Positions 1 to 24,000 of a stretch of 24,000 bases of DNA are shown here, piece by piece. Source of the DNA: Polaromonas sp. GTDB lineage: Bacteria > Pseudomonadota > Gammaproteobacteria > Burkholderiales > Burkholderiaceae_C. Where the stretch lies: NCBI GenBank assembly GCA_043754255.1, contig JAYUVG010000167.1:39864-63863 (forward strand), written 5' to 3'. The notes beneath the pieces were generated by a model. That model was not told the origin of the DNA, ran no database searches, and saw only the letters and a list, made by a program, of their open reading frames with translations. The translations under genes were made by a program, and so were the position numbers. The first letter of the stretch is position 1; each line of letters opens with the position of its first letter.

Positions 1-1010
1 GGATCGGTTTGCCTCAAGGCTTCATAAAGCGCATCAAAGACAGGGCTGCGCATGTTCTGGTCGATGATCACCAGATTGGGCAGCTGCAACTCGCAAAACC
101 GGATAGCTTGTTCAGCGTTCAAAACGCCGTCAACTACCAGGCCAGCGCCCTGGCAGACAGACCGGATTTGCACCTGAAGGCGGGCGTCGTCAGTGATCAC
201 CAGCAGCCGCATGCCGGCCATTGGTTTTGATTCGCCATACATGGATTCGGGGCCGGTTTCCATTTCAACAGCGCTCATGCCGCCCAGTCGTTTGACGGTG
301 CGGGCAAACTCAATGCTCAAGCTGGTGTCAACAGCTGAACTTGCCCGTTTGATGGACAAACCCATGGCCTGGCAAATCTCATTGAGCAGATACCAGCCAA
401 CCGTGTTGGTAGAAGGTTCGGCTTGGTCAGTACTTGCGGGCACATGGCCTGGAAGATGGCCGGACTTTAAAATCAGCAGCCCATGTTCAGGCCAGTTCAT
501 CATCTCCAGTGTTACGGTTAATTTGCCTCCCAATTGCGCCGCCCAGTCCAGCGCAGCATCAACCAGACTGTGAAGCAAGGCCGCGTCAACGATGACTTCA
601 ACGGGTCGAATTCTCTGAAAAATCTCGATGCCGCGTTGCTTGAACGCTTTTGATTGCTCCCGCAATGCCGCCAACACCAGCTCATCGAGCTTCATCGTTT
701 CATGCGACTGCCGCAAACGGCCACTTGCAAGCCGCGCAATTTGCTGACTTTGCATGGCCAGCTTGCGCGCCAGGTTCACACCGTCAACCAGAACCAGCAT
801 GTTTTCCCGGCTTAGATGCTGTGTCTGTTCAATCGCCTCAAGCGCTGCCCGCATGTTGGCCAGTGGCTCGGACAACTGCGAACCTATTGCGCCCGCCAAA
901 GCGAAGTCAGATGGCGCAATAGCACCGTCTGAAAGCAATGGGCTGTTTGCCGAGTCCTGGGTGATCAACGGCACAGGTTTGCTGTTTTTTGTATTTAAAA
1001 ATCTGTTCAT
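1..1010 (-). CDS. Hybrid sensor-like protein: degenerate histidine-kinase-like region fused to a CheY-like receiver (start in window, 3' end runs off the left edge)
   Basis: Absent from the supplied track because it is open at the window edge. My translation of the minus strand starts at ATG (rc of cat 1008-1010), preceded by GGAGG (rc of 1017-1021, 6-nt spacer). The frame stays open to nt 1 (336 codons, MNRFLNTKNSKPVPLITQDS...). The H-box position reads AIGSQLSEPLANM with no His, and I see no N/G1/G2 ATP-binding boxes. The C-terminal part MRLLVITDDARLQ...NLVIIDQNMRSPVFDAL is receiver-like. The + ORFs 9-230, 193-573, 650-922 and 754-1161 are antisense shadows. Confidence 0.55.
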   Translation of the reverse strand, partial: MNRFLNTKNSKPVPLITQDSANSPLLSDGAIAPSDFALAGAIGSQLSEPLANMRAALEAIEQTQHLSRENMLVLVDGVNLARKLAMQSQQIARLASGRLRQSHETMKLDELVLAALREQSKAFKQRGIEIFQRIRPVEVIVDAALLHSLVDAALDWAAQLGGKLTVTLEMMNWPEHGLLILKSGHLPGHVPASTDQAEPSTNTVGWYLLNEICQAMGLSIKRASSAVDTSLSIEFARTVKRLGGMSAVEMETGPESMYGESKPMAGMRLLVITDDARLQVQIRSVCQGAGLVVDGVLNAEQAIRFCELQLPNLVIIDQNMRSPVFDALYEALRQTD

Positions 1011-1169
1011 TGTTTTCCTCCCTGTTACGTCTATATTCTTAGTATTTCATTATGTAACTGTTGAAGTTGATTGCGTTAAAGGCATTTCCGTTACCAAGCG
1101 TAGGACGACACCTACTGAGCCCGACTATAAACTGCTTACACCAGGTTTTGATCTGGTTTGAAACCGTTT

Positions 1170-1233
1170 TTATTGATCAAATCTGCCCCTAGCCCACATG
1201 AAATGCGCGCAAGCAGCTCCTGAATTAATAGCA
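1170..1233. repeat. Copy 1 (inverted orientation) of a ~62-bp dispersed repeat family
   Basis: The reverse complement reads TGCTATTAATTCAGGAGCTGCTTGCGCGCATTTCATGTGGGCTAGGGGCAGATTTGATCAATA. It aligns by eye with copies at 8334, 8537, 12543, 18231 and 23401 (rc). It abuts the stop codon of the 1234-1707 gene. Confidence 0.7.
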
Positions 1234-1707
1234 TTACGCTAATGCTTTGCGTGCCGAGACCAAGCGTTGCTCCAGGTAAGCACCGTAGAAATCCGGCACG
1301 GCAATGCCAACCAGCCGCTCAGCCAGCTCCTGGCCAAGACTGCCGATGAACAAAACGGTGGGCGTAAAAGTGGCTTTCCAGGCCTTGGCCTGACTTGACG
1401 CAGTAGTACTTTGGCCTTCAAAACCGGTCAGGCGTGTGGTGGTGTCATTCACATTCAGTTGCCAGGCTTGCAAACTGTTGTCACGGCGGGCAGGCAACAG
1501 ATAGTTGCGCCGTACCAGCTCGCAGTACACGCAACCAGGCAGGCTGATCAGCACTACCAGCGGCTCGCCTTTAGCCCTGGCCATCAATGCCGCTTGGGGC
1601 AGCGACGCAGGAACGGGCAGGGCGGTGTCTTTGGCGTGCAAGGTCGTCGCTGGCAATACCAGGCTGCCTGTGACCAGTTTTACAGCGTCGCGCCTTGATA
1701 CATTCAT
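1234..1707 (-). CDS. Exported thioredoxin-fold protein (Tat-type signal, CxxC motif)
   Basis: 157-aa ORF from the track. The N-terminus MNVSRRDAVKLVTGSLVLPATTLHA fits a twin-arginine signal (SRRxxxK plus a hydrophobic stretch). It contains a PGCVYC redox-type CxxC motif. The overlapping ORFs 1239-1421(-), 1411-1698(+) and 1505-1798(+) are rejected. Confidence 0.6.
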   Translation of the reverse strand: MNVSRRDAVKLVTGSLVLPATTLHAKDTALPVPASLPQAALMARAKGEPLVVLISLPGCVYCELVRRNYLLPARRDNSLQAWQLNVNDTTTRLTGFEGQSTTASSQAKAWKATFTPTVLFIGSLGQELAERLVGIAVPDFYGAYLEQRLVSARKALA

Positions 1708-1722
1708 AACTCAACTTCTTTC

Positions 1723-1750
1723 GTCATTCCCGCGAAGGCGGGAATCCAGC
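1723..1750. repeat. dRS3-like palindromic unit GTCATTCCCGCGAAGGCGGGAATCCAG
   Basis: ATTCCC (1726-1731) - N8 - GGGAAT (1740-1745) is a perfect inverted core. The same unit recurs twice at 8423-8499. It lies in the intergenic gap between two minus-strand genes. Confidence 0.75.
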
Positions 1751-1815
1751 AATACCGCTTGCAATGTGAGCCGCAGTTATCACCCAGAGCGGGTATGACG
1801 GTGTTTGGCGTTCCA

Positions 1816-3051
1816 TCAGGTTATCTTTTTCAGCTTCAACTCAGACAACTTCGCATCCGGATAGTTCAGCACGCTGCGCAGCACCTCATCGGTGTGCTGA
1901 CCGAGCAGCGGTGGCGGCAGATCAGTGCGCACGGGCGTCGCGCTGAGCTTGAGGGGGCTGGACACCAGTGGCAAATCACTGTGGTGCGGGTGCTGCCAGT
2001 GCGTCACCATGCCGCGCGACTGGATATGCGCATCGGCAAACACTTCAGCCAGATTGTTGATTGCGCCGCACGGTACTTTGGCCGCTTCAAGCGCAGCCAG
2101 CCAGTCGGCCTTGGCGCGTGTGCGCATCACAGCTTCAAGAATTGGTACCAGTTGCGCGCGGTTTTTAACCCGGTCGCGGTTTTGGGCGAACAGCGGGTTT
2201 ACTCCCAGCTCTGGCACATTCGCCGCCTCACAGTATTTGCGAAATTGCGAGTCGTTGCCGACAGCGATGATGATGTGGTCTTTGGTGCCGTCAGTTGCAG
2301 CTGCCACTTCAAACACCTGGTACGGCACGATGTTCTGGTGTGCGTTGCCCATGCGGCATGGCACAGAGCCGCTGACGAGATAGTTGGCGCCCAGGTTCGC
2401 CAGCATGGCGACTTGCGTGTCGAGCAATGCCATGTCAACCTGCTGGCCCTCACCGGTTTTTTCAGCATGGCGCAGTGCGGCGAGTATGCCGACGGTTGCG
2501 TACATGCCGGTCATCAAATCAGCCACGGCAACGCCAACTTTTTGCGGGCCGCCTTGCAAATCGTCACGCTCGCCCGTCACACTCATCAGCCCACCCATGC
2601 CCTGAATGGCGTAGTCATAACCGGCCCGGTCGGCATACGGGCCGGTCTGGCCAAAGCCGGTGACTGATGCATAAACGATGCGCGGGTTAATGGCTTTGAT
2701 GGATGCGTAGTCCAGCCCGTAGCGCGCCATGTCGCCGACCTTGAAGTTCTCGACAAACACATCGCAATGCGCAGCCAGCTCGCGTATCAATGCCTGACCG
2801 GCAGGTTGTGCAATGTCGCAAGTCACGCTACGTTTGTTGCGATTGGTGCCCAGGTAGTAAGCCGCTTCCTGGGTGTCGTTGCCTTGCACATCTTTTAAAA
2901 AAGGTGGGCCCCAGGTGCGGGTGTCGTCGCCTGTTTCAGGCCGCTCAATTTTGATGACATCTGCGCCGAGGTCGGCCAGGGTTTGGGTACACCAGGGGCC
3001 TGCCAGCACGCGGGACAGGTCTAAAACGCGAATGCCATCAAGTGAGTTCAT
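1816..3051 (-). CDS. Family III CoA-transferase (CaiB/BaiF type)
   Basis: The track ORF is 1816-3156. I place the start at the internal ATG (rc of 3049-3051, Met36) because the upstream 35 codons run through a palindromic repeat cluster. The sequence MNSLDGIRVLDLSRVLAGPWCTQTLADLGADVIKIERPETGDDTRTWGPP and ...AGYDYAIQGMGGLMSVTGE are typical of this family. Length is 411 aa. Confidence 0.85.
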   Translation of the reverse strand: MNSLDGIRVLDLSRVLAGPWCTQTLADLGADVIKIERPETGDDTRTWGPPFLKDVQGNDTQEAAYYLGTNRNKRSVTCDIAQPAGQALIRELAAHCDVFVENFKVGDMARYGLDYASIKAINPRIVYASVTGFGQTGPYADRAGYDYAIQGMGGLMSVTGERDDLQGGPQKVGVAVADLMTGMYATVGILAALRHAEKTGEGQQVDMALLDTQVAMLANLGANYLVSGSVPCRMGNAHQNIVPYQVFEVAAATDGTKDHIIIAVGNDSQFRKYCEAANVPELGVNPLFAQNRDRVKNRAQLVPILEAVMRTRAKADWLAALEAAKVPCGAINNLAEVFADAHIQSRGMVTHWQHPHHSDLPLVSSPLKLSATPVRTDLPPPLLGQHTDEVLRSVLNYPDAKLSELKLKKIT

Positions 3052-3065
3052 AACTGTATTTTGCA

Positions 3066-3182
3066 CCCGGGCTGTCATCCCGGACTTGAGGAGCCTGCCC
3101 CGAACCACGATCCGGGGAGATCCATCCCCGTATCTGCAGGCGCGCTGAGTTGTCATGGATCCCGGGTCAAGCCCGGGATGAC
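3066..3182. repeat. Cluster of GTCATCCCGG / CCGGGATGAC palindromic units (REP-like)
   Basis: GTCATCCCGG (3074-3083) is the reverse complement of CCGGGATGAC (3173-3182). The rc of 3152-3182 reads GTCATCCCGGGCTTGACCCGGGATCCATGAC, itself hairpin-forming. The cluster fills the gap between the CoA-transferase start and the cynS stop. Confidence 0.6.
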
Positions 3183-3186
3183 AAAT

Positions 3187-3630
3187 CTAATACTGTTTGT
3201 ACGGCAAGAACTTACCCGACAGCACCACATTCACGCGGTCGCCTTTGGGATCCGGTGTGCGCACAATGTCCATTGAAAAATCAATCGCGCTCATGATGCC
3301 GTCGCCAAACTCTTCATGGATCAGCTCCTTGATGGTGGTGCCGTAGACACTCACAATTTCATACCAGCGATAGATCAGAGGGTCGGTCGGCACCGGCGTT
3401 GGCAATGAGCCTTTGTACGGCACAACCTGTAGCCACTTTTGTTCGTCAGCACTCAGGCCAAAAATTTCGCCAACCGCTGCAGCCTGCGTTGCGTCGAATG
3501 TCATTTGCCCCAAGCAGCCAGCGGTGACCCACTCTTTGCTCATGCCTACTTTTTTGGCGACGTCTTCCCACTTGATGCCTTTGGAGACCTTGACGGTGAT
3601 GATTTTTTCGGTGATGTCATTGCGGTTCAT
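3187..3630 (-). CDS. cynS: Cyanate hydratase (cyanase)
   Basis: 147-aa ORF. The C-terminal half PTDPLIYRWYEIVSVYGTTIKELIHEEFGDGIMSAIDFSMDI...GKFLPYKQY closely parallels E. coli CynS ([42 protein letters not shown]...GKYLPTKPF, recalled from memory). Confidence 0.95.
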   Translation of the reverse strand: MNRNDITEKIITVKVSKGIKWEDVAKKVGMSKEWVTAGCLGQMTFDATQAAAVGEIFGLSADEQKWLQVVPYKGSLPTPVPTDPLIYRWYEIVSVYGTTIKELIHEEFGDGIMSAIDFSMDIVRTPDPKGDRVNVVLSGKFLPYKQY

Positions 3631-3667
3631 TTTTTGCTCCTGTTTAAAAAAATTTGGGCGCTTCTAG

Positions 3668-3786
3668 AAATTCAGATTTTCAGGATGAAGTGCAAGGCGC
3701 ACGGAGCGCAGGATACCGGAATGCACTTGAGTGCATGAGGATTCCGAGCACCGCGCAACGCAGCAATTCGCCTGAAAAATGAATTT
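3668..3786. repeat. Long imperfect palindrome (~120 bp) upstream of cynS
   Basis: The outer arms AAATTCAGATTTTCAGG (3668-3684) and CCTGAAAAATGAATTT (3771-3786) are near-complementary. The core has CGGAAT (3717-3722) pairing with ATTCCG (3741-3746), and ATGCACT (3721-3727) pairing with AGTGCAT (3730-3736). Confidence 0.5.
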
Positions 3787-3799
3787 ATAGGAGTGCCCA

Positions 3800-4021
3800 T
3801 TAGTGGTCGCCAGGCTTGGCGCGGGTGATCAGAAAATCGACCACGTGGTTGCGCAGGTCATAGTAGCGGGGCAGATGGAGCAGCTCGGCGCGGGTGCGTT
3901 TTCTGGGCAGGGTGTTGCAAGCCTGCCCGAAGTGCAGGGCAGCTTGTTGCCGCAGCTGCTCGTCCAATTGCCTGTAAAGTGCCTGTACATACCCGTACGT
4001 GCCCGTACGTGCCATCTCCAC
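3800..4021 (-). CDS. Hypothetical small protein (73 aa)
   Basis: Three ORFs overlap here. This frame has the most GC3-biased, protein-like codon usage (MEMARTGTYGYVQALYRQLDEQLRQQAALHFG...). I recognise no family. Confidence 0.35.
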   Translation of the reverse strand: MEMARTGTYGYVQALYRQLDEQLRQQAALHFGQACNTLPRKRTRAELLHLPRYYDLRNHVVDFLITRAKPGDH

Positions 4022-4040
4022 CTATCCATCATCTGATTCA

Positions 4041-4550
4041 ATGCGATTTTCAATGTATGCAGCGATTGCCTTGACTGCTCTTGCGGCCTGTAACCCGACT
4101 TTTAACTGGCGTGATGTGCGCTTTGAAAACGCCGGACTGGCGCTTTTGATGCCGTGCAAGCCGGACAAGGCGCAAAGAACTGTTCCCATGGCAGGGCAAC
4201 AAACCGAGTTGAATTTGCTTAGTTGCGATGCAGGTGGCGTGACGTTTGCCGTCACCGTTGCGGATGTGAAAGACGCGTCAAAAGTAACCGGCGTGCTGGC
4301 GCAGTGGCAAAGTGTCTGGCTGGCCAATATCAAAGCCCAGCCCAGTGCGGGCACGGCACTCAAGCTGCCAGGCTTGCCCGGCGGTGGGGTCATCATGAAA
4401 GCCACCGGTCAACGCGCCAATGGCCGGGCCGTCAGTAGCCAGGCGGCGTATTTTGCACAGGGCACGCAGGTGTTTCAGGCGGTGATGTATGCAGACACCA
4501 TTGCGCCTGATGTGGCTGACACTTTTTTTTCGGGTTTGAAGTTTGAATAA
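4041..4550 (+). CDS. Putative lipoprotein of unknown function
   Basis: The track ORF is 3999-4550. The internal ATG at 4041 gives MRFSMYAAIALTALAAC, a signal peptide with lipobox L-A-A-C. Confidence 0.6.
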   Translation: MRFSMYAAIALTALAACNPTFNWRDVRFENAGLALLMPCKPDKAQRTVPMAGQQTELNLLSCDAGGVTFAVTVADVKDASKVTGVLAQWQSVWLANIKAQPSAGTALKLPGLPGGGVIMKATGQRANGRAVSSQAAYFAQGTQVFQAVMYADTIAPDVADTFFSGLKFE

Positions 4551-5853
4551 TCTTTCTGCACCCACTGGCCTGCTGGATAGAAAAACCGCCGCCCTTGTAT
4601 TTTTGGCTTTTGCTGGTGCGTATTGTTTGTCAGCACTGGTGCGCGCCATCATCGCCACGCTGTCACCTGTGCTCAGTCAAGAGTTCTCCCTTCAATCGCG
4701 TGACCTGGGGCTGCTGGCGGGCGGTTATTTTTTGGGCTTTGCAGCTACGCAATTGCCGCTCGGCACCTGGCTCGACCGGCATGGGCCCAAGCGCGTCATC
4801 GTCTGCTTTCTGGCACTGGCGGTGGTGGGTTGCCTGGTGTTCTCAGTGGCCAGCAGCTTTGCGGGGCTGCTGGCTGGCCGGGTGCTGATTGGCATGGGGG
4901 TCAGCGCCTGCCTGATGGCGCCGCTGAGTGGCTTTCGGCGCTGGCTGGACGCGCCCAGTTTGTTGCGGGCCAATTCCTGGATGCTGATGAGTGGCTCGCT
5001 GGGCATGCTGGCGTCTACCCTGCCGGTGCAGTGGCTGCTGCCGCAAGTAGGCTGGCGGGCGTTGTTTTGGGGCTTGGCAGCTTTGGTGTTTGTGGCCATG
5101 CTGGTGATTGCATGGGTGGTGCCGAAATGGGCTATTGCCCCCACGCTTGTCGCTTCGCGTACTACGCTGCCCCCCAAGGGGGCTAATTTTTCTAAAGGCG
5201 GCTTGTCGAAAAATTCTCGTCCAACAGCTTTAGATGAGGGGTACGCAGAAGTCTGGAAAAGCCGCTATTTCCGGAAGTTGTCACCGCTGGCGTTTTTTAA
5301 CTACGGTGGTCTGGTCGCTGTGCAGACGCTGTGGGCCGGCCCATGGATGGTCAAGGTGGCGGGCTACACACCGCTTGAAGCGGCCACCGGGCTTTTTTAT
5401 ATCAACGCGGTCATGCTGCTGACCTTCTGGACATGGGGTTTGGTGAATCCGCGCCTGGCCAGAGCCGGCTGGCACACCGACCGGCTGATCGCCTGGGGCG
5501 TTCCCATCAGCCTGCTGGTGCTGGCTGCCAATATTTGGGGCGGCTCAGCAACCGGCTGGCTGGGTTGGGCGGCGTTTTGTGTGGCGTCCACCGTTATCAG
5601 CCTGTCGCAGCCCGCTGTCGGCATGGCATTTAAACCGGCACTGGCTGGCCGGGCGTTGTCGGCCTTTAACCTGGTTATTTTTGCGGGGGTGTTTACCGTG
5701 CAGTGGGGCATTGGCCTGCTGGTAGATGCGTTTGCCGCGCTGGGCCTGGCCCCTGTTGCCAGCTTTCAGGCAGCTTTTGGTGTGTTTTTGTGTTGTTGTA
5801 CGGCTGCGTATGTCTATTTTTTGCGCGTGAAAGTCGATAATTCAACCCCATGA
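4543..5853 (+). CDS. MFS transporter
   Basis: 436 aa with about 12 hydrophobic segments and a polar central loop. The motif GTWLDRHGPKRV follows TM2 (MFS D-R/K-x-G-R-R/K-like). The start is uncertain: TTG at 4543 overlaps the lipoprotein stop. The stop overlaps the next gene's ATG (ATGA at 5850-5853). Confidence 0.85.
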   Translation: MNNLSAPTGLLDRKTAALVFLAFAGAYCLSALVRAIIATLSPVLSQEFSLQSRDLGLLAGGYFLGFAATQLPLGTWLDRHGPKRVIVCFLALAVVGCLVFSVASSFAGLLAGRVLIGMGVSACLMAPLSGFRRWLDAPSLLRANSWMLMSGSLGMLASTLPVQWLLPQVGWRALFWGLAALVFVAMLVIAWVVPKWAIAPTLVASRTTLPPKGANFSKGGLSKNSRPTALDEGYAEVWKSRYFRKLSPLAFFNYGGLVAVQTLWAGPWMVKVAGYTPLEAATGLFYINAVMLLTFWTWGLVNPRLARAGWHTDRLIAWGVPISLLVLAANIWGGSATGWLGWAAFCVASTVISLSQPAVGMAFKPALAGRALSAFNLVIFAGVFTVQWGIGLLVDAFAALGLAPVASFQAAFGVFLCCCTAAYVYFLRVKVDNSTP

Positions 5854-6293
5854 ATGGAATTTTCATCATCGCCCACGCCCCGCTTGCATCGGCCTTGCGC
5901 GAATGTGTGCTGCATGTCTTTCCAGACAACCCTGCCGGTGTGGTGGCGCTCGACGTACAGCCCCATTTGCCGCCTGAAGAAACGCTGGCCCAGGCAAGCG
6001 TCCTGTTTAAACAACTGGGCACGCCTGGTGTGCTGGTTTTGAGCGACGTGTTCGGTGCCACGCCTTGCAACGTGGCGCAAAAGTTGGTCGATGGTGTCCG
6101 TTCAAAACTGATTGCAGGCGTTAATTTGCCGATGCTGCTGCGCAGTGTGTGCTACCGAAACGAGCCGCTGGACGCGCTGATTGTGCGGGCGCTGGCCGGT
6201 GGCACACAGGGCGTGATGCAGGTTGCCATCACCGCACCACAAAATCAAGCCAAAAGAAAACATGATTCAAACGACCACGACCATCAGCAATAA
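5850..6293 (+). CDS. PTS EIIA component, mannose/fructose family
   Basis: 147 aa. MNGIFIIAHAPLASAL has a His at the position of the phospho-His of EIIA-Man type domains. The gene lies directly upstream of HPr and EI. Confidence 0.8.
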   Translation: MNGIFIIAHAPLASALRECVLHVFPDNPAGVVALDVQPHLPPEETLAQASVLFKQLGTPGVLVLSDVFGATPCNVAQKLVDGVRSKLIAGVNLPMLLRSVCYRNEPLDALIVRALAGGTQGVMQVAITAPQNQAKRKHDSNDHDHQQ

Positions 6294-6531
6294 ATTGGGC
6301 CTGCACGCCAGAGCCTCAGCCAAGCTCACAAAATTAGCGGGCAGCTTTGCCTGCGAAGTGTGGATGGCCAAGGGCGAACGCCGCGTCAACGCCAAAAGCA
6401 TCATGGGCGTGATGATGCTGGCTGCCGGTATGGGCAGCACGGTGATGGTCGAAACCAGCGGCGCGGATGAGCAGGTGGCACTCGATGCGTTGCTGGCTCT
6501 CATCAACGACAAGTTCGGCGAAGGGGAGTGA
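6262..6531 (+). CDS. ptsH: Phosphocarrier protein HPr
   Basis: The internal ATG at 6262 of track ORF 6223-6531 gives the 89-aa MIQTTTTISNKLGLHARASAKLTKLA... The GLHARAS motif contains the His15 equivalent. Confidence 0.9.
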   Translation: MIQTTTTISNKLGLHARASAKLTKLAGSFACEVWMAKGERRVNAKSIMGVMMLAAGMGSTVMVETSGADEQVALDALLALINDKFGEGE

Positions 6532-6532
6532 T

Positions 6533-8317
6533 TTGACATTTTCAGTTCACGGCCTGGCAGTCTCGCGGGGTATTGCGATTGGCCGCGCTGTGCTGGTGGC
6601 GTCCAGCCGGGCTGATGTGGCGCATTACTTTGTGGATGCGGACAAAACCGACCTGGAAATTACCCGTATCAAGGCAGCCCGTAACGCCGTGGTTGAAGAG
6701 ATCACCCGCCTGCAGCGTGATTTGCCCAAGGATGCGCCGCATGAAATTGCCGCGCTGCTGGACGTGCATTTGATGCTGCTACAGGACGACCAGCTGATCA
6801 GTGGTGTCAAGAAGTGGATCACCGAGCGGCGCTACAACGCCGAGTGGGCGCTGACCACCCAGTACGAAACCATTGCCCGCCAGTTTGACGACATGGAAGA
6901 CGAGTACTTGCGTGAACGCAAGGCGGATCTGGAGCAGGTTGTTGAGCGTATTTTGCGCAGCATGAAAGGCATGGCTTCGCCGCTGCAACCGGTGGCTCAG
7001 GCGGGTGCCAGCCGCAAGCAGTCGCAGCAGGATTTTTTGCTGGACGACACGGTTGATGTGCCGCTGGTGCTGATTGCGCATGACATTTCACCGGCTGACA
7101 TGCTGCAGTTCAAAGAAAGCCTGTTTGCCGGGTTTGCCACCGACGTGGGCGGCAAAACGTCGCACACCGCCATCGTGGCGCGCAGTATGGACATCCCGGC
7201 AGTGGTGGGCGCGCGCAGTGCCAGCCAGCTGATTGAGCAGGACGACTGGGTCATCATTGACGGCGATGCCGGCATATTGATTGTGGATCCGTCGCCAATT
7301 ATTCTGGCGGAATACGGCTTCAAGCAGCGCCAGGGCGAGCTGGAGCGTGAGCGTTTGAGCCGCCTTAAACACACCCCGGCCGTCACGCTGGACGACCAGC
7401 GCATTGAGCTGCTGGCCAACATTGAATTGCCAGGCGACACACTGGGCGCCGTCAAGGCCGGCGCAGTGGGTGTGGGCTTGTTTCGCAGTGAGTTTTTGTT
7501 CATGGGCCGCGAATCAAAAGGCGCGGGCAAACTGCCCAACGAGGACGAGCAATACACCGCCTACTGCCAGGCGATTGACGGCATGAAGGGCTTGCCAGTG
7601 ACCATTCGCACGGTGGACATTGGCTCAGACAAAGCACTGGACCGAATGGGTGACCGGATGGAAAAAGCGCAGGACACGCACCTGAACCCGGCCCTTGGCC
7701 TGCGCGCCATTCGCTGGTCACTGGCCGACCCACCGATGTTTTTGACCCAGCTGCGCGCCATTTTGCGGGCTGCAGCACACGGCCAGGTCAACCTGCTGGT
7801 GCCGATGCTGGCGCATTTGAGCGAGATCAAACAAACGCTGCTGCTGATTGACCGTGCGCGGGTACAACTGGACAACCAGGGTGTGCCGTACGGCCCGGTG
7901 CGCCTGGGCGCGATGATTGAAATACCGGCTGCTGCATTGACGCTCAAAACGTTTTTAAAATACTTCGACTTTTTGTCGATCGGCACCAACGATTTGATCC
8001 AGTACACGCTGGCGATTGACCGCGCCGACGAATCAGTTGCCCACCTGTACGACCCGTGCCACCCGGCCGTGTTGCAACTGATTGCTGCCACCATTGCTGA
8101 ATGCAACGCACAAGACAAAGGCGTCAGCATCTGTGGCGAAATGGCCGGTGATGTCGCCATGACCAAGCTGCTGCTGGGAATGGGGCTGCGCAGCTTTTCA
8201 ATGCACCCATCGCAAATACTGGCGGTCAAGCAGCAAATATTGCGATCAGACACCGCCAAGCTCAAACCGTGGGCTGCGCGGGTGCTGGACAGTGAAGATC
8301 CGTCCTCGCTGATTTAA
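6533..8317 (+). CDS. ptsI: Phosphoenolpyruvate-protein phosphotransferase (Enzyme I)
   Basis: The track ORF is 6467-8317. The likely start is TTG at 6533, after AAGGGGA (6521-6527), two nt past the HPr stop. GGKTSHTAIVARS holds the phospho-His loop, and IGTNDLIQYTLAIDR and CGEMAG are PEP-utiliser C-terminal motifs. Confidence 0.92.
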   Translation: MTFSVHGLAVSRGIAIGRAVLVASSRADVAHYFVDADKTDLEITRIKAARNAVVEEITRLQRDLPKDAPHEIAALLDVHLMLLQDDQLISGVKKWITERRYNAEWALTTQYETIARQFDDMEDEYLRERKADLEQVVERILRSMKGMASPLQPVAQAGASRKQSQQDFLLDDTVDVPLVLIAHDISPADMLQFKESLFAGFATDVGGKTSHTAIVARSMDIPAVVGARSASQLIEQDDWVIIDGDAGILIVDPSPIILAEYGFKQRQGELERERLSRLKHTPAVTLDDQRIELLANIELPGDTLGAVKAGAVGVGLFRSEFLFMGRESKGAGKLPNEDEQYTAYCQAIDGMKGLPVTIRTVDIGSDKALDRMGDRMEKAQDTHLNPALGLRAIRWSLADPPMFLTQLRAILRAAAHGQVNLLVPMLAHLSEIKQTLLLIDRARVQLDNQGVPYGPVRLGAMIEIPAAALTLKTFLKYFDFLSIGTNDLIQYTLAIDRADESVAHLYDPCHPAVLQLIAATIAECNAQDKGVSICGEMAGDVAMTKLLLGMGLRSFSMHPSQILAVKQQILRSDTAKLKPWAARVLDSEDPSSLI

Positions 8318-8333
8318 GTCACCTTTTTGTATT

Positions 8334-8395
8334 TGCTATTAAATCAGTAGCTGCTTGCGCTGTATTTACATCGGCTAGAGCACTATTTGGTCAAT
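8334..8395. repeat. Copy 2 of the ~62-bp dispersed repeat
   Basis: TGCTATTAAATCAGTAGCTGCTTGCGCTGTATTTACATCGGCTAGAGCACTATTTGGTCAAT. It starts 17 nt after the ptsI stop. Confidence 0.75.
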
Positions 8396-8422
8396 GACCA
8401 ACAAAGTTCAGTTCAGACTGCC

Positions 8423-8499
8423 GTCATCCTCGCGAAGGCGGGGATCCAGTACCCGAATCTGTTCTTGATCTTCTGGATTCCCGCCTTCGCGGGAATGAC
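8423..8499. repeat. Inverted pair of dRS3-like units
   Basis: GTCATCCTCGCGAAGGCGGGGATCCAG (8423-8449) and CTGGATTCCCGCCTTCGCGGGAATGAC (8474-8499, rc = GTCATTCCCGCGAAGGCGGGAATCCAG) are separated by 24 nt. Track ORF 8387-8581 (..VILAKAGIQ..IPAFAGMTG..) is just their translation. Confidence 0.8.
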
Positions 8500-8536
8500 G
8501 GGATGGATTTTTTGTATTCGTTGCAAGTTTGCAGAT

Positions 8537-8598
8537 TGCTACAAATTCAATAGCTTTTTACCCACGTATTTATTGGGTTAGAGACATTTTTTCTGATG
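8537..8598. repeat. Copy 3 (degenerate) of the ~62-bp dispersed repeat
   Basis: TGCTACAAATTCAATAGCTTTTTACCCACGTATTTATTGGGTTAGAGACATTTTTTCTGATG. The ends are conserved and the centre has diverged. Confidence 0.5.
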
Positions 8599-8600
8599 AA

Positions 8601-9338
8601 TTAATCAAACCCATGCAGCAAGCGGCGTGCATTTTCTGCGCACAGTGCGCGCAGCTCAGCGCTTAATTGAACATCAACGCCAGCTTGCTGCCAATAGTCA
8701 ACAGCCCAACTTCGTGCCAGTCCAGCCTCAGCTGCATAGCCCACGGGTAGCCGGATTTCGCGCAGCGGCGATGGGTCAAGGTTGCCGCTGTGGATGTCGG
8801 GTCGCCACATCATCGGCAGCATGTCGTATACCGGTGCGAGCCGAATTTTCGGCGCATTGACATCGTCCACATAAAACGAGAGATTTCCCGAATGCATATC
8901 GGTGTTGCCGATGTAGTGGCCAAAAGCAAAAATGCAGGCAATTTGCTGCAACTCGTGCGGCGTTATCAAGCCTTTTTGCGCCAGAGCGGCGGCGGTATGC
9001 ACCCAGTTTTGCCAGGGGCCGCCGACAAATTCATCGTGAACGGCGGCAATCGCCACAACGTGATGTTTGTCCTCTATACCGATCCGGTCAAAGCGCAGAG
9101 ATTCCAGATAACTGCGCTGGGTGACGTGCAAGACCTGCGTTGGCGTGGCGTCTACGCCATGTTGAATCAAAGTGCGCAACGCCAACGCCTCAAGTATCAG
9201 CAAATCCCGCCACCTGTCCCCAAAGGGTGTGCCGTGAGGCGGTGTGTGCCTGACGATGCAATGCTCCCGGCTCTGATTGCCTGAGTATTCCGACAGAAAT
9301 TCTGGCTGTTCGCCCCCGGCGCTAGAGCCGGCTGACAA
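8601..9338 (-). CDS. HipA-like Ser/Thr kinase core (YjjJ/HipH-like); possibly frameshift-separated from its N-terminal HTH
   Basis: 245-aa ORF. GGEQPEF is a GxQxK-type loop and GNTDMHSGNLSF is the D-x-H-x-x-N catalytic loop of HipA_C. The only start is TTG at 9338, with no SD. An HTH-like 58-aa ORF ends 17 nt inside it in another frame. Confidence 0.7.
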   Translation of the reverse strand: MSAGSSAGGEQPEFLSEYSGNQSREHCIVRHTPPHGTPFGDRWRDLLILEALALRTLIQHGVDATPTQVLHVTQRSYLESLRFDRIGIEDKHHVVAIAAVHDEFVGGPWQNWVHTAAALAQKGLITPHELQQIACIFAFGHYIGNTDMHSGNLSFYVDDVNAPKIRLAPVYDMLPMMWRPDIHSGNLDPSPLREIRLPVGYAAEAGLARSWAVDYWQQAGVDVQLSAELRALCAENARRLLHGFD

Positions 9339-9498
9339 ACTGTGGCTGGCCTGAACTGCTCTTGTGTCCTATTGGGCCAGTCGCGGGGCCGGACTGGCTT
9401 TTGCCGGTGGCCGCAGCCAATTGTGCAGCCGAGAGCGGCTTGCCTTGCGCCAACAGTGCTGTTTCAGCCTCAGGCAGTTCAAGTTTTGGTTGATTCAT
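9322..9498 (-). CDS. 58-aa HTH-like ORF (candidate detached N-terminus of the HipA-like protein)
   Basis: Below the track size cut-off, so translated by hand: MNQPKLELPEAETALLAQGKPLSAAQLAAATGKSQSGPATGPIGHKSSSGQPQFVSRL*. The patterns ..PLSAAQLAAATG.. and ..QPxxVSRL resemble the HTH that is fused to YjjJ-type HipA kinases. It overlaps the kinase ORF by 17 nt, and the kinase frame is offset by one nucleotide. Confidence 0.35.
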   Translation of the reverse strand: MNQPKLELPEAETALLAQGKPLSAAQLAAATGKSQSGPATGPIGHKSSSGQPQFVSRL

Positions 9499-9531
9499 TC
9501 ATAGATACTTCTTGCCTAAGTACCTGTGAAT

Positions 9532-9556
9532 ATTCAGGAATTTGAAATTCCTGAAT
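9532..9556. promoter_or_regulatory. Perfect 25-bp palindrome, candidate operator
   Basis: ATTCAGGAATTT-G-AAATTCCTGAAT has perfect 12-bp arms. It lies 34 nt upstream of the HTH ORF's ATG and 30 nt downstream of the lipA stop. No T-run follows on the minus strand, so an operator is more likely than a terminator. Confidence 0.5.
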
Positions 9557-9585
9557 AGATAAATTCAGAGATAGTCAACGCACTT

Positions 9586-10572
9586 TCAAATCAATGCCAG
9601 AACACCTTCTGCCTGTTTGTCGGCGTGGTAACTTGACCTGACCATTGCGCCAACTGCCGCATGGGTGAACCCCATTTTGTAAGCCTCGGCCTCAAACATT
9701 TTGAAGGTGTCGGGGTGCACGTAGCGGCGCACGGGTAAATGCGACATGGAGGGGGCTAAATATTGGCCAATTGTCAGCATGTCAATGTCGTGCGCGCGCA
9801 TGTCGCGCATGACTTGCAAAATCTCTTCGTCGGTTTCGCCCAGGCCGACCATGATGCCGCTTTTGGTGGGCACGTTGGGGTGCAGGGCTTTGAATTTTTT
9901 CAAAAGGCTCAGTGAAAACTGGTAGTCGCTGCCGGGGCGCGCTTCTTTGTACAAGCGGGCGGTGGTTTCCAGGTTGTGGTTCATGATGTCGGGCGGCGCA
10001 GCTTTTAAAATTTCAAGCGCACGGTCGTCACGACCCCTGAAGTCGGGCACCAAAATCTCAATGGTGGTGGCGGGCGAGAGTTCGCGGATTTTGCTGATGC
10101 ATTCGACAAAATGCCCGCTGCCGCCATCGCGCAAATCGTCCCGATCCACGCTGGTGATGACCACGTATTTCAGCTTCAGCGCCGCAATGGTTTTGGCCAG
10201 ATTCAGTGGCTCATCAGCATCCAGCGGGTCAGGCCGGCCGTGGCCCACATCGCAAAACGGGCAACGCCGTGTGCATTTGTCGCCCATGATCATGAAGGTC
10301 GCCGTGCCCTTGCCAAAGCATTCGCCGATGTTGGGGCAACTGGCTTCTTCGCACACAGTGTTGAGTTTGTTCTCGCGCAGGATTTGCTTGATTTCGTAAA
10401 ACCGGGTGGTGGGGGAACCTGCCTTGACGCGAATCCAGTCGGGTTTTTTCAGCACTTCGGCGCGCTCGACTTTGACCGGAATACGCGACAGCTTGGCTGC
10501 TGCCTTTTGTTTGGCCAGCGGGTTGTACTCTAGCTGGCTTTGGACTTCTCTGACGACTTCCTGTGTACTCAT
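9586..10572 (-). CDS. lipA: Lipoyl synthase
   Basis: 328 aa. It has the [12 protein letters not shown] auxiliary cluster motif and the [10 protein letters not shown] radical-SAM CxxxCxxC motif. Confidence 0.96.
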
Positions 10573-10584
10573 GGTGGTTTGACT

Positions 10585-11367
10585 TTAGGGTGCAAGGTAG
10601 CTGACAAGCTTTTGACTGAAGACATCAGCAGCCTCTTGCCAGCCCACTGAAACACCGATTGTACGAAGGTCAACCGTTTGCAAACCCGCGTAGCCGCAGG
10701 GGTTGATGCGCGAGAAGGGTTCCAGGTCCATCGCCACATTCAGCGCCACGCCGTGGTAGGTGCAGTGGCGGCTGACCTTGATGCCGAGGGCGGCGATTTT
10801 GCCGAGGCCGGCAAATGCGGGGTCAGCGAAATTGGGGTCAGAGCCACTTCGCTTCGCTACGGGATCCGACCCCAATTTCGCGGTGCGGGGAGGGGGCAGC
10901 ATGGCATGAGAAAACGGATCATCCAGCCGCACATAAATCCCTGGCGCGCCACGTACCCGATGCCCTGTCACGCCAAAATGCGCCAGCGTGCGAATCACTG
11001 CTTCTTCCACCCGATACACGTATTCTTTAACGTAATAGCCCGCCGCTTTCAAGTCAACCAGCGGATACGCCACAACCTGCCCCGGCCCATGAAACGTCAC
11101 CTGCCCACCCCGGTCGGTTTGCACAATCGGGATGTTGCCGGGGTTTAAAACGTGTTCAGTCTTGCCTGCCAGGCCCTGCGTAAAAACCGCTGGGTGCTCA
11201 CAAATCCATAGCTGGTTGCGCGCATTCTGTGCTGGCTGGAGGTCGATTTGACCATTATTTTGATCTGTTTTGGTGCTTCTGGCGGCGGTGTACGCCTGCA
11301 TGGCGGCCCATGTTGGCAGGTACTCGACTTGCCCGAGCTGGCGGACTTCCATGAACGGCTCGTTCAC
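10585..11367 (-). CDS. lipB: Octanoyltransferase LipB, with an internal repeat-derived insertion
   Basis: Contains [45 protein letters not shown] and INPCGY. The start is either GTG at 11367 (overlapping the res TGA as GTGA) or ATG at 11352 ([11 protein letters not shown]...). Confidence 0.9.
10826..10881. repeat. Palindromic element inside lipB (in frame)
   Basis: GCGAAATTGGGGTC (10826-10839) and GACCCCAATTTCGC (10868-10881) are perfect 14-bp inverted arms. GGGGTCAG occurs twice (10818-10825 and 10834-10841). In LipB the element is translated as ..[20 protein letters not shown].. Confidence 0.7.
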
Positions 11368-14054
11368 CCCAACAGCCTGTCAAGTTGCCCAGACATGCCC
11401 ACGCCATCGTGGTCTTTGATGATCTGCCCAAACACACATTTGCCGCCGCTTTTGGCCGCCCACAACTCGCCAATTTGCCGCTTTTCAATCTCAAGTGGAA
11501 TATTGAGTAATTGCGCGCCTTTGTACTCAACGACGGCAATGCGCCCGTCTGTCAGCTCCGCTACAAAGTCCGGAAAAAACCGCCCGCGCGATGTGGCCAG
11601 TGCAAAGCCGCAAGGCTGCGTGACCAGATTGCGCACCCAGTGTTTGACAGAGTGGTGTTTGTCCAGCAGTTGCGCGCACAAAAACTCTTCGCCGTCGTCT
11701 TTCAGGTCAGCCAGCACCGGGTAGAAGTGTCTGTTGAACTGGTAGCGGCCTGCGTAACGCCCGCCAGCAGGCACCGGGTAGCGATTCGCCTCAAACAAAA
11801 GCGGGCGCGTCCAGTCGGGCTCAATCGTCCACTCGCCTTCAAGCACAAGCTGGCGAAATTGCGCTTTGGCGGCTTTGTCTTTCAGGTCGCCGACCCGTGC
11901 CTCAATGTCTTGAGCCAATTTGAATCGCGCTTTGACCAGGGTTGCCAGCGGCACGCCGCGCTCATGCATCAGGTGGCTGACGACGGCTGCAAAGTAGCTG
12001 CTGCGCTGGCCTTGCGTCAAATCGGGTAGCTTTTGAAACAGCGACTGGTCCAGCCAGCGCACCAAATCTTGCGCGGTGATGGTGGTGGAGCCATAGTCAA
12101 ACGCGATCTGGCTGGCGTCCGCCGCGCGCAGATTGACTTTGCTGTCTTTTAAATAAATCTCAAACGTATTGGACTGCTCCACCACCTGAAAGCCTGGCAA
12201 TGCAATCGCATCTGGGCTAAGTAAATCCAGCTCGACAGCTTCAAGCACCGCCTCACGCTCCAGCGGCCACAACTGGCCCTGCGGTGTGCTGCGGTAGCCC
12301 AGCGTGGGCACGGGCGCAAAGCGCGCACCGCGCGATGCGGGCGCGGCCTGGGCGGCAACCAGCGCGTTGTGCTGCGCGACTTTGGCAACGACCAGCTCCT
12401 GCTTTTTGGCACCGCGCACCTGCGCCACCAACAGCGCTTCCAGCTCCAGACTGATGTGGCCGGTGACGACGAGGTTTTGCTCACCGGCAATTTGCATGAC
12501 TTCAACACCAGCGGCATGGCGCAACTCCTCTGACGGCGCAGGTGCTATAAAATTAGTAGCTGTTTGCGCAGTATTTATGTCGGCTAGAGGCTCATTTGAT
12601 GTATAAAACTGATCGAAAAGGGGCAAATTGGACTGCTGCACCACCATCGACGCCACATCCAGCGCCTCAAAACCCATGTTGTTGATGAGCCTGTCGGCCA
12701 GCTCATGCGCAGCGGTTGAAAACTTGGCCTCGCAGACGTGTGCATATGCGCGATTGAGCGCTTCCCGCCCACGCGGGCTGGCATACGGCATGCGTAGCAC
12801 GCGGCCCAGCAGCTGCTCCACCGCAGTCGCGCTTGACAGCTTTTGCAGCGAACACAGCACGTAGGCAAACGGGCAGTCCCAGCCTTCACGCAGCGCCTGC
12901 ACCGTAATCACAAAGCGCACCGGGCAGTCGCGGGACGACAAGTCCAGCCCCTCCAGCTCGCGCGTGTCGCCGGTGGCTACTTTGATCTGCTCAGGCGGTA
13001 TGTGCAGTTCGTCCTGCAGATGTTTGCGCAATGCCTCGGGCGGCACCTCATCGTTTTCGTTCTGGGCCTGAAACAGCACAATTGGCCGGACGTAGCCATT
13101 GCCTGCCGCTTCATCCTTCAACGCTTCGCTTTCCAGCGCGCGCTGGCTTTGTACCGCGGCAAACACCGCCTGCTGCCAGCCCTGCGGGTGCTCGGCCAGC
13201 GCAATCGGCAGCTTGATCATGCTTTCCGCCGCCAGCTCCTGCGCGCTGACGTGGTACAGCACATTGGTTTTGCCCGGGATGGGCGTAGCCGTCAGTTCCA
13301 AAATGGCGCTGGGGTTCAGGCGCTTCAGGGCGGTAAAGCTTTTGTCGGTTTTGGTGTTGTGCGCCTCGTCAACAATCAGCAGCGGCTCATGCAGTGCCAG
13401 CCAGTTGGCCAAGCTCCAGCGCGGCTGGTTGATGAAACCTGCCAGCACGCCGGTCTTGTCATGGGTTGCTTCATCAGGCGTGACCAACGCATCCGGCAAG
13501 CCGTGCAGCACCCGCAAACGCTGTTCATCACAGCCCTTGAAGTGCCGCTCAAAGCTTTCAGAAAAGCTGTACACATTGCGCTTGTCGGTGTCGTCCACCC
13601 GAAAGCTCTGAATGGTGGCTACCACCACCACGGCACGCTGGCCCCAGTCTGGCGGGGCAATATTTGCCAAATCCTCCAGCACACACACCCGCACGCCGCT
13701 GCCGTAGCTGGCCTCCAGCGCCTCACGGTACGGGTGGCCAGCGGTTTGCAGCGCTTTAAGCGTCTGGCTGCGAATCGTGTCACTCGGCACCAGCCACACC
13801 GCCACCGGCGCATCGGTAGCGCGCCATTCCTGCGCCAACACATTCACAGCATGCGCCGCCATCAGCGTTTTGCCGCCGCCGGTGGGGATGCGCAGGCAAA
13901 TGCACGGCACCTGGCCAAAAGGGTCAGCGTTGTAAGGCCGCCCCACCGCTTCGCCAAAAGCCATGGCCGCGCCTTTTAACTGGGCTGACCGGGCAAATGC
14001 CCGCAGCGCGTCTAGCGCGGCTTGCTGGTAGGACTTGAGGGTAAGGGTGGTCAT
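11364..14054 (-). CDS. res: Type III restriction enzyme Res subunit (SF2 helicase plus PD-(D/E)xK nuclease)
   Basis: 896 aa. The helicase motifs are [21 protein letters not shown] and [10 protein letters not shown]. The C-terminal [17 protein letters not shown] is a PD..ExK nuclease motif. Confidence 0.9.
12543..12606. repeat. Copy 4 of the ~62-bp dispersed repeat, in frame inside res
   Basis: TGCTATAAAATTAGTAGCTGTTTGCGCAGTATTTATGTCGGCTAGAGGCTCATTTGATGTATAA. By my hand alignment 47 of the first 58 nt match copy 2. The rc is translated within Res as ..[21 protein letters not shown].. Confidence 0.75.
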
Positions 14055-14059
14055 TTGTT

Positions 14060-14088
14060 TTGCAGAACAGTGGTTTACGGATTAAAAT
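14060..14088 (+). promoter_or_regulatory. Sigma70-like promoter motif P1 (antisense to the operon)
   Basis: TTGCAG (14060-14065) - 17 nt - TAAAAT (14083-14088). It is 23/29 identical to the motif at 14260-14288. The -35 box lies 6 nt from the res start codon, on the opposite strand. Confidence 0.35.
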
Positions 14089-14259
14089 GCTGGTGTGGGA
14101 ACAAAAATCGGCTTCATGCCGTGAGAATGCAAAGCGCAGGTAACTGGGTAGCGCACTCCTATATTCCCACCCCTTTTCTATTTTGTCTCCGCAGCTTCCG
14201 TCCCACACCAGGCGACTAGAGCCAAAATGTCGTGGATGCTGCGGGGCCTCTTCTCTACT

Positions 14260-14288
14260 TTGCTAAATATTGCTTTACCGATTAAAAT
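14260..14288 (+). promoter_or_regulatory. Sigma70-like promoter motif P2 (antisense to the operon)
   Basis: TTGCTA (14260-14265) - 17 nt - TAAAAT (14283-14288). It lies exactly 200 bp downstream of P1 and shares the core TTTACnGATTAAAAT. Confidence 0.35.
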
Positions 14289-14295
14289 CTATTCT

Positions 14296-14372
14296 CACCC
14301 GCGAAGTCGTTTCGGACGTTAAGAGAAGGGGGCGAAAGCCAGCATGCACTCGTCGCGGGTGTACTTTTTATT
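14296..14372 (+). ncRNA. Candidate small structured RNA downstream of P2 (hypothetical)
   Basis: The 9-bp perfect stem CACCCGCGA (14296-14304) / TCGCGGGTG (14353-14361) starts about 7 nt after the P2 -10 box. It encloses GGC-GAAA-GCC (14331-14340) and is followed by TACTTTTTATT. There is no ORF with an RBS. This rests on sequence shape only, with no transcript evidence. Confidence 0.22.
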
Positions 14373-14387
14373 CAGGCACATCATTAT

Positions 14388-14933
14388 TCAGGCGCTCCAG
14401 GCGCCTTTTTTCTTGCGTAATGAATCCGTGGCAACCAGTTTGTGCTTGCCCCGAATTTCTTCAATGTGTCGGTAGCCTATGCCGTCAATCACTTTCACAA
14501 ATACGATCACGTTGCGGCCAATCTTGTTTTTGCCGTCTGCAAATACATTGTCTGGCTCTGACGTAATCACCAGGATTTTTTCAAAATCTTCCAATGTGAC
14601 AGCGATCTGACCGCGTTGGCTCTCTTGCTTGGCGTTGCCGTGCTGTTTGATGGTGTGGCGCACGCCGTAGTTGTCAAGAACGCGGGTGAACCCGGTCACA
14701 TCCAGCCCTGTTTTTTGCAGGATGAGTGGCGCGTTATCAACGTGGCCCAACGATACAAACGTTCGCCTGTCTGCAATCTGCATGGCTTGTTGTGCAAATT
14801 GGGTAATCGTCTCTTTAATGGAGTTGTCTTTGCTATGACCAGTTTCTTTTTTATTCTGCATGGGTTCAAATTTTTGGGTCGATGATTTGAATGTATCGGC
14901 CAATTGCCGACACCATGCGATAAATCGACACAC
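14388..14933 (-). CDS. Unknown protein between mod and res; candidate nuclease/toxin-like domain
   Basis: The track ORF is 181 aa from GTG at 14933. The first ATG at 14861 gives 157 aa (MQNKKETGHSKDN...). Neither start has a clear SD. It contains GVRHTIKQHGNAKQESQRGQIAVTLEDFEKI. The region is visibly more AT-rich than res or the 5' part of mod. Confidence 0.6.
   Translation of the reverse strand: MCRFIAWCRQLADTFKSSTQKFEPMQNKKETGHSKDNSIKETITQFAQQAMQIADRRTFVSLGHVDNAPLILQKTGLDVTGFTRVLDNYGVRHTIKQHGNAKQESQRGQIAVTLEDFEKILVITSEPDNVFADGKNKIGRNVIVFVKVIDGIGYRHIEEIRGKHKLVATDSLRKKKGAWSA
14390..14411 (+). terminator. Intrinsic-terminator-like hairpin on the + strand
   Basis: A-GGCGC-TCCAG-GCGCC-TTTTTT: a 5-6 bp GC stem followed by T6. 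It lies inside the last 8 codons of the minus-strand ORF, so it fits only a + strand (antisense) transcript. Confidence 0.4.
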
Positions 14934-14941
14934 CTGCGCTA

Positions 14942-16732
14942 CTACCGCCCCTTCACGTCATACGGTATGTGCTTGAACGTCACGTTCGCCTGCTTCAGGC
15001 GCTCTGCGCCCAGGCGGCAGGCTTCGCCGTAGACGAGTAGCGGGGCTTGGGGTTCTGGGGTGGTAGCGTGGAGGGCTAGCAGGGCTGCAAGCACATCGCG
15101 GGTGAGGACGTTGCCGCTGGCGGGGCGTTTGTCGCCTAATATGCCGTTGTAGAGCAGATAGCAGGCGAATTTGGGTGTTTTTATATGCTCAATCTGGCTG
15201 TAGCCGACATGATCAGCGCGCAAGCAGCTATTAATTTCATAGTACGTGCCCAGGTACGGCGTGCCGGGTTTGGCAGATGTTGCATCGAAGGACGCGCCGG
15301 TTTCTTGCTGCCAGACGAAGGCAGCCAGGGTTGCAAAGCGCACGGCCGGGTTGATGCGGCCTTGCTCGTCAAACACCGCCTCACCCAGCCGCATGAACCT
15401 GAAGCCGCCGCCGTGAAATGGCTCGCCGTTTCTTCCAGCTCCCCAGCCCACGGCTTTGCTGATGCCGCCTTGTTCGCCGTCGATGACTTTTTGCAGGCGC
15501 GGGGCGCAGTGGGTGGCGGCGTGTTCGCCCATTTCAATGCCGATCCAGCGGCGGCGCATTTTGTGGGCGACGGCGGCAGTGGTGCCTGAGCCGAGGAAGG
15601 AGTCGAGGATGAGGTCGTTTTCGTTGGTGGCTATGTGGAGGATGCGCTGAATCAGGCGCTCTGGTTTTGGGGTGTCAAAAGCATCACCTGCACCAAACAG
15701 TTCATTGATTTCTTTTTTAGCCTCCTGGTTGTGCCCAACTTCAGCGTTTGACCACCAGCTCCAGGAGTTTTGGCCTTCCATTTCACTCAAATAGCGCTTT
15801 AGTCGTGGCCTGGCGGTTCCATCTTTGCCAAACCAAACCCGATTTTCGGCAATTAGCTTCAAAAAGGTTGATTCTGCAAGAGCCCAGCATCTACCTGCGG
15901 GCGGCGCATGTGCGGTTCCGTTTGGCGCGATGACTGTGTAAAACTGGCTCGGAGTAGCATGGCCTGTCATGCCAGTGAAGTCTGTCGATGCCCAGGCACC
16001 ACGCGGGTCAGCGTCTGGATTTTTAAAGTCTTTTGCGCGTTCCTGGTTGATTTGTAGTTGATTAAAGTTTTCTTTCAAGGAATTATTTTTCTTGAAAACC
16101 AGGATGTGATCATGAGCGTCACCCAGTCGCAATCTGTTGTCTGTGGAGGTACGTTTTTGCCAAACGACATTCGCAACAAAATTCCCCCGCCCAAACACCT
16201 CATCCATCAACACCTTGAGGTAATGGCCTTCGTTGTCGTCAATCGTCACCCAGATGCTGCCGTCTTCCCGCAGCAGCTCGCGCAGCAGTTGCAGGCGCGG
16301 CAGCATCATGCTGAGCCACTGGGCATGTTCGAGGTTGTCGTCGTAGTGCTCAAACGCGCTTTTGGTGTTGTAGGGCGGGTCAATGAAGATGCATTTGACC
16401 TGGCCGCGGTAAAAGGGGAGCAGGGCTTTGAGGGCTTCGAGGTTGTCGCCCTGGATTAGGAGGTTGTCTTGGGTGGTGGGTGGAGAAGGGGTGCGGGGAG
16501 AGCCCTGTCTTGCAGACCGCTGGTCAGTCAGAGCCTGACCTTCTTCACGCTGTCCAGAAGCGCTCAAGCGCTCCTGGAGCCGCAGCGTGAAGCCCCCGCC
16601 CTCTCCCAGAGGGAGAGGGAGTTTGACGCCTGGGAAGGGAACATGTACAGACACCTGCTCCAGCAGCCGGTATGGCACGCGGGCAGAGGCGGTGAAGGCG
16701 CTTTGGCGGTTGAGCCAGTCTAAGGTGGGCAT
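14942..16732 (-). CDS. mod: Type III R-M DNA methyltransferase Mod (beta-class N6-adenine/N4-cytosine MTase)
   Basis: 596 aa. IFIDPPYNT (motif IV) precedes DSFLGSGTTAAVA (motif I), which is the beta-class order, with a TRD-sized region between them. The N-terminus PTLDWLNRQ...VPYRLL...NLLIQGDNLEALKAL is typical of Mod. Confidence 0.9.
   Translation of the reverse strand: MPTLDWLNRQSAFTASARVPYRLLEQVSVHVPFPGVKLPLPLGEGGGFTLRLQERLSASGQREEGQALTDQRSARQGSPRTPSPPTTQDNLLIQGDNLEALKALLPFYRGQVKCIFIDPPYNTKSAFEHYDDNLEHAQWLSMMLPRLQLLRELLREDGSIWVTIDDNEGHYLKVLMDEVFGRGNFVANVVWQKRTSTDNRLRLGDAHDHILVFKKNNSLKENFNQLQINQERAKDFKNPDADPRGAWASTDFTGMTGHATPSQFYTVIAPNGTAHAPPAGRCWALAESTFLKLIAENRVWFGKDGTARPRLKRYLSEMEGQNSWSWWSNAEVGHNQEAKKEINELFGAGDAFDTPKPERLIQRILHIATNENDLILDSFLGSGTTAAVAHKMRRRWIGIEMGEHAATHCAPRLQKVIDGEQGGISKAVGWGAGRNGEPFHGGGFRFMRLGEAVFDEQGRINPAVRFATLAAFVWQQETGASFDATSAKPGTPYLGTYYEINSCLRADHVGYSQIEHIKTPKFACYLLYNGILGDKRPASGNVLTRDVLAALLALHATTPEPQAPLLVYGEACRLGAERLKQANVTFKHIPYDVKGR
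16599..16619. repeat. Perfect palindrome CCCTCTCCC-AGA-GGGAGAGGG inside mod
   Basis: Translated as LPLPLGEG within a low-complexity stretch of about 57 aa (nt 16472-16642). It is accompanied by GGTCAG-N7-CTGACC (16532-16550). Confidence 0.6.
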
Positions 16733-16742
16733 GTGGTGTTAT

Positions 16743-17942
16743 TCAGGATGCAGCAAAGTTGGCCTCAACCGTCTCACGGTGAAACAGTTCAAGGTAAGGC
16801 TGGTAGCGGTACAGGCGGTTGCGGTCAAAGCCGGTGACTTCTTGCAGCCAGCCGCGCGCCTCCAGGTCTTTGGCCAACTTGACGGCGGTGGGGTGGGTGC
16901 AGCCGACGATTTCAGCAATCTGTTTGGGCGACACCAGCGGCTGCTTGAACAGGCTGTCGAGCAACTTCAATGCTTTGGGGCTTTTGATCAGCGCGGCCCG
17001 GTGTGCTTCGCGCATGGCGACGATGTCAGTTGCCGTGCGGGTTGCAGCCCGCGCCGTTTGACTGATGCCACGCAAGAAAAACTTCAGCCACGGCTCCCAC
17101 TGGCCATGCTCGCGGATGGCGGTCAAGCGGTCATAGTATTCAGCGCGGTGAGCTTTTAAAAACACAGACAGGTACAAAACAGGGCGCGACAAGGCTTGCT
17201 CTTCACACAGCATCAAGGTGATGAGCAACCTGCCCACGCGGCCATTGCCATCCAGAAATGGGTGAATGGTTTCAAACTGCGCATGCGCCAAGCCGCAACG
17301 TATCAGCAGCGGTGTGTCGGCTTTGCCGTTGTGCATGAACAGCTCAAGCGCGCCCAGGCTTGCCAACAGCTCATGCGGCGGTGGCGGAATGAAGCTGGCA
17401 GTTGACAAGCTGCTGCCAGTACCGCCTATCCAGTTTTGTGAGGTGCGGAATTCGCCTGGCGATCCAATGTGTGCTTTGTCGGACCCGCGCACGTTTTGCA
17501 TCAACTCGCCATGAATTTCTTGCAGCATTCGCAGGCTGAGTGGCAACTCATTGAGCCGACGCAAGCCGTGGTTCATGGCGCGGACGTAATTGATGACCTC
17601 TTCAACATCCTTTGGGCTGTCGTTGTGTGTGCCTTGTGCTTCAAATGCCAGGATGTCTTCCAGCGTGCTTTGCGTGCCCTCAATTTGCGAGGACAGCACG
17701 GCTTCGTGGCGCACATACATGCCTATAAACAAGTCGGGGTTGGGCAGCAAGGTGGCAATCGCATCCAGCCTGGCCAGGTCGCGGTCTGCTTGCGACAGCA
17801 GGGTTCTCAGCTCTCCCTCGAAATCAATGTCTGGGTCGGGCGGCAACGGCGCTGGAATGAATGCGCGGTAACCGGTTAACTGCTGAACATAACGGCCAGC
17901 ACGGTGGGGATGAAGTGCTCTGTCAGGTGGTAAAACTTTCAT
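16743..17942 (-). CDS. Fic-domain protein (class II-like: N-terminal inhibitory helix, Fic core, C-terminal wHTH)
   Basis: 399 aa. HPFLDGNGRVGR matches HxFx(D/E)GNGRxxR. SSQIEG matches the (S/T)xxxE(G/N) auto-inhibition motif upstream of the core. The C-terminal ..IAEIVGCTHPTAVKLAKDLEARGWLQEV.. is wHTH-like. The stop lies 10 nt before the mod ATG. Confidence 0.9.
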   Translation of the reverse strand: MKVLPPDRALHPHRAGRYVQQLTGYRAFIPAPLPPDPDIDFEGELRTLLSQADRDLARLDAIATLLPNPDLFIGMYVRHEAVLSSQIEGTQSTLEDILAFEAQGTHNDSPKDVEEVINYVRAMNHGLRRLNELPLSLRMLQEIHGELMQNVRGSDKAHIGSPGEFRTSQNWIGGTGSSLSTASFIPPPPHELLASLGALELFMHNGKADTPLLIRCGLAHAQFETIHPFLDGNGRVGRLLITLMLCEEQALSRPVLYLSVFLKAHRAEYYDRLTAIREHGQWEPWLKFFLRGISQTARAATRTATDIVAMREAHRAALIKSPKALKLLDSLFKQPLVSPKQIAEIVGCTHPTAVKLAKDLEARGWLQEVTGFDRNRLYRYQPYLELFHRETVEANFAAS

Positions 17943-17960
17943 AAGAACCGTTGATGGTAT

Positions 17961-18027
17961 TCATATGAAAATAAAAGTCAAATAATTTTTATATGAGATA
18001 CGCGAAAAATTTATATGCAAATTTGCA
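17961..18027. promoter_or_regulatory. AT-rich control region upstream of the Fic operon with palindromes
   Basis: TCATATGAAAAT (17961-17972) is 11/12 complementary to ATTTTTATATGA (17985-17996). T(C/T)ATATG occurs three times. TGCAAATTTGCA (18016-18027) is a perfect 12-bp palindrome. On the minus strand TTGACT lies about 45 nt upstream of the Fic ATG. Confidence 0.35.
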
Positions 18028-18230
18028 GAATGTCCACCGTTTTAAACTTTACAGATGCCTGCCGGGATCAGTCCGGATTGATTTTGGCGCGCACTACAAC
18101 CACTTTCTAGCGCGCCTGCTCTGCCGCAATAAAGGCAGCCTACTGGGCCGGCGTGTCACCTACGGCTGCGCCATGTCACCACGCAAACGCTCGGTGGCAG
18201 TCAAATTTTTCATGGCCTTTGGCAGGCATC

Positions 18231-18295
18231 TGCTACTTTTTCAATAGCTGTTTGCGCCGTGTTTACGGGCGCATTCAGGCCATATTATTGGGTCA
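18231..18295. repeat. Copy 5 of the ~62-bp dispersed repeat
   Basis: TGCTACTTTTTCAATAGCTGTTTGCGCCGTGTTTACGGGCGCATTCAGGCCATATTATTGGGTC. Its centre forms the hairpin GCGCCGT-GTTT-ACGGGCGC. Confidence 0.65.
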
Positions 18296-18432
18296 TTCGT
18301 GAGTTGGCTAAGACAATAAACTCGGCAAGGTTTTTGGCAGGCACTTCGGCAGTGACCACGTATTGGCTTGGCCCTGTTCGAAATTCAGTTTGGATGACTG
18401 TGCAACGAGGCTTTTAATGATGTGCGCTAAAA

Positions 18433-18457
18433 TGTACAAAACAACCTGATTTGTACA
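18433..18457. promoter_or_regulatory. Inverted repeat overlapping the antitoxin 5' end (candidate TA operator)
   Basis: TGTACAAA (18433-18440) - 9 nt - TTTGTACA (18450-18457). It lies just after a TAAAAT box (18428-18433) and just before the ATG at 18460. Confidence 0.45.
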
Positions 18458-18459
18458 AA

Positions 18460-18729
18460 ATGCACCCTTCTTCTGTTCACTCTCCCATCACCATCGCATT
18501 GAGCGAGTTCCGCGCCAACACATCGGCCATGATTGACCGGGTCGAAAAGGGCGAGACCGTGCGCATTTTGCGGCATGGCAAGCCGGTGGCCGAGCTGGTG
18601 CCCATGCAGCCACAAGCAGAGCAAAAAGTGCCGCGCTGGAAGGTGCCGATTGAGCCCTTGCACATCGTCAGGCCAGATGGCAAAACAGGTGCGCAGTTGA
18701 TCATTGAAGAGCGCGAGTTGGGCTGGTAA
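18460..18729 (+). CDS. Phd/YefM-type antitoxin
   Basis: The track ORF begins at TTG 18451; the ATG at 18460 is more likely. ..ITIALSEFRANTSAMIDRVEKGETVRILRHGKPVAELVP.. is the classic Phd/YefM N-terminal pattern. The stop TAA overlaps the toxin ATG (TAATG). Confidence 0.8.
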   Translation: MHPSSVHSPITIALSEFRANTSAMIDRVEKGETVRILRHGKPVAELVPMQPQAEQKVPRWKVPIEPLHIVRPDGKTGAQLIIEERELGW

Positions 18730-19148
18730 TGCGGGTACTGATGGATACCTCAGCACTTTACAAGCGCTATAACCGCGAGGCGGGGCGAGACCAGTTGTTG
18801 GCTGTCAGCGAGCGTGCCAGCGAATTAGTGATTGCGGGACATTGCAAAGCAGAAATTGCATCGGCGCTGAATCGCCAGCGTCACGATGGTCTTGCTACTG
18901 AAGAGGACTATTCAAGAATCATGGCCGTGGTCACTACAGACTTTGATGGTTTTGTTCTGATTGCGCTTGATGCGAGGGTTGAGGCCTATGCCATAGCCGC
19001 CATGGAAGTCAGTCGGCTCAGAGCGATGGACGCGCTTCATATCGGCACTGCCAAAGCAGCTTATGTTGATTTATTTGTGACAGCTGACAAACGTCAAGCG
19101 GCGGCGGCTCGGGCAGTTGGTTTGAAAACCGAACTCATAGAGGCTTGA
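18729..19148 (+). CDS. vapC: PIN-domain toxin (VapC-like)
   Basis: 139 aa. The acidic residues sit in PIN positions: MRVLMDTSAL (D6), ..AEIASAL.., ..AMDALHIGTA.. and ..LFVTADKRQ.. The stop TGA (19146-19148) is immediately followed by the mnmG ATG. Confidence 0.85.
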   Translation: MRVLMDTSALYKRYNREAGRDQLLAVSERASELVIAGHCKAEIASALNRQRHDGLATEEDYSRIMAVVTTDFDGFVLIALDARVEAYAIAAMEVSRLRAMDALHIGTAKAAYVDLFVTADKRQAAAARAVGLKTELIEA

Positions 19149-21116
19149 ATGTTTTACCCTACTGAATTTGATGTAATTGTTGTTGGCGGTGGCCATGCGG
19201 GCACAGAGGCCGCGCTGGCCAGCGCGCGCATGGGTTGCAAAACTTTGCTGCTGACACACAACATTGAAACCCTAGGCCAGATGAGCTGCAACCCGTCGAT
19301 TGGCGGCATTGGCAAGGGGCATCTGGTCAAGGAAGTTGACGCCATGGGCGGCGCGATGGCGCTGGCTACGGATGAGGCGGGTATTCAATTTCGTATTTTG
19401 AACAGCTCCAAGGGCCCGGCAGTGCGCGCTACCCGGGCACAGGCTGACCGTATTTTGTACAAGGCCGCGATTCGGCGGATGCTGGAAAACCAGCCAAATC
19501 TGTGGTTGTTTCAGCAGGCAGTGGATGACTTGATGGTTGAATCGGATGGTGTGGGTGACAGGGTAGTTGGTGCAGTCACGCAGGTGGGCATCAAGTTTAA
19601 AAGCCGCACAGTGGTGCTGACAGCCGGGACTTTCTTGGACGGCAAAATTCACGTCGGGCTGCAAAACTATGCAGCGGGCAGGGCAGGCGACCCGCCCGCG
19701 GTGTCGTTAAGTGCAAGGCTGAAAGAGCTGCAACTGCCGCAAGGCCGCCTGAAAACTGGCACACCGCCGCGCATCGACGGCCGCACGATTGACTTCAGCA
19801 AGTGCATTGCACAGCCTGGCGATGGCATGCCAGGTGGTGTGGCAGGCGATGTACCCGTGTTCAGTTTTATGGGCAGTGCAATTGCCCACCCTTGCCAAGT
19901 GCCGTGCTACATCACCCACACCAACGCGCGCACGCACGACATCATTCGCAGCGGCTTTGACCGCAGCCCCATGTTTACCGGCAAGATTGATGGTGTAGGC
20001 CCGCGCTATTGTCCGAGTGTGGAAGACAAGATCAACCGCTTTGCGGACAAGGATGCGCACCAGATTTTTCTGGAGCCCGAGGGGTTAACCACCCACGAGA
20101 TTTACCCCAACGGCATCTCGACCAGCCTGCCGTTTGACATTCAGTATGACCTGGTGCGTTCAATGGTCGGGATGGAAAACGCCCACATTTTGCGGCCAGG
20201 CTATGCGATTGAATACGACTACTTTGACCCGCGCGCGTTAAAAACCAGCTTTGAAACCCGGGCTATAAACGGCCTCTTTTTTGCCGGGCAGATCAATGGC
20301 ACCACTGGTTATGAAGAGGCGGCGGCGCAAGGCATGTTTGCGGGCATCAATGCCGCACTGCAATGCCAAGGCAAAGAGGTTTGGCTGCCCAAGCGCGATG
20401 AAGCGTACCTGGGCGTGCTGGTTGATGACCTGATTACCAAAGGCGTGACCGAGCCGTACCGCATGTTTACCAGCCGGGCAGAGTACCGGCTAATGCTGCG
20501 TGAAGACAATGCCGACATGCGCTTGAGTGAAAAGGGCAGGGAGCTGGGCCTGGTGGATGATGCGCGATGGAACGCTTTCAACCGCAAACGCGATGCTGTT
20601 TCACGTGAAACACAGCGGTTGCGTGGCATTTGGGTGAATCCAAACAATTTACCACCGGCTGAGGCTGAGCGCGTGCTGGGCAAAGCGATTGAACGGGAAT
20701 ACAACCTGGCTGATTTGCTGCGCAGGCCGGATGTGAACTACGCCGGGCTGATGAGCATGGACGGCGGAAAATATCAGGCACATGAAGCTACGCAATTCAT
20801 GGACAAAAGCGTGATTGAGCAGATTGAAATCACAGCCAAATACGCTGGCTACATCGACCTGCAAAAAGTTGAGGTGGAGCGTGCGGCGCATTACGAAAAT
20901 CTGAAACTGCCGCCTGAACTGGACTACTTGCAGGTTCAGGCGTTGAGCTTTGAGGCCCGCCAAACACTGGCCAAGCATCGCCCTGAAACATTGGGTTTGG
21001 CGTCACGCATCTCAGGTATTACGCCTGCCACGGTATCGCTGCTGCTGGTGCATTTGAAGAAGAATTTGTGGAAGAACACAACGCCGCTTCAGGTAGCAGA
21101 AAAAATTGACGCATGA
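19149..21116 (+). CDS. mnmG: tRNA uridine 5-carboxymethylaminomethyl modification enzyme MnmG (GidA)
   Basis: 655 aa. [23 protein letters not shown] is the FAD-binding motif, with ..[21 protein letters not shown]..-type sequence downstream and the family-wide C-terminal domain. Confidence 0.97.
20597..20612. other. Perfect consensus parS centromere-like site inside mnmG
   Basis: TGTTTCACGTGAAACA matches the 16-bp palindromic chromosomal ParB-binding consensus at 16/16 positions. It is translated as ..AVSRET.. Confidence 0.8.
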
Positions 21117-21745
21117 GCGGTGAAGAGGAAACCCTTCAAGCCGGGCTTGCACAACTTCAACTTGAGATGAGCGGCAAGCAGATTGATCAACTGTTGGACT
21201 ACCTCAAGCTGATTGCCAAATGGACCAAAGTCTATAACCTGACTGCTGTGCGTGAGCCAACAGAGATGATGACGCACCATTTGCTGGATAGTCTGGCGGT
21301 AATTGCACCGCTACAAAAACATTTGAAGCAGGGCAGTTTGCTGGATGTGGGCTCAGGCGCAGGCCTTCCCGGCGTGGTGATTGCAATTTGCTGCCCAGAC
21401 ATTGCCGTGACTTGTGTCGATACTGTCGCCAAAAAGGCGACTTTCATCAAGCAAGTCGCCCTGGAGCTCAAGCTGCCAAATCTCCACGGGCTGCATGCGC
21501 GGGTTGAACACATTGCAGCGCAGTTCAACGTGGTTTGCTCACGTGCGTTTGCTTCGCTCAATGACTTCACCCAATGGTCTACCAAAGCGGTTGGCCCTGA
21601 TGGTGTGTGGTTGGCCATGAAGGGCAAGCACCCGGCAGATGAGCTGGCTGCGTTGCCTCCAGGCATTAATGTGTTTCACGTGGAACAACTGCACGTGCCG
21701 GGGCTGCATGCAGAGCGGTGCTTGGTGTGGATGCGGCGCGCTTAG
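21113..21745 (+). CDS. rsmG: 16S rRNA (guanine527-N7)-methyltransferase RsmG (GidB)
   Basis: 210 aa. The ATG overlaps the mnmG stop (ATGA). [17 protein letters not shown] is the SAM-binding motif, and ..[14 protein letters not shown].. is typical of GidB. Confidence 0.93.
21672..21687. other. Near-consensus parS site inside rsmG
   Basis: TGTTTCACGTGGAACA matches the parS consensus at 15/16 positions (A12 to G). Confidence 0.6.
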
Positions 21746-21757
21746 GGCGGGGATTTC

Positions 21758-21857
21758 AACGCGGAGAAGAGGAGAGCGCGGAGGACGCGGAGAATTTGGA
21801 ATCTAGAAAACCATTATTTACCTCCGCGTCCTCCGCGCAACTCCTCCCCTCCGCGTT
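21758..21857. repeat. Long GC-rich inverted repeat downstream of rsmG (possible terminator or REP-like element)
   Basis: The arms are 21758-21792 and 21822-21857. The perfect 17-bp core GCGCGGAGGACGCGGAG (21776-21792) pairs with CTCCGCGTCCTCCGCGC (21822-21838). The loop is AT-rich and 29 nt long. Confidence 0.6.
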
Positions 21858-21925
21858 AAACGCATTCCGTTCCCGCCCCCGCACCCGTGTCGTAAACTCA
21901 CAACCTCACCCACAGAAACAAACCC

Positions 21926-22552
21926 ATGCCCGGCTCATTTTTTGGCATTGCAGACTACCCCTCCTTCGTCCTTGCCATCATCGTTTTCCTGCTGATTCCT
22001 GGCCCGGGCAATCTCGCTTTGATTACCTCCACCAGCAAAGGCGGTGTTGCAGGTGGCCTTGGCGCAACTTTTGGCGTGATTGCAGGCGACCAGGTTTTGC
22101 TATGGGCAGCAGTTGCTGGCGTGTCGGCGGTCATGACTGCCTACCCGACAGCTTTTCACATCGTGCAGTGGGCGGGGGCTGTTTATCTGGCCTGGCTGGG
22201 CATCAAAATGCTGATGGTCAAACCCGGTGATGCGCCGATTTTGCAAATCAAGCCGCGCCATTATTTTCGCCAGGCTTTGGTCATCACGCTGTTGAACCCC
22301 AAAGCCATTGTGTTTTACATGGCCTTCTTCCCACTGTTTGTTGACCCAAAAACACACCTTGGCATGACAACCTTTGGCGTAATGGCCGCCACAATTGCAA
22401 CGCTGACTTTTTTGTACGGTCTGACTTCGGTGTTGCTCACTACGTTTTTTGCTGAGCGTATCCGTGCCAATCCCAAGGTATCCAGCTTTTTGAACAAAGC
22501 TGCTGGTGTTTTTCTGATTGGCTTTGGCTTGAAGCTGGCCATCTCCAAATAA
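21926..22552 (+). CDS. LysE/RhtB-family amino-acid exporter
   Basis: 208 aa. The N-terminal ..FVLAIIVFLLIPGPGNLALI.. (PGP motif), about six TM segments and ..LLNPKAIVFYMAFFPLF.. are typical of the LysE family. Confidence 0.8.
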   Translation: MPGSFFGIADYPSFVLAIIVFLLIPGPGNLALITSTSKGGVAGGLGATFGVIAGDQVLLWAAVAGVSAVMTAYPTAFHIVQWAGAVYLAWLGIKMLMVKPGDAPILQIKPRHYFRQALVITLLNPKAIVFYMAFFPLFVDPKTHLGMTTFGVMAATIATLTFLYGLTSVLLTTFFAERIRANPKVSSFLNKAAGVFLIGFGLKLAISK

Positions 22553-22582
22553 TCGATTATCAAAAAATATAACAAGAACAAC

Positions 22583-23368
22583 ATGGCCAAAATCTTCTGC
22601 ATTGCCAATCAAAAAGGTGGGGTCGGCAAAACCACTACCACCGTCAATCTGGCGGCTGGCCTGGCCAAAGTAGGCCAGCGCGTGCTGATGGTTGACCTTG
22701 ACCCACAAGGAAACGCCACCATGGGTTCAGGTGTGGACAAACGCAAACTCGAATACACGGTGTACGACGTACTGCTGGAGTCCGCGTCGATCAAGGAGGC
22801 CAAAGTCATCAGCCAAAAGCTGATCGACAGCGGTTGCAGTTATGACATTTTGGGTGCGAATCGCGAGTTGGCGGGTGCCGAGGTAGAGCTGGTGGATGTA
22901 GAGCGGCGTGAAAAGCGCCTCAAACTGGCGTTGGCTGAAGTCGCTGACGATTACGACTTCGTCCTGATTGACTGCCCGCCGTCCCTGAGCATGCTCACGC
23001 TCAACGGCCTGTGCAGCGCCCATGGCGTGATTGTGCCGATGCAGTGTGAGTACTTTGCGCTGGAAGGCCTGACAGATCTGGTCAACACCATCAAGCAGGT
23101 GCATGCCAATTTGAACAAGGATCTCGCAATTATTGGTTTGCTGCGCGTGATGTTCGACCCGCGCATTACCTTGCAGCAGCAGGTCAGCGAGCAGCTGAAA
23201 GATCATTTTGGCGACAAGGTTTTCAACACCGTCATCCCCCGCAATGTGCGCCTGGCCGAAGCGCCCAGCTACGGCTTGCCCGGTGTGGTGTTTGACCCTG
23301 CGTCCAAAGGTGCGCAGGCTTTTGTCGCGTTTGCCGAAGAAATGGTGACACGGATTAAAACGCTTTAA
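22583..23368 (+). CDS. parA: Chromosome partitioning ATPase ParA (Soj)
   Basis: 261 aa. KIFCIANQKGGVGKTTTTVNLA is the deviant Walker A motif, followed by ..VLMVDLDPQGNAT.. and ..DFVLIDCPPSL.. Confidence 0.94.
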   Translation: MAKIFCIANQKGGVGKTTTTVNLAAGLAKVGQRVLMVDLDPQGNATMGSGVDKRKLEYTVYDVLLESASIKEAKVISQKLIDSGCSYDILGANRELAGAEVELVDVERREKRLKLALAEVADDYDFVLIDCPPSLSMLTLNGLCSAHGVIVPMQCEYFALEGLTDLVNTIKQVHANLNKDLAIIGLLRVMFDPRITLQQQVSEQLKDHFGDKVFNTVIPRNVRLAEAPSYGLPGVVFDPASKGAQAFVAFAEEMVTRIKTL

Positions 23369-23400
23369 AAGACGGCTAAAAACCCGTGAAAAGTCCTGTT

Positions 23401-23464
23401 TTATGCATCAAATATGCCTCTAGCCCCCGTAAAATGCGCGCAGACAGCTATTGATAGTATAGCA
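23401..23464. repeat. Copy 6 (inverted orientation) of the ~62-bp dispersed repeat
   Basis: The rc reads TGCTATACTATCAATAGCTGTCTGCGCGCATTTTACGGGGGCTAGAGGCATATTTGATGCATAA. Its end ATTTGATGCATAA closely matches ATTTGATGTATAA of copy 4. Confidence 0.72.
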
Positions 23465-23477
23465 ATGTGATGTGCCC

Positions 23478-24000
23478 ATGACTTCAACCAACGTCCTGAT
23501 CCTGCCTGGCTGGCAGGGTAGCGGCTCGGGCCACTGGCAAAGTCTGTGGGAACGCAAGTACGGTTACCAGCGGGTGGAGCAGCACAACTGGCAGCGCCCG
23601 CTGCGCGGCGACTGGATTGCGCGGCTTGAAGATGTGCTGCTGGATTGCACCGGGCCCGCGGTGCTGGTGGCGCACAGCTTGGGTTGCCTGACAGTTGCAG
23701 CTTGGGCAGCGCATTCGCAAAACACCCATCTTGTCAAAGGCGCGTTGCTGGTCGCACCGCCTGATACCCGGCGCGACGATATCAGCCAGATGTTGCCCGG
23801 CTGGGTTGTTCCGCTACAAAAACTGCCGTTTCAAAGCGTGGTGTACGCGTCCAGCAACGACCCATTTTGCGGCTTTGACCAGGCCCGGCAATTTGCATCT
23901 GGCTGGGGTGCAAAGCTGATCAACGCCGGCATGTGTGGCCATATCAATGCTGACAGCGGCCTGGCTGATTGGCCTGAGGCGCATGCAGAACTATTGCAAC
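23478..24000 (+). CDS. Alpha/beta serine hydrolase, YdeN/RBBP9-like (3' end runs off the window)
   Basis: Absent from the track because it is open-ended. My translation is MTSTNVLILPGWQGSGSGHWQSLWERKY...VLVAHSLGCLTVAAW...VVYASSNDPFC...GHINADSGL. The ILPGW..S...HWQ pattern, the HSLG nucleophile elbow and GHIN are characteristic of this family. Confidence 0.65.
   Translation, partial: MTSTNVLILPGWQGSGSGHWQSLWERKYGYQRVEQHNWQRPLRGDWIARLEDVLLDCTGPAVLVAHSLGCLTVAAWAAHSQNTHLVKGALLVAPPDTRRDDISQMLPGWVVPLQKLPFQSVVYASSNDPFCGFDQARQFASGWGAKLINAGMCGHINADSGLADWPEAHAELLQ

Follow-up and report, generated by a model that had tools for sequence, protein, structure and literature searches.

A type III restriction-modification locus carrying a SoFic gene and a PBECR3–structured RNA pair as a candidate second layer of defence

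Results

Layout of the locus

The window analysed here (24,000 nucleotides of a Polaromonas sp. contig) contains a chromosomal defence island of a Comamonadaceae-type betaproteobacterium, framed by mod and res and located directly upstream of lipB-lipA. Its features, along the window, are:

11364–14054, minus strand: Res, type III R-M restriction subunit (SF2 helicase and C-terminal PD-(D/E)xK nuclease)
14059–14288, no strand: region with a 170-nt insertion (14089–14258) flanked by 30-nt direct repeats
14260–14288, plus strand: sigma-70-like promoter of the small RNA (TTGCTA, 17 nt, TAAAAT)
14294–14363, plus strand: PBECR3-associated structured RNA, core of ~70 nt (covariance model R1), convergent with PBECR3
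14362–14413, plus strand: two terminator-like RNA ends (terminator scan)
14388–14861, minus strand: PBECR3 predicted RNase, 157 aa (ATG at 14861; alternative GTG start at 14933)
14942–16732, minus strand: Mod, type III R-M methyltransferase (N6_N4_Mtase, 1e-49)
16743–17942, minus strand: Fic of the SoFic defence family (class II AMPylase; Fic_N and Fic domains, then a wHTH-like tail at the C terminus)

The initial annotation had drawn four co-directional minus-strand genes here, and a check of the ORF coordinates bore this out. The gaps are 10 nt between Fic and Mod, 8 nt between Mod and the GTG frame of the small ORF, and 333 nt between that ORF and Res. Taken with its two flanking gaps, the ORF (14388–14933) therefore forms a wedge of 887 bp that splits mod from res and, as had been noticed, is AT-richer than both: GC is 0.47–0.51 over 14000–15000 vs 0.58–0.64 in res and mod. 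The gap before res had been regarded as a spacer devoid of credible ORFs; it indeed lacks a protein ORF, but it is not empty, since a putative plus-strand RNA gene lies at 14294–14363.

Mod and Res together make up a type III R-M pair of full length: the PADLOC model MTase_III matches Mod at 1e-176 (33–541 of 542 model positions), and REase_III matches Res at 5.5e-206 (3–891 of 898), with a Pfam ResIII match of 3e-14. Fic matches Pfam Fic_N (8e-31) and Fic (2e-19), and the PADLOC SoFic model at 2e-120 over essentially its full length (5–360 of 361); weak MarR/IclR HTH matches fall at residues 316–376. Like SoFic, it combines the N-terminal inhibitory helix motif of class II Fic proteins with the catalytic HPFx(D/E)GN(G/K)R and a C-terminal domain, although it scores below the NCBI equivalog cutoff when compared with Shewanella SoFic (171 vs 550 bits). 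Because mod starts 10 nt downstream, there is no AS1-like 47-aa ORF after Fic. The motifs quoted earlier are all present in the translations (HPFLDGNGRVGR and SSQIEG in Fic, DPPY followed by FLGSGTT in Mod, PD...EYK in Res), and these profile searches support the description of the locus as a type III R-M system with two extra toxin-like genes. The Res stop codon overlaps the lipB start frame at 11364–11367.

The small ORF encodes a PBECR3 protein

The ORF between mod and res, first listed as an unknown product of 157–181 aa, matches Pfam PF18812 (PBECR3) at 1.3e-18 and 67 bits, well above the gathering score of 30 bits. The ATG at 14861 is most likely its start, and the resulting 157-aa product equals database protein P0001 (100% identity). 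We found 81 homologues at 54–100% identity, and residues H69, K72, H74, E80, R83, G84, Q85 and D92 are invariant across distant members. An AF2 model reached a pLDDT of 88, and a Foldseek search with it returned no similar solved structure (best E 0.68). PBECR3 is predicted to be a metal-independent BECR-fold endoRNase, in line with Iyer et al., who predicted the RNase function of PBECR domains from sequence alone (PMC5512222). Neither PADLOC nor PHROGs has a model for PBECR3, so its role in defence has to be argued from context.

The spacer holds a conserved structured RNA

Model R1 matches 14294–14363 with 96.4 bits (E 5e-25), its single match in the window, and an Rfam search with the RNA gave no match. 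The core comprises four helices: P1 (14296–14304 paired with 14353–14361), hairpin P2, the 3-bp helix P4 and the GNRA-capped hairpin P3, and the RNAalifold consensus is identical to the structure drawn manually. Among close relatives, 95.7% of cells are paired and double changes occur at 11 of the 19 pairs, a result reached by none of 500 shuffles, while slid controls gave 26–46%. The 26 divergent members behave similarly, with 91% of cells paired, compensatory changes at 16 of 19 pairs and a covariation score of 0.464 vs 0.131. Conservation is highest in hairpin P2 and the purine tract GAGAGAAGG, and the unpaired segments are the most invariant of all.

The candidate promoter is also conserved: an equivalent ending 4–12 nt before P1 is present in 19 of 31 loci, vs 1.6±1.2 after shuffling. 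At the other side, the first terminator-like end is a U-run right after P1 (14362–14373), and the second is a hairpin (14390–14406) with a T-run lying within the last PBECR3 codons and stop. This hairpin covaries (GGCGC/GCGCC to GGAGC/GCTCC), with 83.9% pairing and 17 double-change cells, which 0 of 500 shuffles reach; an independent hairpin, AT-rich and with U7 after it, is present in locus L028. The RNA is probably transcribed from the plus strand, as GNRA loops cap P3 in that orientation only and G·U vs A·C counts favour it (32:7 and 35:10), mostly through the single P2 pair U18·G22, without which they are only 6:2 and 10:4. Judged by these signals, what the spacer really contains appears to be an RNA gene of ~75–120 nt with its own promoter.

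The direct repeats at 14059–14088 and 14259–14288 are 80% identical and spaced by 200 nt, a geometry repeated with a different target in L001, and the 170-nt insertion is absent from the short-spacer loci L008–L011. Within the insertion lies a second conserved, foldable block (14092–14172), whose consensus fold, from only three sequences, is -30.3 kcal/mol on the res-sense strand vs -17.3 kcal/mol on the other.

The RNA and PBECR3 travel together

The RNA is present 3' of PBECR3 in each of the 16 distinct protein-seeded loci whose PBECR3 is intact, and 33 of the 34 viral loci (L057–L090) have it directly 3' on the opposite strand. The top covariance-model match occupies this same position in phage phiE131, Rhizobium phage RHph_N28_2 and an Azospirillum plasmid. 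Among PBECR3 relatives, those furthest away (27–33% identity) mostly have no covariance-model match. Mod-res loci without PBECR3 lack the RNA. In Mu-like phages, PBECR3 is found next to a Mu-type portal gene, at the C-terminal toxin position of a MuF or portal protein; elsewhere, solo cassettes of PBECR3 and RNA sit amid housekeeping genes or beside MqsA, YafQ/RelB or HigBA-like genes. The pair moves jointly through bacterial chromosomes and Mu-like phages.

A clearly mobile cassette in which a foldable block directly follows the ORF recalls integron attC, and the block might work at the DNA level, mobilising the PBECR3 cassette as an attachment or recombination site folded in single-stranded DNA, where covarying helices would form too. 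We give this reading hardly any credence. The block has four helices with invariant junction sequences rather than one long imperfect hairpin, and no RYYYAAC/GTTRRRY core sites are seen by eye. Its promoter and terminators are conserved in one orientation, the GNRA loops are typical of RNA, as is the change from U·G to C-G at the P2 pair, and no integrase or transposase travels with the cassette.

In type III R-M systems, Res must stay low until the genome is methylated. An RNA located exactly between mod and res, with a promoter firing against the operon and, in the short-spacer loci, only 45–60 nt from the res start, might then act in cis as an antisense RNA or attenuator that sets or delays res relative to mod, taking the controller's job on entry into a new host. 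This is very improbable, however, since the RNA is absent both from plasmid relatives and from sister loci that have the same Mod-Res but other cargo, and phages and solo loci without any res carry it alongside PBECR3.

The close linkage and the conservation would likewise fit a partner of PBECR3 other than an antidote, namely its natural substrate, a guide or activator, or a decoy directed against the opposing party, such as a phage RNA titrating a host factor. The tract GAGAGAAGG looks similar to the sites of Shine-Dalgarno type at which the phage RNase RegB cleaves; Iyer et al. discuss this BECR-fold enzyme as a precedent and proposed specific host RNAs as PBECR targets (PMC5512222). Nevertheless, some loci retain the RNA although their PBECR3 is decayed (L017, L018) or missing (L033, L040, L044, L045), yet no intact PBECR3 without the RNA was found among the protein-seeded loci, and this asymmetry is the signature of an antidote rather than of a substrate. 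Moreover, the solo cassettes amid housekeeping genes behave like addiction modules, and one would expect a guide to contain a targeting segment that varies, whereas the unpaired segments are the most invariant. We consider a non-antidote partner doubtful, though a credible minority reading.

Two variable slots in a type III R-M frame

Sister Comamonadaceae have, at this DUF493...lipB locus, either a Schlafen/AlbA_2 and HATPase_c_4 gene or HEC-01A/B in the mod-res slot, and Fic, a SEC-C protein (L051) or nothing in the slot upstream of mod. In L017, for example, R-M survives, PBECR3 is decayed and HEC-01A/B is carried. As canonical relatives were expected to show, plasmid homologues of Mod-Res at 40–46% identity have adjacent mod and res, with gaps of 9–15 nt.

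Could the four genes nevertheless form one integrated, interdependent operon, in which R-M expression is under the control of the Fic wHTH, in the manner of a C protein, or in which the R-M complex restrains both effectors until restriction is inhibited, as in the case of EcoprrI and PrrC (PMC1484252)? The genes are co-directional with gaps of 8–13 nt, and Fic precedes Mod again in L001, L011, L017 and L050. The unrelated cargoes that share the mod-res slot of the sisters also hint at a functional theme, because the Schlafen-type protein, like PBECR3, is a predicted RNase. However, the spacing is tight whatever gene fills a slot, the plasmid relatives work as an adjacent pair, and Fic, PBECR3 and the RNA outlast large internal deletions in mod and res (L011, L014). 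PBECR3 and its RNA are mostly found without R-M nearby, and SoFic is a published single-protein defence (PMC12249575). Finally, L052 and L053 have an intact Mod-Res without Fic, and L051 has the SEC-C protein in its place. We thus regard an integrated operon as unlikely.

The arrangement is embedded defence in a type III R-M system, not an obligate four-part machine. This departs from the initial annotation on several points. Its single composite system gives way before slots that vary in the sisters, a PBECR3–RNA pair common without R-M, and intact Mod-Res loci from which Fic is missing; the latter also leave the Fic wHTH as R-M controller without support. It knew of no precedent for the architecture, but PrrC in the EcoprrI hsd locus and 'embedded defence' (bioRxiv 10.1101/2024.01.29.577857) follow the same logic. 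Its suggestion of an abortive-infection role for both extras is plausible, because SoFic is a published Abi-type defence (PMC12249575).

Discussion

Back-up effectors embedded in defence loci are established, and PrrC, an RNase nested among the genes of the type Ic R-M system EcoprrI, acts as the back-up when restriction is defeated (PMC1484252; bioRxiv 10.1101/2024.01.29.577857). PrrC, however, is an ABC-ATPase fused to a nuclease, silenced by the R-M protein itself and almost always R-M-linked, whereas PBECR3 has its own RNA partner, occurs mostly without R-M, and is hosted here by a type III rather than a type I system. The locus likewise resembles 'guilt by embedding', in which interchangeable extra defence cargo is nested in a multi-gene system. 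Going by term matches in the corresponding preprint, which defines the HEC-01A/B cargo, it covers Hma, BREX, DISARM and type I R-M, and such matches do not include type III R-M hosts or PBECR3 (bioRxiv 10.1101/2024.01.29.577857).

An endoRNase gene adjoining a small structured non-coding RNA gene, with neutralisation proposed, also recalls the type III toxin-antitoxin systems ToxIN, CptIN and TenpIN, which reside on mobile DNA and in defence islands and trigger abortive infection as the labile RNA decays (PMC8860590, PMC12283969). Their antitoxins are tandem 34–36-nt repeats, processed by the toxin and encoded upstream on the same strand with a terminator between. In contrast, the PBECR3 RNA is a single ~70-nt multi-helix copy, downstream and convergent, with its own predicted promoter; no tandem repeats are present at the PBECR3 locus, and, with no PADLOC model matching PBECR3, no resemblance to a known type III toxin family was seen.

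Type I pairs such as TxpA/RatA and BsrG/SR4 have convergent antisense RNAs that overlap the 3' end of the toxin gene and have their own constitutive-type promoter, and in this they resemble the arrangement described here. Unlike PBECR3, type I toxins are usually small membrane peptides, SymE/SymR and RalR/RalA being the nuclease-toxin exceptions. To our knowledge, type I RNAs act by base-pairing only, and their unpaired junction sequences have no cross-phylum conservation. Moreover, the L028 RNA overlaps the coding region by about 10 nt or less. The arrangement is thus unlike every described RNA-antitoxin type, which counts against an antidote, as does the equal possibility that an RNA conserved next to a nuclease serves as its substrate, guide or activator.

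A further comparison is with the MuF polymorphic toxins of temperate phages (PMC5576092) and polyvalent proteins (PMC5512222), where PBECR3 occupies the C-terminal toxin position and solo versions exist. According to Jamet et al. (2017), a small ORF, presumed to be the immunity gene, follows most MuF toxin genes, and a cognate protective gene is expected immediately downstream (PMC5576092). The described MuF immunity factors are small proteins, whereas the conserved element downstream of PBECR3 is an opposite-strand RNA gene, of which neither PMC5576092 nor PMC5512222 makes mention.

We propose, at slightly better than even odds (roughly 0.55), that this locus is an R-M frame with a SoFic slot and a PBECR3/antidote-RNA cassette, with the cassette as a back-up layer behind restriction. 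Upstream of mod, the variable slot carries SoFic, known as a self-contained abortive-infection AMPylase, and the mod-res slot carries a two-part mobile cassette formed by PBECR3 and a convergent putative small RNA gene whose predicted terminator overlaps the 3' end of the PBECR3 gene. PBECR3 would be toxic, and the RNA would be its antidote (an antitoxin or immunity factor), most likely neutralising it the way type III antitoxins do, by binding the protein directly as a pseudo-substrate; base-pairing to the PBECR3 mRNA at its 3' end, the type I mode, might come in addition. Once an infecting phage had switched off transcription in its host, the unstable RNA would be lost by decay, and the RNase thus set free would arrest the cell, so that the cassette would defend against phage. 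Similarly, in Mu-like phages, the RNA may protect the producing or lysogenic cell from the packaged and injected PBECR3 fused to MuF or portal proteins.

Gene order and domains of the R-M pair

The four co-directional minus-strand genes Fic, Mod, small ORF and Res described in the initial annotation are present in the ORF list, with gaps of 10 nt between Fic and Mod, 8 nt between Mod and the small ORF and 333 nt between the small ORF and Res, the last being the spacer considered here.

Features of the locus (positions in the window, strand, evidence)
16743-17942, minus strand: Fic (ORF list; Fic_N/Fic in Pfam, SoFic in PADLOC)
14942-16732, minus strand: Mod (ORF list; N6_N4_Mtase in Pfam, MTase_III in PADLOC)
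14388-14933, minus strand: small ORF, PBECR3 (ORF list; Pfam PF18812)
11364-14054, minus strand: Res (ORF list; ResIII in Pfam, REase_III in PADLOC)
14260-14288, plus strand: sigma-70-like promoter, TTGCTA, 17 nt, TAAAAT (scan of the window)

Every motif quoted in that annotation was recovered in the translations, and Pfam and PADLOC profile searches upheld all its domain assignments for Fic, Mod and Res. In Mod, FIDPPYN (motif IV) precedes DSFLGSGTT (motif I), which is the beta-class order, and the protein matches PF01555 (1e-49) and, over its full length, PADLOC MTase_III (1e-176). Res combines SF2 helicase motifs with a C-terminal PD...EYK nuclease motif, and matches ResIII (3e-14) and PADLOC REase_III (5.5e-206, across 3-891 of 898 model positions). 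Type III R-M systems of the EcoP1I/EcoP15I kind hemimethylate an asymmetric site and cleave in an ATP-dependent manner. The adjacency of mod and res typical of these systems is missing here, with 887 bp between the genes, while their order and orientation are kept; the intervening DNA is indeed AT-richer, as had been observed, with a GC content of 0.47-0.51 across 14000-15000 versus 0.58-0.64 in mod and res.

Fic contains Fic_N and Fic domains with weak wHTH matches (Pfam), and its translation holds both the catalytic HPFLDGNGRVGR (HPFx(D/E)GN(G/K)R) and the inhibitory SSQIEG ((S/T)xxxE(G/N)) of class II proteins. It matches PADLOC SoFic at 2e-120 across 5-360 of 361, but its score with the NCBIfam equivalog NF046030 is only 171 bits, where the cutoff is 550. 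SoFic is a single-protein abortive-infection defence (PMC12249575; bioRxiv 10.1101/2022.05.11.491447).

At the downstream edge the stop codon of res and the start frame of lipB overlap, and lipA comes next. This overlap (GTGA, window 11364-11367; 9700-9703 and 9676-9679 in the homologous loci L050 and L051) is kept in relatives, so transcripts of the R-M genes may in part extend into the housekeeping genes lipB-lipA. Adjoining lipA, an ORF at 8601-9338 (minus strand) with a HipA_C domain only (E 5e-18) looks like a truncated HipA kinase toxin; at the L050 locus a full HipA_C gene occurs, further downstream. The upstream flank, on the other strand, comprises a Phd/PIN pair, mnmG, rsmG and parA. 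The pair (Phd/YefM antitoxin, PIN/VapC toxin; 18451-19149) is directly upstream of mnmG, the VapC stop (19148) abutting the mnmG start (19149), and stands where relatives have island-flanking DUF493/aminotransferase genes.

The small ORF encodes a PBECR3 domain

The small ORF, listed as unknown in the initial annotation, is a real gene whose product can be assigned to a family: it matches PBECR3 (PF18812), a family of predicted phage RNases of the BECR fold, in Pfam at 67.4 bits against a gathering cutoff of 30 (E 1.3e-18). Its start is likely the ATG at 14861, from which it encodes 157 aa, identical to a database protein (P0001). We found 81 close homologues, and loci encoding homologues were fetched for comparison. 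For PBECR domains, Iyer et al. (2017, PMC5512222) describe an active site that combines a His in the N-terminal core helix with a Ser/Thr close to the C-terminal end. Across distant PBECR3 members H69, K72, H74, E80, R83, G84, Q85 and D92 are invariant, H69 lying in a predicted helix (64-74), and the T145/S147 region keeps a Ser/Thr; this pattern fits the His plus Ser/Thr site of Iyer et al. as the predicted active site. The family is absent from PADLOC, NCBIfam and PHROGs in our defence and phage library searches. It is a large family: the profile search returned 2,399 cluster representatives (50% identity, E<=0.001). PBECR domains occur both on their own, as solo genes, and within giant polyvalent proteins of phages.

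A structured RNA lies in the spacer

The claim that the spacer holds no credible ORF stands for proteins: a gene for a small peptide, whether in the spacer or on the strand of the RNA, was rejected because spacer lengths differ by non-multiples of 3 and because the only ATG (in GCAUGC) reads ACG in several loci. The spacer is not empty, however, as it contains a structured RNA gene. It varies from 114 to 354 nt among aligned loci, and in the spacer alignment a block of ~70 nt right after the PBECR3 stop is ~95% identical versus ~70% for the flanking proteins. The block holds the same position, 3' of PBECR3, at loci without any R-M genes. A DNA pattern made from it and run against viral and metagenome contigs gave 31 distinct copies; 6 of the 20 metagenome pattern matches were due to chance, the rest of the element being missing.

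The RNAalifold consensus is the structure drawn by eye beforehand, with P1 as a 9-bp closing helix, P2 as a 4-bp hairpin, P4 as a 3-bp helix and P3 as a hairpin that varies and mostly has a GNRA cap. In the 31-copy alignment 95.7% of cells are paired and 11 of 19 pairs change on both sides; none of 500 shuffles reached the observed pairing, and slid controls paired at 26-46%. A covariance model built from this alignment (R1) has one match only in the window, at 14294-14363 on the plus strand (96.4 bits, E 5e-25). In the set of 26 divergent copies, paired cells amount to 91% and double changes occur at 16 of 19 pairs; covariation scores 0.464, against 0.131 for shuffles and no more than 0.129 for slid controls, in an alignment that is model-fitted and thus favours the structure. 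We are highly confident that PBECR3 has a linked structured RNA.

Neither this RNA family nor its linkage to PBECR3 was found in Rfam 15 or in the literature searched. Rfam 15 gave zero matches at E<=1 over window 11000-19000, and the best result of a 401-nt search of the spacer was isrK, whose 18.8 bits fall short of the gathering score of 50 and which spans the terminator part only. Inspection of both strands by eye found no fit to hammerhead-type cores or to integron attC cores, the latter arguing against the rival explanation in which the block works as a DNA site. Some loci have a second, weaker copy near the first (L033, 448-492; L034, 587-646), and L044 has two copies in opposite orientation (652-723 minus, 872-940 plus) and no PBECR3.

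The spacer also carries a 170-nt insertion between 30-nt direct repeats in the window (14059-14288) and in L001 (10602-10831), 80% identical, with the repeats exactly 200 nt apart, start to start, in both. The two differ in the target that is duplicated: in the window it is the promoter region of the RNA, in L001 the initial 30 nt of res, whose ORF the second repeat copy restores. The insertion is absent from short-spacer loci, and a 30-nt target duplication is unusual. Within it, a second conserved block (14092-14172, minus strand) is common to the window, L001 and L013. Its closing stem shows a compensatory change (GTGGGAA/TTCCCAC versus GTGAGGA/TCCTCAC) and, in these three sequences, folding favours the res-sense strand (-30.3 versus -17.3 kcal/mol), where the block has several G.U pairs. 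This block, which has zero Rfam matches, could be a res leader element.

The RNA is predicted on the strand opposite PBECR3

Four lines of evidence, namely promoters, terminators, G.U pairing and GNRA loops, point to the strand opposite PBECR3, the window plus strand, as the RNA strand. In 19 of the 31 loci the end of a sigma-70-like -35/-10 pair precedes P1 by 4-12 nt, versus 1.6+-1.2 (maximum 5) in shuffled sequence. At the other end, a U-run follows P1 in many loci, and a second hairpin with a U-run sits within the last ~10 PBECR3 codons; this second terminator hairpin covaries, from GGCGC/GCGCC to GGAGC/GCTCC, despite altering the PBECR3 C terminus, and at the corresponding position the AT-rich L028 carries a canonical terminator of unrelated sequence. 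The fourth pair of P2, with U.G in 25/31 copies and C-G in 6/31, can therefore form on the plus strand only. Overall, G.U versus A.C counts of 32:7 and 35:10 rest largely on this pair, and are 6:2 and 10:4 once it and the two outermost P1 pairs are dropped. The P3 loops are GNRA in the plus-strand orientation only.

The RNA travels with PBECR3

The RNA is present at 16/16 distinct protein-seeded loci with an intact PBECR3, and among the loci found no intact PBECR3 of the subfamily lacks it. Viral contigs encode PBECR3 as the C-terminal domain of Phage_Mu_F proteins beside Mu-type portals, with the RNA following. For homologues of 32-41% identity, the best covariance-model match lies directly 3' on the opposite strand in three named cases.

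Divergent PBECR3 homologues with the RNA directly 3', on the opposite strand
Burkholderia phage phiE131: portal-PBECR3 fusion
Rhizobium phage RHph_N28_2: solo PBECR3 between portal and major head genes
Azospirillum plasmid: PBECR3 homologue

A broader viral scan gave 61 loci, which were searched with R1 and with R2, a model built from the divergent matches. One of the two matched at the expected place and strand in 33 of 34 viral loci (L057-L090), and the most distant PBECR3 relatives (27-33% identity) mostly gave no match. Nor did the covariance model match in mod-res loci without PBECR3 (L047-L053), which speaks for rejecting a tie of the RNA to res instead and argues against the rival explanation that it is a cis-regulator of res. 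The RNA is intact where PBECR3 has decayed (L017, L018) and also occurs alone (L033, L040, L044, L045).

Solo PBECR3-RNA cassettes sit amid housekeeping genes, such as those for sulfite reductase (L006) and fumarase (L007), and others adjoin toxin-antitoxin genes (MqsA, YafQ/RelB, HigBA-like). At the lipB locus of L011 (7366-9237) and L014 (6889-7212), large internal deletions have cut mod and res to end fragments while PBECR3 and the RNA are intact, as is Fic in L011. From this distribution, the pair would appear to behave like a toxin-antitoxin module.

In three related metagenome assemblies (L003, L004, L005, about 6370-10650) there are three copies of a block ending in PBECR3 and the RNA, each with unannotated proteins (300 to about 900 aa) ahead of it. 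Near the block lie a PBECR1 protein in L003 and L005 and, in L004, a Mu portal together with a MuF-PBECR2 gene; YafQ follows the block in all three, with RelB in two. This arrangement suggests that the blocks are part of a larger mobile unit.

Two cargo slots in a type III frame

Plasmid homologues of Mod-Res (40-46% Res identity) have a mod-res gap of 9-15 nt, no Fic and no PBECR3. Close chromosomal relatives (78-93% Res identity) share the DUF493...lipB-lipA position. In L050-L053 (about 5130-6860) the mod-res slot holds a gene of ~565 aa with SLFN_AlbA_2 and HATPase_c_4 domains; prokaryotic Schlafen proteins are RNases (PMC13462974). In L017 (5857-7940) it holds the two-gene candidate system HEC-01A/B with the decayed PBECR3 and the intact RNA, an AlbA_2 identity of this insert having been ruled out by tblastn. 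The slot ahead of mod is occupied by Fic in the window, L001, L011, L017 and L050 and by a UPF0149/SEC-C protein in L051, and is empty in L052 and L053; gene spacing there is tight irrespective of the occupant. Since sister genomes fill the mod-res slot with differing cargo, this junction is a hot spot for embedded defence genes. Extra defence genes nested in multi-gene defence systems are on record for Hma, BREX, DISARM and type I R-M, and PrrC in EcoprrI is the classic nested case (bioRxiv 10.1101/2024.01.29.577857; PMC1484252). Our preferred reading of the locus is a type III R-M frame whose two cargo slots hold SoFic and a mobile PBECR3 plus small-RNA cassette, respectively; a rival explanation takes the genes as one integrated four-part machine.

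Discussion

Our main reading, to which we give a probability of about 0.55, is that the RNA is the antidote of a predicted PBECR3 RNase; a rival explanation casts the RNA as a substrate or guide. An antidote RNA would most likely act directly on the protein, because its unpaired junctions are invariant across phyla and because silencing its translation would work against an essential MuF fusion. If the RNA were lost in the course of infection, the RNase would then be freed. It is tempting to go further and speculate, as a doubtful but specific proposal, that PBECR3 and its convergent RNA are a novel toxin-RNA immunity pair, in which one small RNA of complex fold neutralises an RNase that is injected by phages as a fusion to MuF/portal proteins. 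Lysogens would be immune through the RNA, not through an immunity protein, and bacteria would have captured the pair as an abortive-infection cassette nested in a type III R-M system.

As in type III toxin-antitoxin systems, a non-coding RNA gene lies beside a predicted endoRNase toxin gene and is co-inherited with it. However, the type III antitoxin, an RNA that binds the toxin protein and inhibits it, is an upstream, same-strand tandem repeat array set off from the toxin gene by a terminator, whereas this RNA is downstream, convergent and single-copy, the exception in the covariance-model search being L044 with two. Compared with the antisense overlap of type I systems, the predicted RNA end here falls inside the last PBECR3 codons, and in contrast to their small hydrophobic peptides the candidate toxin is a 157-aa soluble nuclease-type domain. 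Iyer et al. (PMC5512222) and Jamet et al. (PMC5576092) make no mention of an RNA beside PBECR3. The gene set is a variant of embedded defence and of RNA-protein toxin pairs, both already known.

The locus takes the idea of embedded defence into type III R-M systems and, as the mod-res junction of this Comamonadaceae lineage holds at least three different inserts, that junction could be mined for further defence genes. It also adds a structured RNA family absent from Rfam, possibly an RNA antitoxin of novel architecture. PBECR domains are widespread, and a conserved, covarying RNA partner is a concrete, testable handle on their function and control, one that predicts how the cells and phages that make PBECR3 would escape self-harm.

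Follow-up and report, generated by a model that had tools for sequence, protein, structure and literature searches.

In type I toxin-antitoxin systems, a small RNA encoded convergently with or antisense to the toxin gene is complementary to part of the toxin mRNA. Known pairs include txpA/RatA and bsrG/SR4 in B. subtilis, RalR/RalA in E. coli rac, and SymE/SymR. The RalR and SymE toxins are nucleases rather than membrane peptides. In the phage-related type III systems (ToxIN, CptIN and TenpIN), an endoRNase toxin is neutralised by a structured RNA that it binds. The type III antitoxins consist of tandem repeats that precede the toxin gene in the same orientation; a terminator lies between the two, and the toxin itself excises the repeats. 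PBECR domains are widespread predicted phage RNases for which we know of no regulator. Passages describing the polymorphic toxins of phages include PBECR3, a predicted RNase of the BECR fold, either as a solo protein or fused to a MuF head protein (Jamet et al., 2017, PMC5576092; Iyer et al., 2017, PMC5512222). These passages also treat MuF head proteins as probably injected by the phage and mention no RNA partner of PBECR or MuF proteins (PMC5576092, PMC5512222); one of them cites RalR/RalA (PMC5576092). Polymorphic toxins are normally countered by an immunity protein (PMC12226406).

A second group of related elements adjoins DUF3800 genes, which associate with unrelated structured RNAs carrying terminators (PMC5737381). 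The DUF3800-I to -XI motifs (Weinberg et al., 2017, PMC5737381; Rfam RF02969, RF02968 and others) are covarying RNAs encoded beside DUF3800 genes, in either orientation, and many of them carry an intrinsic terminator at their end.

The window (the whole 24-kb stretch of Polaromonas sp. DNA that was analysed) carries the type III restriction-modification (R-M) operon Fic-mod-PBECR3-res. Sequence comparison places three unrelated RNA modules (A, B and C) on the + strand of the 333-nt gap between PBECR3 and res, antisense to the operon. For annotation, this implies that the "spacer" of an R-M operon can conceal several RNA genes. The strings that a preliminary description of the region had listed are all present where it placed them. 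The features are:

11364-14054, - strand: res, type III restriction subunit, 3' of the spacer in the operon (Pfam ResIII; PADLOC REase_III, E 5.5e-206)
14060-14088, + strand: P1, TTGCAG-N17-TAAAAT, second copy of the 29-mer, 6 nt from the res ATG
14095-14170, + strand: module C, a three-way-junction RNA domain with nhmmer matches
14185-14248, + strand: module B, a 36-nt core (14199-14234) closed by a covarying stem (14187-14195/14238-14246)
14260-14288, + strand: P2, sigma70-like site TTGCTA-N17-TAAAAT, predicted start at about 14295-14296
14296-14361, + strand: module A, a structured RNA domain of 66 nt
14296-14304/14353-14361, + strand: outer stem of module A, perfect 9-bp pairing
14308-14311/14315-14318, + strand: hairpin of module A
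14323-14325/14349-14351, + strand: short stem of module A
14331-14340, + strand: GNRA hairpin of module A, GGC-GAAA-GCC
14390-14411, + strand: intrinsic terminator, GGCGC-TCCAG-GCGCC-T6 (hairpin at 14390-14406, then the T run)
14388-14861, - strand: PBECR3 gene, 157 aa from the ATG, predicted BECR-fold RNase (Pfam PF18812, E 1.3e-18)
14942-16732, - strand: mod, type III methyltransferase, 5' of PBECR3 (Pfam N6_N4_Mtase; PADLOC MTase_III, E 1e-176)

The gene order Fic-mod-[gap]-res-lipB-lipA recurs in 48 Polaromonas/Rhodoferax loci (individual loci carry L numbers below). The gap between mod and res ranges from about 10 bp to 2.9 kb and holds AlbA_2, DUF3800, MuF_C, HTH+PIN or PBECR3 as cargo, or none. 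PBECR3 occupies this cargo position in the window. We found 84 homologues of the protein and obtained an AF2 model (pLDDT 90), for which Foldseek returned no significant PDB match; exact-protein look-ups yielded no database record for P0001 or for the window's PBECR3 and Res. The toxicity and RNase activity of PBECR3 are predicted from the Pfam match and from published domain analysis (PMC5512222). In phage contigs, the domain is also found at the C-terminal end of MuF head proteins (fusions in L059 and L060), and the N-termini of the solo and MuF-fused genes are wholly different. In the R-M-embedded copies of the window, L006 and L028, no ORF intervenes between PBECR3 and res; thus, no protein immunity gene follows PBECR3 at these loci.

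Our evidence that the modules exceed chance comes from comparison with about 70 related loci and not from folding thermodynamics. Single-sequence folding energies of the region are ordinary (z -1.5 to -2.3) and terminator-like sites are no more numerous than in shuffled sequences, as they might be if the repeats and stems were functionless accidents of an AT-richer intergenic region. The comparative data refute this explanation and leave it a negligible probability, because all three modules are conserved with compensatory changes and no shuffle reaches the observed covariation. For example, an alignment of 16 module A sequences (A2) has 8 compensatory pairs and 98% of cells paired, a result as good in none of 500 shuffles (0/500) and one that collapses once the stem partners are slid. 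This bears out the stem at 14296-14361 that had been proposed from the letters alone. Furthermore, the CCGCAGC/GCTGCGG pair noted earlier covaries as the closing stem of module B. The proposal that the gap makes + strand RNAs is the best reading of these comparisons, with three conserved, covarying modules as its basis. The single nested design first envisaged gives way to three unrelated modules joined by recombination.

The strand was assigned from several kinds of evidence. The A2 alignment contains 18 G-U cells and 2 A-C cells, which favours the + strand for module A. The structures could instead act on the - strand within the operon mRNA, as a stabiliser or processing site in the PBECR3 3'-UTR or as a 5' leader of res, with no separate RNA being made. 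Consistent with this alternative, they fold on the - strand with similar energies, the operon transcript must traverse them, and the 29-mer could be the translation-initiation region of res. We nonetheless regard it as very unlikely. On the - strand, G-U pairs become A-C mismatches in 12/16 module A hairpins, in 5/11 module C sequences and at an invariant pair of module B that is compatible with the + strand only. The hairpin with its U run has the form of a terminator on the + strand only. Moreover, a + strand -10 box, often with TTGACA, keeps a fixed distance despite unrelated flanks.

The elements expected of a small-RNA gene surround module A. P1 and P2 both have a sigma70 layout (hexamers 16-18 nt apart, upstream of the transcribed element), with 17 nt between their -35 and -10 boxes, and score 9/12; their -35 boxes are weak (4/6). 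The -10 box lies at a fixed distance before the module A stem in 18/18 copies, and a full promoter-like site lies 5-10 nt before the stem in 14/18 copies versus 29 of 1460 random positions (2%). Five copies (L053, L059 and L061-63) have a perfect TTGACA -35 box. Downstream, a GC-rich hairpin followed by a U run (14390-14411, + strand) has the form of an intrinsic terminator and coincides with the last 8 codons and stop of PBECR3 (KKKGAWSA and stop), whose KKK codons account for the U run. The preliminary description had already noted a + strand terminator shape overlapping the final 8 codons of this - strand ORF; its position (14391-14411), like that of P2, proves to be conserved in all homologues. 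The hairpin covaries (GGCGC/GCGCC, GGAGC/GCUCC and GGCCCC/GGGGCC), a change in its 3' arm alters a PBECR3 amino acid, and 16 homologues retain the U run. Promoters and terminator were called from consensus matches and conservation. On these grounds, module A is a predicted but intact small-RNA gene of about 117 nt, running from P2 to the terminator at 14390-14411 and convergent with PBECR3.

The suspected tie to the toxin-like ORF held up: module A lies 3' of every PBECR3 gene examined (18 distinct copies). These genes belong to type III R-M operons, prophages and MuF-PBECR3 phage proteins, and the copies include metagenome, viral and prophage loci without R-M genes. An nhmmer search for module A away from PBECR3 genes returned no match, nor did a search of cultured phage and plasmid collections. 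From its sequence contexts, module A is the constant companion of the PBECR3 domain, be it encoded alone (in an R-M operon or a prophage) or as the C-terminal end of a phage MuF head protein. Known polymorphic toxins have a protein immunity gene; in contrast, this PBECR3 clade has an RNA gene as its constant neighbour. The RNA alignment has 53 invariant columns, including the loops GUUGAGAGAAGGGG and CAGCAUGCAC, while the PBECR3 proteins are 58-80% identical. Near invariance of the RNA beside such proteins argues for recognition by a factor over plain antisense pairing.

Module A shares traits with both types of RNA antitoxin. As in type I systems, part of the RNA (the terminator) is complementary to the last 8 codons and stop of PBECR3. 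Unlike them, the overlap is limited to about 25 nt, the terminator only, unless the mRNA reads through, and the non-overlapping domain is near-invariant and structured, neither of which cis-antisense control needs. By analogy, module A may also be likened to the structured RNAs that neutralise type III toxins. However, it is a single-copy element downstream of and convergent with the nuclease gene, with its own promoter, and no tandem repeat array precedes the gene on its strand.

The explanation we favour, and consider somewhat better than an even bet, is that the gap holds three + strand modules and that the module A RNA restrains PBECR3 as an RNA antitoxin or immunity factor. An antitoxin or immunity role is plausible from the genomic association, and the RNA looks like an undescribed antidote or cofactor of PBECR3. 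It would restrain the nuclease in the cell that encodes it. The likeliest route would be that the conserved structured domain binds the PBECR3 protein directly, in the manner of type III systems; an additional antisense effect of the type I kind may arise from the 3' overlap, which takes in the end of the mRNA and its stop codon. Alternatively, the RNA could be a substrate or cofactor of PBECR3, or could regulate another target. For PBECR domains, the strict linkage to an RNA gene offers a testable partner, and the module A RNA may explain some proteobacterial MuF proteins that have C-terminal domains but no immunity gene.

Module C provides the link to DUF3800. It lies 3' of DUF3800 genes in L011, L013, L018, L021, L022, L073, L074 and L075-79, and it resembles the DUF3800 motifs in eight related kinds of locus. 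One DUF3800 locus with module C belongs to Ottowia testudinis (CP071796.1, around 4.167 Mb). At these other loci it is convergent with the gene, and its terminator lies inside codons reading KKKPL.... Copies of the module include a promoter (TTGACA-N16-18-TACAAT/TACACT). P1 has the position of these promoters, with 6 nt between its -10 box and the module C stem compared with 7-9 nt at the DUF3800 loci. The covariation is strong: alignment A3 (8 sequences) has 6 compensatory pairs and alignment A6 (11 sequences) has 11, with 95-98% paired and 0/500 shuffles. Unlike the published motifs, module C has no Rfam match and the window has no DUF3800 gene; modules A and B, moreover, pair with other genes or none. 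In a cmscan against Rfam at E up to 10, none of the eleven published DUF3800 models matched module C, and neither its pattern nor the DUF3800 protein matched viral contigs. The module is an orphan, with no adjacent DUF3800 gene, in the window, L047 and L064, and the window copy lacks a terminator of its own. L064 retains the last 13 DUF3800 codons beside the orphan.

Module B is, judging from its distribution, a phage-borne RNA motif that has become an orphan in the window. Its 36-nt core is invariant among copies, and the closing stem, which includes the CCGCAGC/GCTGCGG pair (extending to 11 nt at 91%), covaries with 95.5% paired, 11 compensatory pairs in 6 sequences and 0/500 shuffles (A4). 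Copies also occur in phage contigs L070 (within a tRNA array) and L071 and in Aeromonas phage 62AhydR11PP; the phage copies adjoin portal and protease genes or sit in a tRNA array. The module has no consistent partner gene across loci, and its U tail is degraded in the window. A strict pairing with MuF_C was considered and dropped, having been seen in L005 only; in phages the module occurs on its own.

DUF3800 and PBECR3 share a layout in which a convergent small RNA has its terminator in C-terminal KKK codons, and this layout offers a way into the function of DUF3800-associated RNAs, open since 2017. We tentatively extend it into a general scheme that is possible but, as a whole, rather doubtful. 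Phage-type nuclease domains (PBECR3 and the RNase H-like DUF3800) would each be governed by a dedicated, structured and convergent small RNA with its terminator in the last codons, the RNA replacing protein immunity genes. Orphan copies of modules C and B, retained in the mod-res gap, would then protect against incoming elements with a matching nuclease. If true, such pairs would represent a new architectural class of RNA-protein toxin/immunity system, and the DUF3800 RNA motifs would gain a function.

R-M systems need delayed restriction, and the antisense RNAs may mainly control the operon, with transcription from P1 and P2 colliding or pairing with read-through from mod to limit or delay res. 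Within 13500-15200, the promoter scan picked out both 29-mers (9/12), each on the + strand, and nothing on the - strand; with no predicted promoter of its own strand in the spacer, res depends on read-through. Furthermore, P1 abuts the res ATG, and alleles with different cargo retain the -35 half of the 29-mer next to res. We judge such control unlikely as the main function, since the anatomy of module A is unchanged where prophage and phage loci lack both mod and res, that of module C is likewise unchanged beside a stand-alone DUF3800 gene at a non-R-M locus (L074), and module B occurs in phages. At L012, mod and res are 10 bp apart without any module-like element, and an invariant structured core would be superfluous for a brake. 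The antisense brake on res proposed in the preliminary description therefore loses its standing as the primary role, because modules A, B and C show the same anatomy outside R-M operons. Under the antitoxin model, antisense transcription from P1 and P2 over the sole route into res would probably lower res as a side effect, at most a secondary role.

The spacer of the window matches other loci only piecewise and is best described, from these alignments, as a patchwork of three modules brought together through recombination. The mod-res slot of this type III system is clearly, to judge from mosaic junctions and the duplicated 29-mer, a recombination hotspot at which cargo is exchanged. Modules C and B would have arrived by cargo exchange in this slot, duplicating the 29-mer. 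P1 would then transcribe modules C and B as a chimera from about 14095. The P1 transcript proposed earlier retains its promoter site and + strand, but as a functional unit it dissolves into a chimera of two orphans whose partner genes are absent from the window.

Such a history raises the question of whether the modules function at the level of DNA, as recombination sites, cassette junctions or remnants of small mobile elements that mark cargo swaps. Folded single-stranded DNA sites (integron attC) also show covariation, the slot is recombinogenic with mosaic junctions and a duplicated 29-mer, and L064 keeps its DUF3800 remnant of 13 codons beside the orphan module C. We consider this explanation extremely improbable. 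Integrase and transposase genes are absent from the window and the loci, the modules are single-copy in the 24-kb window and in each locus, and attC core sites are absent. Neither terminal inverted repeats nor target duplications were found, as a MITE or IS end with multiple copies would have, and the match to a known IS or MITE end that would have undone the RNA proposal did not appear. DNA sites would also leave the promoter and terminator geometry unexplained.

The Rfam scan suggested earlier was run with Rfam 15 and found nothing at or above the gathering threshold in the window or 11 loci. At E up to 10, including four focused regions, only terminator-driven chance matches appeared (e.g., isrK, suhB and GcvB). 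A tRNA/tmRNA scan of the window found none. Small ORFs are present in the gap and none is conserved. One in module A (SD-like GAGAAGG and an AUG at 14344) was rejected since neither AUG nor frame is conserved: the AUG is absent in 2/16 homologues (L049 and L058), and the linker varies in length by gaps that are not multiples of three. A hammerhead-like core and a sigma54 promoter, read by eye, were discarded for missing motifs or spacing.

The repeats that first drew attention to the gap fit the patchwork. The perfect 11-bp inverted repeat (14090-14100/14201-14211) is real, but it links the 5' end of module C to the core of module B and is not a conserved helix. The 29-mer promoter is the sole direct repeat; its copies are 23/29 identical (14060-14088 and 14260-14288), or 24/30 as 14059-14088 and 14259-14288. 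They share the 15-mer TTTACSGATTAAAAT, present in 2 copies in the window versus a chance expectation of 0.02. Their start-to-start spacing is exactly 200 bp, as first reported, but the functional meaning attached to it falls away: L005 and L006 carry a single 29-mer directly between the res ATG and an RNA module, which points to mosaic recombination as the source of the offset. P1 is nearly identical to the sole 29-mer of L006. The -35 half of the 29-mer beside res is also kept in alleles with other cargo (e.g., L001, L002, L008 and L023), and its conservation may therefore be due in part to a - strand role for res.

Comparison across loci resolves three conserved, structured elements on the plus strand of the spacer between the PBECR3 gene and res, one of which would be a full promoter–structure–terminator unit tied to PBECR3. 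The features of the operon and spacer are:

Minus strand, first gene of the operon: Fic (PADLOC SoFic)
Minus strand, after Fic: mod, type III methyltransferase
14388–14861, minus strand, after mod: PBECR3, 157 aa
Between PBECR3 and res: gap of 333 nt
Minus strand, after the gap: res (type III), followed by lipB and lipA
14296–14361, plus strand: module A, with the promoter-like 29-mer P2 (14260–14288) and a terminator
14185–14248, plus strand: module B
14095–14170, plus strand: module C

A homology search with Res as the query recovered the same gene order at 48 loci of Polaromonas, Rhodoferax and relatives. The distance between mod and res at these loci ranges from approximately 10 bp (L012) to 2.9 kb, and its content is locus-specific. 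The commonest cargo is an AlbA_2/HATPase_c_4 protein of about 570 aa; other loci have a DUF3800 protein (about 270 aa), a MuF_C protein, an HTH and PIN_10 pair, PBECR3, or nothing (L012), and L018 has both DUF3800 and AlbA_2 in the gap. This variation in distance and content points to the mod–res junction as a hotspot of cargo exchange. The window spacer matched these loci piecewise by BLAST, with pieces that differed by locus and resolved into the three modules, and is best described as a mosaic. At 11364–11367 the stop of res and the start of lipB (10585–11367) overlap, and in L064 the Fic-mod-...-res block is located between a DUF493 gene and lipB. These flanks argue for a defense island that is wedged into a housekeeping cluster and keeps its synteny in many species.

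Every string listed in the preliminary description of the spacer was found in place. P1 (14060–14088, beside the res ATG) and P2 are identical at 23 of 29 positions (24 of 30 if one base longer) and start 200 bp apart, and a 15-mer common to both occurs twice in the window versus 0.02 occurrences expected. Each 29-mer reaches 9/12 in a scan of the plus strand for sigma70-type promoters; the same scan found no minus-strand site in 13500–15200. Also confirmed were the 11-bp inverted repeat, the 9-bp stem with its GGC-GAAA-GCC hairpin, the terminator (14390–14411) and the CCGCAGC/GCTGCGG pair, which extends to 11 nt at 91%. Single-sequence folding energies were ordinary (z of −1.5 to −2.3), and nothing could be decided from the window sequence by itself.

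Other alleles clarify the arrangement. L006 has the order module A, single 29-mer, res ATG, and L005 the order module B, single 29-mer, res ATG. Portions of the 29-mer stretch also adjoin res in alleles with other cargo (e.g., L001, L002, L008, L023 and L042). The window therefore carries two copies of a res-proximal promoter-like stretch, on either side of modules C and B. P1 differs from the L006 29-mer at 2 of 37 positions and P2 has diverged further. The exact 200-bp offset is incidental, as L005 and L006 carry one 29-mer. Nor is the 11-bp inverted repeat a conserved helix: it pairs the 5′ end of module C with the module B core, and its bases differ in other module C copies. The repeat could allow alternative pairing within a P1 transcript, and conservation of the 29-mers may in part serve res on the minus strand.

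We collected PBECR3 genes from genomes (L006, L028 and L047), metagenomes (L049–L057), viral contigs (L058–L060 and L069) and assemblies reached via protein homologues (L061–L065). Module A follows every one of them, in 18 distinct copies, and nhmmer found none away from PBECR3 in all sequences gathered. The surroundings vary widely: some copies lie in type III R-M operons, others in prophage regions that also encode Phage_tail_S and a PBECR1 polyvalent protein, and others in phage contigs, with PBECR3 forming the C-terminal domain of a MuF head protein. PBECR3 ends proteins of 286–527 aa in L054, L058, L059, L060 and L069 (with a Pfam Phage_Mu_F domain in L059 and L060), and module A still follows. 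Thus, the RNA tracks the domain and not the gene architecture.

The consensus fold of module A (RNAalifold, 16 sequences) has a 9-bp outer stem, a CGUU-UCG-GACG hairpin, a 3-bp stem, a GNRA-capped hairpin and then a terminator hairpin. In this alignment 98% of cells are paired, and covariation supports the fold (8 pairs with compensatory changes; 0 of 500 shuffles matched the observed values), a signal lost when pairing partners were slid. For example, CACCCGCGA/UCGCGGGUG changes to CACAAGCGA/UCGCUUGUG or GAUCCGCGA/UCGCGGAUC, and GGC/GCC to GCC/GGC or GUC/GAC. The presence of 18 G-U versus only 2 A-C/C-A cells favors the plus strand, and the hairpin with its U run is a terminator on that strand only. 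It sits in the PBECR3 codons KKKGAWSA*, and its covariation (GGCGC/GCGCC, GGAGC/GCUCC, GGCCCC/GGGGCC) alters the encoded residues. The T run that lies ahead of the terminator, at 14364–14372, is not conserved among module A copies. A −10 box (TAAAAT, TAGAAT, TACAAT, TATACT and others) precedes the stem in all copies, unrelated flanks included, and several have a perfect TTGACA. When promoters were tested 5–10 nt from the stem, 14 of the 18 copies passed versus 29 of 1460 random positions. Conserved structure, strand bias, terminator and promoter statistics together argue for P2 as the promoter from which a conserved small-RNA gene is transcribed, the RNA predicted for the window being about 117 nt long.

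Domains of the PBECR type, predicted to be metal-independent RNases with a BECR fold, occur solo, in polyvalent proteins or fused to MuF (PMC5512222). Polymorphic toxins normally have an immunity protein that counters them (PMC12226406). The RNA gene is the sole constant neighbor of this PBECR3 clade in the R-M-embedded loci. The nuclease assignment of PBECR3 is by Pfam match and published sequence analysis; its AF2 model has a pLDDT of 90, and Foldseek found no significant neighbor of the model in the PDB. We infer that module A RNA controls PBECR3. The module A domain has 53 invariant columns with proteins down to about 60% identity, an invariance beyond what cis-antisense control requires, so recognition by a protein is indicated. 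The invariant RNA domain and diverging proteins lead us to favor a model in which the structured domain would bind and neutralize PBECR3 directly, as in type III systems. The 3′ overlap could add a contribution like that of type I systems, speculatively via cleavage upstream of the stop codon. Together with the terminator, the U-rich linker of module A is also reminiscent of Hfq-binding small RNAs. As no promoter is predicted for res itself, its expression is probably also lowered by the antisense transcription that starts at P1 and P2. Given the non-R-M contexts of the modules, such a brake on res, one of the roles proposed earlier, cannot be the main one.

Module C lies directly after the stop codon of every DUF3800 gene in the mod–res slot (L011, L013, L018, L021 and L022). 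It also accompanies DUF3800 homologues elsewhere (Ottowia testudinis, L073; contig set L075–79; Rubrivivax L074, without R-M genes), whereas the copies of the window, L047 and L064/65 are orphans. Its fold is a three-way junction (n = 11; 95% of cells paired; 11 compensatory pairs; 0 of 500 shuffles), with outer stems such as GUGGGGA/UCCCCAC, GUGAGGA/UCCUCAC, GUGGGAA/UUCCCAC (window) and CCGGAAA/UUUCCGG (L074). Each DUF3800-linked copy has a strong predicted plus-strand promoter and, within the last DUF3800 codons (KKKPLP...GAAS*), a strong predicted terminator, AAGCCGCU...AGCGGCUUUUU. Promoter examples for module C are TTGACA-N18-TACAAT (L022) and TTGACA-N16-TACACT (L064). By this comparison, module C and DUF3800 follow the design predicted for module A. 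The window copy has P1 at the usual promoter position, ending 6 nt ahead of its stem, and has no terminator. It shows compensatory changes of its own, a sign that selection probably still acts on the structure. Eleven unrelated RNA motifs, none with an assigned function and several of them carrying terminators, adjoin DUF3800 genes (Weinberg et al., PMC5737381); module C fits their description and matched none of the Rfam models of DUF3800 motifs.

The promoter spacer (−35/−10) of the DUF3800-linked RNA gene contains a perfect DnaA-box-like TTATCCACA in several genera (L011, L013, L018, L022, L047, L073 and L075), and none is present in window P1. A second type III R-M family (HTH_3/Peptidase_M78, mod, DUF3800, res; L073, Ottowia testudinis CP071796.1, and L075–L079) likewise has DUF3800 and module C between mod and res. 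Therefore, the mod-DUF3800-RNA-res arrangement recurs outside the Fic-linked locus. In L064 (4560–4680) and L065, the last 13 DUF3800 codons (MKKPLPELTGAAS*), terminator intact, lie between module A and the orphan module C, with a short stretch like the res 5′ end (ATGACCAATTCCACCCTAA versus ATGACTGAATTCACCCTAA). These remnants look like scars of cargo replacement.

The CCGCAGC/GCTGCGG pair proved to be the covarying closing stem of module B. Its 36-nt core, CGUCCCACACCAGGC-AAUNAGA-GCCAAAAUGUCGUG, is invariant in six aligned copies, and the closing stem (11–13 bp) is wholly different between copies (n = 6; 11 compensatory pairs; 0 of 500 shuffles matched the observed values). An invariant G-U pair is compatible with the plus strand only. 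In the window the U tail is degraded (CCUCUUCUCUACUUUG). Module B occupies the mod–res slot in L005 (after the MuF_C gene), L014/15 (after AlbA_2) and L048, where it precedes a 279-aa ORF of the opposite strand. Two viral contigs were added by a pattern search: in L070 (6371–6404, minus strand) module B is flanked by two tRNA-Gly genes within a 30-tRNA array, and in L071 (1121–1154) it comes after T4-like portal and prohead protease genes. BLAST further located it in an unannotated intergenic region of Aeromonas phage 62AhydR11PP (L072, MH179474.1, 1801–1836), where it lies behind TTGACA-N17-TAGGAT. The core matched no Rfam family, and there is no consistent neighbor gene among its few copies. 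The L005 MuF_C cargo (5423–5890) and the window PBECR3 (14388–14861) both begin with MQNK, and both types are placed in the PBECR clade by PMC5512222. The RNA module differs, with B after the former and A after the latter.

RNA antitoxins and DUF3800-associated RNA motifs are known in general. Rfam 15 and the papers searched appear to contain no description of the PBECR3-linked RNA, the further DUF3800-linked RNA (module C), the phage-borne module B, the shared layout with a terminator in the last codons, or cognate and orphan RNA genes stacked between mod and res.

We also identified allele-specific short direct repeats (TTATCCAAT, TTATCCGAAAA, GTTGTTTAAAC, TTAACCGAAAAA), followed by a constant AAATCAAnnACTTA, in the last 150 nt before res in alleles with AlbA_2-type cargo (L001, L003, L004, L008, L009, L016, L023, L024 and L035–L040). 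These repeats resemble operator sites whose sequence changes along with the cargo protein. Elsewhere in the window, the sole match of a 245-aa ORF (8601–9338, minus strand) is the HipA C-terminal kinase domain (Pfam HipA_C, E = 4.7e-18); the ORF may represent a HipA-type toxin gene that has been truncated or split.

Follow-up and report, generated by a model that had tools for sequence, protein, structure and literature searches.

The open reading frame between mod and res of a Type III restriction-modification (R-M) island is a PBECR3 gene under purifying selection, and just past its 3′ end lies E1, a previously undescribed, highly conserved structured RNA that is absent from Rfam 15 and is the most distinctive feature of this ORF. 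Promoter and terminator signals on the opposite strand predict a convergent sRNA gene overlapping the 3′ end of the PBECR3 mRNA. We put at roughly one half the probability that PBECR3 is an RNase effector paired with E1 as its convergent antidote sRNA, the two having been captured from Mu-like prophages. The features of the island in the window, that is, the whole 24,000-nucleotide stretch of Polaromonas sp. DNA that was analysed, are listed in Table 1.

Table 1. Coordinates of the island's genes, RNA elements and predicted signals in the window
Feature	Position	Strand	Evidence and details
Fic_N+Fic+wHTH protein, first gene of the island	16743..17942	-	PF13784, PF02661
Type III Mod methyltransferase	14942..16732	-	PF01555, 169.8 bits
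Possible 24-codon N-terminal extension of PBECR3 from GTG 14933	14862..14933	-	probably untranslated
Solo PBECR3 gene	14388..14861	-	157 aa from ATG 14861; predicted metal-independent RNase domain
N-terminal helix/strand extension of PBECR3 (~40 aa)	within 14388..14861	-	conserved
Terminator 2, predicted	14390..14412	+	hairpin AGGCGCTCCAGGCGCCT + TTTTTCTT; terminator scan
Terminator 1, predicted	14345..14373	+	P1 stem, then CTTTTTATTC; terminator scan and fold; predicts ~75-nt sRNA
E1, three-way-junction RNA (~70 nt)	14293..14363		covariance-model match, 99.3 bits
E1 helices	P1 14296-14304 with 14353-14361		P2 GAG/CUC capped by hairpin P3; P4 GUC/GAC
Predicted sigma-70 promoter of antisense E1 sRNA	14260..14288	+	promoter scan
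Boxes of the E1 promoter	-35 14260-65; -10 14283-88	+	TTGCTA; 17 nt; TAAAAT
E2, second stem-closed structured element in the spacer	14092..14173		conserved in window, L001, L013
Second promoter-like 29-mer	14060..14088	+	TTGCAG-N17-TAAAAT; promoter scan; just before E2, antisense strand
Type III Res helicase-nuclease	11364..14054	-	PF04851, 53.8 bits

A free-standing PBECR3 gene between mod and res

The ORF (14388..14933, minus strand) encodes 181 aa if translation begins at GTG 14933 and 157 aa if it begins at ATG 14861. Its location between mod and res, described in the earlier note, was confirmed by an N6_N4 methylase and a ResIII helicase-nuclease on either side, and so was its AT-richness relative to them (48.5% GC with GC3 0.57; mod has 57.3% GC and res 60.1%). 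The note had named GTG 14933 and ATG 14861 as the only possible starts. Both are present, but there is a third in-frame ATG at 14783 (Met27), which is ruled out because residues 19-26 upstream of it are conserved. The start at ATG 14861 is supported because relatives begin with 'MQ...' at the same position; the residues upstream of it are unconserved. Direct reading of the sequence found no good Shine-Dalgarno motif ahead of ATG 14861, as claimed, and the motifs quoted for the ORF were all found.

Conservation and purifying selection, on which the note had made the significance of the ORF depend, are evident. There are 84 close homologs, all but two short fragments carrying PF18812, and pairwise dN/dS ranges from 0.11 to 0.18 with dS near saturation. 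The ORF is thus real and more than a chance reading frame. In an alignment of 20 homologs (50-76% identical), R68, H69, K72, H74, E80, R83-G84-Q85, D92, H132, E134-E135, D146 and S147 (numbering of the 157-aa form) are invariant, and G75 and T89 nearly so (≥90%).

The Pfam search that the note had proposed returned PBECR3 (PF18812) at 67.4 bits against a gathering threshold of 30 (E=1.3e-18; profile positions 9-110 of 115), and by its sequence the ORF is a member of this family, which numbers 1728 cluster representatives. The note's proposal of a PBECR-type module from MuF-like and polyvalent phage proteins also proved right: relatives with 54-71% identity are C-terminal domains of Phage_Mu_F proteins adjoining Portal_Mu genes, and an AlphaFold2 model of the protein (pLDDT 89.4) matched, in BFVD, domains of 900-1170-aa phage polyvalent proteins (TMq 0.65-0.78). 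PBECR3 is characterised by a conserved His, placed in the domain's N-terminal helix, and by a Ser/Thr in its C-terminal strand (Iyer, Burroughs, Anand, de Souza & Aravind 2017, PMC5512222). Here the invariant H69 and H74 lie in helix 64-74, and strand 141-152 holds the invariant S147 and the nearly invariant T145. The modelled topology, helices followed by a four-stranded meander, is compatible with a BECR fold. The likeness to the BECR fold and to EndoU and RNase A active sites suggested in the note found no counterpart among solved structures, since Foldseek of the model against the PDB gave nothing significant (best E 0.34; XendoU E=1.2, probability 0.06); a profile search of PDB sequences with PBECR3 likewise found nothing. 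Because no solved structure matches, support for the fold and for the active-site analogy still comes from the profile analysis of 2017. In that work PBECR domains were predicted to rank with the most frequent effector domains of polyvalent and MuF phage proteins, and the endoribonuclease activity of PBECR3 is likewise a prediction there (PMC5512222). Our search of the literature turned up neither experimental work on PBECR3 nor a described partner or immunity factor, and PHROGs, NCBIfam and PADLOC gave no family for the ORF. It is plausible that the free-standing PBECR3 is a candidate RNase toxin or abortive-infection effector, and the partner RNA that always accompanies it, its survival where the R-M genes have decayed and its link to a second R-M system support the idea indirectly.

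E1 and its predicted antisense signals

In the window E1 begins 25 nt past the PBECR3 stop codon. The element lies within a few tens of nucleotides after every intact PBECR3 of its clade, whether solo or MuF-fused, with no exception among ~30 distinct intact genes, and this clade spans beta- and gammaproteobacteria as well as IMG/VR contigs. E1 is also kept beside broken, core-deleted or missing PBECR3 (L020, L021/L056, L042, L040, L057). In two of these loci, L040 and L042, it seemingly follows other genes; both are decayed phage or IS remnants. The predicted helices pair in 95.4-95.9% of alignment cells, compared to 35-60% when the partners are slid, and compensatory (double-sided) changes occur in 10-13 of the 18 pairs, values that none of 500 shuffles reached. 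The element is nearly identical across loci despite saturated dS in the neighbouring sequence. Rfam 15 at E≤1 returned only noise for the window spacer, five phage-context loci and four DUF3800 loci. We regard E1 as a feature of this clade because the distant PBECR3 genes tested either leave no intergenic room for an RNA, as in Burkholderia phage phiE131, or have no match to the E1 model (L022, L025, L027, L028, L030 and L031). No E1 was found in GenBank phages or PLSDB plasmids.

Several other identities for E1 were rejected. It is single copy in the genome, unlike a MITE or other dispersed repeat. Its junction lengths and core do not fit the hammerhead or other small ribozymes, whose Rfam models gave no match, and an integron attC site is contradicted by the lack of R/L core sites and by a conservation pattern inverse to that of attC. 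A conserved peptide encoded across E1 is ruled out by an internal variable site that breaks the short sense ORF, by the missing ATG in L012, from Aquariibacter albus SJAQ100, and in L015, and by an E1-to-CDS distance of 3 to ~50 nt that does not come in multiples of 3.

The transcription signals around E1 lie on the strand antisense to PBECR3. The promoter in Table 1 predicts a start at ~14295, at the base of P1. A -10 box of the form TAnnnT stands at a fixed offset on this strand in 33 of 35 E1 instances (0.16 expected), and perfect TTGACA-N16/17-TAnnnT promoters are present in L003, L004, L035 and L038. A U-run directly follows P1 in 17/35 instances. Terminator 2, which is built from the final PBECR3 codons (K-K-G-A-W-S-A-stop), predicts an sRNA of ~118 nt overlapping the last 8 codons of the gene. 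A hairpin with a U-run is found antisense in 29/35 instances, and some antisense terminator in 31/35; hairpin terminators on the sense strand number 0/35. The stem of terminator 2 covaries with the C-terminal residues of the protein, which read GAWSA, GAWGS, GAWSS, GAWVS, GAWCA or GPWGP. On the antisense strand the P3 loops are GNRA (GAAA/GCAA). G-U pairs number 16 if E1 is read in the sense direction and 10 in antisense, and base-pair statistics do not settle the strand. Two gammaproteobacterial MuF fusions (L016, L017) show no clear antisense terminator.

The mod-res slot and a second structured element

At least 10 syntenic loci have PBECR3 between mod and res, and the Fic gene that opens the island is syntenic in L001, L011, L020, L045 and L053. 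The Type III association reflects one inherited locus and not many independent events. In L039 an independent association is seen, the PBECR3 gene following an MmeI-type R-M enzyme, and further copies are found in TA-rich islands or in islands next to Cas3. Solo PBECR3 recurs in several unrelated contexts, non-R-M sites included (L006, L007, L047, L050), and PBECR3 with E1 is intact in L011 and L014, where Mod and Res carry internal deletions or are missing. In the MuF-fused relatives L033-L035, E1 is followed by the next head gene or a methylase, with no immunity ORF.

The spacer holds a second element, E2, and the promoter-like 29-mer next to it is 6 nt from the res ATG. E2 is single copy in the genome, its fold has 2 compensatory pairs in the closing stem, and it matched neither the E1 model nor Rfam; as a detectable paralog of E1 it was rejected by the covariance model with filters off. 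The same element directly follows DUF3800 genes in L060, L065 and L069, and in sister loci a DUF3800 gene with E2 occupies the identical mod-res slot. The window spacer and the DUF3800 loci contain no match at E≤1 to the Rfam models DUF3800-I to XI. In L001, L008, L014 and L053 the PBECR3 N-terminus is chimeric, borrowed from DUF3800. E2 is the leftover partner RNA of a DUF3800 gene that formerly stood in the slot, and the comparison of these loci shows the replacement of that gene by the PBECR3 and E1 cassette in the Type III R-M island at ybeD-lipB.

Proposed mechanism, alternatives and related systems

In our preferred reading, the ORF product is a free-standing PBECR3, a predicted metal-independent RNase of the kind carried at the C-terminus of the MuF head protein of Mu-like phages. 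The functional unit would comprise its coding sequence and the convergently transcribed E1 sRNA, with the predicted promoter just beyond E1 and with terminators formed by the closing stem with its U-run and by the hairpin from the final PBECR3 codons. We infer that PBECR3 cleaves RNA and is toxic, and that the sRNA is expressed. E1 would be the antidote of the RNase and may bind the PBECR3 protein, as in type III systems, and/or act antisense on the 3′ end of the mRNA, as in type I systems; if it is the antidote, PBECR3 and E1 would therefore form a self-contained toxin/antidote pair. The conservation of E1 in sequence and structure, and the asymmetry between E1 and PBECR3, suggest binding and inhibition of the protein. 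A Mu-like prophage was probably the source of the pair, which entered the mod-res 'passenger' slot at ybeD-lipB by recombination. There it replaced the earlier DUF3800 gene, which had its own partner RNA, E2, and there it may stabilise the defence island or serve it as a second-line effector of the abortive-infection type. More tentatively, and at odds somewhat against, E1 binding and neutralising PBECR3 would constitute a new class of toxin and RNA antidote, used by phages for self-protection and domesticated by hosts, with DUF3800 and E2 working on the same principle.

The strongest competitor, though we hold it unlikely, takes E1 as a sense-strand, cis-acting 3′-UTR element of the PBECR3 mRNA to which the antisense signals are secondary; PBECR3 itself might cut or bind E1 as a site of processing or autoregulation, or E1 might stabilise the 3′ end. 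Co-transcription with PBECR3 is unavoidable, G-U pairs slightly favour the sense strand (10 vs 3 in P4, besides the overall count), and the two MuF fusions without antisense terminators fit this view. Against it stand the positioned -10 boxes and the hairpin terminators confined to the antisense strand, a terminator stem retained through changes that alter the protein C-terminus, and the persistence of E1 with its promoter and terminator after deletion of the PBECR3 core (L021/L056). Far less credible still is a DNA-level role for E1, as an operator or as the site of recombination or attachment by which the PBECR3 cassette travels. Transfers of the cassette between MuF genes, R-M slots and orphan sites are clear, with a 3′ boundary just beyond E1, but compensatory changes and wobble pairs in a junction of several helices are unexpected for a duplex DNA site, there are no attC-type core sites and no linked recombinase, and the outer stem is variable around a conserved interior, the opposite of attC.

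Two further alternatives, both improbable in our judgement, concern the protein. A guard arrangement like that of PrrC and EcoprrI, in which Mod and Res hold the RNase latent until phage inhibition of the restriction enzyme frees it and E1 is incidental, would agree with the repeated position of PBECR3 inside the R-M operon and with the second copy after the MmeI-type enzyme. Against it, PBECR3 remains intact and under purifying selection in loci that have lost Mod and Res or keep them with internal deletions, it occurs at non-R-M sites and in phage MuF fusions, and it has no similarity to PrrC or RloC. Alternatively, PBECR3 might be a hitch-hiking phage fragment, the 3′ end of a MuF gene that recombined into the operon and is kept passively with no role of its own. 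The GC content below that of the neighbours, the weak Shine-Dalgarno region and the chimeric N-termini are what such a fragment might show. It would hardly keep all catalytic-type residues, a dN/dS of 0.11-0.18 across loci with saturated synonymous sites, or a frame open over a divergence at which Res differs by 9-55%, nor recur as a solo gene in unrelated contexts.

Compared with known systems, the antidote reading shares several features with Type III TA (ToxIN, CptIN, TenpIN): an endoRNase-type protein, here a predicted RNase, with a structured non-coding RNA conserved beyond what complementarity needs, a defence or abortive-infection context, and an antidote that outlives the toxin. The ToxN/AbiQ-like toxins are unrelated to PBECR3 in fold and family; Pfam, NCBIfam and PADLOC gave no match to ToxN/AbiQ, CptN or TenpN for the protein, the sole match being PBECR3. 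Type III antitoxins are upstream, same-strand tandem repeats processed by the toxin, whereas E1 is a single copy that lies downstream and is probably antisense. Type I pairs (txpA/RatA, bsrG/SR4, par fst RNAI/RNAII) have in common with it a convergent sRNA gene overlapping the toxin mRNA at its 3′ end, with the terminator region shared. Their toxins are small membrane peptides, in contrast to the 157-aa soluble alpha/beta PBECR3 protein, and their antisense RNAs are unconserved in sequence and structure across distant taxa. PrrC-EcoprrI and RloC, anticodon nucleases in R-M loci, likewise place an RNase gene within an R-M operon as a possible second line of defence. PrrC is silenced by an R-M protein, whereas PBECR3 persists without functional Mod/Res (intact in L011, L014, L006, L007 and L047, where these are decayed or absent), with its own RNA partner and no homology; PrrC/RloC (ABC-ATPase-like N-domain plus nuclease) gave no match in Pfam, NCBIfam or PADLOC.

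The PBECR3 of Iyer et al. is the same sequence family, with the same His and Ser/Thr pattern, at MuF/portal C-termini and in solo genes (PMC5512222). The present case differs in that the solo gene lies inside a Type III R-M operon and has an obligate partner RNA unmentioned there; that work favours an offensive, phage-injected role, whereas here the domain appears host-captured. The MuF polymorphic toxins of temperate phages (Jamet et al. 2017, PMC5576092) likewise carry an exchangeable toxin module at the C-terminus of MuF, and the unexplained proteobacterial extension 'Ct_MAD' of that study may correspond to the PBECR3 module. Those toxins have protein immunity, whereas no immunity gene follows PBECR3, whose constant neighbour is an RNA, and the PBECR3 of the window is solo, without the N-terminal Phage_Mu_F. 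The drum and skipping-rope RNA motifs associated with DUF3800 (Weinberg et al. 2017, PMC5737381) resemble E1 as structured RNAs with a Rho-independent terminator that are tied to one conflict-type protein family and are often encoded on the strand opposite the gene. The protein here is PBECR3, and E1 and E2 match none of the DUF3800-I to XI models.

A conserved, covarying sRNA locked to one PBECR3 clade provides a concrete, clonable two-component system, and the mod-res spacer of this Type III R-M island emerges as a swap site for cassettes of an effector plus its cognate RNA. Through this swap site PBECR3 and E1 are connected with the unexplained RNA motifs of DUF3800, which points to a common logic. 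Should E1 be the antidote, RNA antitoxins would extend past the ToxN-like families to BECR-type RNases, and RNA-based immunity would be added to phage-delivered polymorphic toxins. Mu-like phages would then shield the producing or lysogenic cell from a MuF-packaged RNase by a convergent sRNA gene that borrows its terminator from the final codons of the toxin, and in bacteria the domesticated pair would serve R-M islands as an exchangeable effector in their mod-res slot. If DUF3800 and E2 work likewise, this would offer the first functional hypothesis for the long-unexplained DUF3800-type RNA motifs.

A PBECR3-family protein under selection

The open reading frame lies between the Type III mod and res genes exactly where the earlier note had placed it, and it is richer in AT than its neighbours, as had been claimed (48.5% GC, with mod at 57.3% and res at 60.1%). 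Its RHTIKQHG...RGQ motifs are present and are invariant or nearly so across an alignment of 20 homologs. Both starts that had been named, GTG 14933 and ATG 14861, were found, but they are not the only possible ones, as an in-frame ATG also exists at 14783; conserved residues upstream of that codon rule it out. We favour ATG 14861 from the alignment because relatives begin with "MQ.." at the same position. The gene that heads the block, encoding Fic_N, Fic and wHTH domains, shows conserved synteny with Mod in every complete relative.

Positions of the features in the window and in comparison loci (L numbers) from other genomes or contigs
Feature	Position	Strand	Remark
Fic_N+Fic+wHTH gene	16743-17942
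Mod methylase	14942-16732		Type III; PF01555
PBECR3 ORF	14388-14933	-	181 aa from GTG, 157 aa from ATG 14861
Second terminator	14390-14412		built from the last PBECR3 codons, K-K-G-A-W-x-x-stop
Predicted E1 transcript	~14295 to ~14370 or ~14412		folds as junction plus terminator
E1	14293-14363		covariance-model score 99.3 bits
Antisense -10 box	14283-14288	+	TAAAAT
Antisense -35 box	14260-14265	+	TTGCTA
E2	14092-14173		stem-closed; just upstream of res
Promoter-like 29-mer	14060-14088	+	copy of that of E1; precedes E2
Res helicase-nuclease	11364-14054		PF04851
DUF3800 genes in the mod-res slot	L060:647-1453; L065:637-1449; L069 (reverse complement) 602-1468
Decayed Mod/Res at ybeD-lipB	L011:6366-8237; L014:6544-7760		internally deleted; almost gone
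Solo PBECR3 and E1 at an MmeI-family gene	L039:8052-10420 (= L036)		13-nt overlap onto the gene end
E1 pair without PBECR3	L040:652-724; 871-940	+; -
N6_N4 DNA methylase gene	L034:8396-9181		IMG/VR Mu-like contig

The PBECR-type identity proposed for the protein was borne out by a Pfam profile search, which matched PBECR3 (PF18812) with E = 1.3e-18 and a score of 67.4 bits (cut-off 30), and family membership is firm; PHROGs, NCBIfam and PADLOC gave nothing further on the frame. A search of 5.8 billion clustered proteins returned 84 close homologs, and an exhaustive run of HMMER over 1.84 billion representatives returned 1728 at E ≤ 1e-3, some of them solo proteins (about 130-250 aa) and others fusions reaching as much as 4572 aa. 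The AlphaFold2 model built from the alignment is confident (pLDDT 89.4, pTM 0.82) and shows helices followed by a four-stranded meander. In BFVD it matched domains within phage polyvalent proteins of 900-1170 aa (E down to 6e-10, TMq 0.65-0.78). No solved structure matched it, the best PDB entry having E = 0.34 and XendoU E = 1.2, and a profile search of PDB sequences found no match. The BECR fold and RNase activity are thus predictions, which Iyer et al. 2017 (PMC5512222) made from sequence profiles. Pairwise dN/dS against relatives was 0.11-0.18 with dS near saturation, indicating purifying selection, and the frame is therefore a functional gene.

An obligately linked, covarying RNA with convergent-sRNA signals

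Spacer alignment revealed an element of about 70 nt, E1, which begins 3 to ~50 nt past the PBECR3 stop codon and is near-identical in sequence despite saturated adjacent synonymous sites. RNAalifold predicts a three-way junction with a closing stem P1, a stem P2 (GAG/CUC) capped by hairpin P3, and a hairpin P4. Across 28 sequences 95.4% of cells pair, compared with 35-60% after a shift of the partners by 1-3 columns, and 10 of 18 pairs show double-sided changes; none of 500 shuffles reached the observed values. With 37 distinct model-aligned sequences, whose alignment leans towards the model, these figures were 95.9% and 13 of 18. E1 lies downstream of the gene in all contexts, whether the gene is solo or fused to MuF and whether it comes from beta- or gammaproteobacteria or from viral contigs, and the covariance model detected E1 after each additional solo copy that was retrieved; a degenerate E1 that retains CGTCCGAAACGAC comes even after the MuF-PBECR3 of L029, which is very diverged. 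It is single-copy in the window's genome. No Rfam 15 family matches it. E1 is a feature of the "DNYGVRHT" PBECR3 clade, since searches of GenBank phages and PLSDB plasmids did not detect it, and the distant PBECR3 of Burkholderia phage phiE131 leaves too little space for such an element.

The strand was undecided by base-pair statistics (16 G-U pairs on the sense, PBECR3-coding strand versus 10 would-be G-U pairs on the other). The flanks of E1 can be read as a putative sRNA gene on the strand opposite PBECR3. On that strand, 33 of 35 instances have a -10 box TAnnnT at a fixed offset, its end 6-7 nt ahead of P1, where shuffles predict 0.16; perfect TTGACA-N16/17 boxes are present in four loci, and a generic promoter scan also flagged the boxes in the window. 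Of the 35 instances, 17 have a U-run directly after P1, 29 have a canonical hairpin with U-run within 80 nt downstream, and 31 have at least one of these terminator types; hairpin terminators on the sense strand numbered 0 of 35. The stem of the second terminator is kept by paired changes that alter the final residues of the protein (GAWSA, GAWGS, GAWSS, GAWVS, GAWCA, GPWGP). The P3 loop reads GAAA or GCAA on the antisense strand in most instances.

All of the ~30 distinct intact PBECR3 genes of the clade carry E1 and none was seen without it, while E1 also occurs beside a frameshifted gene (L020), a gene whose catalytic core is gone (L021/L056, E1 still scoring 84.9 bits), a faint PBECR3 trace (L042) and no PBECR3 at all (L040, L057). 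The two copies in L040 are inverted, ~150 nt apart, and adjoin the end of an IS3-type transposase and a remnant resembling a small terminase. This asymmetry is the pattern that would be expected if the RNA were needed whenever the protein is made, by analogy with antitoxins and orphan immunity genes.

Cassette capture into the restriction-modification slot

As the earlier note had anticipated for PBECR-type modules, PBECR3 forms the C-terminus of Phage_Mu_F proteins with Portal_Mu upstream (L012 from Aquariibacter albus SJAQ100, L016 from Panacagrimonas, L017 from Thiodictyon, L018 from Thauera, L026, L029 and IMG/VR contigs L033-L035), the closer modules being 54-71% identical to that of the window. 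In L034 the methylase gene comes straight after MuF-PBECR3-E1, replacing the usual gpG-like head gene. Solo genes occur in the same Fic-Mod-PBECR3-Res island, in the ybeD (DUF493)-lipB interval, in many Comamonadaceae MAGs (L001, L008-L011, L013, L014, L020, L045, L053), and elsewhere with an IS element or integrase as neighbour, close to a Cas3 HD gene, within TA-rich islands or as orphans (L003, L006, L007, L015, L047, L050, L052). The solo gene of L039 directly follows an MmeI-type Type IIL restriction-modification enzyme, an association independent of the Type III locus. The window's own genome has one PBECR3; PF18812 matches occur in 9 of 401 genomes of the family, all the others within long open frames. 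Three copies of a 189-aa PBECR3 with E1 lie in related records of one assembly set (L003-L005), each preceded by a ~900-aa protein without a Pfam domain (two ORFs in L003), near PBECR1 or MuF-PBECR2 proteins and with YafQ, with or without RelB, next; these surroundings resemble the ends of effector-rich prophages or islands.

Sister Type III loci L060, L065 and L069 lack PBECR3 and hold a DUF3800 protein of 268-288 aa in the mod-res slot (PF12686 verified for L060 and L065), followed by E2, a stem-closed element unlike E1. Here too a hairpin, preceded by an A-run, is made from the last codons of the gene. On the 5' side the DNA of the two locus types is homologous along the 3' end of mod, the spacer and the opening 6-7 codons of DUF3800 (MKTAN), which form the N-terminus of the PBECR3 proteins in L001, L008, L014 and L053, whose genes reuse the DUF3800 RBS and first 5-7 codons; homology restarts at the last ~13 DUF3800 codons and continues through E2 and the res start. 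The window's 5' junction differs, ending at the mod stop. Because of these homology limits on both sides, and of the E2 retained in the window, the PBECR3-E1 cassette has taken the place of a DUF3800 gene body, and the mod-res spacer is a site at which modules of an effector and its RNA are swapped. E2 matched neither the E1 model nor the Rfam DUF3800-I to XI models. The eleven motifs behind those models are in tight linkage with DUF3800 genes, often carry a terminator, and were described with no functional hypothesis (Weinberg et al. 2017, PMC5737381), and E2 may be a further member of this class.

Proposed action of PBECR3 and E1

We propose that PBECR3 would be an RNase harmful to the cell and that E1 would neutralise it by binding, by antisense pairing with the mRNA 3' end, or both. 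Conservation of loops and junctions argues for protein recognition; the antisense route would use the 25 nt by which the long E1 form overlaps the PBECR3 mRNA 3' end. A role of E1 on the sense strand, as a 3'-UTR, was also considered. A guard resembling PrrC, silenced by Mod and Res, would fit a gene lodged between them, but is weakened by loci in which PBECR3 outlasts R-M decay: L011 and L014 have internally deleted Mod and Res or have lost them, but keep PBECR3 and E1 intact, the opposite of the pattern in L020. The L014 protein carries D146V and R131L at otherwise invariant positions and may be starting to decay. That the gene is a passive phage fragment is made less plausible by the dN/dS values, and a DNA recombination site by the covariation of E1 over multiple helices.

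PBECR3 is a known family in which solo forms are common, so that the frame by itself adds a new member in a new context. To the extent covered by Rfam 15 and the searchable literature, E1 and its obligate linkage as a partner of PBECR3, the terminator that forms part of the PBECR3 coding sequence, and the interchange in the R-M slot with DUF3800 and its RNA are undescribed. By analogy, PBECR3 and E1 would be classed with known pairs of a toxin and an RNA partner, the toxin role being predicted. In Mu-like phages the sRNA would shield the producer, or the lysogen, against the RNase that MuF carries, and in the bacterial island the pair may stabilise the locus or serve as a second-line effector.
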